Positions 1 through 64,000 of a stretch of DNA of 64,000 nt are shown piece after piece. Numbering within the stretch: position 1 is the stretch's first letter; every line of letters begins with the position of its first letter. The translations under genes were made by a program, and so were the position numbers. This DNA comes from a virus. Lineage: Duplodnaviria; Caudoviricetes. The notes under the pieces were generated by a model. The model saw only the letters and a program-made list of their open reading frames with translations, searched no databases and had not been told where the DNA came from. The stretch is taken from IMG/VR virus record IMGVR_UViG_3300013121_000047, positions 96,001-160,000 of that record. One strand, 5' to 3'.

Positions 1-135
1 GCCACCTAGTTGTTTTACAGAAAATTTTCCACTTGAAACTAATGCTTCAACCAACATTCTAGATTGACCGCCAACGCCAGACGCACATCTTAAATCATCT
101 GAAAGTAGTAAAACTTTAAATTTTTCCTTTTTCAT
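1..135 (-). CDS. GT-B (GT4-like) glycosyltransferase, N-terminal part only (runs off window)
   Basis: ATG at 135; MKKEKFKVLLLSDDLRCASGVGGQSRMLVEAL... matches the K-I-L-L-x-S-D...SGV start of GT4 N-domains. Confidence 0.55.
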   Translation of the reverse strand, partial: MKKEKFKVLLLSDDLRCASGVGGQSRMLVEALVSSGKFSVKQLGG

Positions 136-172
136 AAAATTTTTTAGTATAATTTTATGAACTAAAAATTGT

Positions 173-1027
173 CTATGGTGTTAATATTAATTTAACAACT
201 TCACCAAATTTAATATACGGATACTGAATAAATTCAGAAATAAATTTCTCTGTAGAAACAAACTTTGGTTCTGTTTTTGTGGCTTTTGCTTTAAAAGTAA
301 CATCAATTTCTTCAAAAAACGTTGATAAATTATGAACAATATCACTTACTTTTATTATTTCTGGCGAGCCTATATTCCAATAAAGTTTCTCAATTTTATT
401 AATTTTATCATTTTCGTGTAGTAAAAATAGGACAATATCAATTAAATTATCAATAAAAGTTAACTGGTATTCGTTATTTTGGTGCTCAGTTATTTCAATT
501 TGAGTTTGAAGGTTGTTTTTTGCATTTTGAAATTTATCAAGGTAAAAAGAAAAAATTGAATCGTTTTGTTTTCTTCCGTATAACTGATTATGAAAAACTG
601 TTATGCATTTTGTATCTATTATTTTTGACTTATTAATCAAATTATTAAACGAAAACAAAAATTTGTCGACGGTATTAAACACGTCAATATCATTATTAAA
701 AACATCATCTTCGTTTAAAATTTTATTTTGAGAATTAGAAGAATTTATATCAATAAAGGTTATTAATTTGTCAATTTTTATATTAGAAATTAAATCATAA
801 AGATTTATATACTTTTTTTGTTGAATAATAAAATTTTCTTTTGTTTTGTTTAATTCAAACAAAACAATATTTGAAATATTTTCTGTTTTGCAAAATTGAA
901 AAAATTCACTTGGAAAATTTAACAAACTTTCTGATTTGTACAAAAATTTAGAAGCATCATTCTTAACAAATAATTTAACTGTATCTGTGAATAATTCGCA
1001 ATCACTTATAACAAGAGTTTTATTCAT
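173..1027 (-). CDS. Degenerate NAD-dependent epimerase/dehydratase-like protein
   Basis: C-terminal TFIDNL...WNIGSPEIIKVSDIV resembles extended SDRs, but GxxGxxG and YxxxK are absent. Confidence 0.4.
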   Translation of the reverse strand: MNKTLVISDCELFTDTVKLFVKNDASKFLYKSESLLNFPSEFFQFCKTENISNIVLFELNKTKENFIIQQKKYINLYDLISNIKIDKLITFIDINSSNSQNKILNEDDVFNNDIDVFNTVDKFLFSFNNLINKSKIIDTKCITVFHNQLYGRKQNDSIFSFYLDKFQNAKNNLQTQIEITEHQNNEYQLTFIDNLIDIVLFLLHENDKINKIEKLYWNIGSPEIIKVSDIVHNLSTFFEEIDVTFKAKATKTEPKFVSTEKFISEFIQYPYIKFGEVVKLILTP

Positions 1028-1063
1028 AAAATCTATTTTATGAAAAAATAAAATTTTTGTTTG

Positions 1064-4000
1064 TTATGTATGTCGAATTCTTGTATCTGGTCTTTCAACC
1101 AACACTTTTTCAAGTTCTTTGACATCTAAATACACATGGTTATTCACTTGAACTGTAAAGTTTTCATTTCGAATTGTATATACAGAATTGTTTCCTAAAC
1201 CTAAATTTGACGCAAGTCTATTTAAATTTGTTTGTATATTGATTGGATTAAGTCTTGCAAGTTCACGAGAGGTTTGGTTAACTGTATCAATCATATCTTT
1301 AATAGCATTTGAAGTATTTTGAATACCATTAATTCTAGTACTTGTTTCTGCTGCCGTTAAAGCCCGTTCAAGTCTTATTAACATTGGAGACGATGCAAAT
1401 GTTGATATTGAATCAATACTGTTTACAAGCGGCATTAAATCAGAAACAGAAATAGGTTGCAACTGTCTTGCGGTTAAATTTCTTATTGCATTAACGTTTT
1501 CTATAATAGATTTAATAGCTTCAACATTTGATGTAAGTTTATCCGTATCAATACCTGATAAACTTTTGTTTAGTGCTGTTTGAGTTGTTTGTAGAACAGG
1601 CCCTAAATTTGTTGCAAATTCTTGAAGTTTTTGGAATGCCGCTTTTGCTTTACCTTGATCAATTCGGCCTGCTTCTGTAGCACTATTGATACTAGATCTA
1701 ATTTCACTAACTCTTTCACTCAAAGAACTAGTTGCTGAACTTCGAATTGACGCAGAAGGTATATTTAACGCATTTGTTAAATTATTCTGTATATTCATTC
1801 CGCTTGTTCTTGACGCTTCTTCTGCTTGTCGAATTGCTTGAACTGCTGGATTGTCTTGCGACTTTACAGGTGGATTTGTTCCACTTTCAAGCCCAAGAAA
1901 TCTTTTTAATCTTTCTGGCATTATGGAAGTTAGTGTTCTAACAGTCCACCTTACCGCGTCAACAATTGTTGATGTTACACTATTCCATATTGTAAGAATA
2001 GTAGTTGACACAGAAGAAAATGCTGTTTTAATAAAACCAAAAACCGCGATAATAGGACGAGCAACTGACGGAAATGATGCCGCTAATGAATTGCCTATAC
2101 CTTCTATTAGTCCACCAATGAAATTTATTATTCCTTTAGTAGCAGAAGAAACAAGTCGAATTAAACTTCCAACAAGATCAGGAATGTTGAATATTAATTT
2201 CACTAATCCTTTTCCAAGAAATGAAACAGCTGTAATAAGCCCGTTCATTAACATTTCTCCAACTTTTTTACCTGAAAGTTCAATTCCACTTGTGTTTTTT
2301 GTTATTAACCCTCCGATTTTATCGGGTAAAGATTTGAATATGGCGATACCAGAATCTAGTAGTTTTCCTAAAAATCTTTTAAGTTTATCTAAGTAAACTG
2401 GGTAGGCTTGAATTAGTTTATCAAAAGCTTGACCCATTCCAGACAAAAAAGTTCCAGATATTTTATCAATACTATCTCCAGAAACAAGTTTCGAAACAAG
2501 AGAATCAAGTTCTTTTCCTGCGCCATCGAACAACTCACCAAGACCTTTTAAAAATCCTGGCAATACTGTTTTTAAGGTTCTTGGGAGTTCTGTTATCATA
2601 ATAGAACCCATTTCTGAAACCATTTTTTTGATTGCGCCCCATACTTTAGAAAGACTTTCTTTGCTGTATATTGTCGAGAAATAAGTTTCCAAACCAGTTC
2701 CTACATCTCTGAACAAAGATACAAAATCTATCGAAGCAAGGCTAGATAATAATGTTCTTGTTACCGCAGGGAGTTCTTTTGCAATTGTTAATATCGTAAG
2801 CTTTAGACCTTCCATTGCTATAAAGCTAATAGCTTTAAAGAATTTTTTAATTCCATCTAAGACTTTTCTAGCTCCACCACCAGAAGAACTAAGTCTTTCC
2901 GTAAAAGCATTTTGAAGCTTTTCCAAAAGTTTCGGCAAAGCTGTTGTGGGATTTGTCGTCATCATGCTAAAGAAATCTTTAAACGCATCTCCAATTTTGC
3001 GCATAAATCTTCGCATTACAGTAGGATTAAACATATCTCTTAATCCACCAAAAAAATCTTTAACGCCTGGAAACATTTCCACAAACATTAAACCTACACG
3101 TCTACCTTCATAGAAAACTGTAGCCAAAGAACGTTGAAGATTTCTCATTAATTCTCTAAATTCTTTTGACATTCGAATACCACTAACAAAACCTTGAATA
3201 AAACGATCAAAAAATCCGCCCTGCATTGCCGAACCTGATTTAACTAATCGTTCTATTGCTCCTGCTAGTTTATTTAGAACCTGTTCCTGCGAAAGTTGTG
3301 ATTTTTTAGCGGCGTCGCCTTTCTTTTGAATGTCTGCGTATGATAATGCACGATTTTTTTGAGCAAACGCTAAAGCGATTTCAGATTCTCCCAAACCAGT
3401 TTGTTGCGCTAAAAGTCTTCTTTCCTGCGCTGTCATATTTTCAATTGTTCTACCTGTTGCAAAGAATCCCTTTCTCAACATTTCAAGTTTTTTAGCTGGA
3501 TCTTGTTCTTGCATTAATTTAAACGCATCAACATTTAAACCAAATGCTTGAGAAAGTTGAGCTGCTGAGTTTGCCGCATCTTCAAAATTCATATATTTAT
3601 CAATTAATTTTCCAAGCGATTTAACATCAATACCTAACCTTCTAGCGAACACAGATGCTTGAGTCATTTCTTTTACCGCCATGTGTCCGAAATGCTCAAA
3701 ATCAGCAATCATATTTCCAACGTCTCTAGAAACTAATTTCATAGAAACTCCAAAACTTTTACTTAGTTGAATAGAAAAATTTCCAATTTGTCGATTTATT
3801 TCATTTAAACTTTCCCCCGTTGCTAAGGATCGCTGGGCAACACCTTTTAAACCTTCGTCAGTAAAACCCAATCCTTTGTTAAATGCACCAAGAGCTTCCG
3901 CTTGAGAAACAGATAAGTCTCTAAATACGGCATCAATTGTTTCCCCTAATTTTTGTGCATATTCTCTAAAATATCTCAATCTTTCAACTAAGTTGCCAAA

Positions 4001-4663
4001 CGTTCTCCATACGCTTAAACCAGTATTCGCGAGCTGGCCTTTCATATTTTTTGCCAGTTCTATAATAGTTCCGCCAGCAGTTTTATTTAGGTAGCCAAAT
4101 TGTTTTCTAATTTCTTCAAGTTCTAGCGCAAGTTCATTGCTTCCACCAACGCTTGCCATAGAAATTAAACCTTCTAAAAGTTTAAAAGGAAATGCTAACA
4201 CTGATTTTCCAATTTCAAAAATACCGCTACCGATTCCTTGAATCATTTGCAAAGCCGCTAGCGCCGAATTCGCAACAAAAGAGATTGCTTTACCAATTCC
4301 GCCAACGATAGCGATCCCAGCATTTAACTTGGTCATTTCTTTTGAAATTTCACCAAATCCTCCTCCTAGTTTTTTTGTTGAGTCGGTAGTGGAATTAATT
4401 TTTTCTGCAGCAGCTTTTAAAGCTGAATCCATATCGGTACCAGCTTCTTTAGCAGATTCGGAAGCTGAGTTGAAACTATTTGTTAAATTAGAGCCCATGC
4501 CAGAAGATTTGGAAATTAAATCATTCATTTTTTTAATGGCTTCTGTCATATATTCTAACATTTTAGCCTGTTTCGAATATTGCCCATTCATTTTATCAAT
4601 TTTTTCAGATGCTTCTTCGAGAAGCTTATTAAGCTGCATCTGAATTTCTAAAGTATTCGCCAT
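1064..4663 (-). CDS. Tail tape measure protein
   Basis: 1199 aa helical Ala/Gly/Ser/Leu-rich protein with FEDAANSAAQLSQAFG and QERRLLAQQTGL segments; downstream of tail chaperone-like genes. Confidence 0.8.
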   Translation of the reverse strand: MANTLEIQMQLNKLLEEASEKIDKMNGQYSKQAKMLEYMTEAIKKMNDLISKSSGMGSNLTNSFNSASESAKEAGTDMDSALKAAAEKINSTTDSTKKLGGGFGEISKEMTKLNAGIAIVGGIGKAISFVANSALAALQMIQGIGSGIFEIGKSVLAFPFKLLEGLISMASVGGSNELALELEEIRKQFGYLNKTAGGTIIELAKNMKGQLANTGLSVWRTFGNLVERLRYFREYAQKLGETIDAVFRDLSVSQAEALGAFNKGLGFTDEGLKGVAQRSLATGESLNEINRQIGNFSIQLSKSFGVSMKLVSRDVGNMIADFEHFGHMAVKEMTQASVFARRLGIDVKSLGKLIDKYMNFEDAANSAAQLSQAFGLNVDAFKLMQEQDPAKKLEMLRKGFFATGRTIENMTAQERRLLAQQTGLGESEIALAFAQKNRALSYADIQKKGDAAKKSQLSQEQVLNKLAGAIERLVKSGSAMQGGFFDRFIQGFVSGIRMSKEFRELMRNLQRSLATVFYEGRRVGLMFVEMFPGVKDFFGGLRDMFNPTVMRRFMRKIGDAFKDFFSMMTTNPTTALPKLLEKLQNAFTERLSSSGGGARKVLDGIKKFFKAISFIAMEGLKLTILTIAKELPAVTRTLLSSLASIDFVSLFRDVGTGLETYFSTIYSKESLSKVWGAIKKMVSEMGSIMITELPRTLKTVLPGFLKGLGELFDGAGKELDSLVSKLVSGDSIDKISGTFLSGMGQAFDKLIQAYPVYLDKLKRFLGKLLDSGIAIFKSLPDKIGGLITKNTSGIELSGKKVGEMLMNGLITAVSFLGKGLVKLIFNIPDLVGSLIRLVSSATKGIINFIGGLIEGIGNSLAASFPSVARPIIAVFGFIKTAFSSVSTTILTIWNSVTSTIVDAVRWTVRTLTSIMPERLKRFLGLESGTNPPVKSQDNPAVQAIRQAEEASRTSGMNIQNNLTNALNIPSASIRSSATSSLSERVSEIRSSINSATEAGRIDQGKAKAAFQKLQEFATNLGPVLQTTQTALNKSLSGIDTDKLTSNVEAIKSIIENVNAIRNLTARQLQPISVSDLMPLVNSIDSISTFASSPMLIRLERALTAAETSTRINGIQNTSNAIKDMIDTVNQTSRELARLNPINIQTNLNRLASNLGLGNNSVYTIRNENFTVQVNNHVYLDVKELEKVLVERPDTRIRHT

Positions 4664-4693
4664 TTAATTTTCTGATTAATAATTAGCAGTATT

Positions 4694-4966
4694 ATGGAAT
4701 CGGAACAAATAACACCAATTGGAAAATTATTTTTTACTTCATTACTTGCGTCTATTATAAATGGAGCAGCTTTTAATTGGAAGTTACAAGGAACAAAAGA
4801 GCAAACTGATGATTTTATGAAAGTATTAAAGGCTGTTAAAGAAGCTTACGATGAAACAAAAAAAGGAGAAAAAACAACGGTGCAATCTTTAATTGATAAA
4901 ATGAATGCTAAGCAGGAAGCTCTCGCTGAGTTTGAAAAAAAATATGGTATTCGTTTGCCAATTTAA
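4694..4966 (+). CDS. Hypothetical protein (probable late gene)
   Basis: 90 aa ORF divergent from TMP; shares palindromic TAATTA (4680-4685). Confidence 0.6.
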   Translation: MESEQITPIGKLFFTSLLASIINGAAFNWKLQGTKEQTDDFMKVLKAVKEAYDETKKGEKTTVQSLIDKMNAKQEALAEFEKKYGIRLPI

Positions 4967-4992
4967 AAATACTAGATTATAGTATTTGAATC

Positions 4993-5253
4993 ATGAAAAC
5001 AAAACTTACTAAAAAAGGTTTAGATTCACAACTTTGCAATCCAGAAGATGCTTCTCTGGAAATAGTTGCAGAAAAAATTAGTTTAGCAGGAAAAGATTTA
5101 AGTAATACAATAAAGCAATTTGAAAAAGAAATTTCTGCTTTGAAAGAAGAAATGAAAAAACAGTGTACTTTTTCTGAATTTGAAAAAGAAATACAGATTT
5201 TAAGAAAAGAAATGGAGAAATTTACTAAGAAAGAAAAAGTGCAAAAAGATTAA
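4993..5253 (+). CDS. Hypothetical coiled-coil protein
   Basis: 86 aa; internal repeat QFEKEISALKEEMKK / EFEKEIQILRKEMEK. Confidence 0.55.
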   Translation: MKTKLTKKGLDSQLCNPEDASLEIVAEKISLAGKDLSNTIKQFEKEISALKEEMKKQCTFSEFEKEIQILRKEMEKFTKKEKVQKD

Positions 5254-5462
5254 AGTTTTTCAAGAAGTTCTTCCAATTCTTCTTTTTGCCATTCATACGA
5301 AATAGATGTGAATTTGTCTTCATCTGATTGATAGTAGTAGTCAATTACAACAGACTTTTTTTCTGTTTCCGTATCTTTTAGCCATCTAATTGATATTGTT
5401 GGAATATCACCTTCGTTTATCTGTTTATAATCTATTACTTTTTTTGTCATAGTTTCCAACAA
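5250..5462 (-). CDS. Hypothetical protein
   Basis: Coupled to 3' end of tdk; probable start MTKK at 5450. Confidence 0.5.
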   Translation of the reverse strand: MLETMTKKVIDYKQINEGDIPTISIRWLKDTETEKKSVVIDYYYQSDEDKFTSISYEWQKEELEELLEKL

Positions 5463-6025
5463 TTATAACATCTGCATTCATAAATGTCTTCTCCTCCAAT
5501 TAGAACCTGTTCTTTATTTTCTATTTCAATTTTTCTAAAAGTTCTTGTGGCATTTAAAATACCACATTTTTTACAAATTCCTTCAAATTTTATGACCTTG
5601 TTTGCTAAGGTCATAATTTCTGGCATATGTCCAAATGAATTTCCTTTAGAGTCCATATCAAGACCCGCCACATGAATTTCTTTGCCGATATTTAGAAGTC
5701 TTTTTAGAAAATCTATTATTCCAAATTCGAAAAATTGAATTTCATCTATAAGAAAAACATCTGCTCCAAAATTTAGATTTTTCCACTCTTCTGTTGGGAG
5801 ATTTGTCGATAACGTTAAAACAAATTCTTTTGGAATTTCATTTTTAGAGTGAGTAACAATTGCATTTTCAGAATAACGTTTATCAATTTTTGGTTTAATC
5901 CCTTGCAATGTTTTATTTTTCTTTATTGATTCAGTATAGGTATTATACAATGCAGTACTTTTACCACTATACATTGGACCAGAATAGACAAATAGTTTTG
6001 GATTTTGCTGTTCTACGGAAGCCAT
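5447..6025 (-). CDS. tdk: Thymidine kinase (type II)
   Basis: GPMYSGKST P-loop, IDEIQF, AGLDMD, CxxC...IGG...YECRCxxC zinc/lasso. Confidence 0.95.
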   Translation of the reverse strand: MASVEQQNPKLFVYSGPMYSGKSTALYNTYTESIKKNKTLQGIKPKIDKRYSENAIVTHSKNEIPKEFVLTLSTNLPTEEWKNLNFGADVFLIDEIQFFEFGIIDFLKRLLNIGKEIHVAGLDMDSKGNSFGHMPEIMTLANKVIKFEGICKKCGILNATRTFRKIEIENKEQVLIGGEDIYECRCYNCWKL

Positions 6026-6073
6026 TTTTCTTTAAATAAGGCTTTATTACAAAATAGCAATAGCAAGAAATAG

Positions 6074-6358
6074 TTAGCTTCGATTTAAACGGGAGGTGGT
6101 GTGTGGACGACCAGAAGGATTCGGCATTAGAGATTGGACTATCGGATCATTTGCCGAAACAACATCTTTACCAGAAGAAGAACCTGCTTTATTTCTTTCA
6201 GCAATTCTTTCATTTAATTTTTCAAGATGATATTCAATTTCTTTTCTTGTGTACAAAAAAAATTCTGATTTTGGAACTCCAAGATAGTAAAGAAATAATT
6301 CCATTGGTTCAAGAATTCTCTTCTTTTTGACCTCTTCCATTTGTCCAAAAAGTTCCAA
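6074..6358 (-). CDS. Putative tail/baseplate assembly chaperone partner
   Basis: Small ORF between gp26-like gene and TMP; LYYLGVPKSEFFLYT...YHLEKL pattern. Confidence 0.45.
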   Translation of the reverse strand: MELFGQMEEVKKKRILEPMELFLYYLGVPKSEFFLYTRKEIEYHLEKLNERIAERNKAGSSSGKDVVSANDPIVQSLMPNPSGRPHTTSRLNRS

Positions 6359-6380
6359 GATTTTTTGATCATTTTGGAGA

Positions 6381-7241
6381 TCATTTGGCGAGATGTGGAA
6401 AAAAAAAGGATTCCTCTATTCTAATTTCAAGTTTTTCTGAGTGCTCGCACTCTTTTTCTTTACAAACAAAGTTAAAACTAGTATCAAGACCAGGTTCGGT
6501 TTTCATTATGTGTTTTCTAAATGCTGTGCTATCTCTTCCTGGAAGTTTGCACACAACATCCAAAATATCTTTTCTAGATTTTATACCGTTTATTGAATTG
6601 ATTAAGAAACTTAGCTCATAAGCCACTTCAAATTTGGGATCGCTACCCATTTTTTGGCGTTCTTTTTTTTCTGCAGCCGCTTTTTTTGTCTCTCCAACTG
6701 TTAAATATCTATATTCGATTTCGAGCTGACTTTTTGGAGCAACAAACAAAAACCTGTTAGAAAAAGGTTCAATCTGTTTGACATCATTAAGGTCTAATGT
6801 TTTATATTTTAAATCTTTATAAATATTGTATTTAATTTCTTGCATTGTCTCACAGCGAGGACATTTTATGTCGAAACTATAGTTGTCGTCAAACCCTTCC
6901 GCTCTTATCAATGCAAATAAAATATCACGGTCACCCGAAAGAAGGGTTTGAACATTTAAAGTTTTTTCGTATAAACAAACTTGAACTAGATCATCAATAA
7001 CTGTTCCATCTCTAATTTTTTTCTTGTCATACATAACAGACTCTTCTAATGGAGTTAGTTCTACAATTGACGCAGAATCTTTTCCGTGTAATGGGTGTGT
7101 TGGGCCGTATACCAAACCTTTGGATGGCAAAGGAACTTCTACAACATCTCTTGTTAGTTCAATAATTTTTGAGTTAATCACATTTTGAGCAGCTTCCAAA
7201 TTCTGCTCTCCATCAAATAGCTGTTTGTTTTTATCTGACAT
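6381..7241 (-). CDS. T4 gp26-like baseplate hub/tail assembly chaperone
   Basis: VPLPSKGLVY, LLSGDRDIL..IR, CPRC and C-terminal C...C motifs; upstream of TMP. Confidence 0.7.
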   Translation of the reverse strand: MSDKNKQLFDGEQNLEAAQNVINSKIIELTRDVVEVPLPSKGLVYGPTHPLHGKDSASIVELTPLEESVMYDKKKIRDGTVIDDLVQVCLYEKTLNVQTLLSGDRDILFALIRAEGFDDNYSFDIKCPRCETMQEIKYNIYKDLKYKTLDLNDVKQIEPFSNRFLFVAPKSQLEIEYRYLTVGETKKAAAEKKERQKMGSDPKFEVAYELSFLINSINGIKSRKDILDVVCKLPGRDSTAFRKHIMKTEPGLDTSFNFVCKEKECEHSEKLEIRIEESFFFPHLAK

Positions 7242-7267
7242 AATATTATATATTGCTAATATTATTT

Positions 7268-8059
7268 TCAGACTGTTTGTTTGTTACGCTGTTTGTAATT
7301 TTGTGTAACATTTTGTCGATCGTTATTACTAGGGCGAGTTGCTGGTTCTATTTTTTTTGTAGCACCTTGATCTGGTATATTTTTATTGTATGCCTGAATT
7401 TTCTCTGTTTGTTTTGAAAGGATTTCGCTTCTATTCTCTGTCGTTAAACCTGTGTCTAACATTACTGGTTTACCTTGTGGATCAAGTCCCCAATTTTGAG
7501 GACTAGCCATGTCAGATATTGCATAACCGCAGTTTTTCATAACAGTTACAGCAATCAAAAAATCTCTATGTGTTTTTATTTCTTCAATTTCTTCTTTCGA
7601 AGATGTAATTTCATTTTTTGAAACAATTCTTAATGCTCTTGTAAATTCGTCAAATGAAGAAAATTTAAAATATGAAGCAATTTTTTCTTTATCTGATTCA
7701 TTTAAATTCTGTACTTTTTCAACTATTAAATATAAAAATTCAGGGCCAACGTCATAAATTTCTGGTATTAACTGAGCCTTTTGAGCTGTTTTACATATTT
7801 TACTTTCTGCCTGTGTCTGACTTATAGAGCTTGAAATGTCATACGTGACAGATTCAGAAAATGAAACTTTTATAGCTTTTCCATTTCCAATATCAAATAC
7901 AGTTCTATTTGAACCTTCTCCCAATAATGTAAAATTTAACTTACATATATTGTATATGTATTCTGCTTTTTGTTGAACAGAAAAATCTTGATACGCAGCT
8001 ATTTTTTGAATTTTTGCTAAAATATCATTTGATTCGAAAATAAAATTGGTAAGCTTCAT
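7268..8059 (-). CDS. Protein kinase-like fold protein with FIFE leader
   Basis: LGEGSNRTVF glycine loop, AIK, QAE, DMASPQNWG catalytic loop, LDTG. Confidence 0.75.
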   Translation of the reverse strand: MKLTNFIFESNDILAKIQKIAAYQDFSVQQKAEYIYNICKLNFTLLGEGSNRTVFDIGNGKAIKVSFSESVTYDISSSISQTQAESKICKTAQKAQLIPEIYDVGPEFLYLIVEKVQNLNESDKEKIASYFKFSSFDEFTRALRIVSKNEITSSKEEIEEIKTHRDFLIAVTVMKNCGYAISDMASPQNWGLDPQGKPVMLDTGLTTENRSEILSKQTEKIQAYNKNIPDQGATKKIEPATRPSNNDRQNVTQNYKQRNKQTV

Positions 8060-8490
8060 TTTTCTTGTTTTCTTGGGAATGACTTTAATCGCGCAATAGC
8101 ACCTTGAACACTACTTTGAATACCTAGTGACATTTCATCCATAATTTCAGCATAAGTTTCTTGTAGATTATCTGGTAATGATTTTACATCTTCTAATCCA
8201 AGGACATCAACTATTGTTGACTCAAAATCAAGTGCTGCACCCTGAGCATCAACGCGAAGTCTACGTTCGGCATTAATATCGCGGCCAGAATTTGTTGCAC
8301 TTACGGTTTCTTTGGAAGTAGTAGCTTCGGAAGGTAATGTTTCTTGTTCAAGTGAATCTGCAACAGGTTTAGATTCAGGAGAAAGTAAAGCTTTGTCTCC
8401 AATAGAAACAACATGTTCTTCGTTTAATTTATTTTTTAATAAAGTTCTAACAGCGATTCTAAAATCTTTTTCTTCAAATATGTATGCCAT
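8056..8490 (-). CDS. Hypothetical probable virion protein
   Basis: MAYIFEE start, acidic; TAATTA upstream. Confidence 0.55.
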   Translation of the reverse strand: MAYIFEEKDFRIAVRTLLKNKLNEEHVVSIGDKALLSPESKPVADSLEQETLPSEATTSKETVSATNSGRDINAERRLRVDAQGAALDFESTIVDVLGLEDVKSLPDNLQETYAEIMDEMSLGIQSSVQGAIARLKSFPRKQEK

Positions 8491-8504
8491 TTTTCTTTTA
8501 ATAA

Positions 8505-9044
8505 TTAAGCACCAAAAAATTTTTTTAACTTTAACAAAGCATCAGATACTGAAATTTTTGTTTTTAATTCTTTATCTCGAAGAATCTTATTTAAAAATTT
8601 AGAATATTCATCTTGTTTTAACTCATAAAGTTCAGCTTTTAAAAATTTTAAGAGGTCATAACTATCTTCTGTTTCAGTTGCTAATTTTTTAAAGTTATCA
8701 AAAGATTTGTCGACTGGATTTTTTTCTTCTTCTTCTTCTTCTGGTTCTTCGCCAGTTGGATTTTCCTTTGTGTCGAATGCCTGGTTTTTATTTTGAGTTT
8801 TGGGGGTGTCGTTTAAAGAAGGTTCTGCGGATACATCAGAAGAAGACGCTAAGTCTGTTGGCGAAGCATTGGAATCAGTTGGCAGCTCTTCGTTTGTTGG
8901 TGTTTCAAATCCTCCTTTTGAAGCATTGTCTGTCGGTGGTATTTCTAAGCTCTGGTTAGGTTTTTTTTCTGATCCAAATCCGCCTTCTGCTGCTTCAAAA
9001 ATATTTTTCGCTAGCATTTTATAAACTTTGAGCTTATTATTCAT
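8505..9044 (-). CDS. Acidic low-complexity probable virion protein
   Basis: Likely start ATG 9044 (MNNKLKVYKMLAKNIFE); P/S/T/E-rich linker. Confidence 0.55.
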   Translation of the reverse strand: MNNKLKVYKMLAKNIFEAAEGGFGSEKKPNQSLEIPPTDNASKGGFETPTNEELPTDSNASPTDLASSSDVSAEPSLNDTPKTQNKNQAFDTKENPTGEEPEEEEEEKNPVDKSFDNFKKLATETEDSYDLLKFLKAELYELKQDEYSKFLNKILRDKELKTKISVSDALLKLKKFFGA

Positions 9045-9060
9045 AATTGTAATTAATAAC

Positions 9061-9216
9061 ATGGATAACGTAGAACAAAAAATTAGTAATCTTTCTGTTA
9101 CTATTGAGGAGTTAGAAGAAAGAATAGAAAAATTAGAAAAAGAACTAAAAAAAATGCAATCTGTAAAGGAAACTTCACAAGTTTCGAAAGGTAAACAAAA
9201 ATTCTTAAAAGATTAA
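9061..9216 (+). CDS. Small coiled-coil protein
   Basis: ATG 9061; heptad pattern ISNLSVTIEELEERIEKLEKEL. Confidence 0.5.
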   Translation: MDNVEQKISNLSVTIEELEERIEKLEKELKKMQSVKETSQVSKGKQKFLKD

Positions 9217-9905
9217 TTTTTAAAATCTTCGTTTAAAAAACTTTGTATTTCTTCTTTTATTGGAAGTTTTTCTTTGTACAAATTAAAAAATCTATCGCTG
9301 TAAAAATAAGAAATTGGCATCGCAAAATAATAATTTGAGTTAGATAAATTTGCCTCAATCCAATTTTTTATTTGATTAATCTGGTTTTGTTCAAGATTTT
9401 CTAAGCTGGCAATAAATAAACTAACCGAAAATGCCCGCATTTCCCAATGGTAACGTCCAAATTTTGGAACTGGAAGTATAGCAATTAAAGCTAAAATAAA
9501 ACAAACTATAAAAGCGACATAAGATTTTAATATCAAACATATTACCGAAGCTATTAACAAGGGCAACCCAAAAAATAGTTCTGGTAAATAAGTTGGTTTA
9601 TAAAATAAATTATATCTTTCATCGTCTAATGCGTGGACTGATTCGTGAATAATCACTTCCATAAATTGTTTTGGATTTAAAGATTTAATTAATTCTTTTG
9701 GAAAATATATGGTTGAACCGAGTGTGGTTATATACCTGGCCATAAATAAAGTATTAATTTTTAAAAAAGCGAGTACCCAGCCAATCGCTTGCATAAGTCG
9801 ACTGGTTTCTTTTTCAACAAGTTTTAAAGGAGTTTTTAATTTTGGGTTAATATATTTATCAAAATATATTTGGCTATTTTTAATATTTGTCTCATAAAAA
9901 TCCAT
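9213..9905 (-). CDS. Membrane-associated HExxH zinc metallopeptidase-like protein
   Basis: TTLGSTIY...IIHESVH...WEMRAF; two hydrophobic helices. Confidence 0.6.
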   Translation of the reverse strand: MDFYETNIKNSQIYFDKYINPKLKTPLKLVEKETSRLMQAIGWVLAFLKINTLFMARYITTLGSTIYFPKELIKSLNPKQFMEVIIHESVHALDDERYNLFYKPTYLPELFFGLPLLIASVICLILKSYVAFIVCFILALIAILPVPKFGRYHWEMRAFSVSLFIASLENLEQNQINQIKNWIEANLSNSNYYFAMPISYFYSDRFFNLYKEKLPIKEEIQSFLNEDFKN

Positions 9906-9934
9906 ACCAGTAAATAGAAATTATAGTTAAAAAC

Positions 9935-10339
9935 ATGAATCTTTCTTTTTACATATTTGAAACAATCTCTTATCAAAATTTTTTAAAAATAGAACAAGAA
10001 ATTTTTAAGTCAATTCCATCTTATGATGAATATGTTAATAAACTGAAACAATTTTCTAAATCATCCAATGAATCACAATGGCTTTTTAATCACCATGCAG
10101 CTGAATTGGCTTGGGAGTCTAATTTAAAAAATGAAGCAAAAAATCATATCCAAATTGCCAATAGATTAAATCCTTTCGGAAATAAAATAACAAAAGTATT
10201 ATATTTCATTATTAATCAAAAAGGAACACAGCAGGATTTAAATAATTGGATACAAAAAAATATTAAAGATTCAACTGAAAAAGAAACTGCGATATCATTA
10301 TTGCAAAATAATCTATACGGAAAATCTTTAAATTCTTAA
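9935..10339 (+). CDS. Hypothetical protein with YIFE leader
   Basis: MNLSFYIFET; ATAGTTAAAAACATG upstream. Confidence 0.55.
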   Translation: MNLSFYIFETISYQNFLKIEQEIFKSIPSYDEYVNKLKQFSKSSNESQWLFNHHAAELAWESNLKNEAKNHIQIANRLNPFGNKITKVLYFIINQKGTQQDLNNWIQKNIKDSTEKETAISLLQNNLYGKSLNS

Positions 10340-10376
10340 ATGGAAATTTTTTTATTTAAAACACTATAATAAAACC

Positions 10377-10814
10377 ATGACAACAGTTAATACACCAAGT
10401 ATGGATTATTGGTTTAGTACCTCTAGTGAACCAGTTTATATTACTAATGGTAGCGGTAACACTAATACTGATACTTTTAACATTTATTATACCACATTAA
10501 TTTCTTCTACCCAAACACAAAACAAAGATATTTTTACTCCACTGAATTTTAACAATCAAACTAATGAATATTTTACAAACTTTAGTTTTGATTTAGATAA
10601 AGTAAATAAAAATAATTTTAGATGTTATGTTGATATTATTTCTTTTGAAATAAAAATAGAAAACGAAAAATTTGAAACTCTGAAAATAAAAGTTGATCCA
10701 ACTTTTAATCTTAAGACATTAAACTTTTCTATTTTTGAAAATAGAGGATCGTTAACAATAAAGAAGTATTCAGAAACGGAAATTAAACAAAAACAAAAAC
10801 TTAGATTTTTTTAA
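10377..10814 (+). CDS. Hypothetical protein
   Basis: 145 aa ORF filling the gap; no motif recognised. Confidence 0.45.
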   Translation: MTTVNTPSMDYWFSTSSEPVYITNGSGNTNTDTFNIYYTTLISSTQTQNKDIFTPLNFNNQTNEYFTNFSFDLDKVNKNNFRCYVDIISFEIKIENEKFETLKIKVDPTFNLKTLNFSIFENRGSLTIKKYSETEIKQKQKLRFF

Positions 10815-11289
10815 GAATCTCTCTTTTTTGTTCTCTGTTAAGAGTTGTTAAGTCAAATAAAGTTTTACCTTCCAAATGAGACAATTCATGTTGAACAACA
10901 ACAGAAAAATCTTCATCTAAATCTTCAATAACCTCATTTGTTCTATTAAAATATTTAATAGAAATTAATTTATGCCTTTTTATTGGAAGATAAATTCCTG
11001 GAATAGAAAGGCAACCTTCGGTGGTTATAACACATTCTTCAGATTTATCGATTATTTCTGTGTTAAAGAACGTTTCAAATTCTGAAAATTTTTCTCGTTT
11101 TGCTATAAATAAATGATCAGATAATCCAATTTGAACAGACGCTAAACCAACTCCTTTTGAGCTATTACAGACTGTTTTCATTAGTTCAATTTTTTCTTTA
11201 TACAACTCAGGTTTATAATTTTTTGTGTCAATTTTTATTCCACATTTACCTTTTATTTGTTTAAAATTAAGAGGTTTATTTGTCATCAT
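10801..11289 (-). CDS. def: Peptide deformylase
   Basis: GVGLASVQ, EGCLS and QHELSH motifs. Confidence 0.93.
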   Translation of the reverse strand: MMTNKPLNFKQIKGKCGIKIDTKNYKPELYKEKIELMKTVCNSSKGVGLASVQIGLSDHLFIAKREKFSEFETFFNTEIIDKSEECVITTEGCLSIPGIYLPIKRHKLISIKYFNRTNEVIEDLDEDFSVVVQHELSHLEGKTLFDLTTLNREQKREILKKI

Positions 11290-13405
11290 TTAAAATTTCT
11301 CCTAGTTCTGATATTTTCATTACAGTTTGTTCATTAGATCTATCAATGTTTAACGCAAGTTTTCTTATTTCACGTTTCTGCATTATTTTATCCTGCATTT
11401 TAAACTCGGTACCAGAATCAGCGACAATATAGTAACAATAAACAGGTTTTGTTTGAAGAGTTCTATGTAGCCTTGCATTACGTTGGTCTATTTTAGCTGG
11501 GTTCCATGGTATCTCTGTATGAATAACAACATTGCTGACCGTTTGTAGACCATCCAATCCAGTTCCGCCTGCATCAGAAGAAAGGAATATTTTTGTTAGC
11601 GGATCTGTTTTAAACTGTTCTACGAGTTTTGGTCTTTGTTTTGTTGGTACGTCGCCCGAATAAATAACATAGTTTATATTACTAAATTCTTTATTTATCA
11701 TTCTTTCGATAATAGAAAGCATTTCAGTCCATTCTGAAAACAGAACTATTTTTTCATTTTTATTAACACAATGGTCTAATATTATTTTTTTAACTTCTTC
11801 GATTTTTGGTTCAAGGTAATTTTTTTGAGTTTTATCTAAAAGTTCAGACGCAGTACATGCTTGTCTTGCCTTTAGCAGATAAGCATTTAATAAAATCTGT
11901 TCGTGTGGTTTTAAAGGTTTTTCCATTCCTTTTTTTAAAAGTTTGTCTGCCATTGCTCTATAGTTTGCTTCAACTTCTTGTTGTTCTTGTGATAGTTTTA
12001 TATAAAGCGTTGATTCAGTTAATGGAGGGAGTTTTTTTCTCAATTCTTCTTCTGATATAGAGAAAACACAGTGTTGAATTTTTTTATGAAGTAAATCGAT
12101 ATTCTTAATTCCATTGTATGTTATTTTGTGTTTGGTTGCGGCAATAACTCGTTGAAAATCTCGATCAAATTTCCATTTTGGTCCAAGCATATTGTCGTCG
12201 ACAACCTGCATTGTATTGTACAAATCATCAAGTCGATTTTCAATAATAGTTCCTGATAGGCCAAGAAAATACTCTGATTTTAATTTCTTAATAGCTTTCC
12301 AAGTTTTTGTTTCACTGTTTTTAACAGTTTGCAACTCGTCTACAATTAACATATCTGCAATTCTTCTTGTTTTTTTACCTTCCCCAATTAAATCATCAAT
12401 ATATCTTGTCATCATATGATAGTTTATTACAGCTATTTGTTTTCCATTCCATTCTTTAATCTCTTTTTGAGATCCAAGAATAATCGCATCTAAACCAGTA
12501 AATCTTTTTATTTCTTTAACCCACTGTTGTTTTAATGTATTTGGAACAATTACAAACATTGTAAAATTCTCATCTAAGTCATGCAAATACTTAAACAGAG
12601 AAATAGAGGTTAGAGTCTTTCCGCTACCCGCTGGAAGCGCTACAATTGATTTTTTTGCGGCCAAACAATTCATAAAAATGTCTTTCTGATAATCAAAAAG
12701 ACTTATTCCTGGTACTATAGTTTCGAGCGTCTCTTTGATGTTAGTTTTCAATAACTTATCTTTTTCAAAATAAAATTTATTTAATTTGTCCAATTTTTCT
12801 AATTTCAATTCAGAATCTAACTTTACGTTTGCCGCAGAAGTTAGATAAACATCTAATATTTCAGCATGATCTACTAGCAGTTGCTTATGTTCTTTATTGA
12901 AGTCTTTTAACAACATCAACGTTTCTTCGTTATGATTTTTACCAGAAATTATAAACTGATTTTTGCAAAAATCATAATGGATAATTGTTTTTATTTTACT
13001 ATGATCCCTTTGAATTTTGTTTAATTCAATAAGGTGTTTGATTGCTGGTTCTTTATAATAATACTTAAAAATTCTATGCAATGCAGAAACGTGTTCGCAA
13101 AAATTAAGTTCATCTAAAATAAAATCTTGACAACCACAACTAACAGTAGCCAGATCAGGATTTGTAAATTCAACAGTTTGCTTTGAAATATTAATTTTTG
13201 TAGGAAAAGTTAAATCTAATTCATCAAAACTAACTTTATATTTTTTTCCCGTTGTTTGTTGAAAAATTTTCTTTTTTTCAATATCATCTGCCCTAACAGA
13301 TTCCTCGAAAGAAGAATACTGTTTTTCATTTTTTTCTTTATCTAAAGAGGGTAATTCGAATTCTACCATTAGTGTTAGGTAGCTATCTTTATCTATTTTT
13401 TTCAA
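11276..13405 (-). CDS. SWIM zinc finger-SNF2 family ATPase/helicase
   Basis: CGCQDF...CEH SWIM; GSGKT, DELQ, LSGTIIEN, DAGGTGL, QRNARLHR. Confidence 0.9.
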   Translation of the reverse strand: MKKIDKDSYLTLMVEFELPSLDKEKNEKQYSSFEESVRADDIEKKKIFQQTTGKKYKVSFDELDLTFPTKINISKQTVEFTNPDLATVSCGCQDFILDELNFCEHVSALHRIFKYYYKEPAIKHLIELNKIQRDHSKIKTIIHYDFCKNQFIISGKNHNEETLMLLKDFNKEHKQLLVDHAEILDVYLTSAANVKLDSELKLEKLDKLNKFYFEKDKLLKTNIKETLETIVPGISLFDYQKDIFMNCLAAKKSIVALPAGSGKTLTSISLFKYLHDLDENFTMFVIVPNTLKQQWVKEIKRFTGLDAIILGSQKEIKEWNGKQIAVINYHMMTRYIDDLIGEGKKTRRIADMLIVDELQTVKNSETKTWKAIKKLKSEYFLGLSGTIIENRLDDLYNTMQVVDDNMLGPKWKFDRDFQRVIAATKHKITYNGIKNIDLLHKKIQHCVFSISEEELRKKLPPLTESTLYIKLSQEQQEVEANYRAMADKLLKKGMEKPLKPHEQILLNAYLLKARQACTASELLDKTQKNYLEPKIEEVKKIILDHCVNKNEKIVLFSEWTEMLSIIERMINKEFSNINYVIYSGDVPTKQRPKLVEQFKTDPLTKIFLSSDAGGTGLDGLQTVSNVVIHTEIPWNPAKIDQRNARLHRTLQTKPVYCYYIVADSGTEFKMQDKIMQKREIRKLALNIDRSNEQTVMKISELGEILNDDK

Positions 13406-13437
13406 ATTGTCAATTGTTATAATGCATAGTTAAAAAC

Positions 13438-14067
13438 ATGAAAAATAAATTGTTGGAAAAAGCTCCCCCTGGTAAAAAATACGAAAAACTCGTTTTAAAT
13501 TTAAAAAAGAAGTATGGTGAAACCTCTGAGCGCCCGTTCGCTATCGCGTGGTCAATTTATAATAAAAACAAAAAACATAAGCACGAAGTTGCGGGACAAC
13601 AGGCGAGTGTGTTAGGACTAACAGGAGTTCAAGATCAACTGTTAGCAGAAGAAAAGAAAGAGAAACGAATTGAAATTAAATCAGTAATATTGGAAAACAT
13701 AGAATTAAATTTTGAAGATTTTCTTGAAGATTTTTTCGATGGATTAATTCATTATTTCGGTGGGGATAATATAGAAGATATTACAGAATACAAAGAAGAA
13801 CCAGGGACAATTTTAGAAGTAAATGTAAAAATCCCAGAAATCACAGATTCCTTATTTTGGATTGGCGTATATCCAAGCGGAGAAATAATCGTAAGAGAAA
13901 TGGAAAATTGGAATAACGCTATCTTCGGTGGAATTTATGAAGACTATGAATCTGTTGAGAAATTAATTTCAGAAATTCATCATCTTATAAAAAGAGATGT
14001 TGCAACAAATAAACGTTTTAAGCAAGTTTATGAAAATTTAATGCTAAAACGTCTTAAATTAGTTTAA
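13438..14067 (+). CDS. Hypothetical probable virion protein
   Basis: MKNKLLE start, FAIAWSIYNK motif; same 15-mer upstream as 9935. Confidence 0.55.
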   Translation: MKNKLLEKAPPGKKYEKLVLNLKKKYGETSERPFAIAWSIYNKNKKHKHEVAGQQASVLGLTGVQDQLLAEEKKEKRIEIKSVILENIELNFEDFLEDFFDGLIHYFGGDNIEDITEYKEEPGTILEVNVKIPEITDSLFWIGVYPSGEIIVREMENWNNAIFGGIYEDYESVEKLISEIHHLIKRDVATNKRFKQVYENLMLKRLKLV

Positions 14068-14438
14068 AAACTTCATTCATTTTTGGATCTGCTACTTTCA
14101 CTTTTCCAACATATTGTCTAATGTTTTGTTTAATTTTAATTTCAGATTTTGAATGCGTGTGACCAGAAAGAATAATAAGTTCTTTTTCTGGAAAAGCTTT
14201 CATTAAAACTTTTAATTTAAGTCCGAGCTCAACATCGCAAAAATGATTTAGCCAATTTTCGGGCATCACAATTCCAGAATATAGACAACCTTCTTTAAAC
14301 GGAGGAACATGGACGGCAAGATAAACTTTATCGAATACTAACAATGCCTTTGCTAGTTTTGTTATCAATAACTCAGAAGATTCTTTGGAAAGAGTTTTCA
14401 CTTTTGAAAAGATATTTTCGTCTGTTTTTAGTGGCTTT
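14054..14438 (-). pseudogene. Metallophosphoesterase, C-terminal fragment
   Basis: HVPPF and LSGHTH (calcineurin-like motifs IV and V); begins at the IS right end. Confidence 0.75.
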
Positions 14439-15755
14439 GTCAACTGCTCATAGCGTAACTATGAGCTTGCAAATAATAATTTCTTATTATTCACGTTTGG
14501 GGGATTGACGGTACCCTGTTCCAAGGATAAACTTGGAAATGATTGTTTCTTTTCTGATAAAAGAAACCTGTTTTTTATGTTTATTGCTGCATTAACATCA
14601 GAATGGATCTTTAGTTTACATTGATTACATCTATACATTCCCTTGTTTCTGCTTTCCTTGTTCTGGTTTTGGCAACCAGAACAAATTTGAGAAGTGTACA
14701 TGGGATTCACAAATTCAACAACAATTCCTTTTTGTTCTGCTTTATACTTTAATAATCCTTCAAATAACTTAAATCCCCAATTTGAAACTACTTTATTCGA
14801 TTTCTTGTTATATTTCTTGGGTTTGATTCTTGATAAATTCTCCAAAACATATGTTTTAACGTTTTCATTCTTAACAAGTTTCTTTGTTAAACAATGAAGA
14901 AAGTTCAAACTAAACCGCTTCTCTTTTCTGCTAATTCTTTTTAAGAACCTTTTTGCAGATCGAGTGCCTTTTGCTTGAAGTTTCCTTCTTAAATAGAAAT
15001 ACTTCCTCTTGTTTTTTCTTAATGGTTTTCCTGAAACCAATTCTCCTTCGCTTGTTGCGATAACATTTATTATTCCTCGATCCAAACCAACCATTTCTGT
15101 TCCTTTTGTTTCTTTTGTTTTATCAGATTCGAACAAAAAAGTAAAATAAAAGTGTTTTCCAATTTTTGATAAATAACCAGTTTTAAGAAGTTTCCAATTC
15201 TTAAAATAGTTTTCAATATAAGGATAAAAAGAAACAATCGTTTTAATTCTTTTATCAACAGAAGAAAGGGTCAATTGTTGGTTTCTGAGGGAAAAAGTTC
15301 TAACATCATAGCGAATGGAACTATGTTTCTTCTTTATTGGAACAGTTTTACTTCTTTTGCTTTTATTGGATTCGAGGGCTAAATCCCTTGCGGATTGAAT
15401 TAAAGCAGTTGGAAGACTTGGAAACAGTTTTTTTGATTTTTGATAAGAGTTGGAATGGGCAACTTTTTTTGAAGTTGATTTATTGGTTGAAGACCAATTA
15501 GAGTAAAAATTGAAACATTTAGAATACTCTTCCATTGTTTCAAGGAGTGTTTCTTTGTCCTTGTCGGACAAAGAAAGTTTTACTCTTAATGATCTTTGGA
15601 CCATACTTATACAAGTATAAAAGAAAATATCAAAAATGATACGAAATAATCATATTATTCCATTGTTAGAATTTTGGACGAGGTATTAAAAAACATATCG
15701 AAGAATAAACAAATGAATCTCATTCATCTCACGGAACAAGACCACCAGAGCTTGA
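14439..15755 (-). mobile_element. tnpB-only IS200/IS605-family (IS1341-like) element, copy A
   Basis: Right end CAAG-[CTCATAG...CTATGAG]-CAGT-TGAC; degenerate left end alignable to copy B; no tnpA. Left boundary approximate. Confidence 0.8.
14459..15604 (-). CDS. tnpB: TnpB RNA-guided nuclease
   Basis: RuvC D (GLDRG), E (VLENL), D (SDVNAA); CSGC/CNQC zinc ribbon. Confidence 0.92.
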   Translation of the reverse strand: MVQRSLRVKLSLSDKDKETLLETMEEYSKCFNFYSNWSSTNKSTSKKVAHSNSYQKSKKLFPSLPTALIQSARDLALESNKSKRSKTVPIKKKHSSIRYDVRTFSLRNQQLTLSSVDKRIKTIVSFYPYIENYFKNWKLLKTGYLSKIGKHFYFTFLFESDKTKETKGTEMVGLDRGIINVIATSEGELVSGKPLRKNKRKYFYLRRKLQAKGTRSAKRFLKRISRKEKRFSLNFLHCLTKKLVKNENVKTYVLENLSRIKPKKYNKKSNKVVSNWGFKLFEGLLKYKAEQKGIVVEFVNPMYTSQICSGCQNQNKESRNKGMYRCNQCKLKIHSDVNAAINIKNRFLLSEKKQSFPSLSLEQGTVNPPNVNNKKLLFASS

Positions 15756-15842
15756 TTCTTCAAATTTCTTAGCGATTGTTTCAAATTTTGAAATATCACA
15801 TTTATCGAAGTGCGGATCAGTTAACCATGCTAGTTTTTTCAT
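15729..15842 (-). pseudogene. Metallophosphoesterase, N-terminal fragment (not in ORF track)
   Basis: ATG 15842: MKKLAWLTDPHFDK (DxH motif I), runs into the IS left end and stops at 15729. Confidence 0.7.
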
Positions 15843-15860
15843 TTTACCTCTTTGTATTTC

Positions 15861-16670
15861 TTAGCTTTTATCTAAAAGCAACTTTAAATACTCGCTGTGT
15901 ATCAAGCCATCAAATTTAAAAAAAATATCTTGTGGAAAAACTAGTTCATAGCATAATGAAAAGGTTTTTGTTTTTACGTTATAAACAAAAAACTCATATA
16001 TTTGCATAGAATGTTTTTTTTGAAGTTCATGAATTCCTTCCATGTAATTTTTATATTGAATAGCAAGATCCCATACCTCATCAAAATCATTTACATACTG
16101 ATTTGTTAATTGATTTTTGAATAGTTTCATAAATTTGTTACTTGAACATTTTTTTCTATTTTCTATATCCGAAAAATAATTTTTATTATTAGAATATGAA
16201 GTGCTAATTTTTTCAAAAATTTGTTTCGGTTGACATTTTAATAGTGTATCGTTAAAAGTATAACCAAAGGTTCTGAAAAGCAAATTATATTCTTTTATAT
16301 CTTTACAGTAGTTATCAATTGTTTTTAACCTAAAATCATAGTTGCCGAAAATATAAAATTTCTTAAAGATTGAAACATAGTCTCGAATTAATAATTCAAA
16401 TAACTCAATATCTTTTTTTATCTTAACAAAATGTAATAAAAACATTCTTTCTAGAAGATCATTTCGAATAAAGCTTTCTTTGAATTCAAATAATTTATTG
16501 TTGTATTCGTAGCGCCAATTATCTACATTTGGGATTTTTTCCTGTTCAACTAATGTTAGAAAAAATTCTTCTGTTGATAGATCAATGTTGTCAACAAATA
16601 TTTCGTCCAATGTATCATTTGATACAAGCGAATTTTCTCTCATGGTGCCGACATTATACCCACGCAACAA
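15861..16670 (-). CDS. Hypothetical protein
   Basis: 269 aa ORF; no motif recognised. Confidence 0.55.
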   Translation of the reverse strand: MLRGYNVGTMRENSLVSNDTLDEIFVDNIDLSTEEFFLTLVEQEKIPNVDNWRYEYNNKLFEFKESFIRNDLLERMFLLHFVKIKKDIELFELLIRDYVSIFKKFYIFGNYDFRLKTIDNYCKDIKEYNLLFRTFGYTFNDTLLKCQPKQIFEKISTSYSNNKNYFSDIENRKKCSSNKFMKLFKNQLTNQYVNDFDEVWDLAIQYKNYMEGIHELQKKHSMQIYEFFVYNVKTKTFSLCYELVFPQDIFFKFDGLIHSEYLKLLLDKS

Positions 16671-16727
16671 ATAGCTGTAAAGGCAGTTTTTAACAACTTA
16701 AAACTCTATATATTTAAAGATATAACA

Positions 16728-17438
16728 ATGTTATCAAATTTTATTTTTGAATCAATTGATGTTGAAGAGTTTTTGCAAAACCTAGACCAAATTAAAACTC
16801 AAATTGAAAAGATCAAATATGCCTCGGAACATTTAAAAAAACTCGGAGAAGGAGAAGGTAGAATTGTTTTTGAATTGGATGATGACAGAGTAATAAAATT
16901 GGCCAAAGAAAAATTTGGGCTTTCTCAAAATCAAAGTGAAAATTTAACCTATGAAGCCTTAGAGTCAAACAATATGGAAGAACTTGTGCCAGAAATTTTT
17001 CGTAGAGGAAAAGGATATTCTTATCTAGTTTCTGAATTTGCAAGGCCAGCAACAGAATCTGATTTCGAATCATTAGCTGGAATTTCTTGGGATGAATTCA
17101 GTTCAGAATTAGAAATGTATTACAGTGCATATAAACATAGAATATATGAGCCATTATCAGGAGAAGATGTTAATTTTTCTGACTTATCTGCAGGGACGTT
17201 TTCATCAAAAAATGAATATGAAAAATGGCGGGCAGACGAAAACCAAGATCCCATTATTGATGAAGATGATGATGTTAGAACACCACCAGAATTCATAGAT
17301 AAAATTATTTTTATAATATCCCAGGCAGGCCTAATGATTGGAGATCTTTTGTATCTTGAACACTATGGGGTTACAAAAAACAACAGACTAGTTCTGATTG
17401 ACTCAGGATTTTCTATGTCATCCGCTTTTTCAAGATAA
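16728..17438 (+). CDS. Protein kinase-like fold protein with FIFE leader (paralog of 7268-8059)
   Basis: LGEGEGRIVF, VIK, QNQSE, GDLLYLEHYG, LIDSG. Confidence 0.72.
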   Translation: MLSNFIFESIDVEEFLQNLDQIKTQIEKIKYASEHLKKLGEGEGRIVFELDDDRVIKLAKEKFGLSQNQSENLTYEALESNNMEELVPEIFRRGKGYSYLVSEFARPATESDFESLAGISWDEFSSELEMYYSAYKHRIYEPLSGEDVNFSDLSAGTFSSKNEYEKWRADENQDPIIDEDDDVRTPPEFIDKIIFIISQAGLMIGDLLYLEHYGVTKNNRLVLIDSGFSMSSAFSR

Positions 17439-17439
17439 T

Positions 17440-17633
17440 TTATTTTTTGTTTACTTGTTGATCAACCCATTTATATAACTTTTCCATCCAAGTTCTCAAA
17501 GGTTGAGAAGGAGCCCAATTTAAAGTTTCTTTAATTAATTTATTGTCTGAATTCCTTCTCATAACTCCAATTGGCCCTGGAATATGTTTTATATCAAGTT
17601 TCTTCCCAAAAATGTCAATTACCATTTTTGCAA
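17440..17633 (-). pseudogene. Diverged duplicate of the 3' end of the epimerase at 18288-19262
   Basis: AKMVIDIFGKKLDIKHIPGPIGVM...WVDQQVN near-identical to 18288-18478. Confidence 0.85.
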
Positions 17634-17707
17634 TTAGGTAATTCAACTTCAAAACTTTCGTTAGTTGATCCTAAAATATCTATAATTTCAAAACTTGAAT
17701 TTGTTGT

Positions 17708-18280
17708 TTAAAACATAAATTCTTCTTTTTTAAAATCAATTTCATTTTTTATAACTTCGGCCAACTGTTCTGGGTCTAATTTTGGATCAAAATCTATCGG
17801 CGCGATTTTTGGTATATTAAATCTTTTTGTATTGAAATCAATAGTAACTTTTTCACCCAAATAGATAAAAACTATTTTTCCATCTTGTGTTTTAGCATTG
17901 AAATGTTTTTCAAAGTAAGTTTTAAACTCATCCAAGTTAGAAACGTTTTTTACAAATTTTTTAATTTGCTCTACTATTTTTAAAAGTTCTATATTTTGAT
18001 GAACAGAATTTTTTTGATTAATAATAATATTTCTTTTTATTGATACTAATGGTGTTTTTTTAATATTAATTTCTAAATTCTTAGACTCAATATTGTAAAA
18101 CAGCTCACCGTTTAAAACATTATCAATCTTAAATTCTAATGAAATATGGCTTAAAAAGTCAACTATTTTAGTAATATGAAACTCACTTGTCAATATATTT
18201 TGCTGGATTAAATCAAATACATCTTTTAAAAGCTCAGTTGATGGATTTGTTGTTTCATAAATAAATGCTTTTAATAACAT
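17708..18280 (-). CDS. Hypothetical protein with FIYE leader
   Basis: MLLKAFIYETTN; TACTTA 8 nt upstream. Confidence 0.6.
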   Translation of the reverse strand: MLLKAFIYETTNPSTELLKDVFDLIQQNILTSEFHITKIVDFLSHISLEFKIDNVLNGELFYNIESKNLEINIKKTPLVSIKRNIIINQKNSVHQNIELLKIVEQIKKFVKNVSNLDEFKTYFEKHFNAKTQDGKIVFIYLGEKVTIDFNTKRFNIPKIAPIDFDPKLDPEQLAEVIKNEIDFKKEEFMF

Positions 18281-18287
18281 AACAAAA

Positions 18288-19262
18288 TTAAGTATTAACT
18301 TGTTTGTTTACCCAATTATAAAGTTTTTCCATTCCAACTCTCAAAGGCTGAGAAGGAGCCCAATTTAAAGTTTCTTTGATTAATTTATTGTCTGAATTTC
18401 TTCCCATAACTCCAATTGGCCCTGGAATATGTTTTATATCAAGTTTTTTTCCAGAAATGTCAATTACCATTTTCGCAAGATCATTTATTGAGATCATTTC
18501 GTCTGAACCAACATTTATTGGTTTTCTATAACCACTTTCTATTAAACGCAGTGTTCCTTCGAGACATTCATCAATATAAAGAAATGACCTCGTTTGAGTC
18601 CCATCCCCAAATATTTCAATGTGTGTGCCGTCTTTCGCTTCGGCAACTTTTCTGCACAATGCTGCAGGTGCTTTAGCTCTATTAGAATAATAATCACATT
18701 CTTCAGAAAAAATATTGTGGTAGCGCATAATACTAATTTCTAATCCTTTGTTTCTCATATATGAATCATATAAAATTTCTGCAAATAATTTTTCCCAGCC
18801 GTATACGCTATCAGAAGCCGCTGGATACGCTGAAGATTCTTCACAGTTAGGATTATTTGGATCTGTTTGGTTATGTTTAGGATATACACAGGCTGAACTA
18901 CTAAACGCAATTTTCTTCACTCCTTTTTTGGCCGCTATGTTTGCTACATTTAAATTAATCAAAGCAGAATTATGAATAATTTCTGCGTCATTTTCGCCTG
19001 TGAAAACATATAGCGCCCCGCCAATTTCAGCGGCTAGTTGAATTATAACATCAATATCTTCTGTTATTACCTGTTCGCAAACTTTTTCATCTCTTAAATC
19101 GCCGATAATAAATTCATCGGCATTAGTATTGCTAAATTCTGGATGTACTAGATCGACTCCGCGAACCCAATTTCCCTCTTTTTTTAAACGATTAGTCATT
19201 TGATGACCAATCATACCCCCAGCCCCAAGTACTAAGTAACGTTTTTGTTTTTGTGCATTCAT
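18288..19262 (-). CDS. NDP-sugar epimerase, GDP-mannose 3,5-epimerase-like
   Basis: GAGGMIG, QLAAEIGG, SSACVYP, YGWEK, KAPAALCRKV. Confidence 0.85.
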   Translation of the reverse strand: MNAQKQKRYLVLGAGGMIGHQMTNRLKKEGNWVRGVDLVHPEFSNTNADEFIIGDLRDEKVCEQVITEDIDVIIQLAAEIGGALYVFTGENDAEIIHNSALINLNVANIAAKKGVKKIAFSSSACVYPKHNQTDPNNPNCEESSAYPAASDSVYGWEKLFAEILYDSYMRNKGLEISIMRYHNIFSEECDYYSNRAKAPAALCRKVAEAKDGTHIEIFGDGTQTRSFLYIDECLEGTLRLIESGYRKPINVGSDEMISINDLAKMVIDISGKKLDIKHIPGPIGVMGRNSDNKLIKETLNWAPSQPLRVGMEKLYNWVNKQVNT

Positions 19263-20260
19263 TTTATCTTACTTTCTAAGTTTAATTGCTTCTGTTGTGC
19301 TTTGTAATCATTTTCCAAAATATAAACAACATTGTAACCTAATGTTTTTAAAACGTTAATTTTGTTAAATGTTTTTTCATTAAGTTCTTTAAAAGTTGTT
19401 TTTGTTCTTGGGTTTATTTTTTCAGAAGAAAATTTTTCTAGATTTCCATGCCAAAAATCCCCAAGGAATTCATAAACCGTGTTTGTCTCAGGATCAAATC
19501 CGTCAACATTAAACCATTGTTTTCTTATTCCATTTTTCACAATTTCATTTGTTTTAATAACAAATTGTCTATATTTTTTTAAAATGTTAAATTGATTTAA
19601 CCAAGCTGTTTCGAGTTTTGAAACTTTAGTAGTTTCTCCACAGGTAGGGCAACCAAATCTAAAATGATCTTTTGCAATTTGCATAAAAGTTGTTTCACAA
19701 ACATTGCATTTGATTTGAAGTTTTTTCTTACTGGAAAAGTAAATAGTATTTTCGTAACTAAATTCATTGTTTGGATATTTTTGTTTTGCTTTTATGATGA
19801 AATCTTCGGTAGTTTTGCGTTCGTTTCTGAAACAGAAAGTGCACTTAGTGCCACGTTTATGACTATCTGGGGTTTGCTTAAATACATTCCCACATTTTTT
19901 ATGTAAAATAGAGACTTTTGTTTTACTTGATTTGTATTCTACTAACGAATAGTCGTATTCCTCTCCATGAGTGAGTTTGGCACTTGCTATAAATTCATCT
20001 TTTGTTAATTTTTTGTTTCCTCGTTTTACACACAGTGAGCAACTCTTTGACTTGTTAGTTAAGTGTCTTTCGGGTGTATTTGAGAATTCCTTTTGGTGTT
20101 TAATGCATTTAATTTTTAATTTTGTTTTATAATTCACATATACGCTTTCACTATAATCATACAAATCGCCATGGATTTTTTTGGCTTTTTCCACGAATTC
20201 TTCTTTGGTAAGTCTTGAACCTCTTAACGAAGCTGTTGGGTTCTCGGTATCTTTGTTCAT
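19259..20260 (-). CDS. Putative homing endonuclease (DUF723-like zinc repeats + PD-(D/E)xK-type domain)
   Basis: Three FxxKAKxxHG..YDYS...CxxC repeats; VDGFDPETNTVYEFLGDFWHG. Confidence 0.7.
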   Translation of the reverse strand: MNKDTENPTASLRGSRLTKEEFVEKAKKIHGDLYDYSESVYVNYKTKLKIKCIKHQKEFSNTPERHLTNKSKSCSLCVKRGNKKLTKDEFIASAKLTHGEEYDYSLVEYKSSKTKVSILHKKCGNVFKQTPDSHKRGTKCTFCFRNERKTTEDFIIKAKQKYPNNEFSYENTIYFSSKKKLQIKCNVCETTFMQIAKDHFRFGCPTCGETTKVSKLETAWLNQFNILKKYRQFVIKTNEIVKNGIRKQWFNVDGFDPETNTVYEFLGDFWHGNLEKFSSEKINPRTKTTFKELNEKTFNKINVLKTLGYNVVYILENDYKAQQKQLNLESKIK

Positions 20261-20370
20261 TTCTCTTAAGGGGATATTTTTCTTCTATTGCCGAGCGTTT
20301 GTTCATCCTGTTTTTTAATAAATTCGCTATCCCCGTTGCCAATATAATAACTTGAACTTATTAAGTTAAC

Positions 20371-20793
20371 ATGTCCTCTCATCTTTATCAAACATTATCT
20401 GCAAAAAACATTAACCCAAATATAATAAAACTTTTATACCTAAAACTAGAAAAAAATCTAAAAAATTTATCAGCAGTATGGATTGCTTTAGATATTGTAG
20501 AGATAGAATCTTATTCATCTTTTATAGATTTTAAACTAAATTTTCTTTCCGAAACAGAAATTCAATCTATTACGACTTCTTTATATTTCAATGAGTCTTA
20601 TGAAAAATTTAGTTCTAGAAACTATATGTCTTCTGCGGATGATTGGTCTTCATTTTTTTTGGAATTAGATGATTTTATCTTTGCGCCTTATATTCCATTA
20701 ATTTTTACCAATGTATTTTTTCCAGAAAAATCAGTTAAAGAACAAATTACTCTCTCAGAGTTGTTTGGAACACTGAAATTATTCCTTAAATGA
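20371..20793 (+). CDS. Hypothetical protein
   Basis: 140 aa; its TGA stop coincides with the IS left-end motif. Confidence 0.5.
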   Translation: MSSHLYQTLSAKNINPNIIKLLYLKLEKNLKNLSAVWIALDIVEIESYSSFIDFKLNFLSETEIQSITTSLYFNESYEKFSSRNYMSSADDWSSFFLELDDFIFAPYIPLIFTNVFFPEKSVKEQITLSELFGTLKLFLK

Positions 20794-22168
20794 GCAGAAG
20801 TCCCCTGACCTCGCTTGGCAGTCAGGGGATGAATGCGATTAAAATAAATTCTTTCTCGTTTCTTTTTTTGGTAACATTTTTCCATTTCTTTCTTATTCTT
20901 TCTACTATTCTAAATGAGTTTGTCTTCTTATAGGTTTAAACTCTATCCAACAAAAAAACAAGAATCCTTGCTTTTTTCTCAAATCTTTGTTTGTAAAAAC
21001 CTATACAACAAATTCCTTGAATTGAACAAAGAAAACTATAATAAAACCAAGAAATTTTATTCTTGTTTTGATCTTAATAAATTAATCAAATCCCTTGATT
21101 CTTCTACCTTAAACCTCAAAATCGTCAACTCCCAAGTTCTCCAAAATGTTTCAAAAAGAGTTTCTAAAAACATTTTTTCTTTCTTAAAAAGAAAGAAAAC
21201 CGATAAATCCGTGGGATTCCCAAGATTCAAATCCATAAAGAAATCACATGGTTCCTTCACTTTTCCTTCTCTTTCTGGTTGGAAACTTGATCCCAAAACT
21301 AAAACTTTAAATCTTAATAAGATTGGTTGCGCGGTGAACGTTAAGCTCCACCGCGAAATAATTGGAAAAATAAAAACCTGTTCCATAAATGTAAACTCCC
21401 TCGGAGAATGGTATGTTTCCTTTTCTGTAGATTCTCCAAACCAAAATCAACCTCTTGATTTGAATAAAGTCAAGAAAAAAGATTTAATTGGAATTGATTT
21501 AGGAGTTTCCAAATTTGCGGTTCTCTCGGATGATTCTGAAATTCAAAATCCAAGATTTTTAAGAGAAATTGAAAAGAAGAAAAACAAGATTTCTTCACAA
21601 CTTTCTAAAGCAAGAAATAAAAAAGATAATAAAACCTTCAAAAAGAAAATAAAAGTTCTTCGGAAGATAAATAAAAAGCTTCATAATCGAACAGAGAATT
21701 TTCTTCACCAAACTTCGTTTTGTTTAATAAACAAAACAGAATACAAAGTATTTGGCGTGGAAAAATTGAATGTTAAAAATATGTTAGGGAAAGCACCGAA
21801 GGTGCTTTCAAAAAATATTCAAGCAGTTTCCATGTCAAAGTTTTTGACAATGATGAAATACAAAGCCGAAAAAGCTGGTAAAGTAGTCATATTTGTTTCT
21901 CCAAATGGAACCTCCCAACAGTGTTCAAAGTGCTTAAAGAATCCAACAAAGAGAAAAGATTTAAGCATTCGGGTTCATGAATGTGAGTTTTGCGGGACAA
22001 AACTTGACAGGGATTTGAATGCAAGTTATAACATAAAAAGATTAACCCAAGAAAAACTAAATAATTTCTTGAAAAATAAAGACTCTAGGGCAATAGAGTT
22101 TTTCGAGGATTCAAAAGATTCTCGGATAGAAGCCCCCACCTTGCTTTCACAGGTGGGGGAGTTGTCAC
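20791..22168 (+). mobile_element. tnpB-only IS200/IS605-family element, copy C (different TnpB lineage)
   Basis: Left hairpin TCCCCTGAC/GTCAGGGGA (20801-20829); right end GAAG-[CCCCCACCT/AGGTGGGGG]-AGTTG-TCAC. Confidence 0.85.
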
Positions 22169-22179
22169 TCACAAAGTAG
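20914..22179 (+). CDS. tnpB: TnpB RNA-guided nuclease
   Basis: YRFKLYPT HTH, GFPRFKS, GIDLG, VEKL, TSQQCSKC..CEFC, DRDLNAS. Confidence 0.93.
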   Translation: MSLSSYRFKLYPTKKQESLLFSQIFVCKNLYNKFLELNKENYNKTKKFYSCFDLNKLIKSLDSSTLNLKIVNSQVLQNVSKRVSKNIFSFLKRKKTDKSVGFPRFKSIKKSHGSFTFPSLSGWKLDPKTKTLNLNKIGCAVNVKLHREIIGKIKTCSINVNSLGEWYVSFSVDSPNQNQPLDLNKVKKKDLIGIDLGVSKFAVLSDDSEIQNPRFLREIEKKKNKISSQLSKARNKKDNKTFKKKIKVLRKINKKLHNRTENFLHQTSFCLINKTEYKVFGVEKLNVKNMLGKAPKVLSKNIQAVSMSKFLTMMKYKAEKAGKVVIFVSPNGTSQQCSKCLKNPTKRKDLSIRVHECEFCGTKLDRDLNASYNIKRLTQEKLNNFLKNKDSRAIEFFEDSKDSRIEAPTLLSQVGELSLTK

Positions 22180-22597
22180 TACTCACTATCACTTTTGGAG
22201 GCTCAAGAAGTTTTAATCCGCAAGTTTTATGAAACTTATCAAAGTTTTCCGAATTTAAAAGAAAAAATTCTTGTTTGTTTTCTATCTTATATGTTTGTTC
22301 TTTTTTAAGTGGTGAAACCTTTTCTTTGCTTATGAACTGAAAAACTACTAATGGTTTTGAAGATATTATCCCAAAATAAGACATTAGTTTTCTTGGTGAG
22401 AAAACTCCGATTAAATCTATTTCAAGAGTATTATCAATTAATACTGGGCAGTATTGTATCCATCCTTTGACGATAAAATCAAACATAAATAAATTTATAA
22501 CGAATGCCCCACTTTTTCTTTTCTCTATTTCAGATCTACATTTCTCAGAAAGAGAATCAAAATTATTTTGAGCTTTTATTGTTTCTTTCTTTTTCAT
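22169..22597 (-). CDS. Hypothetical, outlying member of the SPRK family
   Basis: VFSPRKL...EPPKVIVS, cf. 58850-60777. Confidence 0.5.
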   Translation of the reverse strand: MKKKETIKAQNNFDSLSEKCRSEIEKRKSGAFVINLFMFDFIVKGWIQYCPVLIDNTLEIDLIGVFSPRKLMSYFGIISSKPLVVFQFISKEKVSPLKKEQTYKIENKQEFFLLNSENFDKFHKTCGLKLLEPPKVIVSTTL

Positions 22598-22617
22598 AAC
22601 AAACCTTTTGAAGACTT

Positions 22618-23127
22618 TTAACGTAATTCATATATTAATCCATATTTTGAACCTGAATCATGAATTTTTTCAAATCCAAATTTAACAAGAAGTTTTTCCA
22701 TAATTGGATTTACGACTTGCGCTCTTATTGTAATGCCGTGTCTTTTATATTGTTTTACAATGCTTTGAATTAATTTAGATGCTATTCCTGCCCCTCTAAA
22801 AAGTTCATCTGTAACAATACTAAAGGTAATAATACCTTGTATTCCTTCGTCATATTCTTCATCGTTTGGAATATCACGAGAAATAACAGATCCTCCTAAT
22901 ACTGTACCGTCATCCGAAATAGCAACTTCAAAAGGTTTTTCATTAGACATTATACGAATTTTTGCAATATTAAACAGACCAGCTAATTGCTCAAAAACTT
23001 CAGAAGAATCAATAATTTCGTTGTCCCCAAAAGTTATCTCGTAGCTATCTTCATCCGAATTTTCAATATTGATTATATCAAATTTTAAACTGCCGTTGGT
23101 TTCGAATATCAATTTTTTAAGTAACAT
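22618..23127 (-). CDS. GNAT acetyltransferase with LIFE leader
   Basis: Probable start ATG 23127 (MLLKKLIFET); FRGAGIASKL acetyl-CoA motif, FGFEK. Confidence 0.75.
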   Translation of the reverse strand: MLLKKLIFETNGSLKFDIINIENSDEDSYEITFGDNEIIDSSEVFEQLAGLFNIAKIRIMSNEKPFEVAISDDGTVLGGSVISRDIPNDEEYDEGIQGIITFSIVTDELFRGAGIASKLIQSIVKQYKRHGITIRAQVVNPIMEKLLVKFGFEKIHDSGSKYGLIYELR

Positions 23128-23143
23128 AGCTATAATAGATAGA

Positions 23144-23965
23144 ATGATAGAAATTAAATCACAACAAGAGATAGAGAAAATGAGAGCAGCGGGAAAACTT
23201 GCGGCAGAAACTTTGCTTGCTGTTGGAGAATTTATAAAACCAGGAATAACAGGTTTGGATATCGATAGATTTGTCAAAGAATTTACTGAAAAAAACGGAG
23301 GAACTTGTGCGCCGTATATGTATAAAAATTCTTACTCAGAAAAACATCCATTTCCAGGGCATGTTTGTATATCTCCAAACAATGTTGTTTGCCATGGTAT
23401 TCCAAATAACAAACCTTTAGATAATACAATTTTTAACGTTGACGTTACTTGTATTTTAGATGGTGCTCATGGGGATACAAGTGCAATGTTCTTTTTAGGG
23501 AAAGTTTCTGATGAAGATATGCTTTTAATGAAAACCGCGCAAGATGCACTTATGATGGGAATTATGATAATATCTAATGGAACAAGAGTTGGCGACATTG
23601 GGGAAATAATTCAAACCTATTCAGAACAACGGGGATACTCTATTGTTAAAGAGTTTGGTGGTCATGGAATTGGAATTGGTCCAAATGGATTTCACATGAA
23701 ACCAGATATTCTGCACTATGGAAAAAAAGGATTAGGCCAAAGACTTTTATCTGGTTTGACCCATACAGTTGAACCAATGCTAAATGCAGGGGAGCCAGGA
23801 ATATTCTTAGACAAAAATGATTTGTGGACAGTTTACACAAAAGATGGTAAAAATAGTGCGCAATGGGAACACACTATATTAGTGACCGACTTCGGTTCTG
23901 AAATATTAACATATCGAGAAGCGCCATTAAAAAACTCAATTGAAATGTTAGTCGAATTTAATTAA
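23144..23965 (+). CDS. map: Methionine aminopeptidase type I
   Basis: Start MIEIKS at 23144; VCHGIP, NVDVT, HGDT, GHGIG, TVEPM, AQWEHT. Confidence 0.95.
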   Translation: MIEIKSQQEIEKMRAAGKLAAETLLAVGEFIKPGITGLDIDRFVKEFTEKNGGTCAPYMYKNSYSEKHPFPGHVCISPNNVVCHGIPNNKPLDNTIFNVDVTCILDGAHGDTSAMFFLGKVSDEDMLLMKTAQDALMMGIMIISNGTRVGDIGEIIQTYSEQRGYSIVKEFGGHGIGIGPNGFHMKPDILHYGKKGLGQRLLSGLTHTVEPMLNAGEPGIFLDKNDLWTVYTKDGKNSAQWEHTILVTDFGSEILTYREAPLKNSIEMLVEFN

Positions 23966-24934
23966 CAAACTTTGAATTTCTTGAATTGCACTATCATATG
24001 TAAATTTAAAGTTTTCAGCTGCCGATTTTCGTTCTTCTATGGATCTATTAGGAATAGATTCTACTTCTTTAATAAAAGATTCAACCGAGTTATACTTGAT
24101 TAATTCAGGTATTTTTTCTAATGATTTTACTGTTTCGTACAATGGCAAAGGCTCAAATAGAATAATTTTTGCACCTGAAGCTGATGCTTCGCCAAGCCTT
24201 ACTGGATATTCTAATATCACAGGATTTACCTGTTCGTGCAGAACGTATTCTGATTCTCTATAAAAAGATAAACAGTCATTTGGATGAATTGGACCTCCGT
24301 GTTCAACATAATGGAATTTTATTTTATCTCGCATTTTTTGATTTAAGAAATCAAATGCTTTCATTATTTGTGGCCGATTATAACCTGTTCCAAAATAAGA
24401 AAACTTATATTTTGATTCTTTAATCAAACTTGGATCTACGAGTTCTGACTTAGAACAAGGCATATATGAAAAAAACAAATTATCTAAAACTTTATAAGTT
24501 GTTTCATTAACTTTTTCTTTTGTTGATATTAATTCTGAAATTAAATCTAAATCTTGACCTTCATGGTCAATCATTTGGTAGTTCGTAGTAGAAAATAACT
24601 CAATATATTTTTCATTGAGTATTGTATCAAACATAAATGATTTTGGTGTAAAAATCATTTTTAAATGAGTATTGCTTTTAGCAAAATTTAAAACATCTAA
24701 AATTTTAGTATTTGCCCACAATATAAAATTTTGAACATTTTCAAACACTCCATCTAAATATTCTGTCTCTGCGAACAACAAATCTATATTAGAGTGTTTA
24801 TTCAATATAGATTTATTTAAATATGTATAATGAAATACTTCATAGTTTAATTTTTTAAATCCATTTATAAAGCCTTCAATTTTTTTGTAGTTGTAATTGT
24901 TTTTATCAATTCCTATAACAACAACAGTTTTCAT
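23948..24934 (-). CDS. Glycosyltransferase-like (CgeB/GT-B type)
   Basis: FSYFGT...R, VRLGEASASGA; within glycan cluster. Confidence 0.5.
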   Translation of the reverse strand: MKTVVVIGIDKNNYNYKKIEGFINGFKKLNYEVFHYTYLNKSILNKHSNIDLLFAETEYLDGVFENVQNFILWANTKILDVLNFAKSNTHLKMIFTPKSFMFDTILNEKYIELFSTTNYQMIDHEGQDLDLISELISTKEKVNETTYKVLDNLFFSYMPCSKSELVDPSLIKESKYKFSYFGTGYNRPQIMKAFDFLNQKMRDKIKFHYVEHGGPIHPNDCLSFYRESEYVLHEQVNPVILEYPVRLGEASASGAKIILFEPLPLYETVKSLEKIPELIKYNSVESFIKEVESIPNRSIEERKSAAENFKFTYDSAIQEIQSLLIKFD

Positions 24935-24935
24935 T

Positions 24936-25928
24936 TTATTTTCCTTCTTTAACCAGTTTTAAGTCTGCGTCATACATAATTTTTGCGAGTTCTTTAAATT
25001 TAATTTTAGGTTCCCATCCTAATTTTTCTTTTGCTTTTGTAAAATCACCACATAAAGCAGGAACTTCATGGGCGCGAAAAAGACGAGGATTTATAACCAA
25101 ATGTTTCTGTAAATCCAAACCAGCATATTCAAACACTAGTTCAGCAAACTCTTTTACGCTGTGAGATTCTCCAGTTGCTATAACGTAGTCATCTGGAGTT
25201 TCTTGTTGTAACATTTTGTGCATAGCAACAACATATTCTTTTGCGTATCCCCAGTCCCTTTTAGCGTTAAGATTTCCAAGCTCAAGTTTAGTTTGAAGCC
25301 CACATTTTATTTTAGCTGCCGCTAACGTTATTTTTCTGGTAACGAAGGTTTCACCTCGGCGCGGTGATTCGTGATTTTCTAAAATTCCACAAGAAATATG
25401 CATTCCATATGCTGTTCTATAATTTCTTGCAAGATTGTGTGCGAATACTTTTGCACACGCATATGGAGAAGCTGGCATAAGTTTGGTATTTTCATTTTGT
25501 GGAAATTCTGGGTTGTCTCCAAACATTTCGCTGGAGGATGCTTGATAAATTCTTGCGTTTGGAGCAATCTCTTTTGCTGCATTTAAGACGCGCAAAAAAC
25601 CCATTCCAACAACATCGAGCGTTTCTTCTGAAACATCAAAAGAAGTTTTCACATGGGACTGCGCTGCTAAATTGTAAATTTCATCAGGTTTATATTTTGC
25701 GAGAAGTCGATAAATTGAAGAAGCATCACTCATGTTTCCATATTCTAGTATAAAATTTGGATTCGTATATATGTGGTCTATTCGAGAAGTTGAAATTATA
25801 CTCGTTCTGCGTTTCATTCCAACAACTTTGTAACCTTTCTCAAGTAGAAATTCTGCTAAATAACTTCCTGCCTGTCCTGTCACACCTGTGATGAAAGCAC
25901 AAGGTTGTTTTGTTTTTTGGTTGTCCAT
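24936..25928 (-). CDS. gmd: GDP-mannose 4,6-dehydratase
   Basis: ITGVTGQAGSYLAE, LAAQSHV, SSEMFG, SPYACAK, HESPRRG, RDWG. Confidence 0.95.
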   Translation of the reverse strand: MDNQKTKQPCAFITGVTGQAGSYLAEFLLEKGYKVVGMKRRTSIISTSRIDHIYTNPNFILEYGNMSDASSIYRLLAKYKPDEIYNLAAQSHVKTSFDVSEETLDVVGMGFLRVLNAAKEIAPNARIYQASSSEMFGDNPEFPQNENTKLMPASPYACAKVFAHNLARNYRTAYGMHISCGILENHESPRRGETFVTRKITLAAAKIKCGLQTKLELGNLNAKRDWGYAKEYVVAMHKMLQQETPDDYVIATGESHSVKEFAELVFEYAGLDLQKHLVINPRLFRAHEVPALCGDFTKAKEKLGWEPKIKFKELAKIMYDADLKLVKEGK

Positions 25929-26017
25929 TTTTTTACAATTCGTTTGAATTATATGAAAAATTTTATTGAATGTCACCCCTTCTTTTTGTAGAAAAACCTT
26001 AAAACATCTAACTTAAT

Positions 26018-26245
26018 CTAAATTCTTTTCTTCCTTTTAATAGATCTTTTTGGCGCAGTGCAGTATATTCCGCCATATGGTGCCATAGAATTTTCTTTGC
26101 CTGACTGGCAACATGCCTCAAAATGCAAAATTCCTCCTGTGCTATGGCATTCACAGTCACAAGATTGCACGCCGTCAAACCTTATCGAATTACAAGTTTC
26201 TTTATACGAATGTGGTTGTTCTTCTGAACAATCTATTATTATCAT
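26018..26245 (-). CDS. Small Cys-rich hypothetical protein
   Basis: CDCECH...CC; in-strand with neighbours. Confidence 0.4.
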   Translation of the reverse strand: MIIIDCSEEQPHSYKETCNSIRFDGVQSCDCECHSTGGILHFEACCQSGKENSMAPYGGIYCTAPKRSIKRKKRI

Positions 26246-26262
26246 TTTTAACTTTTCCTTTT

Positions 26263-26703
26263 TTAATTGAAAATGTTCATATCGATTTCTTCATCTATTT
26301 CTGTTTCCACTATGAGAAATCTGTCTTCTTTAAAATAATCTCCAAGTAAAAAATTGAATCGATGATATAAAATATATTCATCATTTTCAGTATACACAAA
26401 TGAAGAATAAGAAGAAACAGTGAAATTTTTAAGTTTTTCTATTGCCGCCATAATATCTTTTATTGATCCAACACCACGAAATGATTCTAAGAATATAGAA
26501 ACTTGATCATTAAGAATCTTTTCCTGTTTCTCTGATGCTTTAAACTTTAGTCTCTCTTTTAATTCTTCGAAAGTTTTGTTTTTAGCTTCGTAATATTTCC
26601 ACAAATAAGAAACAATTCTATCAACAGCTAATAATTCTGACGAAAATGATCCCCAAAAATTCAATTCATAATCCCCATAATAAAAAACATTATAAATTTT
26701 CAT
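26263..26703 (-). CDS. Hypothetical protein
   Basis: 146 aa, operonic. Confidence 0.5.
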   Translation of the reverse strand: MKIYNVFYYGDYELNFWGSFSSELLAVDRIVSYLWKYYEAKNKTFEELKERLKFKASEKQEKILNDQVSIFLESFRGVGSIKDIMAAIEKLKNFTVSSYSSFVYTENDEYILYHRFNFLLGDYFKEDRFLIVETEIDEEIDMNIFN

Positions 26704-26706
26704 GTT

Positions 26707-27672
26707 TTATTTAAGGGAACCTCTTACATTTGGATAGTTTGTTAAAAACCAAGAAATGGTTTTTTCTAAACCTTGATTTAAATTGTGATAACTTGGAGTT
26801 TTTCCATGAATTTCACTATACGTTGATTCGAAAAGTTTTGTTGATGCAGTTTTTTTAAACTGTCCATTTGGTTTATTTGTATTCCAAATAATAGTTCCTT
26901 TATATTCCATTAATTCTTGAACCAACAAAACTAAACTCTTAATAGAGTATTCTTCATAGTTTCCAACATTTACAGTTTCTTGACTTTTGTGGTGGGCCAT
27001 ACAAAACTCTAAATCTCTTGCAACATCTCTTGCGTAAGAAAATTGTCTAAGAGGTGTTCCGTTCCCCCAAAATTCAACCTCAGTTAAATTATTTTGTTTT
27101 GCTAAAAATATTTTATGAATTACTGATGGTACAACATGACCATTTAACAAAGAAAAATTATCATTTTCTCCATACATGTTATTTGGAGTTGCCGTTATAA
27201 ACTTTACATATCCTAGTTTTTCATTTAAAGCTTTTCCATATATATCTAACATTCTTTTTGCATAAGCATATCCAAAATTTGATTTATGCGGTTCACCATT
27301 ATGCAAAGTATTTTCTAATATTGGAAGTGCCACTTTATCTGGATATATACATGTGCTTAGAACCGAGCAAACTTTTTTAGTTTCTTGGCATTCTGCCGCG
27401 GCATTTAATACATTTGTGTTAATTTGAATATTGTCATCAAAAAAAACGGCATTACCAGACATGTTTGCACCTAAACCGCCTACTTTTGCTGCCAAGTGAT
27501 AAACAAAAGTAGGCTTTGTTGATTTAAAAATTTGCTCAACGGCGGACCGATTACGAAGATCGGTAGATGAATCTAATAAGATTAAATTATCTAAATTACC
27601 GATTTCTTTTAAATGATGAACCAAAGCAGAACCAAGCAGACCTGTACTTCCAGTTATTAGAATCTTATCCAT
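26707..27672 (-). CDS. fcl: GDP-L-fucose synthase
   Basis: GSTGLLG, HLAAKVGG, STCIYP, YAYAKR, WGNGTPLRQF. Confidence 0.92.
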   Translation of the reverse strand: MDKILITGSTGLLGSALVHHLKEIGNLDNLILLDSSTDLRNRSAVEQIFKSTKPTFVYHLAAKVGGLGANMSGNAVFFDDNIQINTNVLNAAAECQETKKVCSVLSTCIYPDKVALPILENTLHNGEPHKSNFGYAYAKRMLDIYGKALNEKLGYVKFITATPNNMYGENDNFSLLNGHVVPSVIHKIFLAKQNNLTEVEFWGNGTPLRQFSYARDVARDLEFCMAHHKSQETVNVGNYEEYSIKSLVLLVQELMEYKGTIIWNTNKPNGQFKKTASTKLFESTYSEIHGKTPSYHNLNQGLEKTISWFLTNYPNVRGSLK

Positions 27673-27675
27673 TTT

Positions 27676-28320
27676 TTACTCTTTTACAAAAACATAATTT
27701 TCATTATCGAGAACAAATTTAAGTTTGTAACCAATTTCATCCATAAAATTTAAAGCTTCTTGAACGTGATGATTTCTTTTTCCGAGGGCATGGTTTAATT
27801 CAACAAGTACCAAAGGGTTCTGTTCTGTTAAAACTTGTTTGCTGCCTAAAAGAACTTCATAATCATATGAATCAACATCAATTTTTATCAAATCAACTTT
27901 TAAATTATTTGTTTTTACAAAAGTATCTAAGGTAATAAAAGAAAATTGTTTATCGTCGACGATTCCTTGCGACCAAACTTTAAATATTCTATCGTTTTTT
28001 ATTTCGTCTTTTTCACCAAGCGGCTGTGTTTGAAGTGAGACATTATCTTGACATGAGTTGTATGCCAAATTTTCTTTCAACATTTCAATTGTATCGGTTG
28101 GTTCAAAAGCATAAACCTTACCTTCGTAAGCGAGTTTAGCAAATGGGACGGTATACATTCCAATATTAGCCCCAGCATCAATTATAGTAAAATTTGGTTT
28201 GATATAGTTGCATAAAAATTCTTTTGTATTCCTTTCAGCGGATGTAAACCACCCAGCATCAGATCCATAATATCTAGGAAAATTATATGAAACGCCTTGT
28301 TTATAGTTTATAGTTATCAT
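27676..28320 (-). CDS. FkbM-family methyltransferase
   Basis: IDAGANIG, YAFEP, TLD...IKIDVD. Confidence 0.85.
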   Translation of the reverse strand: MITINYKQGVSYNFPRYYGSDAGWFTSAERNTKEFLCNYIKPNFTIIDAGANIGMYTVPFAKLAYEGKVYAFEPTDTIEMLKENLAYNSCQDNVSLQTQPLGEKDEIKNDRIFKVWSQGIVDDKQFSFITLDTFVKTNNLKVDLIKIDVDSYDYEVLLGSKQVLTEQNPLVLVELNHALGKRNHHVQEALNFMDEIGYKLKFVLDNENYVFVKE

Positions 28321-28895
28321 TCTTTACTTACCTCTGGTGTAAAAATTCCAACGCCCGCATCAACCTCTGCTTCTTGCAAACAATAATGTTTATAGTTTCC
28401 AGTACCATAAAGTTTATCAATACTTGGTTTTACAAATTGATAATCCAAAGCTTGTCCTTTGTATTTGTCAAAACCAAACTTAGCTTTGCCGTCTGCATCT
28501 GGTACATAAAAATCATGAATTACAACAACTGGTTTTAATCCATATTTTTTCATTGTTAAAATTTCATCATGAATTGGCCAATAGTCTCCCCAATGCGCAT
28601 CAAGAAAAAACAAAACATTCTTTAAGTCTCTTTCTTCTAAAATTTCATCTAACACATCTGGAGATGATCCAAAAAAGCGATATACATTTTTTGAGTCTTT
28701 TAAATAGTCGTTGGCTATTTCATAGTTTTCTTTATTTATTTCTATTGTAAAAACTGGCAATTCAAATTCAGCTAGTTTTTTAGCAGACCAACCACGATAG
28801 GTTCCTGTTTCTACAATAGTGTCTATTTTATATTCTTTTATTAGTTTAGCAATTTCCTTGTAGACATACTTGTCTTCTATTGCACCTTTTTCCAT
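28317..28895 (-). CDS. Class I SAM-dependent methyltransferase
   Basis: VETGTYRG, TIE, GSS, FFLDAH, VIHD. Confidence 0.75.
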   Translation of the reverse strand: MEKGAIEDKYVYKEIAKLIKEYKIDTIVETGTYRGWSAKKLAEFELPVFTIEINKENYEIANDYLKDSKNVYRFFGSSPDVLDEILEERDLKNVLFFLDAHWGDYWPIHDEILTMKKYGLKPVVVIHDFYVPDADGKAKFGFDKYKGQALDYQFVKPSIDKLYGTGNYKHYCLQEAEVDAGVGIFTPEVSKE

Positions 28896-28896
28896 T

Positions 28897-30420
28897 TTAA
28901 TCTCTTACCTCGTATTGAAATAAATCACCATATATTTTTTTCACTTCTTCAACCACATCTTTGCATTCGTTGATTACAACTTTATATCCTTCTTTAGCAA
29001 GACCTACCGCAAACAGTAGTTGCTGTGACTCTTCTATTAGATTAGATTCTTGTTTGTATGTAACTGAATCAAATTTAACAGCTTTTAATTTATCTTGGTT
29101 TTCATTTTTGAAAAATTTAATTTGTTCTTGCAAATGAAGTTTGTTTGACTCATCTGCGGCATTACTTATTTTTGAAGGCATATCAAGGTCTTTTGCAAAA
29201 ATGCCCAATGCTCTGCCATCTCGTGGCAAACAATTATGAACTGTACAATTCTCCAAAACATAAGATTCGTCTTCATCAACTTCTAAATTATAAACCAATC
29301 CATTGTAATATTCTTTTTCTGCAAAAATTAGTTTGTGTTTGCTAAAAGTATTTTCTACCGTAATCGTTGGCATAACAATTTTATCAGTCGATGTTAGTTC
29401 ATCGGCAACAATAAATAATTTCTTATTTTGTCTTTCAACTAAAACTGGGTGATTTGGAGTTAGTGGTGTACTTTTATTGTCAAATCCGCTAGATTTGATC
29501 ACAATCATTTCTCCATCGTATGGTTTAGCATAATTTTTTATTATTTTTCGATATCTTCCTTTATGTGTTAACACATAGTCTCCAACAGAAATTCTTACAA
29601 TTGGCTTTAATCCATTTTTGGTTTGTACTAATTGATTTGGTTTTAAACACGGACCGCCGAATCCATATCCATGTTTCAAGAATTTATTTCCAACTCTAGA
29701 GTCGGAACCTATTGCACTTAATACCGTATCTGGATTGCCTCCTGCTTTTTTAACAATATCTCCGACCATGTTGGCATATGCAATTTTTGTTGTTAAAAAG
29801 CAATTTAAACCAATTTTTGTAATTTCTGCTTCCAACGGAGTCATTCTTGCAAATTTGGGCTTATTAACAGTATGGGTTTCATATATCTCTTGCAGTAAAT
29901 CACCAGAAGCTTTATTTGCTTCGCCAATCAATACCATGTCTGGATTTTCTTGATCTCTTAAAATTGTACCTTGAGCAATAAATTCTGGATTATATGAAAC
30001 AACATAGTTTAATTCGAGTAATTCATTTTTAATCGAATCACAATATCCTGGCATTACAGTGCAGGTTATTACAAGATTTTTTTGAGTTTCTTGCCGTCCA
30101 ATTTCTTTTAATTTCTGAATTACACTGTCTACCTGCGCGTGACTGTATCGTCCGTCGGGCAGGGATGGAGTAGCAACAATTACAAAAAGTGTATCGGAAT
30201 GTTCTACGGCCTCTCTCATTGAGGTTGTGGCACGAAACTGCCTAGACTTATCCAATAAATCATTTAAACCAGGTTCAGAACTACGATATTGTTTTGTGTT
30301 TATTAAATCTACATAAGATTGATGTAGGTCAACACCTAATACATTATATCCATGTTTTTCTAAAGTTAGTGCAAAGCAAAGACCTAATTTTCCGATTCCT
30401 ATGATTGATAGTTTTTTCAT
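28897..30420 (-). CDS. ugd: UDP-glucose/GDP-mannose dehydrogenase with intein
   Basis: GIGKLG, YNPEF, GFGGP|intein|CLPRD. Confidence 0.88.
   Translation of the reverse strand: MKKLSIIGIGKLGLCFALTLEKHGYNVLGVDLHQSYVDLINTKQYRSSEPGLNDLLDKSRQFRATTSMREAVEHSDTLFVIVATPSLPDGRYSHAQVDSVIQKLKEIGRQETQKNLVITCTVMPGYCDSIKNELLELNYVVSYNPEFIAQGTILRDQENPDMVLIGEANKASGDLLQEIYETHTVNKPKFARMTPLEAEITKIGLNCFLTTKIAYANMVGDIVKKAGGNPDTVLSAIGSDSRVGNKFLKHGYGFGGPCLKPNQLVQTKNGLKPIVRISVGDYVLTHKGRYRKIIKNYAKPYDGEMIVIKSSGFDNKSTPLTPNHPVLVERQNKKLFIVADELTSTDKIVMPTITVENTFSKHKLIFAEKEYYNGLVYNLEVDEDESYVLENCTVHNCLPRDGRALGIFAKDLDMPSKISNAADESNKLHLQEQIKFFKNENQDKLKAVKFDSVTYKQESNLIEESQQLLFAVGLAKEGYKVVINECKDVVEEVKKIYGDLFQYEVRD
29233..29649 (-). 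mobile_element. Cis mini-intein (139 aa) in ugd
   Basis: CLKPNQLV start, TPNHP block B, VYNLEV...VHN end, +1 Cys; no endonuclease domain. Confidence 0.92.
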
Positions 30421-30448
30421 TTGATGGATTGATTTTAACCAAAAACCA

Positions 30449-30898
30449 TTAAAATGTTTTTGGTTGGTTTAAAACCCAGACACATTCGGAAATAGGATTA
30501 ATCCAAATCATAGATTTTCGTTTTTCCAACATTTGTTGAAACACATTATGTGTGCCCCCTTTATTTCCATCAAAAACAACTATTCCACAATTTGCGTCTT
30601 CTACCATTTTAGAATTCTTTGCGTAAAAAATTTCTTTTGCAAATTTTAAACACTTATCCCTTAATTCTTTTTCTTCTGGATATAAGTCTCCTTGCTCTTT
30701 AAATGGAACATAGGCATAATATGGAATGTTTAAATTTATTAGAGTTTCACAAAAGATAAGATCTACTCCACCAGCCATGCCAGAAATTCCAATACTTGGA
30801 TTTATTTCCAAAACCGCATCTTCTATTGCTTTTCTAATCCAATCAATATTATAAGTTTTCAACTTATGCAAACGATGACCAGAAATTATACATTTCAT
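30449..30898 (-). CDS. SLOG/YspA-like protein
   Basis: ISGHR, SGMAGGVD, FDGNKGGT. Confidence 0.7.
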   Translation of the reverse strand: MKCIISGHRLHKLKTYNIDWIRKAIEDAVLEINPSIGISGMAGGVDLIFCETLINLNIPYYAYVPFKEQGDLYPEEKELRDKCLKFAKEIFYAKNSKMVEDANCGIVVFDGNKGGTHNVFQQMLEKRKSMIWINPISECVWVLNQPKTF

Positions 30899-31633
30899 TT
30901 AGAGATCCCCTGTTTTATTATTATTGTTAATAAATAATATATTTTCCCAAAGATCAATTGATCTTTGTTTTATAATTGCTGATGCGTTTTCAACAGAGAG
31001 TATATTTTCTTTTTGAATTTCTCCTAAGAAACATGTATAATTATTAGATTTTAGCCAAAGGACGGCATCTTCTATTGTATAATTTTGTTCCTTAAAACAG
31101 TCACCATACTCAAATTGTCCCGCACTGACTTTACCGAGGCGAAACATAGTTTCAGCACCTTTAAGAACATTTATTTCATGTCCTTCAGTGTCAATTTTTA
31201 AATAATCTATATATTGTATTGAATGTTCTTGAACAAATATATCCAATGTAGTAATTTCAACATCCATCATTTGCAACTCGCAATTTGTTATTTTTTCAAA
31301 AATTGGGCGTTTGTATAAACTAGCAAGTCTTGAAATATTATCTTTTTCTTTAAATTCGTACGGAACATACAGTGTTCCTTTTTTTTCTGTATCTCCAAGC
31401 GCTATATTAAAAAAATAAACATTTTCAATATTTGGGTCTTTCGCATTTTTATTTGGTTCAAATGCAAAAAATTCCAGTTCCGACCCAAGGACTGAATAAG
31501 CATCTGCCAAAAATTCGCCACGGTTATACCCCACATCAATTATTACTGGGATTGGATTTATTTTGTTTTTGTAAATGAAATTATAAGCACTTTTAAGACA
31601 AAGGTCATCTTGTGTAAACATTATGCTTAACAA
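30899..31633 (-). CDS. FkbM-family methyltransferase
   Basis: IDVGYNRG, FAFEP, LKIDTEGHE. Confidence 0.85.
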   Translation of the reverse strand: MLSIMFTQDDLCLKSAYNFIYKNKINPIPVIIDVGYNRGEFLADAYSVLGSELEFFAFEPNKNAKDPNIENVYFFNIALGDTEKKGTLYVPYEFKEKDNISRLASLYKRPIFEKITNCELQMMDVEITTLDIFVQEHSIQYIDYLKIDTEGHEINVLKGAETMFRLGKVSAGQFEYGDCFKEQNYTIEDAVLWLKSNNYTCFLGEIQKENILSVENASAIIKQRSIDLWENILFINNNNKTGDL

Positions 31634-31694
31634 TATTAAGCTTATAGTTCAAAAATGTTTTTCTAACATTAAGCACTTTTCGAATAAAATATTT

Positions 31695-32411
31695 TTAAAG
31701 ATCTCCTGTGCTATTATTATAACCAAGAGTATCTAAACTATTATTAACAAAACGTAAATTTTCGCCAAGATTTGTGTAATAATTAAAATCCAAAGCTAAT
31801 ATTTGATTTATGATTTGCGAATTGTTTGGTGCGTTTTCATATTGTCTTGTTGTGTCGCCTTCTACGTCAAGAAAAACAACATTCTTTAAGTGTTCCTTAA
31901 AACTTTTAACAATATCTAAATCTTTTCCTTGTGCATCAATTTTAACCATTTCAATTTTGTCATATTTGATTTTATCTAGCAAATATTTCATTGAAATAGT
32001 ATCAACTTTAATGATATCTTGCAATTGACAACCGACAAAATTTTCAAATTTAGGTTTTAATAAACTTGAACAACCGACATTTACAGTGGTACGGTAAAAA
32101 TCACATTTTTCAGGTTTTTCTACATTATCTACTGCACAGCATAGGTGATAATAGTTATCACTTTTTGGGTGACCTTCAAATGCTAATTTTATATTTGTAA
32201 TTTTATTATTCCAAATATTTTGACCCTCATAGCAATCTGGATTTGGATCTATTCCAATAACAAAAATATTTTCATCAATATTATCAAACCAGAATTTAGT
32301 TACTGGCGAACAAATTGAAGTTCCGATATCAATTCGAAATTTTGTTCCATTTTTAAGTTTTGAATTAATAAAATCAAAATCAATATTTTCAAGTGAGGCT
32401 GCGTACTTCAT
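31695..32411 (-). CDS. FkbM-like methyltransferase
   Basis: IDIG, GIDPN, SSLL, VKIDAQGKD. Confidence 0.75.
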   Translation of the reverse strand: MKYAASLENIDFDFINSKLKNGTKFRIDIGTSICSPVTKFWFDNIDENIFVIGIDPNPDCYEGQNIWNNKITNIKLAFEGHPKSDNYYHLCCAVDNVEKPEKCDFYRTTVNVGCSSLLKPKFENFVGCQLQDIIKVDTISMKYLLDKIKYDKIEMVKIDAQGKDLDIVKSFKEHLKNVVFLDVEGDTTRQYENAPNNSQIINQILALDFNYYTNLGENLRFVNNSLDTLGYNNSTGDL

Positions 32412-32490
32412 CTCCTGGATTTTATAAACAATAACAAGAAAATGTAAAATTGCATTTCTTTCAATATTTATTTTTGGAGATTTATATTAA

Positions 32491-32949
32491 ATGTCTTTAG
32501 GAACACGTACAGATGAAACATCTGGCATAGTAACAACAAATAACAGTTCTGGTTTTAGCGTAGCCAGAAGTACATCAAACGTAGGCTTTGGTCCATATAA
32601 AGTAGATTCAATTCAAGCTTTAACTGCTTCCTCTACTTTGGTTGCTGGAGATGCTGGCGTCAATACAGTTTCTGGTTCTTCGGTAATAACTTTGGTTATG
32701 CCGACAGTAGCAAGTGCACCAGGAGCAGAATTTATTTTTAGAAACCTTAGCGCTCATGCACACGTTTTAACTGCTTCTCAAGAATCACTGGGAACAAAAT
32801 CTTTTCTTTCTATACAATCAGGATCAGTTGGTTTTGGTTCAAAACTAACACTTAGCAGTTCAGTTGGTTGCTCAGTTGTATTAAAATGTGATGGCTTAGT
32901 TTATCACGTATTGTCATACTCTGGCTCTATCGCAATCAGTGGAACATAA
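32491..32949 (+). CDS. Ser/Thr/Gly-rich probable virion structural protein
   Basis: Beta-rich composition, TLVMP...G.EFIF; TATTTA and GGAGA upstream. Confidence 0.55.
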   Translation: MSLGTRTDETSGIVTTNNSSGFSVARSTSNVGFGPYKVDSIQALTASSTLVAGDAGVNTVSGSSVITLVMPTVASAPGAEFIFRNLSAHAHVLTASQESLGTKSFLSIQSGSVGFGSKLTLSSSVGCSVVLKCDGLVYHVLSYSGSIAISGT

Positions 32950-33780
32950 TTATATTAATCCATCATATCCAATAAACATCTTTAAGTTTTCATATGTTTT
33001 GTGATAAAAACCTGTTTTACAGTAAGTAATTTTATCTCTTAACAAATGAACAATATAACTTAAAGAACTGTTTGCCATTACAAAAACATCAGAATATAAC
33101 ATCTTTTCAAATGAATCTAGAGGATACTCTTCAATAAAAAAAGAAGTATCTTCTGCTTTTAAAAAACTAAAGTCTTCAATAGATCCTTGTGAATATATTT
33201 GAAATTTTGGATTTTTTGATTTATATGTTTCTCGCAATCCATCTACTAAATTTAGATAATAATCTTCTTTTTCTTTTGAGAAATAATCCCTAAAAGGAGA
33301 AGGGTCTAAATCTGTTTTTGTAAATTTTCTAATATGGACAGCGATGATAAAGTCATTTTTTCGATTTTCTTGTTTTAAATTAAATCTATTTTTTATTTGT
33401 TTGATAAAACCATGTTTTTCAAATTCTTGTAAATACTGCTGACCTAATTTTGTTACCAATCCTGGGTCTAGTTCTAATTCAAGATTGAAATCCGATTGTC
33501 TTGATACAAACTTTTTAAATTCATCTTCTGATGAAACCGATATTTTTTCAGGCCGAACCGTTTCATTTTCATATAAATTAAAAAGATGATTTATGTCATC
33601 CATAAATCTTTCTTGTGTTATATCAAAATATTGGTAATGTGTAAAATTTTTAAAACCTCTAAAAATATAGTTACAATTAAAAAGTTGGCTTAAAGCTTTG
33701 GTAAACAGTTGTGATTGTACCATTACACCAATACCTTCAATGTTGCCGCCATCGGGATTTGTCGAAAGATATATTGCCAT
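32950..33780 (-). CDS. Fucosyltransferase-like (GT11/GT23 superfamily)
   Basis: EGIG..Q, AVHIRK, SDVFVMANSSLSY; near gmd/fcl. Confidence 0.6.
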   Translation of the reverse strand: MAIYLSTNPDGGNIEGIGVMVQSQLFTKALSQLFNCNYIFRGFKNFTHYQYFDITQERFMDDINHLFNLYENETVRPEKISVSSEDEFKKFVSRQSDFNLELELDPGLVTKLGQQYLQEFEKHGFIKQIKNRFNLKQENRKNDFIIAVHIRKFTKTDLDPSPFRDYFSKEKEDYYLNLVDGLRETYKSKNPKFQIYSQGSIEDFSFLKAEDTSFFIEEYPLDSFEKMLYSDVFVMANSSLSYIVHLLRDKITYCKTGFYHKTYENLKMFIGYDGLI

Positions 33781-33860
33781 ATTTTATGTTTCCTTTTTTA
33801 GTTCCGTTAGTTCCTCAGTTTTTTTATTTTTCATAAAATGGGAAATTGATTTTCAATTTT

Positions 33861-34691
33861 TTAATCCTTTACTTTTAAATCTAGTTCAACATGAACTGTG
33901 TTGAATTTTTTTCCAAAGTAAAATTTTTCATCTAATCGTTTTCCATCTAAAAACAAATAGTTTAAATTGTCTGCGGTTTTTATATTTGCATGTCTATTCA
34001 TAAATTTCGTTTGAACAATATTGGCAGGAATGTTAAAAAGTTTTGGTTCGTGTCTATAGCAAACATACAATGGATAACTTTGATCTGCTGTGGTAGCAAG
34101 CATTGCTTCAAGTTCATTCGGAGTGTTAAACACTACAGCTGCGATTTTAGTCAAAATATCTTCAGTTCTAAAAACATTACCATCAACTGACATAGGATAT
34201 CCCCAATCTCCATTTAATCCGATCCAACTCCAAACATTATCACCATCAAATGATGGTGGCGGAGTTTTTTGGTTTATCGAATAACAGAAATCAATCCCTT
34301 CCCAAAGTCTAAGCGAAGTTGCAATAATTTTTTGATTTTGTTTTAAAATTTGTATTTCTTTATCAGAAATTGACCAATTGTTCGAAAATATAATATCATC
34401 ACACAAAAACATGGTAAAATATTTTTCAGAATCCAACACTTTAAACAGGGTTTGTTTAAATGATCCAAATTCTTTGTCTGTGTAAAACTTAACATTTTCA
34501 AATGTTTCTTCTTTTAAAATCTCATACCCTTCATAAAATTCCATATTTGTAAAATCATAGATTACACTTACAGTAGAATTGTCGAATTCTTTAAATGTAG
34601 TTTTTAAACTTTTCAACAAAAGATCTAATTGAGAAGCTCTGTTTCTACTAAAAACCACAATGTTAATTTTGTCGTTCATGTCGAAAGTCAA
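33861..34691 (-). CDS. GT-A (GT2-like) glycosyltransferase
   Basis: VVFSRNR...LLKSL, MFLCDD. Confidence 0.6.
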   Translation of the reverse strand: MTFDMNDKINIVVFSRNRASQLDLLLKSLKTTFKEFDNSTVSVIYDFTNMEFYEGYEILKEETFENVKFYTDKEFGSFKQTLFKVLDSEKYFTMFLCDDIIFSNNWSISDKEIQILKQNQKIIATSLRLWEGIDFCYSINQKTPPPSFDGDNVWSWIGLNGDWGYPMSVDGNVFRTEDILTKIAAVVFNTPNELEAMLATTADQSYPLYVCYRHEPKLFNIPANIVQTKFMNRHANIKTADNLNYLFLDGKRLDEKFYFGKKFNTVHVELDLKVKD

Positions 34692-34713
34692 GTATAATAC
34701 TTAGCATTATAAA

Positions 34714-35493
34714 ATGCTCAAAAAATTTATTTTTGAAACCACTGCTAAGCTAATGGTTAAAGACACCTGGTATATTGATAAATTAAAAGATGAAATCCGT
34801 AAACTAGATCTCTCAGATGAAAAAGAAGAAGAATTTTATAACTTTGCAATTTCTGGTACGGAAAAAGAACAAGAAAAAAATCTTCATTCTATTATAGAAC
34901 CTGCGTTAAAAGAACTTTCGCATGAATGGAACGGTTCTAATGTTTTCATTGCTCCAAATATGCAGTTCGGATACGAAAAATTTGCGACAGATCCTATGGA
35001 AGATTCATTTATCTATGTTACAGATTCTGAATACAGTCCAGACTTGGACATTCCTAGTTTTACTATGTTTGTAGATTCTGAAACTAGAAAATATCTAATC
35101 GATGATATTTTGGAAGCTGGTGATAGAGACTTTTTTAAAAATCCTTCTGTCGAAGCTGATTATTTTAATCTTGTCAACTTCTTAAAAAGTGGCAAACTGA
35201 AAAAATCGAAATCAGTTACAGTTTATACAGCTCGTCCTAGAAAAGATCGTGAAACTATACAGAATCTAGTAGATAAAGGTCTCTTTTTTAAGAATATATT
35301 TGTAACAACCTCATTTGAAGAAGCTGAAGGTTATGCCTACGAATTGGCCTCAAGTGAAACAAGAGATATTTGGTACTTAAAAATTGACCAAAAGCATTTA
35401 ATTGAGACATTAAATGCAAATGGAGTGAGAAACTATCAAACTTTCTCAAGCAAAGAAGAGTATGTGCCGATCATTGAAGGAAATTTAATATAA
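34714..35493 (+). CDS. Hypothetical protein with FIFE leader; ADP-ribosyltransferase-like C-terminus
   Basis: VTVYTA...IFVTTSFEEAEGYA recalls ART beta1/beta2-helix; weak. Confidence 0.45.
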   Translation: MLKKFIFETTAKLMVKDTWYIDKLKDEIRKLDLSDEKEEEFYNFAISGTEKEQEKNLHSIIEPALKELSHEWNGSNVFIAPNMQFGYEKFATDPMEDSFIYVTDSEYSPDLDIPSFTMFVDSETRKYLIDDILEAGDRDFFKNPSVEADYFNLVNFLKSGKLKKSKSVTVYTARPRKDRETIQNLVDKGLFFKNIFVTTSFEEAEGYAYELASSETRDIWYLKIDQKHLIETLNANGVRNYQTFSSKEEYVPIIEGNLI

Positions 35494-35495
35494 AA

Positions 35496-36128
35496 TTAAA
35501 ATCTGACACCAGACCAAACCCGATTAAATTCTTTAATTTCTAATTCTGTTATTTCAGTTGCTGGAACAGAAGAAATTCGATTTATTTCATCAAATACACT
35601 TTGGTTTTCAAATGCATCAGTATAATCAAGTCCTGGGTTCATTATTGAAATGCCGTGCACAATAGGAGAACAGTCGTTAATTTCTCCATCTCTTCTACAG
35701 ATATGGCTTAATCCAAGCGCATGTCCGACTTCATGCATAAAAGTAGATTTAAATTCAGTTTCGGATGTTATACATGTTGGATAAAGAGTTATTACTCGCT
35801 GCGAGCGAAGGAAATCTCCAGCATAGCAATTTCTCGTGGAAGTTTGGTTTTGATCAATTAACACAATAACATCTCCACCAGAATCGACCAATTTTATCGT
35901 TGGGCCAATTCTGTTTAATTCTGGTAAAGTTTCTTCTACTAAACGACGGCGACCAACTTGCCCCCATGCCTCCCCATTTAAATTAATTTCAAAAACCCCA
36001 TATTTGGTTTCGTTATGATTATTTGGTCTGGTTATATTATAAATTAAGGCAGATAAACCAGAAACCGCACCTAAAACTAATAAAGAGATTACGAAATATA
36101 GTAATGCTTTTTTTGCTGATTCTGTCAT
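35496..36128 (-). CDS. Matrixin-type (metzincin) metalloprotease with N-terminal TM
   Basis: HEVGHALGLSH plus SIM Met-turn. Confidence 0.8.
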   Translation of the reverse strand: MTESAKKALLYFVISLLVLGAVSGLSALIYNITRPNNHNETKYGVFEINLNGEAWGQVGRRRLVEETLPELNRIGPTIKLVDSGGDVIVLIDQNQTSTRNCYAGDFLRSQRVITLYPTCITSETEFKSTFMHEVGHALGLSHICRRDGEINDCSPIVHGISIMNPGLDYTDAFENQSVFDEINRISSVPATEITELEIKEFNRVWSGVRF

Positions 36129-36136
36129 ACTCTTAA

Positions 36137-36679
36137 TTAAAGAGTTATTTTTTTTATTTTAATTTTTTCGAATTCTCGCTTTGAAGGTTTTTCTGCTTGA
36201 GAGCCAATAAATCCATATGTTGAATACCCATAGCCTTCAAAATAATATTTTTTTGAACTAAAATCTAAAATGTAATAATGTTTTATTTGAAAAAACATCA
36301 TCTGAAACCAGTACTCTAAATTTAAATTATTTGAAAATAATGACTTAAGACACCGTTTGAAACTATCTGTTGAAGACCTATCATAAAATGACTGTATTTC
36401 AAATGCTCCTTTTTCTTTTGCTCGATTTATATCAAATGTATTAAAAAATATATCAAAAAAATTTGTGTATTCTTCGCCAAATATTTTTAAAATATCATCA
36501 AGCTCTTCTGATTTCGCAAAAAAATAATGTATTTTCACCTCTGCGGTGTAATCATGATGCCCTTTTAATACCACAATAGGTTTGTCTTTTTCAATAAAAT
36601 CGTCAGAAATAGAGTATAGTAAATTTATAAATTGATTTCTGTAAAATCTTACAACATCTTCTGTTATCTTTTCTAGCAT
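36137..36679 (-). CDS. Hypothetical protein
   Basis: 180 aa ORF. Confidence 0.5.
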   Translation of the reverse strand: MLEKITEDVVRFYRNQFINLLYSISDDFIEKDKPIVVLKGHHDYTAEVKIHYFFAKSEELDDILKIFGEEYTNFFDIFFNTFDINRAKEKGAFEIQSFYDRSSTDSFKRCLKSLFSNNLNLEYWFQMMFFQIKHYYILDFSSKKYYFEGYGYSTYGFIGSQAEKPSKREFEKIKIKKITL

Positions 36680-36702
36680 GATATTTATCTTTTGAGTATA
36701 TT

Positions 36703-37284
36703 ATGAAGCGCAGTTTTCGAATTTCAAAAAAAGAACTATTTGAATTTTTAAGAAGTATTAAGTTAAATGAAAATCAAATAACCGATCCAGTTTTGAAATC
36801 TTTTTATGAAGTTTTTCTGGAACTAAGAAGTTTTGTTGAAAATGCAAATTATAGAGATCTTGGGACATTTTTAATTCAAACATATCGAAATGATCAAAAT
36901 GTTAAAGTTTTTGGTGAAGAGGCTATAAAATTCGATACAGTTTTAGGTAATTTTCTCAAAACATTTTCCAAAATGTTTGGAACATATCGAGATGCTTTAG
37001 AAAATGGCAAATCTTTGGATAGCTTAAAAACACAAATAACTGAAATAATAGGAAAACTACAGCAATTATTAGCTGTACAGCAGCAAAAAAATTCTAAAAT
37101 GTTTGGAGAATTACAAGAAAAAGTTCAGGCTCTCCCACAGGAAAATAAACAACAGTATTTGAATATTTTAACAAGATTTCAAAATTCAGTTAAACAAACA
37201 TATAATTTTGTACAAAAGTTAAAGACAACAAACCTTGCAAGCGAACAACCGCAAGTTGCTAACCAACAAGTTCAAGCTTCATAA
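36703..37284 (+). CDS. Hypothetical helical, probable virion protein
   Basis: ISKKELFEFLRSIKLNE leader; ATATTTA upstream. Confidence 0.55.
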   Translation: MKRSFRISKKELFEFLRSIKLNENQITDPVLKSFYEVFLELRSFVENANYRDLGTFLIQTYRNDQNVKVFGEEAIKFDTVLGNFLKTFSKMFGTYRDALENGKSLDSLKTQITEIIGKLQQLLAVQQQKNSKMFGELQEKVQALPQENKQQYLNILTRFQNSVKQTYNFVQKLKTTNLASEQPQVANQQVQAS

Positions 37285-37612
37285 TCTCTGATTCTAAAAT
37301 ATCAAATTTATGAATATAAGGCTTGCCAGATTTAGTATCAAATCCTTTTCTTGAAAAAGAATAGATTTTTTCAAATGGGTTAATTATTAACCCATTTTTT
37401 CTTTGATTTATTGCAATTAAATCACCTGAGAAAAATTTTATCGTTTTGTCTATTTCAGACAGTCTACGATTATCTACTGATAATGCCCAATATACTCTAT
37501 AAGTTAGACCAATTTCAAGAGTATTATTTGACTTGTTTTTTTCGACCAATTTTATTGTTTTTTTCGAAAATACCAAATAATATAATATTTTTAGCCAACT
37601 AAATAATTTCAT
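37259..37612 (-). CDS. Hypothetical protein
   Basis: 117 aa, operonic. Confidence 0.45.
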   Translation of the reverse strand: MKLFSWLKILYYLVFSKKTIKLVEKNKSNNTLEIGLTYRVYWALSVDNRRLSEIDKTIKFFSGDLIAINQRKNGLIINPFEKIYSFSRKGFDTKSGKPYIHKFDILESEIMKLELVG

Positions 37613-37629
37613 ATTGAATTTATTTTATG

Positions 37630-38106
37630 TTAAGGTTTCCAATATGTTCCAAAAACACCATCAAAAAATGGGTAAACTACATTAAAAGAGTGTTCTTGAT
37701 TTCCTTTTTGGTGATGTTCTACATGCCAAGGAATCCATTTTATAGCCCAAGTTTGATCTAAATGAGATCTCATGTGAACAAAATAATAAAGAAAACCATA
37801 AAGAATAACACCTAGTGATACACTTGGAAATTTGTTTCCAAAAATTTTATAGATTGCACCCATTGCAGATGCCAAAGTTAAAAACTCTGGTGTAGAAAAA
37901 ATATATTTCCAACCCATTTGGTAATCTGGATCTACCATATCTTTTCGGCATTGTTTATGGTGCTTATACCAATGAAAATTCCACATCGAATCTTTTTTCT
38001 TTCCTAGTCCGTGAAGAATATGTTTATGGAAATTCCATTCAATAAAATTTCCAATTACCATTCCTGTTGTTATTTTAACCGCTTTTTTTATTAGAGATAA
38101 AAACAT
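37630..38106 (-). CDS. Fatty acid hydroxylase/sterol desaturase superfamily protein
   Basis: His boxes HKHILH, HWYKHH, VH, HVEHH; TM segments. Confidence 0.75.
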   Translation of the reverse strand: MFLSLIKKAVKITTGMVIGNFIEWNFHKHILHGLGKKKDSMWNFHWYKHHKQCRKDMVDPDYQMGWKYIFSTPEFLTLASAMGAIYKIFGNKFPSVSLGVILYGFLYYFVHMRSHLDQTWAIKWIPWHVEHHQKGNQEHSFNVVYPFFDGVFGTYWKP

Positions 38107-38118
38107 GATTCCCTTTCT

Positions 38119-38316
38119 TTAAAGTTTTTCGCATTGGAGCGGATGTTGTATATTATGGGCAATATCGTAATCCCAAACTAGATGCCAATCTTTAAGGCAT
38201 TCATCGTAAGACGAATGGCATCTAAATTCCCGACGAGTTCCAACAAAACACCAAATATCCTGTGTCGAATAACAACCTACTAAAAACAACAGCACCAAAA
38301 CTAAAATTTTTTTCAT
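38119..38316 (-). CDS. Small lipoprotein
   Basis: MKK + hydrophobic stretch + LVGC lipobox. Confidence 0.55.
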   Translation of the reverse strand: MKKILVLVLLFLVGCYSTQDIWCFVGTRREFRCHSSYDECLKDWHLVWDYDIAHNIQHPLQCEKL

Positions 38317-38342
38317 ATGTTAGTAACTACTAAAATTCTTTT

Positions 38343-38915
38343 TTAACCATCTTCTAAATCAAAAATTTTTTGTAGTAAAAACATTAAACAAAATGCATGT
38401 CCAAATTTCTTATTTGGATTTTCTATTATTTGAGAATTTGATAAACCCGTGTGATCATATGCATCAAAATCTAAAAGGCAAACATTTTTATGTTCATTTA
38501 CAAAATCAACAAGTTGTTCAAACGCTTTAGATAGAATTACTGCATTTGAATATAGTGGAATATAGACTTCTTTTTTACCCTCAATATAATCTAGGCGTTT
38601 ATTTCCAAAGAGTAAAAAACATGGAATATTATCTTTGCCAAGCGGATATCTTAATGCTTGTTTTGTATGGTACACAGATCTTCTCCATTCAAAATATTCT
38701 GATTTAATTTGATTATTTTCATCTAAATGGCAAGGGTAAACCTTAGATCCTTGATAGCCATTTTCAACATTTGTAGCAGTTTCTCCATTGATTTCTACTG
38801 GTCCATTGAAAAATGGAGAAAGTCCTTTTCCAAAGTCAGTAGAACGACTTGTGGTGTTTATTGACACAAACCCTTCTGGAATTGTATCCCAGATTTTACG
38901 GACTATTATTTTCAT
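38343..38915 (-). CDS. Conserved hypothetical (DUF6939-like, possibly NADAR-related)
   Basis: TSRS...LSPF...VENGYQGSKV...LLDFD...GHA; family name from recall. Confidence 0.45.
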   Translation of the reverse strand: MKIIVRKIWDTIPEGFVSINTTSRSTDFGKGLSPFFNGPVEINGETATNVENGYQGSKVYPCHLDENNQIKSEYFEWRRSVYHTKQALRYPLGKDNIPCFLLFGNKRLDYIEGKKEVYIPLYSNAVILSKAFEQLVDFVNEHKNVCLLDFDAYDHTGLSNSQIIENPNKKFGHAFCLMFLLQKIFDLEDG

Positions 38916-39406
38916 TATTCTTTTCCATGTAGTTGTTTCATAGTCACAAATCCAATAATTTGAGGTAATTCAAGTTCAGGTTTATGTATATCTAAGTTTT
39001 CTGTTTGTATTATACTGCAAAATTTGTTCCAAGACTCTTGTGTTGAAAAATATTTGTATTCTGGATTAGTTGGTTCGATCCTTGTTCCATTTATATAACG
39101 GCAATGAGTTCCCGCCATTGATTCTAAAAGAGAGATATGTTTATCTACTCTTTCCCATTGCTCTTTTTTTAAATCGAAAATTATATATCCTCTATTTCCA
39201 TTTTGATGCTCTTCACAAAAAAAGAAATAGCGAGCGCCTGAAACGGAATTAAGAGCAATTCCAGAACGAGGACCGTCATAAAATCCCAATCCATAAGAAA
39301 TAATATAAGATTCTTTTAATTTATGAATTTTTTTTCGTCTTAGTCTTCCATTTTGATCTATCCAAGATACAAACATAATTTTTCTATAACTGAAACTTAA
39401 TCCCAT
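38915..39406 (-). CDS. Hypothetical protein
   Basis: FYDGPRSG motif; operonic with ileS. Confidence 0.5.
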   Translation of the reverse strand: MGLSFSYRKIMFVSWIDQNGRLRRKKIHKLKESYIISYGLGFYDGPRSGIALNSVSGARYFFFCEEHQNGNRGYIIFDLKKEQWERVDKHISLLESMAGTHCRYINGTRIEPTNPEYKYFSTQESWNKFCSIIQTENLDIHKPELELPQIIGFVTMKQLHGKE

Positions 39407-39408
39407 TC

Positions 39409-41592
39409 TTATTCTTCTTCTTCTTTTGATATTTCTTTTTTCATATATTCTTTAAATTCAAAGATTGTGATTGGTATCATTGTTTCAAGAATAGGAATTA
39501 AACTATTTAAAATTCTATAAAAAGTTACTTGAATTTCTCTTCTATCAAGAGAATTTGCATCTTTTTCGTATAAGATTTTTTTCGATTTTTCAATGTAGTC
39601 AGACGATAAATTATCAAAATAAATCATTAATTTTTTGTAAAATTGATTAAACTCGAATTTTTCGAATTTATCTACATATTCCTTATGAATATCAAGAAGT
39701 TTTTCTATTTCATCTTTGTTTGGGTCAATATTTATATTTTTTGGCATATCATAAAGATTACTTAGCAAATATTTTAAAGTATTTCTGATTTTTCTATAAT
39801 TTTGGCCCTGTTGCTCAAGCAATTCTTTTCCTATTGAAACATCTTCGCCAACTTCTTGCGAAATTGCCCAAAGTCTTAAAATGTCAATTCCATTCTGATT
39901 TACTACTACCAATGGATCTACAACATTGCCTTCTGATTTTGACATCTTTCTTTTATTTTCATCTAAAACAAATCCGTGAGAAACAACATTTTTTAAACAA
40001 GTTTCACCTTCAAGTAAGCACGATAATATATGTGAAGACTGAAACCATCCTCTGTGTTGGTCGCTTCCCTCAATAACAAAATCTGATTTTAGTTTTGGTA
40101 AGGTTTTATAAGTTAAACCAGAATCAAACCACACATCTAAAATATCTTGATACTTTTTAGTATTTTGTGAATTGCATTCAGAACATGTTGGTTTATATAA
40201 CTCATTGTACCATTCTTTAACTGAAGATACGTTAAGATCAAACAAGTTTTTAGTATTACATGAGAAACACTCATATTGTGGAATAGGAACACCCCAAGCT
40301 CTTTGTCTTGAAATGCACCATTCTGTTCTTGAATTTAAGAATGACTTAAATCTTGTTTTCGATTTTTTCGGAAAAAACTTAATTTTTTCTGCTTCTTCAA
40401 GAATTAAATTCTGTTTAAGTTTGTAATCAATAAAAACTTGTGATGTTGCATGTTGAATAAGTTCATTCTTACAACGCCAACAGTGAGGATATTCGTGTTC
40501 TATTTGCTCTTCTTTATAAAGATTATTTAGTCTATCTAATTCTTCAATGAAAGTTTTATTTGCTTTTTTATAAAAAAGATCCTCAATTTTACCATTTTCA
40601 TCTGTATAAGATTCAACTAAAGAATTTGGATATTCTTCTATGTATGCTACATAGTCTTCTTTTCCGCAGGACGGTGCAATATGCACAAAACCTGTACCAA
40701 CATTTTCTGAAACATAATCCGCATGAAAAAGTGGATAAGATTTATCTGAATGTTTAAATGTGTCGTAATATAATTGTTTAACTATTTCTTCTGATGAGAT
40801 AATATTCATTGGCTCAATAACGTTTAAAACGTTACGAGCAAACCATTTAGAAACAATGACATTTTTTCGCAAATCTTTTATTTTCAAAGAAGTATAAACA
40901 TATTCAATATTTTTATTGAAAGCAATTGCTCGATTTCCTTTAAGAGTCCAAGGAGTAGTTGTCCAAATTAAAAAATTAAGATTAGGATCATTTGCCAACG
41001 GATATAAAACATAACATGAGTTTGATGTGATTTTTTTATAATCTAATTCAGATTCAGCTAAAGATGTTTTACAACTATAACACCAATGAACTGGTTTAAA
41101 AGCTGTTTTAATAAAACCTTTTTTTACCAAAGTTTGAAACGCAGACAGTTCGTTATCCTCAAATGAGGAATCCATTGTCTTATAAAAATCCTTTATAAAA
41201 ATTCCAAGTTTTTCAAACTGTTCTTTTTGATTTTTTATTTGATTTTCCGCATAATGTCTAAATTTTTCTAATCCAGAACGCTCTTCTTTTAATTTATTGG
41301 CTGCTAATTCAATTGGTAGACCGTGGCAATCCCATCCACATTTATAGTGGATGTTTTTCTTTTGAAAGATTGTAAATCTATAGAAAATATCTTTTAAAAT
41401 TTTATTATATGCGTGGCCTACATGAATATTTCCGTTTGCATATGGGGGACCATCATGTAAAACTACATTGTAGTAATCCATTGGAAGATTTGTTGAAATC
41501 CAAGGATTTATTGCTAAAACTTTCTTTTGCAATTCTGGCAAATTAGCCCTCATAGGAAAATTAGTTTTAGGCAGATTGGTTTTACTTGTCAT
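39409..41592 (-). CDS. ileS: Isoleucyl-tRNA synthetase (compact, 727 aa)
   Basis: LPKTNFPMRANL, HDGPPYANG, HVGH, GWDCHGLP, WTTTPWT, WCISRQR, EGSDQHRGWF, KMSKS. Confidence 0.93.
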   Translation of the reverse strand: MTSKTNLPKTNFPMRANLPELQKKVLAINPWISTNLPMDYYNVVLHDGPPYANGNIHVGHAYNKILKDIFYRFTIFQKKNIHYKCGWDCHGLPIELAANKLKEERSGLEKFRHYAENQIKNQKEQFEKLGIFIKDFYKTMDSSFEDNELSAFQTLVKKGFIKTAFKPVHWCYSCKTSLAESELDYKKITSNSCYVLYPLANDPNLNFLIWTTTPWTLKGNRAIAFNKNIEYVYTSLKIKDLRKNVIVSKWFARNVLNVIEPMNIISSEEIVKQLYYDTFKHSDKSYPLFHADYVSENVGTGFVHIAPSCGKEDYVAYIEEYPNSLVESYTDENGKIEDLFYKKANKTFIEELDRLNNLYKEEQIEHEYPHCWRCKNELIQHATSQVFIDYKLKQNLILEEAEKIKFFPKKSKTRFKSFLNSRTEWCISRQRAWGVPIPQYECFSCNTKNLFDLNVSSVKEWYNELYKPTCSECNSQNTKKYQDILDVWFDSGLTYKTLPKLKSDFVIEGSDQHRGWFQSSHILSCLLEGETCLKNVVSHGFVLDENKRKMSKSEGNVVDPLVVVNQNGIDILRLWAISQEVGEDVSIGKELLEQQGQNYRKIRNTLKYLLSNLYDMPKNINIDPNKDEIEKLLDIHKEYVDKFEKFEFNQFYKKLMIYFDNLSSDYIEKSKKILYEKDANSLDRREIQVTFYRILNSLIPILETMIPITIFEFKEYMKKEISKEEEE

Positions 41593-41657
41593 TTTTTCTC
41601 CGTATTCGATTTAGTACACGGTTAACAGGAGAATAATCGTCACTCTGCATTTTCGTG

Positions 41658-42056
41658 TCAAGAGGAAATTTCTAAACCAAAGAGCTCAGATAAATGCCGA
41701 CTCTGTTCTTCTGGATTTTCTTTATATTGTTCAATAATCGCTCTAAGCTCTTGTTTTTTCTGTTCAGAAATTTTTTCTATTTCAACTGCGTGTTTTTCTT
41801 TTAATTCTTGTAACATAGCTTGATAGCGGGTTTCAATTTCCTGTTGTTTTTTTTGTTGTTCAAGTTCTATTTTCTTTAATTTTTCTAGTTCTTCTTCTCT
41901 CGATTTTAATCTACCATTAAGTAATTCAATTAATTCGTAAGCTTTTTTTTCTTTAAAAAACATAAAGCAAACTAAAATTGCTAATCCAATAGCGACCAAA
42001 ATAATATATGTATATGCGGATTTAAAAAAATTTATAAATTTTTCCTTAAAAGACAT
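41658..42056 (-). CDS. Membrane-anchored coiled-coil protein
   Basis: N-terminal TM followed by long E/K/Q coil. Confidence 0.55.
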   Translation of the reverse strand: MSFKEKFINFFKSAYTYIILVAIGLAILVCFMFFKEKKAYELIELLNGRLKSREEELEKLKKIELEQQKKQQEIETRYQAMLQELKEKHAVEIEKISEQKKQELRAIIEQYKENPEEQSRHLSELFGLEISS

Positions 42057-42058
42057 TT

Positions 42059-42277
42059 TTAATTTTCATAACTCCCTTTTTTTGAAGATGGTAAAGACAA
42101 AAGGTTTTCAACCTTTTCTTGTTTTTCAACTTCTTGCAACACTTCGCCAGTTAAAATACTTAACGCATCATTCATTTGGTCTATTATAGATAAATAATTT
42201 AAATTTATTTCTTCTAAATCGGCTATTTTTTTATCTAATCTTGTTATAGATCTTAACACCGTATCGAGTTTATCCAT
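42059..42277 (-). CDS. Small coiled-coil hypothetical protein
   Basis: Probable start MDKLD at 42277, avoiding overlap with upstream ORF. Confidence 0.45.
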   Translation of the reverse strand: MDKLDTVLRSITRLDKKIADLEEINLNYLSIIDQMNDALSILTGEVLQEVEKQEKVENLLSLPSSKKGSYEN

Positions 42278-42296
42278 CAAAATTTGATTTTCAAAT

Positions 42297-42752
42297 TTAC
42301 TCAATGTCTTCTTTAGACTTGAACTTCGAGATAATTTCGATATATTTTTGGTAGTTGTTTTGCTCGGAGATGACTTCTTCGCTGTTTTGGTTTTCTTCGC
42401 TGAGCTTTTTTTCTTCATCATCACTGTTATAATAGTCTTTCCTATTCTTAAATGCATCAGAAGAATTTAATATTGAGTAAATATTTTTTTTATTTTTGTT
42501 TAAAGAATCTAAAATAGGTAAACTATCGGTGGTTTGTAACAACCTAATCTCTTTTAAAATTAAGTCGTATATATTTTTATACTTTTCGTTATGTTCAACC
42601 ATGTAAGATAAAAAGCTAAAAAATTCCTTCATTGAAATACCTTCCCGAAAAAGAATTTTTTTAACTTGGATCAAGTTCTCCAATGAAAATTCCAGTTTAA
42701 TACTCCAACGTTGAGAAACATCTACCAAAGATTCAATAACTGTTTTTTTCAT
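42297..42752 (-). CDS. Hypothetical protein
   Basis: 151 aa, operonic. Confidence 0.5.
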   Translation of the reverse strand: MKKTVIESLVDVSQRWSIKLEFSLENLIQVKKILFREGISMKEFFSFLSYMVEHNEKYKNIYDLILKEIRLLQTTDSLPILDSLNKNKKNIYSILNSSDAFKNRKDYYNSDDEEKKLSEENQNSEEVISEQNNYQKYIEIISKFKSKEDIE

Positions 42753-42761
42753 TTTGTAAAA

Positions 42762-43472
42762 TTATATACCGCCAGTTTCTCCTCCACCAATTCCTCCACC
42801 ACCACTAGGAATAGAACCGCCATCTGCAAGATTTCCAACAGCAGAAAAATAAGAAGAACCTATTTGAGTTGAGCGCATTGTTTTCGAATTTGGTGTCAAT
42901 TGGTAATATTTGTTTAGTGTTATCATGCATTCTTTGGCAGTTTGTTCATTATAATTTTTTAATAAATAAACATAAACACGATTTAAGATAACCGTTTTAG
43001 GATCAAGCATTACATCATAATTTCCAACAAGTCTAGCAACGTTTGCTGCAAATTTCTGAATATTTAACATGGTTTCTGGAATTTCTGGTTGCGGGGGAGC
43101 AGAATTTTCTTCGCTATCGCCACCAGAGGGAGAACTATCTTTACCTAAATCCAAACCTCCGCCAGCTGAATCATCGCCGCCAACTTCTCCGCCCAAATCT
43201 AATTCAGGATCTTTTTCGTCTGCCTCAAAAATAGCTCGAATTAGTTTATATTCTTTTAATTGAGCTATGGCGTTTGGAATAGAAGGTCTTGGTGTATTAT
43301 CCAACCCAGCAAACATTTGTGATTGTGGAATTGCTTCTCGTTCGTATTGAATAAGATATCTGTCCACTTTTTGATCTAAAGACATATCTTGTGGAAGAGT
43401 TGAAGCCTTTGTAGAAACAACAGGAATAGTTTGAACGTCTTTTTTCTTTTCTTCTTTAAGTTTCGTTTTCAT
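42762..43472 (-). CDS. Probable virion/head protein with acidic Gly-rich linker
   Basis: LKEE, LKEY and AIFE sites; low-complexity linker. Confidence 0.5.
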   Translation of the reverse strand: MKTKLKEEKKKDVQTIPVVSTKASTLPQDMSLDQKVDRYLIQYEREAIPQSQMFAGLDNTPRPSIPNAIAQLKEYKLIRAIFEADEKDPELDLGGEVGGDDSAGGGLDLGKDSSPSGGDSEENSAPPQPEIPETMLNIQKFAANVARLVGNYDVMLDPKTVILNRVYVYLLKNYNEQTAKECMITLNKYYQLTPNSKTMRSTQIGSSYFSAVGNLADGGSIPSGGGGIGGGETGGI

Positions 43473-43476
43473 TATT

Positions 43477-44391
43477 TTATTTTTTTTTACTTTCTTTTAT
43501 TGAAACCAAAGGTGGTTGTGTGGTTGTCATTGGAGGCAATGTTGGGGTAATTCCTGGCATTGCTGGGACAGGTTCTATTGGCATTTTATTTATAGGTTCA
43601 CTTGTTCCGACCAATGAACTTATGTCGGATGTTTGCACTGGACGAATGCTGTAAAGCTGATCTAAATTTGCCCTTTCTGCAATCATCATTCTTTGTTCTA
43701 TCACAGACCAATTCAACTCTTGAAGCATTCCATTTAAATAACCTTTTTTGTCTCCACTATAATCTTTAAACCAAGCATGATGAAAAGTATCAACTGCAAT
43801 AACTGGAATTCCCATAACAGGAATGTTTTCTGAATGTTTTTCCACAACACAGTTTGCGTATTTTTTAGAATACGGGTCATAGTAACAAATTGCCCAACCT
43901 TCAAGAGCAACCATTCCACAAGATCTAAAATCTAATTGCCATTGTTCAAATGTTCCAAAATCTTTGGATAATCTAATAAACGGAAGGCTGTCTGCTCTTA
44001 TTTGAGAATTTAAATCAGAAATATTAGAAAAATAAAGTTCATGTAACTTAACTCCATTAAAATTGGATTGCTCATCAAGTTTAAGGCGTCTAAATTCAGA
44101 ATTTGTAGGATTCAATGAATCCATAACTTTATTGACCGTATCTATTTTTGGACTAATTTGGTTAAGCGATTCAATGTAATTTCTATACAAGGAAAAGTGA
44201 TTATCTTTTGTGAATGCGCTTAATTTCTCTGTTTTAAGAATAAAAGGTTTTGCAATCAAATAAACCGCTTCGGAAATAAAAGTTTTCGCTTCCGCAATTA
44301 TTTTGTTTGCTGATTTACTTTCAGCAGGCAGCATTTCCTTTATTTTTTGTTTAAGTTTATTTCTAGTTTTTTCATCAATAAAATCATTCAT
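43477..44391 (-). CDS. Fe/Mn superoxide dismutase-like protein with terminal extensions
   Basis: H..LY..Y, NGVKLHELYF, FGTFEQW, GWA, DTFHHAW (canonical DxWEHAY). Confidence 0.78.
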   Translation of the reverse strand: MNDFIDEKTRNKLKQKIKEMLPAESKSANKIIAEAKTFISEAVYLIAKPFILKTEKLSAFTKDNHFSLYRNYIESLNQISPKIDTVNKVMDSLNPTNSEFRRLKLDEQSNFNGVKLHELYFSNISDLNSQIRADSLPFIRLSKDFGTFEQWQLDFRSCGMVALEGWAICYYDPYSKKYANCVVEKHSENIPVMGIPVIAVDTFHHAWFKDYSGDKKGYLNGMLQELNWSVIEQRMMIAERANLDQLYSIRPVQTSDISSLVGTSEPINKMPIEPVPAMPGITPTLPPMTTTQPPLVSIKESKKK

Positions 44392-44428
44392 AACAACTTT
44401 TAATTATATAGTTTTTTGAAAGAAAAGA

Positions 44429-45802
44429 TTAGTTCTTTTCAGATTCTTCTTCAATTTCTTTTAAAAGAAATCCACCGTGGCCTGTTGCTAATTTATTTCC
44501 AAAATAACTTTTTTTAGCACTAAAATCAATCTCATTATTTTCAACAGTGTTAATTTCAACACCTAAGACTTGGAAGTCTCCTAATTTATTTGTTGTTGAT
44601 ACTAGTCTTGCTTGGATAAAATTTACTGTTTCTAAAACAATTTTAGTCGCATCTTTAAACCACTTTGTCTGGTTGAGCAGCTCGTAAACTTTTAGTGCAA
44701 ATTTGTTTAAACTTTCTATTTTCTGTTCGAAACTAAAATTTGGCGAACTTAAACTTGCTGTAAGATTATCTATCTGAACAGGATCGATATTTAATTTTTT
44801 TGCAATTAAAATTAAATTTCTATAAGTTTTTCTTTTTGTTAAACTTAATATCGAAGTAGTATCTTCAGTATCTTCTGAAGAATTTCCAAGTAAAATATTT
44901 AAAAGTTTTTCGAAAAGTTCAAAATTTTCAATCTTTTTTTCAAAAAGAGACCTTTTTTCAGAAATAAGTTTGGCAATAAATGCTATAGAACCATAAGCTC
45001 CATGCTTACTTTTATTGCCTCCTTGTTTTACACTTATCAAGTAAGTTTTACCTGTATCCAAATCTTTTATTTCTGCATCGTAACCAATTTGATTGGACTT
45101 TGATCCAATGTTTACAACAGGTTTTGAAAATTGGATATCGGTTCTATTCAATGCAATCATTAAAGGAACTATAAATTCAGAAACATAGATATTTATTTCT
45201 TTTCCAAAAATTGCGCCATTTGGAATAGTAATTGAATTGTTTTTTAATAACCCAGACAATATCTTCATTATAACAATTCCAAACTTACTCTTATCTGTTT
45301 TAGCTTTTTTTAATAATAATTGATATATCTTATTCGGATCTTGAAAACGGTCATTTTCAATCAGCATTTTTGTGTCTGAAAATAAATTTGTAAAATCGAA
45401 CTTTGCTGGTTGATACAACGCTTGTCCTGCTAATGCTGATTTGAGCCTTGGATTTATTCCAAATGTAAAATCAAAATCTTCTTTAAAAGATATTCCTCCC
45501 CAAGCTGGGATATCATTTTTTGAGTTTAGTTCTCGATCAAAAAATCTTACAAGATTGTATCTTTGCTTTGTTTTATTTCTTGTTAGTTGAACAAATACTG
45601 CACTTTTTATTCGTTCTTTTGACTTAAAATTAACTCTATTTGCTATCTTGAAGTCACCACCTAGCAGATCGTCTAACTCTAGCTTTATTTCATCATATGA
45701 ACCATTGAAAATTTTAATATCAGTCAGAGAATAAATTATTTGTTTATTTTTTTCATCGACGAATAGTTCTCCAATTTTTCTATTTTTTATTCCTTGAGCC
45801 AT
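44429..45802 (-). CDS. Hypothetical protein, possible PD-(D/E)xK-type nuclease
   Basis: SEF...GYDAEI...YLISVK; weak. Confidence 0.4.
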   Translation of the reverse strand: MAQGIKNRKIGELFVDEKNKQIIYSLTDIKIFNGSYDEIKLELDDLLGGDFKIANRVNFKSKERIKSAVFVQLTRNKTKQRYNLVRFFDRELNSKNDIPAWGGISFKEDFDFTFGINPRLKSALAGQALYQPAKFDFTNLFSDTKMLIENDRFQDPNKIYQLLLKKAKTDKSKFGIVIMKILSGLLKNNSITIPNGAIFGKEINIYVSEFIVPLMIALNRTDIQFSKPVVNIGSKSNQIGYDAEIKDLDTGKTYLISVKQGGNKSKHGAYGSIAFIAKLISEKRSLFEKKIENFELFEKLLNILLGNSSEDTEDTTSILSLTKRKTYRNLILIAKKLNIDPVQIDNLTASLSSPNFSFEQKIESLNKFALKVYELLNQTKWFKDATKIVLETVNFIQARLVSTTNKLGDFQVLGVEINTVENNEIDFSAKKSYFGNKLATGHGGFLLKEIEEESEKN

Positions 45803-45834
45803 TGCTGTTATTATAACTAGATTCTAAATAAATA

Positions 45835-47850
45835 CTAGTCAATCTCCTCTGGGAAAAGAAAATCACAAACTTCAACAAGTGACGCTAAATTTCCAAGACT
45901 CGCAGATAATCCATATTTATTTTTCACAATTGTCCCACAATATACTTCATATAATGGAAATCTTCCTATCACATCTTCTGAAAATTCTCCCCAAATTTTA
46001 ACAATCAAATCAGAAAATTTCTCTCCAATTACAGCAAGTTCTAAAAACGGCTTTCCATTTTTTGAGGTTTTAGGTTCCATTTTTCTTAAAATAAACCAAA
46101 CTTGATCGGTAATTTTTGTATTTTCGCCCTCTTCTAAAAAGTCAATGTCGCGTATTCCATCTACACTTTTAAGTTTCATCTTTTCAATTGATTTTGAATA
46201 TTTTTCACTTAAAATTAAGCTAAGGTCAGCGCTCCCAGCTAATTCAACCCAATATTTTATTTTTTCGTTCTTGGTCCAATCTTCGGTGTTGGCCAATTTT
46301 TCTTTTTGAACCAATTCATCAAGAATAGGAACTATATCATTATTTTTCTTTTTCGCAGATGTGCGTTTCAATAAATCAAAATTTTCAACGATAACGTTAT
46401 ACGCTTGTTTATAGTTTTGAACGCCATTTTCTTTATCTGAAATAAAATTTAAACTATCGAGAGCTTCAAGACAAATTAGGTTTGTTAAAGCTTTTCTATT
46501 AAACTTAGAATGTTTCCATTTACCTTCTTCGTTAACCAATAAATCTTTTATATCCTTGTAGGGTTTGTTTTTATTAATTTCCTCAAGAGCAGCATCACCA
46601 ATTCCATCAATTGTTGTTAAACCTGGGATGATAACTTTTTCCTTCGTTGGATGCATTTCATACCCAGCACTTGAAAAGTTAATATCTGGTTTTGAAAACT
46701 TATAACCTAACTTCTGGGCTTCCCTCATTGCAGTTGCTTTTGGATCTTCTTGACCAACAACCTTTCCTTTTTCTAAGGCGGCATAATCTAAACACGCTGT
46801 GATCCATTCATCTGGATAGTATGTCAAAAACCAACAACACTGATAAGTCGCAATAGAATAAGAAATTGCGTGGGACATGTTAAAGGAATATGATACCAAA
46901 GATTCCATTTTATCGAAAAAGATCGAAGATCTCGCCGAATCCATACCTGCAAATTGCTTTGTTTTTTCGATGAATTCAGTCTTTAATTTTTCGCGTTCCT
47001 TCGCTGCTTTTTCTTTATTATTAATTTCTTTTTTAGTAAACGCTTTTCTAACCGAGTCTGTTTCATCTAACGGAACGCCACAAAGATGGTGATAAATTAG
47101 TTGTAATTGTTCCTGAAAAATAAGAAGTCCGCTTGTTGGTTCCAATACTTCTTTTAAGAAAGGGTGTTCATATTTAATTTTTTCTGGATTTGCTCTATTG
47201 TTCAAAAAGTCTCTATCTACTTTTAATCCCAAAGGACCAGGACGGTGAATAGAAGTTGCAATTGAAATATCTTTCACGGATACAGGTTTCATTCTTCTCA
47301 TAAAATCTTGAGTGTTTGGTTTTACAAACTGAAAAATAGAAATAAAGTTTCCATTCCAAAAAACATGTTTATAGACATTAATATCATCCATTGGATTTTT
47401 ATCAGGGGACAGGTGTTCATAAAACCATTTTTGAACTTCTTCAAAAGGTATTTCTGACTCAAGTCTTCCTGTTTGTTTTTTGAGAATTTTTCTAACTGTA
47501 TTCTCAAAAATTCTTAAAGTACCTAATGCTAGGAAGTCAAACTTTAAAAAACCAAAATGTTCTAACATACGAAAGTTAACACCCTCGGTCCACGGTGTCT
47601 GTAGCGACCTTTTGTCACCTTTGCCGCCAATCACCAGAGGCATATTTTGTTTTTCGATCGGCGAGTCCGTGAGGACCACGCCGCCAGCGTGCCGACCGCA
47701 ATTTGAAATTAATCCAGCTTCGGTTAGGATATTAGGCTGGTCGTCAATAAAAGCTCCTGTAGGAATATTGTGGTGAATATCATAGACCAGTTTTTTTCCT
47801 ATTTTTTGTATAGATTTTATCTTGTTATATTCCATTTTATTAAAGCTCAC
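45835..47850 (-). CDS. dnaE: DNA polymerase III alpha, C-terminal piece: IntC (50 aa) + 621 aa extein
   Basis: VYDI...LISN|CGRHAGGVV, LKFDFLAL, IFQF, RPGP, IFQEQ, YSFNMSHA, GIG HhH, OB-fold tail. Confidence 0.93.
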   Translation of the reverse strand: MSFNKMEYNKIKSIQKIGKKLVYDIHHNIPTGAFIDDQPNILTEAGLISNCGRHAGGVVLTDSPIEKQNMPLVIGGKGDKRSLQTPWTEGVNFRMLEHFGFLKFDFLALGTLRIFENTVRKILKKQTGRLESEIPFEEVQKWFYEHLSPDKNPMDDINVYKHVFWNGNFISIFQFVKPNTQDFMRRMKPVSVKDISIATSIHRPGPLGLKVDRDFLNNRANPEKIKYEHPFLKEVLEPTSGLLIFQEQLQLIYHHLCGVPLDETDSVRKAFTKKEINNKEKAAKEREKLKTEFIEKTKQFAGMDSARSSIFFDKMESLVSYSFNMSHAISYSIATYQCCWFLTYYPDEWITACLDYAALEKGKVVGQEDPKATAMREAQKLGYKFSKPDINFSSAGYEMHPTKEKVIIPGLTTIDGIGDAALEEINKNKPYKDIKDLLVNEEGKWKHSKFNRKALTNLICLEALDSLNFISDKENGVQNYKQAYNVIVENFDLLKRTSAKKKNNDIVPILDELVQKEKLANTEDWTKNEKIKYWVELAGSADLSLILSEKYSKSIEKMKLKSVDGIRDIDFLEEGENTKITDQVWFILRKMEPKTSKNGKPFLELAVIGEKFSDLIVKIWGEFSEDVIGRFPLYEVYCGTIVKNKYGLSASLGNLASLVEVCDFLFPEEID

Positions 47851-48259
47851 GCTCTAGAGTTAGTTTCTCAACTTTTCCTTTATTTAGCTCTATCTTATAG
47901 GCAAATAATTCGATTCTATCGTATCCAATTCCATATGAGCAATACAATGTAGTCTTTGTATTCTTTTGAAGTCCAGTAATCGAAATCCAAAAACTTTCGT
48001 AATCTCGAAGAATATCACATTGTTCTGCTAATAAAAATTCATATCCTTCAACTATAGAGTCTTCCCCTAAAGATCTGCAAAGAATACCATATTCAATGGT
48101 ATCGTTTTCAACATGAATATAGTAATCATCTAAATTTTCAAGGAAAAGTAGTTTGTTATTATAATGAATTTCTTTTTCTTTTAAGATTTCTAATTTATCT
48201 AAAAACAAACAATAAAGTTGTTCAATTTGAGAAATAACTACTTTCTTACTTATATCCAT
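47840..48259 (-). CDS. Hypothetical protein separating halves of split intein 3
   Basis: Overlaps both dnaE pieces; LKEKE...NNKLLFLE shared with 52493-52915. Confidence 0.6.
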   Translation of the reverse strand: MDISKKVVISQIEQLYCLFLDKLEILKEKEIHYNNKLLFLENLDDYYIHVENDTIEYGILCRSLGEDSIVEGYEFLLAEQCDILRDYESFWISITGLQKNTKTTLYCSYGIGYDRIELFAYKIELNKGKVEKLTLEREL

Positions 48260-49437
48260 CCTATAAGGGAATCCTTTTCAGTTAAATCTTTAACTTGTTT
48301 CCAACCTTTATCTGTTTGAACTAGATGATCTTCAGTAAGTTCAACAGTTTTACCATTTTCTACTTGAATTTTATAGACTTCTTTTTCTCCGTTTTCAACT
48401 TTAAAAAAGTCAGAACTATATTGAACTTCTCCAACATTGTCAACATAAGCAAGTTTATCCATTTCAGAAATATCTGAATATTTTTTCCACCCAGAGTTTG
48501 TTAACAATAAAGTTGCTTCTGTAAAACAAGACTTAATCTGTTTAAACAAGACCTTAATACTTGCTTCTAGTTGTGGATAATCTTCTAGCAATTGGTTAAA
48601 TGTTGGTGAATTTTTCGCCGCACTTTCATAAGAAAGAAACCACACACCACGATCAAATCCATCTTGTTTCTTGTCTTCGTCTAAAGTTTCTTTTTCAATT
48701 TTTTGAGTAATTGGATTAATAATTTCAAATGGAATTTGATATAATCTCGCCAGGTCTTTTATAAGAGATTTTAATTGAAGTTGGTTGTAGTTTGAAACAG
48801 GAAGCACGGATTCTTCTCCAAAATGTTCAGTTAATATTTTGATTGCCTCTTCTCTGTCTGCGCAATCGCTATTGTGACTCACGATTTCAGTTCCTACCGA
48901 CGAATAAATAACAAAATAAGAACCATCGACGGTTATATCAACAACGCTTACTTCTTCGCATGTAGATGGATTAAATCTTAATATATCTGATATAATACAT
49001 CCTTTAGAAGAATCTGTATTCAATAACTGTGTATCTTTTTTAAGATCTTTAATCTTAATATCTACTCCAAATTCATTTGGCAATCTATGGTTTTCGGTTG
49101 CTATGATGAAATCATTTTTTGAATTGAAATAAATCTGAAATAAAGGCTCATTATAATTTAATTTCCTTGTTTTCGTATACAATACTTTTCGTAAAAAACC
49201 TGATGGATCAATGATAAAATCACCAGGAATTAATTCTGATATAGGAATTTTACCTTTAGGAGTTTTTACCAATGTCGAAGGTATTAAACAATCTATATCA
49301 GGCAAAGAATTATGTGTTAAAAAAAATTTACCATCAATTTTATCACTGACATAAAATGTTTGATCATTCTCTATTCCAATATCTATTAAAAGAATAGGAG
49401 ATTCAGATTCTATCACTTTTATTTTTTTGATCTTCAT
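48250..49437 (-). CDS. dnaE: DnaE piece: IntC(43)-SLPDID-cis intein(140)-extein(114)-IntN(92)
   Basis: LTHN|SLPDID|CLIP...TENH...VSHN|SDCADR...KQIKS|CFTE...TEDH; lengths sum to 395. Confidence 0.92.
   Translation of the reverse strand: MKIKKIKVIESESPILLIDIGIENDQTFYVSDKIDGKFFLTHNSLPDIDCLIPSTLVKTPKGKIPISELIPGDFIIDPSGFLRKVLYTKTRKLNYNEPLFQIYFNSKNDFIIATENHRLPNEFGVDIKIKDLKKDTQLLNTDSSKGCIISDILRFNPSTCEEVSVVDITVDGSYFVIYSSVGTEIVSHNSDCADREEAIKILTEHFGEESVLPVSNYNQLQLKSLIKDLARLYQIPFEIINPITQKIEKETLDEDKKQDGFDRGVWFLSYESAAKNSPTFNQLLEDYPQLEASIKVLFKQIKSCFTEATLLLTNSGWKKYSDISEMDKLAYVDNVGEVQYSSDFFKVENGEKEVYKIQVENGKTVELTEDHLVQTDKGWKQVKDLTEKDSLIGWI
48871..49290 (-). mobile_element. Cis mini-intein inside the DnaE PDIDxD motif
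   Basis: C1, ATENH block B, VVDITV block F, SHN|S. Confidence 0.9.
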
Positions 49438-50338
49438 ATTTTACGACTAGTTCCTTTGATTTTTTATAGTTTCTTTGTTCAAGATTTGGAATCTTCAACC
49501 AAATTTCTGCTAATTTTAAGCCAGCAATAAATTCCTTCTGTGTTATTGTGATAATATTAAAATCAGCAGCAACAACGCTTTGTTTTGATAAATTTTTTGT
49601 CATTAAAATTTCAAAAGGTTTACCCGTATTTTCGACACCTTTTAATTCTACAAATAAATTCAAGTCTGGAAGAAAAAAATCTGGTGTATATGCTCCATTT
49701 TTAGTTGGAAACGTTTTAGATTCATATCGATATTTTATGTTAAAAAAATTAAGAACTCTTGCAAAATCTGCTTCTAGTGCACTTTTAAAATAATCACTAA
49801 ATCCTAAATCAATTCTATATCCTGTTCTTCCATTTAAATGGATTTTAATTTTTCCATTAGATTGATCAGTAAATTGACATTTTCTACTACAACGAATGAT
49901 ATGATTATCAGATTTTTTAACTTGAAATATTTTTTTACATGTTACACAAATTTTCGTTATTCTATTAGAATTATTAAAACATTCTCTTGAACAATATAAT
50001 TTGTTAATTCGACTAGGTTTTGCTTTAAATGCTTTGTTACAATTCAAACAAATTTTTATTATTGTTTTTATTTGGCTATTGTTTTTACAAATTATAGAAC
50101 AAAATGTTCTATTGCTACTTGTATAGGTTACAAACTGTGTATTACAATAATTGCATTTTTTATTAATTTTTCCCTCTTCTTTCTTTCTACCGAAAAGGTT
50201 TTTACATTTTTCTGTGCAAAATACTCTTCTTAAACAATTTCTGTTTCCGCGACTTTTTATTTCGGGTACAGTTATTAAAAACTGAGTTTTGCATTCTTTA
50301 CAAGATTTCAATAAATTCGTCTGTATTTTTGATTTCAT
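49403..50338 (-). CDS. Free-standing endonuclease (zinc-ribbon repeats + PD-(D/E)xK) between halves of split intein 2
   Basis: Four CxxC...F/YCSxxC repeats; [25 protein letters not shown]. Confidence 0.8.
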
Positions 50339-50789
50339 CTGCTCTTAATTCTTTCCGAATACCTTCACGAAGCACAATCCATAAATGATTTGGACTACTT
50401 TTTAAAATTGTACCATTGTCAAGTTCAAAAACTATTATTCTATTATGAAACGAATTTTCTTTATGAACCACAGGTTTATAAGTTTGAGTATGTGTAAGAA
50501 CCATATCTCCAATATTTACATTTTTTAATTGTTTAACTTCATGTTGTGTTTTTATATAGGTATCAGGGGGTAAACACATTTTTTTCTTGCTCAAAAATCT
50601 TTCAAACAACAATCCATGTTTTATTGGGTCCACCTGGGTAATTCCTAAGAGGTAACAAACTAAAGATCCTGCGCCTGAATTATGAACAGGGATTCCTTCA
50701 ACATTGTAAGAAGACTTGTTTTCAACAGAAAGATCATATACTTTACCAGTATATCTTTTATATGTTTTTGATTTTAGTTTTATTGTCAT
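50298..50789 (-). CDS. dnaE: DnaE piece: IntC(37)-extein(34)-IntN(92)
   Basis: VYDLSV...VHN|[18 protein letters not shown]...LLFERFL..M|CLPP...SPNH. Confidence 0.92.
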
Positions 50790-50792
50790 TTA

Positions 50793-51275
50793 TTAGGATT
50801 CTCCATCTATGGTCCATGAACCCGATGAATAAAAAGTTAATTTTGGAACTACGTTGTTCAAAGGAAGACTATAAATCTCCGATACTATCCGCGCTTCATA
50901 TTTACACAACTCTTTAATTAACTTTTGATCAAATTTTGATAAAATCTTGGTGGAGACATCTGTGCAAAAATTATTTCTCGTAAAAAGATATGGTTGCGGG
51001 TTAAATTCTTCTTGAATTCCCGTTTCTGATAAAAAACGTATTTTTTTATAAATTTTAGCAGTTGTTTCCGTTGAACAGACACAGCCGAAACATATATCAA
51101 GGTAATAATAATTCATTTCTTCTAAAAGAAGAAAATTAGATTGATTTTCTAATACGAATTTTCTGTCGTGAAATTTAATATATTCTTCACTGCCAAGAAT
51201 AGTTTCGCAAAGTTTTAAACTCTGTTTTTCTGTATCTTCACTTATGGTAGGTACATATTTGAGATTTATTTTCAT
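50793..51275 (-). CDS. Hypothetical (L[TS]xxGI family)
   Basis: SNFLLLEE...FLSETGIQE. Confidence 0.5.
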   Translation of the reverse strand: MKINLKYVPTISEDTEKQSLKLCETILGSEEYIKFHDRKFVLENQSNFLLLEEMNYYYLDICFGCVCSTETTAKIYKKIRFLSETGIQEEFNPQPYLFTRNNFCTDVSTKILSKFDQKLIKELCKYEARIVSEIYSLPLNNVVPKLTFYSSGSWTIDGES

Positions 51276-51658
51276 GTTATTATTGGATCTTTTAAGCGAG
51301 CAGACCTATATTGAATTCCTATGTCTAACGAATAATATGCATTAAATGCAATTGGGCTCGGACAATGAATCCAATGAGAAGGAAGCACTTTGTTATTATA
51401 GCCATGAATACCAAATTCGGTCAATGCGACATAATCAATGTGGCAATACGTTGTTTGCCACATTTTATTAGAATCAATAAATGATCTTGCCAAGAAATAT
51501 TTTATTTCAAGTATAATTTTATCATTTTCGATATATTTTAACATTTCGTCATAAGTCCGTTTTAACTTTGATTCGAGTAAGTTTAAATTTACCGATTTGG
51601 AGATTTTTTGATACTCAACTTTTGTTAATTTTTCGTTTGTATCAATAATATCTTTCAT
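51272..51658 (-). CDS. Hypothetical (L[TS]xxGI family)
   Basis: NDKIILE...ALTEFGIHG. Confidence 0.5.
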   Translation of the reverse strand: MKDIIDTNEKLTKVEYQKISKSVNLNLLESKLKRTYDEMLKYIENDKIILEIKYFLARSFIDSNKMWQTTYCHIDYVALTEFGIHGYNNKVLPSHWIHCPSPIAFNAYYSLDIGIQYRSARLKDPIIT

Positions 51659-52044
51659 AACAGTTTAAGGTCTTTTGTAAGAGGGTCTATTTTTTCGTTT
51701 AAATGAGGCCCGATGCACAGACAGGTATTAGTAGGTTGCCCATGAAACTCGGTCAATCCTGCATCGGTAATTAAACTAACAGTAAGTCCAGACTCTTTTG
51801 CAGAATTAAATAACTTTATCAACTCATCTTCATTCTCAACGTAAACAACAATTTTTTTAAAATTACCGTTGATCCAAGATTCTTCTTCTTCTGTTAGGAG
51901 TTCCGAAACTTTTTTGTCTAAATTCTTTTTTATTTTATCTGTTAGCCATTTTATACTTGCATGTGCAAGTTGCGCTGCAATTTTCCCTTTACGGACATTT
52001 AAATCTTTGCGCCATACCAAAACTTGTTTGTAGTTTGTATTCAT
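51655..52044 (-). CDS. pth2: Peptidyl-tRNA hydrolase Pth2 (archaeal/eukaryotic type)
   Basis: KQV..RKDL..GKIAAQLAHAS, KIVV, DAGLTE, T..IGP. Confidence 0.92.
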   Translation of the reverse strand: MNTNYKQVLVWRKDLNVRKGKIAAQLAHASIKWLTDKIKKNLDKKVSELLTEEEESWINGNFKKIVVYVENEDELIKLFNSAKESGLTVSLITDAGLTEFHGQPTNTCLCIGPHLNEKIDPLTKDLKLL

Positions 52045-52059
52045 TTTTCACTTCCCATT

Positions 52060-52491
52060 TTAGATTTCTATCATAACTTTGTCGTTCACTTTTTCATTTT
52101 CTATTTCTATCCATAAACATAAGCTAGGAAATTTTAAAAGATTAACTTCTTCCCATTTTATTCTTTCTTCTAATTCAAAATTATTAATATTACAGTTTTT
52201 AATTTCATTTTCTGCAAGAAAATAACATTTAAAATGTTTCGTAATTGAGATTTCTTTTATTTCAGTATCAAGCCACAACCTATATGAAGGTTCATAAGAT
52301 AAAAACAAATAATTGTTATTGTATATATCAAAATATTTTTTTTGATTTATTTTTGCTTCTTCAAAAGTTCCTAAAAAAAATTCGTCTTTATTTTTCAAAT
52401 ATGAAATTACTGAGTCCACTGTTTTTTCTAACCAGGGGAATTCTATTTTAAGAAGTTTATAGCTTTTGAATTCATATGGTATTAGTCCCAT
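52060..52491 (-). CDS. Hypothetical (L[TS]xxGI family, divergent)
   Basis: NNNYLFLS...FLAENEI. Confidence 0.5.
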   Translation of the reverse strand: MGLIPYEFKSYKLLKIEFPWLEKTVDSVISYLKNKDEFFLGTFEEAKINQKKYFDIYNNNYLFLSYEPSYRLWLDTEIKEISITKHFKCYFLAENEIKNCNINNFELEERIKWEEVNLLKFPSLCLWIEIENEKVNDKVMIEI

Positions 52492-52492
52492 T

Positions 52493-52915
52493 TTACATTA
52501 TCCATACAGGTTCATTTATAACCACAAGTTTAAATTCTGTTGGTCTTGTTTCTTGTGTAAACAAATTTGATCTTAGTTCATATCCATTGTCGCCATCTAT
52601 AATTCTAAAATTTAAAAGATCTCTCACATTTAATCCATAAACACGCTCTTCTATTCCTTTTTGTGTTAAAACAGAATATTTTGTAAGTAGTATCCTATTG
52701 TCATCATATTCTCCATATAATCCATCACTAAAATATATTCTAAATTCTACAAATGGCTCATTTAAAAAAAGATAATTTTTATTTTCTGGCCAAGAGCGAA
52801 ATTCGACCTCTTTTTCTTTTAATTCAATTATCTTTTTTTCAAATTCTTGAGTATTTGCTATTCTTATAATTTCTTCATAAAGTTCAGAAGGGTTTTTTAA
52901 GGAAAACGTTTTCAT
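52493..52915 (-). CDS. Hypothetical (L[TS]xxGI family)
   Basis: LKEKE...KNYLFLNE...VLTQKGIEE. Confidence 0.5.
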   Translation of the reverse strand: MKTFSLKNPSELYEEIIRIANTQEFEKKIIELKEKEVEFRSWPENKNYLFLNEPFVEFRIYFSDGLYGEYDDNRILLTKYSVLTQKGIEERVYGLNVRDLLNFRIIDGDNGYELRSNLFTQETRPTEFKLVVINEPVWIM

Positions 52916-53757
52916 ATTGCTATCTCAAGTTCTGATTGAAGTTTTTGTGGTTTATCGAAGTTTTCAAAACAAAAATCTTCAATTTTAAATTCATAAAAGG
53001 ATTTGCTGTTGATTAATGAAATTAGCGGCTGGGATTCTAGTGGTTCTCTTTTGAAGATTTCATTTGCCGCGTTTAAGTGTCGATCATATATGTGAAGGTT
53101 ATGAACATAATGACAAAACTTACCTACTTTATATCCCAAATCCGAGGCAACCATTAACATTAGCCCATAATATTGGGCTTTGTTTATCCAATTTGCCATT
53201 ACATAATCTGAACTTCTTTGTATTAAGGTCATATCCAGAATGAATTGATCTTTTTCTTTTCTTACTGCCCAAATTGTTTCAAATGCACATGGATATAATC
53301 CATCTGATTCTAATAGATCAGACTCTTGATAAAGATTCATAATATGCCGTCTCCCGAATGGATTATATTTTAATCCATGAAGAAGTTTGTTCATTAAATC
53401 CCATTTGCGAACTGTTGCTCCGTAACGCTGACCAATTGTTCCATTTCCAATTTCCCACTCATCCCACCAATTAATTCCAAGTTTTTTTGCATCTTCTAAA
53501 TTAGAAGATTGTTGTTGATAAATCCAGAAAATTTCTTTTATTCCAGATTTAACAGCTGTATTTCGTAACGAGGTAAAAGGATACTCATCTTTTTCAATAT
53601 CATATTCTTCAAATACTTGAGTTATGAAAATACTATTAGCAGGTGTTCCGTCTTTATATTTTGGTCTTGGATTTTCATCCTTATTTCCCTTTGTGATGAG
53701 TTTATAAAGATTTTGTTTATAGTATTGGTCTGCTTTAGTTACCATCTTTTTAGTCAT
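52912..53757 (-). CDS. thyA: Thymidylate synthase
   Basis: WDEW, GRRH, LYPC, QRSSD, N..QY, HIYDRH. Confidence 0.95.
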   Translation of the reverse strand: MTKKMVTKADQYYKQNLYKLITKGNKDENPRPKYKDGTPANSIFITQVFEEYDIEKDEYPFTSLRNTAVKSGIKEIFWIYQQQSSNLEDAKKLGINWWDEWEIGNGTIGQRYGATVRKWDLMNKLLHGLKYNPFGRRHIMNLYQESDLLESDGLYPCAFETIWAVRKEKDQFILDMTLIQRSSDYVMANWINKAQYYGLMLMVASDLGYKVGKFCHYVHNLHIYDRHLNAANEIFKREPLESQPLISLINSKSFYEFKIEDFCFENFDKPQKLQSELEIAI

Positions 53758-53819
53758 TTATTTTATTCTTCCCAGTAAAATGCATAGAGTTCTGCATTCT
53801 CTATTTTATTTATTCTTCG

Positions 53820-55137
53820 TGAGCAGAAAACTTATGGCTTTATGCCATGAGTTGAATGCGATTCATTTGTTTATTTTTCAATATAATTTCTTAATGCCTC
53901 ATCTGAGACTCCAACTATCGATTATTATGTATCATTTTTAATATTTTCTTTTATACTTGTAAATCATGATCCAAAGATCATTAAGAGTAAAACTTTCCTT
54001 GTCTCCAAAAGACAAGGAAACACTCCTTAAAACGATGGAAGAATATTCTAAATGTTTTAACTTTTACTCTAATTGGTCTTCTGTTAACAAATCAACCTCG
54101 AAAAAGGTTGCCCATTCCAATTCTTATCAAGAATCAAAAAAACTATTTCCAAACCTACCAACTGCTTTAATTCAATCTGCAAGAGATTTGGCTCTTGAAT
54201 CCAATAAAAGCAAAAGAAGTAAAATGGTTCCAATAAAGAAAAAACACAGTTCCATTCGTTATGATGTTAGAACTTTTTCCTTTCGAAATCAACAATTAAC
54301 CCTTTCTTCTGTTGATAAAAGAATTAAAACAATCGTTTCTTTTTATCCTTATATTGAAAACTACTTCAAGAATTGGAAACTGCTGAAAACTGGTTATTTG
54401 TCAAAGGTTGGAAAACACTTTTATTTTACTTTTTTGTTCGAATCTGATAAAACAAAAGAAACCCAAGAAACAAAAGGAACGGAAACTGTTGGTTTGGATC
54501 GAGGAATAATAAACGTTATCGCAACAAGTGAAGGGGAATTAGTTTCAGGAAAACCATTAAGAAAAAACAAGAGGAAGTATTTATATTTAAGAAGGAAACT
54601 TCAAGCAAAAGGCACTCGGTCTGCGAAAAGATTCTTAAAAAGAATAAGCAGAAAAGAGAAGCGGTTCAGTTTGGATTTTCTTCATTGTTTATCAAACAAA
54701 CTTATCAAGAATGAAAACGTTAAAACATATGTTTTGGAGAATCTTTCAAGAATTAAACCCAAAAAATACAACAAGAAATCAAATAAAGTAGTTTCAAATT
54801 GGGGATTCAAGTTATTTGAAGGATTATTAAAGTACAAAGCAAAACAAAAAGGAATTAATATTGAGTTTGTTGATCCCATGTATACTTCCCAAATTTGTTC
54901 TGGTTGCCAAAACCAGAACAAAGAAAGTAGAGATAAGGGAATATATAGGTGTAGTGTTTGTAAACTAAAGATTCATTCTGATATTAACGCGGCAATGAAC
55001 ATAAAAAATAGGTTTTCAAAACCTCAAAAATTATCTTCAAGTTTGTCCTTGAAGCAGGTTGTAGTCAATCAACCAAACGCGAATAATGAGTAATTATTGT
55101 TTGCAAGCTCATAACATAAAAACTGTGAGCAGTTGAC
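53820..55137 (+). mobile_element. tnpB-only IS200/IS605-family element, copy B
   Basis: Left TGAGCAGAA-hairpin-TGAATGCGATT; right CAAG-CTCA...TGAG-CAGT-TGAC; TnpB highly similar to copy A. Confidence 0.85.
53966..55093 (+). CDS. tnpB: TnpB RNA-guided nuclease
   Basis: GLDRG, VLENL, CSGC/CSVC, SDINAA. Confidence 0.92.
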   Translation: MIQRSLRVKLSLSPKDKETLLKTMEEYSKCFNFYSNWSSVNKSTSKKVAHSNSYQESKKLFPNLPTALIQSARDLALESNKSKRSKMVPIKKKHSSIRYDVRTFSFRNQQLTLSSVDKRIKTIVSFYPYIENYFKNWKLLKTGYLSKVGKHFYFTFLFESDKTKETQETKGTETVGLDRGIINVIATSEGELVSGKPLRKNKRKYLYLRRKLQAKGTRSAKRFLKRISRKEKRFSLDFLHCLSNKLIKNENVKTYVLENLSRIKPKKYNKKSNKVVSNWGFKLFEGLLKYKAKQKGINIEFVDPMYTSQICSGCQNQNKESRDKGIYRCSVCKLKIHSDINAAMNIKNRFSKPQKLSSSLSLKQVVVNQPNANNE

Positions 55138-55164
55138 TCTAGACATTAAACCATATGCTAATAA

Positions 55165-55725
55165 CTAAGTTCCATCTACTATTTTAGTAGGTCCATCTTT
55201 TGTTTTTACAATTAACGCACGATTTGTAGCCAACCAACAATCGTTTGAATTCAAAAATTTATGACTTGCAATTTTTGCGTATTTCAGTGGTTTTTCTTTA
55301 TATTTCGAATAATCTTTTTCAAGAGATTCCATTCTTTTCTCTACATCCTTAACTGCATCTAAGGATTTTTCCACATTATCTTTTTCTTTTCTTGTTATTG
55401 AAAACCCTTTGTTTGTAAGTTTTGAAATATGGTAGTTGTCTAAAAACTGTTCAAAACTTACAGCTGTATAACAAGAATTAAATTTTAATATTTCGTCAAA
55501 TTTAAACTTTGCAATACAAACAGAGTTATCTTTCAACATTTCGTATATCCAATTTCTTTTTGATCTAAAAACCTCAAGCCTAAGTTTGTTTTCTAACTTT
55601 GAACTAAAATTTGGTTCTTTAATTAACTTTTGATCTAAAAAAGAAGTGTTCGCTTTCAAAGCGTGGTCCCCATCTAACATAGACCAAATAACAAAATTTG
55701 TATTTATTCCTTGAATTATTTCCAT
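55165..55725 (-). CDS. Hypothetical protein
   Basis: 186 aa; KLTNKGF may relate to the L[TS]xxGI family. Confidence 0.5.
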   Translation of the reverse strand: MEIIQGINTNFVIWSMLDGDHALKANTSFLDQKLIKEPNFSSKLENKLRLEVFRSKRNWIYEMLKDNSVCIAKFKFDEILKFNSCYTAVSFEQFLDNYHISKLTNKGFSITRKEKDNVEKSLDAVKDVEKRMESLEKDYSKYKEKPLKYAKIASHKFLNSNDCWLATNRALIVKTKDGPTKIVDGT

Positions 55726-55726
55726 C

Positions 55727-56236
55727 TTATTTTATCCTTATTTGACTTAGAGCAATCCTAAAACATACATTAGATTCCATTCCAGAAATGATTGGAAACT
55801 CTTCAATTCCTTTGTCTGTTAAAAACAATAGCCAATCGAGATTGTATTTTCCATTTTGCTTCTTCTCAAGAAAAATTGAATTTTTTATTAACGAAAATAA
55901 TTTTGTTGAATGAATTTTATCTCCTTCAATATGCCATGCCACTTCTCCATTTGTTTTCTCGAATGATGGTCCGTCTATACGGTGACGTATTCCATTCTGA
56001 AACCATTCTTTATGCCCATCTGGGCATTCAATTGCAGGTCCGTCTATTCGATGCCTTAACCCTTCAAGATACCAAAACTTGGTTCCATTCTTGTATTCAA
56101 TTGCAGGTCCATCAACCCGATGAAGTTTTCCTTCTTTAAACCAATAAAAAGCCTCTCGTTTTAATCTTAAACAACCTGTAAATTTTTTACTTTCGGCGTA
56201 ATCATTTAAATTTCGTGAATTACGGAATCTTCTCAT
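55727..56236 (-). CDS. HRxDGPA-repeat protein
   Basis: Three HR[VI]DGP[AS]xExxxGxxxW repeats; C-terminal FLTDKGIEE. Confidence 0.7.
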   Translation of the reverse strand: MRRFRNSRNLNDYAESKKFTGCLRLKREAFYWFKEGKLHRVDGPAIEYKNGTKFWYLEGLRHRIDGPAIECPDGHKEWFQNGIRHRIDGPSFEKTNGEVAWHIEGDKIHSTKLFSLIKNSIFLEKKQNGKYNLDWLLFLTDKGIEEFPIISGMESNVCFRIALSQIRIK

Positions 56237-56784
56237 TTAGACAAAACATACCTTCCATATGAAATGGGCGTTTTCTTTAAATCATTTTTGTAAAATGATT
56301 TTTCATCATAAACCCTATACGCTTCTTTTAAATGCCAATTTTTAGTAGATAAAAGTTTTTCTGGTGAAAAATCTATTTTCTTATCAAATTTATTATAAAG
56401 TTTTTGATTTTCGGTTTCATCTAATTCTGAAAAATATATCTCGGAAACCATATCGAAAAATTGATTATATATCTCTACTCCACCAATAACAAAAACTTTA
56501 ACTTCCTTGTCTTCAATTAGGGCTTGATTTTTTTCTTTCCATTCTTCAATCGAAGAGTAAATCTCGATTCCCTCTTTTTGATCTAAAGTTCTGCTAATAA
56601 CGTGGTTAATTCTTTTTGGAAGAGGTTTTCCTATTGATTCATAGGTTTTTCTTCCCATCACAACTATTTTATTTAGTGTCAAATCCTTAAACCACTTTAG
56701 ATCAGAAGGAAGAAACCAAGAAAGGGCATTATCGTTTCCGATATACCCTTCTTTAGTTGCTGCGACGATTAATGCTAGTGTCAT
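56233..56784 (-). CDS. folA: Dihydrofolate reductase
   Basis: IG.DN.L.W.LPSDL..FK, MGRKTYESIG.PLP.R, VIGG.EIY. Confidence 0.95.
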   Translation of the reverse strand: MTLALIVAATKEGYIGNDNALSWFLPSDLKWFKDLTLNKIVVMGRKTYESIGKPLPKRINHVISRTLDQKEGIEIYSSIEEWKEKNQALIEDKEVKVFVIGGVEIYNQFFDMVSEIYFSELDETENQKLYNKFDKKIDFSPEKLLSTKNWHLKEAYRVYDEKSFYKNDLKKTPISYGRYVLSK

Positions 56785-56793
56785 AGCGTTATG

Positions 56794-58503
56794 TTATGAC
56801 TGGTTTTTTGTCGTGTCAAGTGTGAGCCGCGCGAGGGTGCCCATTACGATTAGGTTAGCAGTTGTCCAAACAAACATTGCAAACCAACCAAAAGGAGCGG
56901 AATGAAGACCTGAAACAAATGTTCCAAGTAAGTATCCTGCTGTACCGAGCGAGAACCCACCAATAGCAGGTCGCAAGTTTTTACGACTGTAGAACATTGC
57001 AGCTAATGCAATTGGCAGGAAAGCGCTTCCAAGCGGCAAGAACTGGTGAATAAAACTATTTGTAAACATAGTCAAGTCACCAGGCGGTCTTGAAATTATT
57101 TCAAGACCAGGAATTGAACTTGGTAAGAACCAAGGAAGGAAAAACAAACCAACAGAAGAGATTAGTGCAGGAGCAATCCACTTTTGCGGAGATTCAAGTT
57201 TTCCTTTCTTTTGTTTGATTAACGTTGAAACAATTCCAAGCATCAACAGAAGAGACAAACCTCGGTAAACAACTTGTCTGTTTTTAATTCCAGACAAAGC
57301 AGATTCTGCACTCGCAATTCCAGCACCATACAATTCGGGGTTTGAATCTCCATGTTGCGGAGTTTGTGCAGTTGATCTTAAAATACGTTCAACTGAATCT
57401 ACGTTTGTAACACCTTGAGACATTATCAATGCTGCAATTCCTGCAACGTGCGGGGTAGCCATTGAAGTTCCAGACCATGCCGCAAATTGTTCGCAACCAC
57501 CTGTTCCATGTTCGCAAATTGTTTGTTGGAGAATATTAACTCCAGGGGCAGCAATATCTACTTCTGGTCCTCTTGACGAGAATTGAGCAATTGTATCACC
57601 TTCGCCAATTGCACTTACAGCAAAGGCACCCTCTTCGTTTGCGGGAGATTCAACATATCTCCCATTGTTTCCCGCGGCACAAATTACAACCGTACCCTTT
57701 GAACGGGCATAAGCAATAGCTTCTGCCATTACTCGGTTTCTCGGGCCACCACCTAATGAAAGGTTGATAACATGGGCACCTTGATCGGCAGCGAATCGGA
57801 TACCTTCCGCAACATCGACAAGCGAACCAGAACCTCTGTAGTCGAGGACTTTGACAGGAATAATTGTTGCACAGTGTGCAATTCCCGCTACACCAATTCC
57901 ATTGTTTGTTGACTGCGCAATTGTTCCCGCAACGTGCGATCCGTGCCCTTGATCGTCATTTGCGTGTTCGTCGTCGTTTACAAAATCCCAACCAGCAACA
58001 CAGTTTGTTGTTTTAAGATCGGAAAGTTGTGTAAACTCTCCGTATGTTTCACAAGCAACACCAGTATCAATTACGGCGACTCTAATACCTCGTCCACAGG
58101 TTGTATTCCACGCGCGTTCCACACCAACGCGATGCAATCCCCATTGACGAGAATATTGCGGATCATTTGGCGTGAAAAAAGCGTGCATTTCTTGGTTTTG
58201 ATCTGCCGCTTGCACGTTTCGATTTGTTTGAAGTTGTCGCACAATACGTTGTCCAACGTCCTGTGGAGCACTAAAAACATAAATTCGATCTTCTCCAACC
58301 ATTCGAGGACTGTTTGCCCTCAAACTAATTCCATATTGGGAAGCGACTTCATTGACCGTTTCTTGAGAAACGGAATCGTTAAAGTCCACTACGAATTCGT
58401 CTTGCTGTGGATGATTTACTCCACCGAAAGTTTGAGCTTGAGCACTTACCGAAGCAAGCATTAGAGCCAAACCGCACGAAAGCATCACCGTTTTTGTTTT
58501 CAT
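56794..58503 (-). CDS. Subtilisin-like S8 serine protease with signal peptide and C-terminal TM domain
   Basis: VIDTG, HGSHVAG, AAGN, GTSMATP; 4-5 C-terminal TM helices. Confidence 0.92.
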   Translation of the reverse strand: MKTKTVMLSCGLALMLASVSAQAQTFGGVNHPQQDEFVVDFNDSVSQETVNEVASQYGISLRANSPRMVGEDRIYVFSAPQDVGQRIVRQLQTNRNVQAADQNQEMHAFFTPNDPQYSRQWGLHRVGVERAWNTTCGRGIRVAVIDTGVACETYGEFTQLSDLKTTNCVAGWDFVNDDEHANDDQGHGSHVAGTIAQSTNNGIGVAGIAHCATIIPVKVLDYRGSGSLVDVAEGIRFAADQGAHVINLSLGGGPRNRVMAEAIAYARSKGTVVICAAGNNGRYVESPANEEGAFAVSAIGEGDTIAQFSSRGPEVDIAAPGVNILQQTICEHGTGGCEQFAAWSGTSMATPHVAGIAALIMSQGVTNVDSVERILRSTAQTPQHGDSNPELYGAGIASAESALSGIKNRQVVYRGLSLLLMLGIVSTLIKQKKGKLESPQKWIAPALISSVGLFFLPWFLPSSIPGLEIISRPPGDLTMFTNSFIHQFLPLGSAFLPIALAAMFYSRKNLRPAIGGFSLGTAGYLLGTFVSGLHSAPFGWFAMFVWTTANLIVMGTLARLTLDTTKNQS

Positions 58504-58521
58504 TTTTCGACCTCGTGTGTC

Positions 58522-58549
58522 AGTATAAGGCGCGCAGGCGGGCTGTCAA
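58522..58549 (-). promoter_or_regulatory. Sigma70-type promoter for the S8 protease
   Basis: TTGACA-16 nt-TATACT, then GAGG RBS. Confidence 0.7.
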
Positions 58550-58579
58550 GTCGGCACCAAACACGAGATTTAAGGAATT

Positions 58580-58825
58580 TTACTCTTCTAATTTTTCACA
58601 CTTATATAAACCCTTTATATAAGCATGAAAATATTTTCCTTTACTTTCTGAGTTTTTAAATTCTTCCCAAGTTTCTTCTGGAACACCTTTGTAAAGATAT
58701 GCTTTACCAGTTGTTTTAAACCAAATTGTTAATTGGTGATAAAGTTGGCTATATTCTGCTTTTGTTAAAAGCTTGCTTGATTCTGAGTCTAGTTTTTCTG
58801 TTGTTAGAATATCGATCATTGACAT
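58580..58825 (-). CDS. KTSC domain protein
   Basis: SS...AEY...L.I.FK.G..Y.Y.GVP...SKGKYF..IKG.Y. Confidence 0.85.
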   Translation of the reverse strand: MSMIDILTTEKLDSESSKLLTKAEYSQLYHQLTIWFKTTGKAYLYKGVPEETWEEFKNSESKGKYFHAYIKGLYKCEKLEE

Positions 58826-58849
58826 GATTAGTTATTGTCCTTTTGTAGT

Positions 58850-59252
58850 TTATAAAAAACTAACTTCTATTTTTGGTATGTCTATTACTTTTGGATAACC
58901 AGAGTATTTTACATATTTTTTGAAATAAGATTCAGGCATATAAAAAGTTTCTATTAAATTTAGTTGAGCCATTTTTTTCATATAAAATATGATTTCTTGA
59001 GAAGAAAATCGTTGTGGAGACTTATTTACACAGGAAAAATACTCAATCCACGGGACATTAAATTCTTTTTTAAAAAGATTACCAAACAATGACTTCATTT
59101 TTCTTGGAGAAAGAACTCTTTGAATCACAAACTTAAAACTAGGATTTATATTAGCAGATGTGGACATTTCATAATTTTCATATAAACAAAATTTTTTTTT
59201 TGGAAAAACTATAAAAAATAATCTCCGTTGTAAAATGTTTATTTTTATTCAC
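58850..59252 (-). pseudogene. SPRK-family paralog with frameshift in an A10 tract (or shortened CDS 58850-59167)
   Basis: GTG 59252 VNKNKHF... is out of frame with the rest; removing one A at 59192-59201 restores colinearity with 59249-59641. Confidence 0.65.
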
Positions 59253-59641
59253 CAAGAAACCTCTATTTTTGGTATGTCTATTGCTTTTGGATAACCTGAA
59301 TGTTTTATATATTGTCTAAAGTTTAATTCGGGAATATAAATAGAATTTCCAACAAATTTTTTCGTATCAAATATAACTTCCTCTAAAAGAAATAATTCTG
59401 GATTATGGTTTTGAACATTTACCACTTCAACCCACGGTACATCAAATTTTTTATCCTTAAAAATATTACCAAACAAATTTTTCATTTTTCTTGGAGAAAG
59501 AACTCTTAGAATAAGGAAACAAAAATTTGGATCTGTTATTGGAGATGTAAGTAAATTATAATTTTCAGATAAGAAAAATTTTTTTATATAAGAATCATAA
59601 GAAATAACATCTGTTATAATATGTTTGTTTTTATTCACCAA
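59249..59641 (-). CDS. SPRK-family hypothetical
   Basis: VLSPRK...IPKIEV. Confidence 0.65.
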   Translation of the reverse strand: MVNKNKHIITDVISYDSYIKKFFLSENYNLLTSPITDPNFCFLILRVLSPRKMKNLFGNIFKDKKFDVPWVEVVNVQNHNPELFLLEEVIFDTKKFVGNSIYIPELNFRQYIKHSGYPKAIDIPKIEVSW

Positions 59642-60015
59642 AAAACCTCTATTTTTGGAATTTTAATCCAAGGACTAGGTTTAATAAACTTTATTATTCG
59701 TTTATAGGTTTGAAACGATACAAATAACGTATCTGCGGATTCTTCTATTTGATCAAGATCATGAAATAACCAAGCTATTTGGATCAAATAATCTTCATTT
59801 TTTAATGAAAATGATTTTTGAAATTTTCTAGGTGAAAAAATTTCTTTTTCTTTAATTCCTGGTGCACTTGATTTTTGGTCAGAACAAAATTTCCAAATCC
59901 TAAGTTTATATTCTTTACAAAAATATGGATATTTCTCGTTTGGTTGTAACGCATATGCAGGAAAAGATATTCCTCGCTCTTCTGCCAACCAATTATTGAC
60001 TCTAACATATTTCAT
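59635..60015 (-). CDS. SPRK-family hypothetical
   Basis: IFSPRK...IPKIEV. Confidence 0.65.
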   Translation of the reverse strand: MKYVRVNNWLAEERGISFPAYALQPNEKYPYFCKEYKLRIWKFCSDQKSSAPGIKEKEIFSPRKFQKSFSLKNEDYLIQIAWLFHDLDQIEESADTLFVSFQTYKRIIKFIKPSPWIKIPKIEVFW

Positions 60016-60383
60016 ATTAAACTTACCTCTATTTTTGGAATTTGAATAAATAAATCTGGTTTTGCAAAAGAAATTAATTTTTCATATTCTTTAACAGACA
60101 TTAAAAGGGGTTCGGTGTCAAATTCAATATCATTATTTTGTTTCGAATAGAGCATCTCTTTTCTTTCAGAGAATTTAAAATCAAACAAAATTAAAGGAAA
60201 AGGTTTGTTTGCAAGAAAATATTTCTTTTGCTTTCTCGAAGAGAAAATATCATATTCTTTCAATAAAAGATAATTTAGTTTATCGTACTCCGAATAAATT
60301 TTCACTTTTAAATCATTTTCAATGAATTTTTTTGTATAATACGAACTTGAATATTCAAAAATTTTAAAGGTTTTTACTATCAT
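60012..60383 (-). CDS. SPRK-family hypothetical
   Basis: IFSSRK...IPKIEV. Confidence 0.65.
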   Translation of the reverse strand: MIVKTFKIFEYSSSYYTKKFIENDLKVKIYSEYDKLNYLLLKEYDIFSSRKQKKYFLANKPFPLILFDFKFSERKEMLYSKQNNDIEFDTEPLLMSVKEYEKLISFAKPDLFIQIPKIEVSLI

Positions 60384-60777
60384 AACTCACTTCAATTCTC
60401 GGTATTTTTATATGAAAATATGGATCGACCAATTTTATGAATTTATTATAGTCTTTACTTTTTAAAAAAAAGTCAGGGTAACTTTGATTCTTGAGTCGTT
60501 CGATGAATTCATTGAAGCAATCTTGCTCCATTTTTTTATGGAGATAAAACCAAGCAATCGAAATTAATGATTCATTAGAATGAAAATTGAATTTCTGTAA
60601 AATTTTTCTGGGAGAAAGAACTTCTTGTTCTTTCAGAATCACAATTTCAGTTAATTTACCATAAACAAGATCTTGATAAGTGAATTTAGATTCAATTAAT
60701 TTCTGATTATTTAATCTGTAATAAATGAAGCACTGTTTAGTTTTATTAGATGATTTAGTCATAGAAACTCTATCCAT
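60364..60777 (-). CDS. SPRK-family hypothetical
   Basis: VLSPRK...IPRIEV. Confidence 0.65.
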   Translation of the reverse strand: MDRVSMTKSSNKTKQCFIYYRLNNQKLIESKFTYQDLVYGKLTEIVILKEQEVLSPRKILQKFNFHSNESLISIAWFYLHKKMEQDCFNEFIERLKNQSYPDFFLKSKDYNKFIKLVDPYFHIKIPRIEVSYDSKNL

Positions 60778-61163
60778 TCTCCATTAGAGTTAAATAACTT
60801 ATCACTATTAGTTTTAAATGATTTCCAAAGTCGTTTTGCCTCTTTTGACTGATTTTGAGAAGACCAAAGTTTTAGTCCATATTTTGTTTTCAACCAAATT
60901 GCCGCAATTTTATAAAGTTTTTTTCCATAGCCTTTTCCACGAAATTCTTTTTCGATAAAAGAAAAATCAACATATGGTTTGTATAACGCATTTTCTTTCC
61001 ACCATTTAATATACGAAGGTCGTTCTTCTATTTTAGAAAGTCTTTCCAAACTCACTTCTGTTGGCACTATAACAGTAACAAAACCCACTTCTATTTGATC
61101 TAAAATTAAATGAAATGAATATTTTTCAATTAATGGAAACGCGCTTATAAATATTCTTTCCAT
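60759..61163 (-). CDS. GNAT acetyltransferase
   Basis: IEKEFRGKGYGKKLY, QSKEAKRLW. Confidence 0.75.
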   Translation of the reverse strand: MERIFISAFPLIEKYSFHLILDQIEVGFVTVIVPTEVSLERLSKIEERPSYIKWWKENALYKPYVDFSFIEKEFRGKGYGKKLYKIAAIWLKTKYGLKLWSSQNQSKEAKRLWKSFKTNSDKLFNSNGEWIEFL

Positions 61164-61203
61164 AGAGAGAATATTGCGTTTCCAAAAATGAAAGTCAATA
61201 AGA

Positions 61204-61239
61204 GAAATGCCTGGAGAGAAAATTCTCTCCAGGCATTTC
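61204..61239 (-). terminator. Perfect 17-bp inverted repeat, probable intrinsic terminator
   Basis: GAAATGCCTGGAGAGAA-AA-TTCTCTCCAGGCATTTC just downstream of 61266-61637. Confidence 0.7.
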
Positions 61240-61265
61240 AGCCACCCAACTTAAAATCGAGTTAA

Positions 61266-61637
61266 TTAAACTCGTTCTGACTTCATTGGCTTAATGTATT
61301 TAACGAAGAAAGCTCCCGCAGATTCTCGTCTGCGCCAATTTTGAACAATTTGTTTTGGTGTAGATCGGTACAAATATCTAGATCCATCCTTCATGGTAAC
61401 TGTTAAGTTACCAACATCGGAATTTGTTTTCGATGCAACCCAACGAAAATCGGTAACAACAGAAGATCCTTTAAAGGATTCTTGAATGAAAAGAGAAGCT
61501 CTTGTTCTCTTTGTATTTGTTGCTTTTGTTTTGGTTGAAGCCGTTTTCGCAGCTGGTTTATGCGAGGTTTTCGAAACCTTTCGCGAGGCAGACTTTGTTG
61601 TTGTTTTTTTTGCAGATTTCATATTTGTTTTCTTCAT
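61266..61637 (-). CDS. KTSC domain protein with Lys/Thr/Ser/Ala-rich basic N-tail
   Basis: SAKKTTTKSASRK... then SS...L.V..KDG..Y.Y...SAGAFF..IK. Confidence 0.75.
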   Translation of the reverse strand: MKKTNMKSAKKTTTKSASRKVSKTSHKPAAKTASTKTKATNTKRTRASLFIQESFKGSSVVTDFRWVASKTNSDVGNLTVTMKDGSRYLYRSTPKQIVQNWRRRESAGAFFVKYIKPMKSERV

Positions 61638-61661
61638 TTGTGCTGTCTTTCTAGGGCGAGT

Positions 61662-61689
61662 ATTGTAACCACCGCAGAGGCACCGTCAA
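61662..61689 (-). promoter_or_regulatory. Sigma70-type promoter
   Basis: TTGACG-16 nt GC-rich spacer-TACAAT upstream of 61637. Confidence 0.65.
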
Positions 61690-61713
61690 GCACGAATCGT
61701 TATTCCGAATTTC

Positions 61714-61953
61714 TTATTCTTCACCGTGCTTATACAAGTACTCTTTAAACCTTTGGGAGACTAAGTTTAATTCAGCTTGAGTTAAACCAATCTCATCAGT
61801 GTTACCAGAGCCTATGTAAACAAAATACATCTCAGAAAATCTTTGTCTAGGATTACCAAAATCATCACTAACTAATATAGTTCTGGCTTTTATTATCATA
61901 TTCTGTTTTTCAGCAATTACATCATCACGCAATGTTGTTTTCTTCATTAACAA
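61714..61953 (-). CDS. Hypothetical protein
   Basis: 79 aa, coupled to upstream gene. Confidence 0.45.
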   Translation of the reverse strand: MLMKKTTLRDDVIAEKQNMIIKARTILVSDDFGNPRQRFSEMYFVYIGSGNTDEIGLTQAELNLVSQRFKEYLYKHGEE

Positions 61954-62293
61954 TTTCCATTTCTTCTAAATTATTATCTTTAATTGATTCCTCTTCTAAT
62001 GTCTTCTCATCTAGCATTTTTTTTATTGCTAAAAATGAGTAACCGTTTATATCAAAGTATGCATCCAAGCATCCTTCTTCTGGAGGAAGTAAACTACTGT
62101 TTGCTATTCTTGAAAGCTTATCAAGGACTCTTATAATAAACATCACATGTTGATATTGGTCATCTACAATTCCATCAGGAAATAAAAGTTTTAAATGTTC
62201 GGATGTTTTATTAAAACTTCCGCCATATGCTCTATTCTTTTTTTCTAGTAATTCTGCTTGCTTTAGCGCAATCTCTCGAAAACTCTTGGTCAT
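61925..62293 (-). CDS. DUF1599-like nucleotide-modification-associated protein
   Basis: LLEKKNRAYGGSF...IRVLDKLSRI...DAYFDINGY. Confidence 0.7.
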   Translation of the reverse strand: MTKSFREIALKQAELLEKKNRAYGGSFNKTSEHLKLLFPDGIVDDQYQHVMFIIRVLDKLSRIANSSLLPPEEGCLDAYFDINGYSFLAIKKMLDEKTLEEESIKDNNLEEMEIVNEENNIA

Positions 62294-62333
62294 GTTGGAT
62301 ATCTACAACAGAAAAAAGTGCACGTCAATGGCT

Positions 62334-62687
62334 CTAAAAATTGATGCAAATTGACGATTCTGATATTTTTATTCCGTTTCTTTTTAAGAAATTTAATGAT
62401 TTTCTAGTGAAAAATCTAATATGAGAGTTATCTCCAAAAGAAACTTCGACGACGTAAACATGAGAAATACATCTTGTTTTTTTTATAGTATTTATAATTT
62501 CATCATATCTTTTCTTAGAAATCAGTTTTTGAGCCAATTTATTGTTTGCAATCGAAATCCATTTTCGAATGGATAAAACTGATTTCACCGAAAGTGACAT
62601 TTTTTTATTTAAAGGTACTATTAAAGTTTTTAACTTATCATTCAAATATTCGTAGTAAGTTTTATTATTTTCAGATAATGCCTTCAT
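62334..62687 (-). CDS. Hypothetical (possible distant SPRK family)
   Basis: SVLSIRKW. Confidence 0.45.
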   Translation of the reverse strand: MKALSENNKTYYEYLNDKLKTLIVPLNKKMSLSVKSVLSIRKWISIANNKLAQKLISKKRYDEIINTIKKTRCISHVYVVEVSFGDNSHIRFFTRKSLNFLKRNGIKISESSICINF

Positions 62688-62952
62688 TTTTTTTCAACTC
62701 AGGAAGATTGATGTATACTACTATTATTGTGTACTTGCCTCTCATTGTTTGAGATTCTTTCAAATAATCGCAAATTGCAATTTCGGCATCAGCCCAAGAT
62801 TCAAACAGTGGATCTGTTTTACCGTTTATAGTAACGGCCTCAAAAAATTCATTAACAATTCTAAATTTCTTTTGTGGAGTAAGCTTAAAACTATGCGAAC
62901 TAATTTTTCTTGGCGATAAATCATTCGATAGTGGTTTCAACTTATTTTCCAT
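62671..62952 (-). CDS. Hypothetical protein
   Basis: 93 aa, operonic. Confidence 0.45.
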   Translation of the reverse strand: MENKLKPLSNDLSPRKISSHSFKLTPQKKFRIVNEFFEAVTINGKTDPLFESWADAEIAICDYLKESQTMRGKYTIIVVYINLPELKKNEGII

Positions 62953-62965
62953 TTATTTTTAAATA

Positions 62966-63364
62966 CTAATAGTTTACTTTAATTGTTGGTATAGGTTTTA
63001 TTATTTTTTTAGACTCAAGAAAATCATAACATTCTGCAAAAATAAAAAAATATTGTTTGAGGGATTTTAGTTCGTACATTATAGTTGGAAAATAAAAATC
63101 AATTATTTCTTTTTCATCTCTGTATTTTCCCATATCATTTATTTGATAAACATCTTCGAAAAATCTTTTAACTTTTCTTTTAGAAATGACTTTAACAGGA
63201 ACTAAATCTTTTATCTCATCTTTCGTTAAGGATATTATATTAAAAAAACATTCACTTTCATCTTTTATAATCTCAAAAAACATTGTATATGATGTTTCTT
63301 TACCAACTTTAGAAATACAACTTTTAATTTGTTGTCTAGTAAGCATAATAAACACCACCTTCAA
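62966..63364 (-). CDS. Hypothetical (distant SPRK family)
   Basis: VISKRK...PIPTIKV. Confidence 0.5.
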   Translation of the reverse strand: MKVVFIMLTRQQIKSCISKVGKETSYTMFFEIIKDESECFFNIISLTKDEIKDLVPVKVISKRKVKRFFEDVYQINDMGKYRDEKEIIDFYFPTIMYELKSLKQYFFIFAECYDFLESKKIIKPIPTIKVNY

Positions 63365-63383
63365 TAATAAATAATATCAAAAA

Positions 63384-63710
63384 TTATTTATCTGGTGCCA
63401 TTATTGTGATAATATGTTTTGTAAAATCTTTTATGTTATTAAGAGCATCTGGTTTAAGACTTAATTCAAAACATACTATCGAAACTAACGCTTCAATATC
63501 AAAATAGATATTGAACATTGCTAAAGAAACTATCAAAGTATAAAAAACTGTATTAAGATTAATCGCACTTTGCAACATTTTCTCACTGGAGAGTGAAACG
63601 CTCTTGAAATGGCTTTGAAGTTCTTTTATTTTTTCAATAGAAAAACTTTTCTGAAAGTCAGTTAAGTCATCAAACAGGCCAGATTCTTCAAGAAGTTCTA
63701 TAGAATCCAT
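63384..63710 (-). CDS. Hypothetical protein
   Basis: 108 aa, coupled to HDAC gene. Confidence 0.45.
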   Translation of the reverse strand: MDSIELLEESGLFDDLTDFQKSFSIEKIKELQSHFKSVSLSSEKMLQSAINLNTVFYTLIVSLAMFNIYFDIEALVSIVCFELSLKPDALNNIKDFTKHIITIMAPDK

Positions 63711-64000
63711 TTCTTTGCCTCCGATAAAGTATTTTTATGAACTTCAAGTACAGTTTCAAAATTTTTATGATACCCACCTGCAAGATTCCAGGCTACAGGA
63801 ATTTTATTTTCTTTAGCAAATTGAAAAACAATTTCATCTCGCTTTTTAAGTTCTTCTGTTGTAAAATATCCTCCATACGGATCTTCTATATGCGGGTCTG
63901 CACCAGACTGGTAAAGTATCAAATCGCAATATTTTGCATATTTATTTAAATCTTCCTTAAGAAGAACTTCAAATTCATAAAAAAGATTTTTTCTGTTTAA
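63698..64000 (-). CDS. Histone deacetylase-family protein, C-terminal part
   Basis: Frame open to window edge; ILYQSGADPH..DP.G...RD..V...AGGY. Confidence 0.85.
   Translation of the reverse strand, partial: LNRKNLFYEFEVLLKEDLNKYAKYCDLILYQSGADPHIEDPYGGYFTTEELKKRDEIVFQFAKENKIPVAWNLAGGYHKNFETVLEVHKNTLSEAKKWIL

Follow-up and report, generated by a model that had tools for sequence, protein, structure and literature searches.

A polymerase encoded in four pieces

In a huge bacteriophage found in sludge and freshwater, four separate genes encode the DnaE-type replicative polymerase, and their products carry three unrelated split inteins and one cis intein. Based on the sequence, we consider it probable (roughly 0.8) that the sole recognisable replicative polymerase of this phage is made as four polypeptides, which would be joined after translation by three trans-splicing events and one cis-splicing event. 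The phage is represented by an IMG/VR record, a metagenomic contig judged to be 51% complete, of which we analyzed a 64,000-nucleotide stretch (hereafter the window). All genes and features of this phage described below are on the minus strand.

Three of the genes lie in the window. P2 (50298-50789, 163 aa) consists of a 37-aa IntC, a 34-aa extein and a 92-aa IntN. P3 (48250-49437, 395 aa) consists of a 43-aa IntC, the six residues SLPDID, a 140-aa cis intein, a 114-aa extein and a 92-aa IntN, and P4 (45835-47850, 671 aa) of a 50-aa IntC and a 621-aa extein. These layouts match, residue for residue and in coordinates, strand and segment lengths, those given in an earlier sequence-only reading of this DNA. 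That reading had counted at least four polypeptides. Four holds, and the number can be refined to exactly four here, as the missing N-terminal piece was located outside the window. This piece, P1, spans genome positions 160934-162790 (L005:541-2397; it would be window positions 64934-66790), 14,144 nt upstream of the piece that carries IntC-a. Its 618 aa comprise a PHP domain (PF02811, E 8.6e-25), the start of the palm and the 95-aa IntN-a. No piece contains a stop or a frameshift. Both middle pieces, P2 and P3, are flanked by intein sequence at both ends, as had been claimed, and therefore three trans and one cis splicing events would be needed, splicing itself being read from the sequence. 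P4 more likely starts at ATG 47835 (MEYNKIK...) than at GTG 47850, because the former is aligned with the start of the ORF in a relative; IntC-d would then have 45 rather than 50 aa.

Four divergent inteins with intact splicing motifs

Pfam Hint and Intein_splicing profiles match the flanks of the exteins, and the HINT scan proposed in the earlier reading found motifs at all eight intein ends. Each of the four inteins begins with Cys1 (CFLPGT in a, CLPPDT in b, CLIPST in c and CFTEAT in d), has a block B of the form T/SxxH in one alignment column (TKDH, SPNH, TENH and TEDH, respectively) and ends with an Asn followed by the +1 residue (VHN/S, THN/S, SHN/S and ISN/C). IntC-a (50679..50789, 37 aa) ends in VHN before a +1 Ser and has its IntN partner on P1. 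Split intein b comprises IntN-b (50298..50576, 92 aa plus stop codon, starting CLPPDTY, block B SSPNH) and IntC-b (49309..49437, 43 aa, ending THN, +1 Ser). The cis mini-intein c (48871..49290) has 140 aa (CLIPSTL...IVSHN, block B ATENH, +1 Ser). IntN-d (48250..48528, 92 aa plus stop codon, starting CFTEATL, block B LTEDH) matches the Spl DnaX mini-intein in the PDB (E 3.4e-5), and its partner IntC-d (47701..47850, 50 aa from GTG 47850 or 45 aa from ATG 47835) ends in ISN with +1 Cys. The halves are on separate ORFs, fused in frame to exteins, with IntN/IntC sizes of 95/37 (a), 92/43 (b) and 92/50 or 45 (d). All of these fall within the lengths of naturally split inteins, about 88-105 aa for IntN and about 33-54 aa for IntC (Dassa 2009, PMC2677866).

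Pairwise identity among the four inteins is only 15-22%, and inteins at the same site in relatives are 77% (a) and 84% (d) identical. The site-b intein is 59% identical to a split intein in the relative L007 and 38% identical to a cis intein in L011. Homologues of cis intein c are present in L021 and L022; site c is empty in L011, L007 and L008, and a population variant without this intein is indicated by a loose end at 48872. The net charges of IntN-a (-8) and IntN-d (-7) are both acidic and those of their partners basic (IntC-a +4, IntC-d +1), so electrostatics alone would not block cross-pairing. For pair a, the one pair modelled, the predicted IntN-a/IntC-a complex has an ipSAE of 0.60 (best control 0.00), with at least 81% of contacts shared among runs and a partner pLDDT of at least 55. 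This lends weak support to their association. Of 80 solved complexes, 58 attained the mark applied, as did 2 of 110 mismatched pairs; values of 0.60 or less were seen in only 7 of those 80 complexes and in both passing mismatches. These counts apply only approximately, because the prediction was run with alignments that we built ourselves. As solved split-intein complexes exist, the pass may mirror likeness to them only.

The predicted spliced product is colinear with Pol III alpha

Extein 2 (50577..50678, 34 aa, SGAGSLV...SKKKM) belongs to the palm and corresponds to residues 364-397 of E. coli Pol III alpha in a PDB alignment. The micro-extein SLPDID (49291..49308), six residues between IntC-b and cis intein c, bears both catalytic aspartates equivalent to E. 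coli D401 and D403; SLPDIDSDC is contiguous in L011 and in intact homologues. Extein 3b (48529..48870, 114 aa, SDCADRE...KQIKS) continues the palm. Extein 4 (45835..47700, 621 aa) comprises the palm end with the third catalytic Asp (KFDFL), the fingers, the HhH domain and the C-terminal region. Two of the exteins offer the inteins unusual flanks, one having 6 residues enclosed by two inteins and the other 34 residues enclosed by two intein halves.

Three extein stretches are colinear on the Pfam profile DNA_pol3_alpha (PF07733): extein 2 matches profile positions 56-111 (E 1.6e-14), extein 3b 111-170 (E 2.2e-7) and extein 4 204-260 (E 1e-4). This colinearity, together with the Hint matches on the flanks, is far beyond chance. 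Within P4 the fingers (PF17657, E 1.8e-30) and HhH (PF14579, E 1.6e-11) domains follow in order, and extein 4 aligns colinearly with residues 502-891 of the E. coli structure 2hnh (E 4.2e-38).

In-silico removal of the four inteins yields a 1298-aa protein. Based on BLASTP, residues 3-1277 of this product form a single alignment with residues 6-1218 of the intact 1227-aa DnaE of L008, a related IMG/VR phage, with 47% identity over the HSP and 48.8% over a MAFFT alignment. The splicing check suggested by the earlier reading, like every other computational check proposed there, came out in favour: the product can be aligned colinearly to Pol III alpha of both E. coli and Thermus as well as to a phage homologue that has no inteins. 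All junctions are gapless relative to L008, L007 and L011, and the exact junctions are proven because the sites are empty in relatives. On E. coli Pol III alpha the insertion sites fall at 363/364 (a), 397/398 (b), 403/404 (c) and 507/508 (d). The three catalytic Asp of the palm are kept when aligned to the E. coli and Thermus structures, with PDID at spliced residue 560 and KFDFL at 730. The C-terminal ~200 aa can be aligned to phage homologues only.

ORFs in the gaps between intein halves

The gap of split b holds a free-standing, homing-endonuclease-like gene (49403..50338, 311 aa) with repeated CxxC zinc ribbons and a T7-endonuclease-I-like PD-(D/E)xK domain. The overlap is 41 nt with P2 and 35 nt (49403-49437) with P3, the IntC-b ORF. 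Its product aligns to PDB 1m0d (E 2.6e-4) with the catalytic LE, TPDF and VELKG positions kept (E, PD and ExK), and its PHROG matches are endonuclease or resolvase families. The match to PF05367 scores 22.4 bits, below the gathering cut-off of 29.1, so by the Pfam rule the protein is a distant relative rather than a member. Homologues occur in 35 clusters, and one in the same gap in L007 is 63% identical. The gap of split d is occupied by a 139-aa passenger ORF (47840..48259) that overlaps P3 by 10 nt and, if the GTG start is used, P4 by 11 nt. This ORF has no Pfam or PHROG match and no nuclease signature. Its family has only three known members, all between IntN-d and IntC-d, and evolves fast (31-32% identity, pN 0.476 against the relative). 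Between the halves of split a lie 14,144 nt and many genes, which is not the adjacent fractured form; in L024 and L025, split a is adjacent and has a PD-ExK ORF.

Occupancy of the sites varies among relatives

Among relatives, five insertion sites (a-e) are empty, cis or split in many combinations, giving enzymes encoded in one to five pieces. Site e (YSFNM/SHA, at 46876/46875; E. coli equivalent 758/759) is unoccupied here. L022 is deeper than this window, with four split sites and a cis intein. Other combinations are found in L019, L021, L022, L023, L024 and L025, and double-ended pieces of the P2 type in at least 10 clusters.

A close counterpart is a 391-kb relative (G001, equal to L011/L013), which likewise has four dnaE genes with three split inteins and one cis intein. 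There too the N-terminal piece is remote (~15.6 kb away); the exteins are 82% identical, and split inteins a and d are the orthologues for which identities of 77% and 84% are given above. The two differ at the remaining sites. At site b the relative has a contiguous 178-aa intein, whereas here the intein is split and accompanied by the nuclease gene. Site c is empty there and holds the cis intein here, while site e is split there and empty here.

Selection, assembly support and alternative readings

Relative to the 82%-identical relative, pN is 0.045-0.164 in the halves of a and d, which are the split inteins common to both genomes, and 0.042-0.172 in the exteins; synonymous sites are saturated (pS ~0.5-0.72), so that dN/dS values are only rough. 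Individual values are 91% identity and pN 0.062 for IntC-a, 83% and 0.109 for IntN-d, 90% and 0.045 for IntC-d, and 96% and 0.042 for extein 3b. The halves of split inteins a and d change as slowly as the polymerase, consistent with purifying selection. This bears on the reading in which some intein pairs act only as high-affinity docking modules, leaving a non-covalent multi-subunit polymerase with inteins still attached. Very short exteins (6 and 34 aa) could indeed hinder splicing chemistry. Nevertheless, we consider docking alone improbable: all catalytic residues of the four inteins are intact, whereas loss of Cys1, of Asn or of the +1 nucleophile would be anticipated in dead remnants, and intein pN is as low as that of the exteins. 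Moreover, sites b and c flank the catalytic PDID, and a retained intein of ~135-140 aa would sit in the active site. The same data make it very improbable that the gene is a decaying, non-functional dnaE shattered by mobile elements, replication being left to host Pol III or some other polymerase. The genome is rich in selfish elements (TnpB genes, other inteins) and the contig is only 51% complete, yet every piece is open, catalytic motifs are intact and exteins are 74-97% identical to those of the relative, with pN of 0.04-0.17 despite the saturated synonymous sites. An intact dnaE elsewhere had been named as an observation that would count against assembly from pieces. No second dnaE and no family-B polymerase was found in the 51%-complete record, and a second polymerase may lie on its missing half. 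In the complete 391-kb relative there is a single dnaE set, PolB is absent and PolA is represented by no more than a sub-threshold fragment, so that a second polymerase is excluded for this relative alone. The layout also recurs in many lineages.

Assembly from four polypeptides would also be mistaken if the pieces were a chimeric assembly, or were joined through introns or recoding instead of protein splicing. The assembly is metagenomic, and population polymorphism at sites c and e could confuse assemblers. This reading is nonetheless barely credible. Two other studies yielded DNA contigs that together cover 45.5-51.4 kb, bridge every ORF border and reproduce the layout independently, with 0-2 mismatches per piece except for one 1,684-nt X7 piece with 30. 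Near-identical layouts were assembled independently in L022, L021 and L011/L006. A search of the block found no Rfam intron at E up to 0.1, and hence no signal of an intron joining the ORFs, and no terminator-like site. The insertions are genuine HINT domains that keep the reading frame of the exteins, and a 1,774-nt RNA-library contig, which is no proof of transcription, keeps the intein-coding DNA colinearly over IntN-b, the nuclease gene, IntC-b and the cis intein.

A proposed route of assembly

In the reading that we prefer, P1 would contribute the PHP domain, the start of the palm and IntN-a, and P2 would bring IntC-a, the 34-aa extein and IntN-b. P3 would supply IntC-b, SLPDID, cis intein c, the 114-aa extein and IntN-d, and P4 would add IntC-d, the rest of the palm, the fingers, HhH and the C-terminus. 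Each IntN would pair with its own IntC, the three pairs being unrelated enough to be presumably orthogonal, and each pair would fold as a HINT domain capable of class-1 splicing (Cys1, block-B His, terminal Asn, Ser or Cys at +1). Mini-intein c would excise itself in cis. The end product would be a seamless polymerase of ~1298 aa, predicted to be active. The breaks may be scars of selfish inteins and homing-endonuclease genes that homed into conserved palm and finger motifs: split a would have been pulled 14.1 kb apart, the gap of b would keep the nuclease gene, and that of d the fast-evolving 139-aa ORF.

A more far-reaching proposal, which we regard as rather unlikely, is that three orthogonal split inteins and a cis intein, separated from one of them by six residues, form a natural, co-evolved set whose members have to work side by side in the same cell, perhaps in a fixed order, to build an essential enzyme. 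The phage could then time or gate its replication through a post-translational checkpoint, namely assembly of the active site, whose PDID is on the 6-aa micro-extein, and the series of cis, split and empty sites among close relatives would document the passage from contiguous to split.

Comparison with known split and fractured polymerases

The architecture is a multi-site form of the "fractured genes" of Dassa 2009 (NAR 37:2560, PMC2677866). Among these, fractured DnaE loci on short metagenomic fragments have three different split-intein sites, all unlike the cyanobacterial one, and locus DnaE-1 has part of an additional intein. We set these GOS loci beside the present gene by their descriptions, not by sequence. 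Shared features are a DNA-metabolism gene that a split intein interrupts, the two halves lying on the same strand, and a free-standing endonuclease gene between the halves whose 3' end overlaps the IntC ORF; split b (IntN, 311-aa nuclease, IntC) is a textbook case. In contrast to those loci, three split sites and a cis intein occur here together in one complete gene with two middle pieces that would be doubly spliced. The halves of one pair are not adjacent but separated by 14.1 kb, one gap is occupied by an ORF that is not nuclease-like, and the nuclease can be aligned to T7 endonuclease I, with a canonical PD-ExK, and is not recognisably Vsr-like.

The cyanobacterial split DnaE intein (Ssp/Npu; Wu, Hu & Liu 1998, as cited in PMC2677866) is described there in the same enzyme family, trans-spliced from separately encoded halves that can sit far apart in the genome, as do those of split a. 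It differs in being a single split at a different site (E. coli 754/755 equivalent). The nearest phage site, e (758/759), empty in this window, is four residues downstream. As the sequence-only reading had noted, the cyanobacterial site Y/CFNKSH is uninterrupted here (YSFNMSH) and all occupied sites are elsewhere. The cyanobacterial split inteins and the phage inteins here are not close relatives. Trichodesmium DnaE combines two cis inteins with the split one. Like the phage gene, multi-intein bacterial Pol III alpha genes have several inteins in one dnaE, with insertion points clustered in catalytic motifs; only one insertion point is reported with split inteins (Novikova et al. 2016, PMC4760082), and these enzymes therefore consist of at most two polypeptides. 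In the synthetic system of Pinto et al. 2020 (PMC7090010), several orthogonal split inteins in one cell similarly ligate at least three fragments in a defined order, whereas the set found here is apparently natural and co-evolved on an essential enzyme.

The suggestion that no characterised natural case of this depth exists needs qualification, given the precedents of Dassa 2009 and the deeper L022. It stands in that we found no described natural protein needing more than one trans-splicing event. The essential enzyme would need three trans and one cis events here, and up to four trans events in relatives. Split inteins of the Cys1/Ser+1 and Cys1/Cys+1 types, presumably orthogonal and co-selected in nature, are available here as a ready-made set of the kind sought for multi-fragment protein ligation. 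Exteins of 6 and 34 aa bounded by inteins on both sides would be extreme tests of extein-context dependence. With the occupancy matrix, in which sites are empty, cis, split with or without a nuclease gene, or kilobases apart, the origin of split inteins, a long-standing question, can be tested directly by comparing and reconstructing these states. A further suggestion is that genes fractured at several sites in this way may have been the source of the three "different" DnaE loci described by Dassa 2009.

Four polypeptides of one DnaE

The source record is 185,441 bp long, with about 30% G+C, and is 51% complete according to CheckV. Five tightly packed and for the most part overlapping ORFs occupy positions 45835-50789 of the window (minus strand), and three of them carry polymerase segments, here named P2 to P4 from N- to C-terminus. 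P2 (50298-50789, minus strand; 163 aa) consists of the C-part of one intein (IntC, 37 aa), an extein of 34 aa and the N-part of another (IntN, 92 aa). P3 (48250-49437, minus strand; 395 aa) comprises an IntC of 43 aa, the residues SLPDID, a cis intein of 140 aa, an extein of 114 aa and an IntN of 92 aa, and P4 (45835-47850, minus strand; 671 aa) an IntC of 50 aa and an extein of 621 aa. These lengths are exactly those of the sequence-only reading when the proteins are cut at the motifs that it named. An ORF of 311 aa (49403-50338, minus strand) lies between P2 and P3, and one of 139 aa (47840-48259, minus strand) between P3 and P4. P4 probably starts at ATG 47835 and not at GTG 47850, because the ORF of a relative starts at the aligned Met and because the stop of the 139-aa ORF directly precedes this ATG.

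The three extein stretches match consecutive parts of the Pfam profile DNA_pol3_alpha (positions 56-111, 111-170 and 204-260), which in P4 are followed by the fingers and then HhH, and their flanks match Hint or Intein_splicing. The window lacks the PHP domain and any match to profile positions 1-55. When the complete record was searched in six frames, this N-terminal part was found once, at genome positions 160934-162790 on the same strand (541-2397 of L005, a piece of the same record), which is 14,144 nt upstream of P2, shortly past the window end. The encoded protein, P1 (618 aa), contains the polymerase part up to ...LLGAGRG and then an IntN of 95 aa (CFLPGTKV..., block B TKDH). No further PF07733 match was detected elsewhere in the 185 kb record. 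The initial proposal of at least four polypeptides thus holds, with the number here being exactly four. The four-piece split-intein architecture of the locus is confirmed.

In-silico splicing and intein properties

Removal of the four inteins yields a product of 1298 aa, in which the catalytic motifs PDID and KFDFL are both intact. Residues 3-1277 align in one BLASTP segment, at 47% identity, with residues 6-1218 of the uninterrupted 1227-aa DnaE of L008, a related IMG/VR contig of 260 kb. Based on a four-way alignment, all junctions are gapless and each falls between conserved residues. Alignment to solved structures places junction a (GRG before S) between residues 363 and 364 of E. coli Pol III alpha, junction b (KKK(M/K/A) before S) between 397 and 398, junction c (PDID before S) between 403 and 404, and junction d (KQIKS before C; KQMRG before L in the intact homologue) between 507 and 508. 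The structure alignments and the intact L008 homologue bear out the colinearity with E. coli DnaE that had been proposed from the sequence, as well as the claim that the cyanobacterial split site (between 754 and 755) is uninterrupted here.

All four inteins have Cys1, a block-B T/SxxH and a terminal (H/S)N, and the +1 residues of inteins a, b, c and d are Ser, Ser, Ser and Cys. Their mutual identity is only 15-22%, a divergence that orthogonal pairing would need. By sequence, their best structural relatives are the NrdJ-1, gp41-1 and Spl DnaX inteins. NrdJ-1 and gp41-1 belong to the fractured-gene family and are split inteins known from metagenomes. For the halves of intein a, encoded 14 kb apart, the predicted complex reached an ipSAE of 0.60 (best control 0.00). 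The mark for a pass is attained in 58 of 80 solved complexes and in 2 of 110 mismatched pairs; scores of 0.60 or less come from only 7 of those 80 and from both passing mismatches. At least 81% of contacts were common to the runs and the partner pLDDT was at least 55. The alignments supplied were made for this analysis, so that these counts apply only approximately, and solved split-intein complexes exist; the pass may reflect likeness to these solved split inteins only.

Site occupancy in relatives

The five intein sites (a to d, and a site e that is empty in the window) are differently occupied across related contigs. All five are empty in L008, L009 and L010, the exteins of which are approximately 49% identical to those of the window, and the empty sites prove the exact junctions. 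L007 is interrupted at site b only, as a classic fractured gene with an IntN, a nuclease of 320 aa that shares 63% identity with the 311-aa ORF, and an IntC. In the relatives G001 and G002 (contigs L011 and L006; a terminally repeated genome of 391 kb; extein identity to the window 82%) site a is split, with P1 approximately 15.6 kb away, site b holds a contiguous 178-aa intein, site c is empty, site d is split with a 151-aa ORF, and site e is split (YSFNQ before SHA, between E. coli residues 758 and 759).

L022 encodes five pieces, with inteins at a, b (with the nuclease), c (cis), d and e (with another ORF). Its site-e intein (L022:10032-11841) begins with Ser (SLKSNTK...), not Cys, and the zinc-finger-rich ORF that follows is probably another homing endonuclease. 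L023 is occupied at a, c and d, and its site-c intein (L023:2737-4112) is atypically broken into a 145-aa N-part ending in ...LHTYNK, a 36-nt gap and an 18-aa C-part (MIEYYSCLQKKLTLTSHN) before SDCADRE; either a late-split intein or a cis intein that was disrupted could explain this arrangement. L019 is occupied at a and at b (with the nuclease). In L024 the halves of a are adjacent, with a PD-ExK ORF in between, and b is split with an 8-nt gap. The DnaE of L025, only about 23% identical, is broken at a, b and e, with an ORF of 306-366 aa in each gap. In a protein search, P2-type pieces (IntC-a, 34-aa extein, IntN-b) at 46-79% identity fell into at least 10 clusters. No cultured relative was found; INPHARED phage records contain only distant DnaE homologues (<28% identity).

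Occupancy also varies within populations. A variant with site c empty has ...SHN-SLPDID joined directly to SDCADRE, and an RNA-library contig of the public run X17, from a relative 90-95% identical, has an insertion of 1,404 bases placed exactly at site e (46875/46876; stretch concerned 46875-46903); site e is therefore polymorphic in wastewater populations.

Misassembly, RNA-level joining and decay

Because the layout is recurrent among relatives, it is neither an accident nor an artefact. The block is present in whole or in part in twenty public runs from ten studies, those with labels coming from sludge, activated sludge, wastewater, aquatic or freshwater samples. Contigs from two studies besides the likely source together cover 45.5-51.4 kb and span all ORF borders; each piece has 0-2 mismatches, the exception being a 1,684-nt piece from run X7 (45908-47591; 30 mismatches). 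At the level of contigs, the layout is reproduced in these two other studies. Joining of the ORFs at the RNA level was rejected: no Rfam intron, or any other Rfam family, was found in the block at E up to 0.1. In two wastewater RNA libraries, a contig of 1,774 nt runs colinearly from IntN-b through the nuclease gene into the cis intein with no segment skipped; such RNA-library contigs cover the block in part (X17 has nothing at 47864-48651) and are not counted as proof of transcription.

Two further readings, that the pieces are a decaying dnaE or that the intein halves are mere docking remnants, are disfavoured by the constraint on these halves. Between the window and the 391-kb relative, synonymous change has reached saturation (pS 0.50-0.72). 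In split inteins a and d, the pN of the halves is 0.045-0.164, in the same range as in the exteins (0.042-0.172), and the 139-aa ORF has a pN of 0.476. By this measure the a and d halves, shared with that relative, are kept as strictly as the polymerase, which argues for function. In the complete 391-kb relative, a single dnaE set is present; no family-B polymerase accompanies it, and of family A there is only a sub-threshold fragment.

The block lacks terminator-like sites as well as Rfam introns, consistent with co-transcription of P2 to P4. Sigma-70-like matches are not above those in shuffles (23 versus 28 ± 5). The best (48415-48443, minus strand; TTGACA-17-TATAGT, 11/12) lies within the IntN-d coding region, approximately 155 nt upstream of the 139-aa ORF, and could drive this ORF and P4 separately, with the promoter-like total not above chance.

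Passenger ORFs

The 311-aa ORF in the gap of split intein b has repeated CxxC zinc ribbons and then a domain whose alignment to T7 endonuclease I (E 2.6e-4) keeps the catalytic E, PD and ExK. Its homologues form 35 clusters, and those examined are located at site b of DnaE. The most plausible reading of this ORF is the homing endonuclease of site b. No Vsr match was obtained (compare Dassa et al. 2009), T7 endonuclease I being the best. In L010 a 275-aa ORF (L010:1180-2007) directly upstream of, and overlapping, the uninterrupted dnaE ends in a nuclease motif (YTPDF...VEIKG) similar to the one in the 311-aa ORF, and looks like a free-standing endonuclease beside an intein-free target gene.

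The 139-aa ORF in the gap of split intein d has no Pfam or PHROGs match, and its Atlas model is of low confidence (pLDDT 0.51; every feature match <0.9). A relationship to the 160-aa ORF upstream of P2 was rejected (BLASTP E 9.7). A profile search of 1.84 billion representatives found only three site-d members, both known relatives occupying the same gap, and in addition P0103, a repetitive database protein of 762 aa. Eleven separate stretches of P0103 match profile positions 93-119 (27 residues; E 5.3e-9), so that its repeat is similar to the passenger family where that is best conserved. Between the 139-aa ORF and the passengers at site d of L022 and L023, no homology was detected (hhalign probability 2.6% and 0.1%). 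The 139-aa ORF could be a homing factor, either new or degenerate, or else a hitch-hiker.

Relation to known fractured genes

Fractured genes were defined by Dassa et al. 2009 (PMC2677866), who described three DnaE loci, each with a different split-intein site; one of these loci also included part of an additional intein. The whole gene was not visible there because GOS fragments are short. Here and in the relatives, such breaks are seen to co-occur in one gene. Several intein sites are known in bacterial Pol III alpha, of which only the cyanobacterial one is split (Novikova et al. 2016, PMC4760082). In the literature, covered incompletely, we found no natural protein whose assembly takes two or more split inteins, and nothing relevant on inteins in the DnaE of huge or jumbo phages. 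The locus is a multi-site form of the known fractured genes, to which the window adds a genome with a differently occupied dnaE and a site-occupancy series. Assembly of DnaE from four pieces by protein splicing is supported in silico; splicing itself, its orthogonality, the order of events and the activity of the enzyme are what we infer from sequence.

Other features of the phage

A UDP-glucose/GDP-mannose dehydrogenase gene (28897-30420, minus strand) contains an in-frame Hint domain at residues ~257-390, so that an enzyme outside replication also carries an intein in this phage. Outside the window, an Intein_splicing match lies in a 300-aa frame (G000:C1:170357-170701, minus strand), and the complete relative has extra IntN-like matches (G001:351550-351852 and 387250-387468). 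Three TnpB/Cas12f-like genes (OrfB_IS605 and TNB domain) are encoded in the 64 kb (14459-15604, minus strand; 20914-22179, plus strand; 53966-55093, plus strand), one of them within the 14-kb stretch between the split intein a halves. The window also encodes a class-I aminoacyl-tRNA synthetase (39409-41592, minus strand; E 2.5e-90), a SNF2-family helicase (11276-13405, minus strand) and an S8 subtilase (56794-58503, minus strand).
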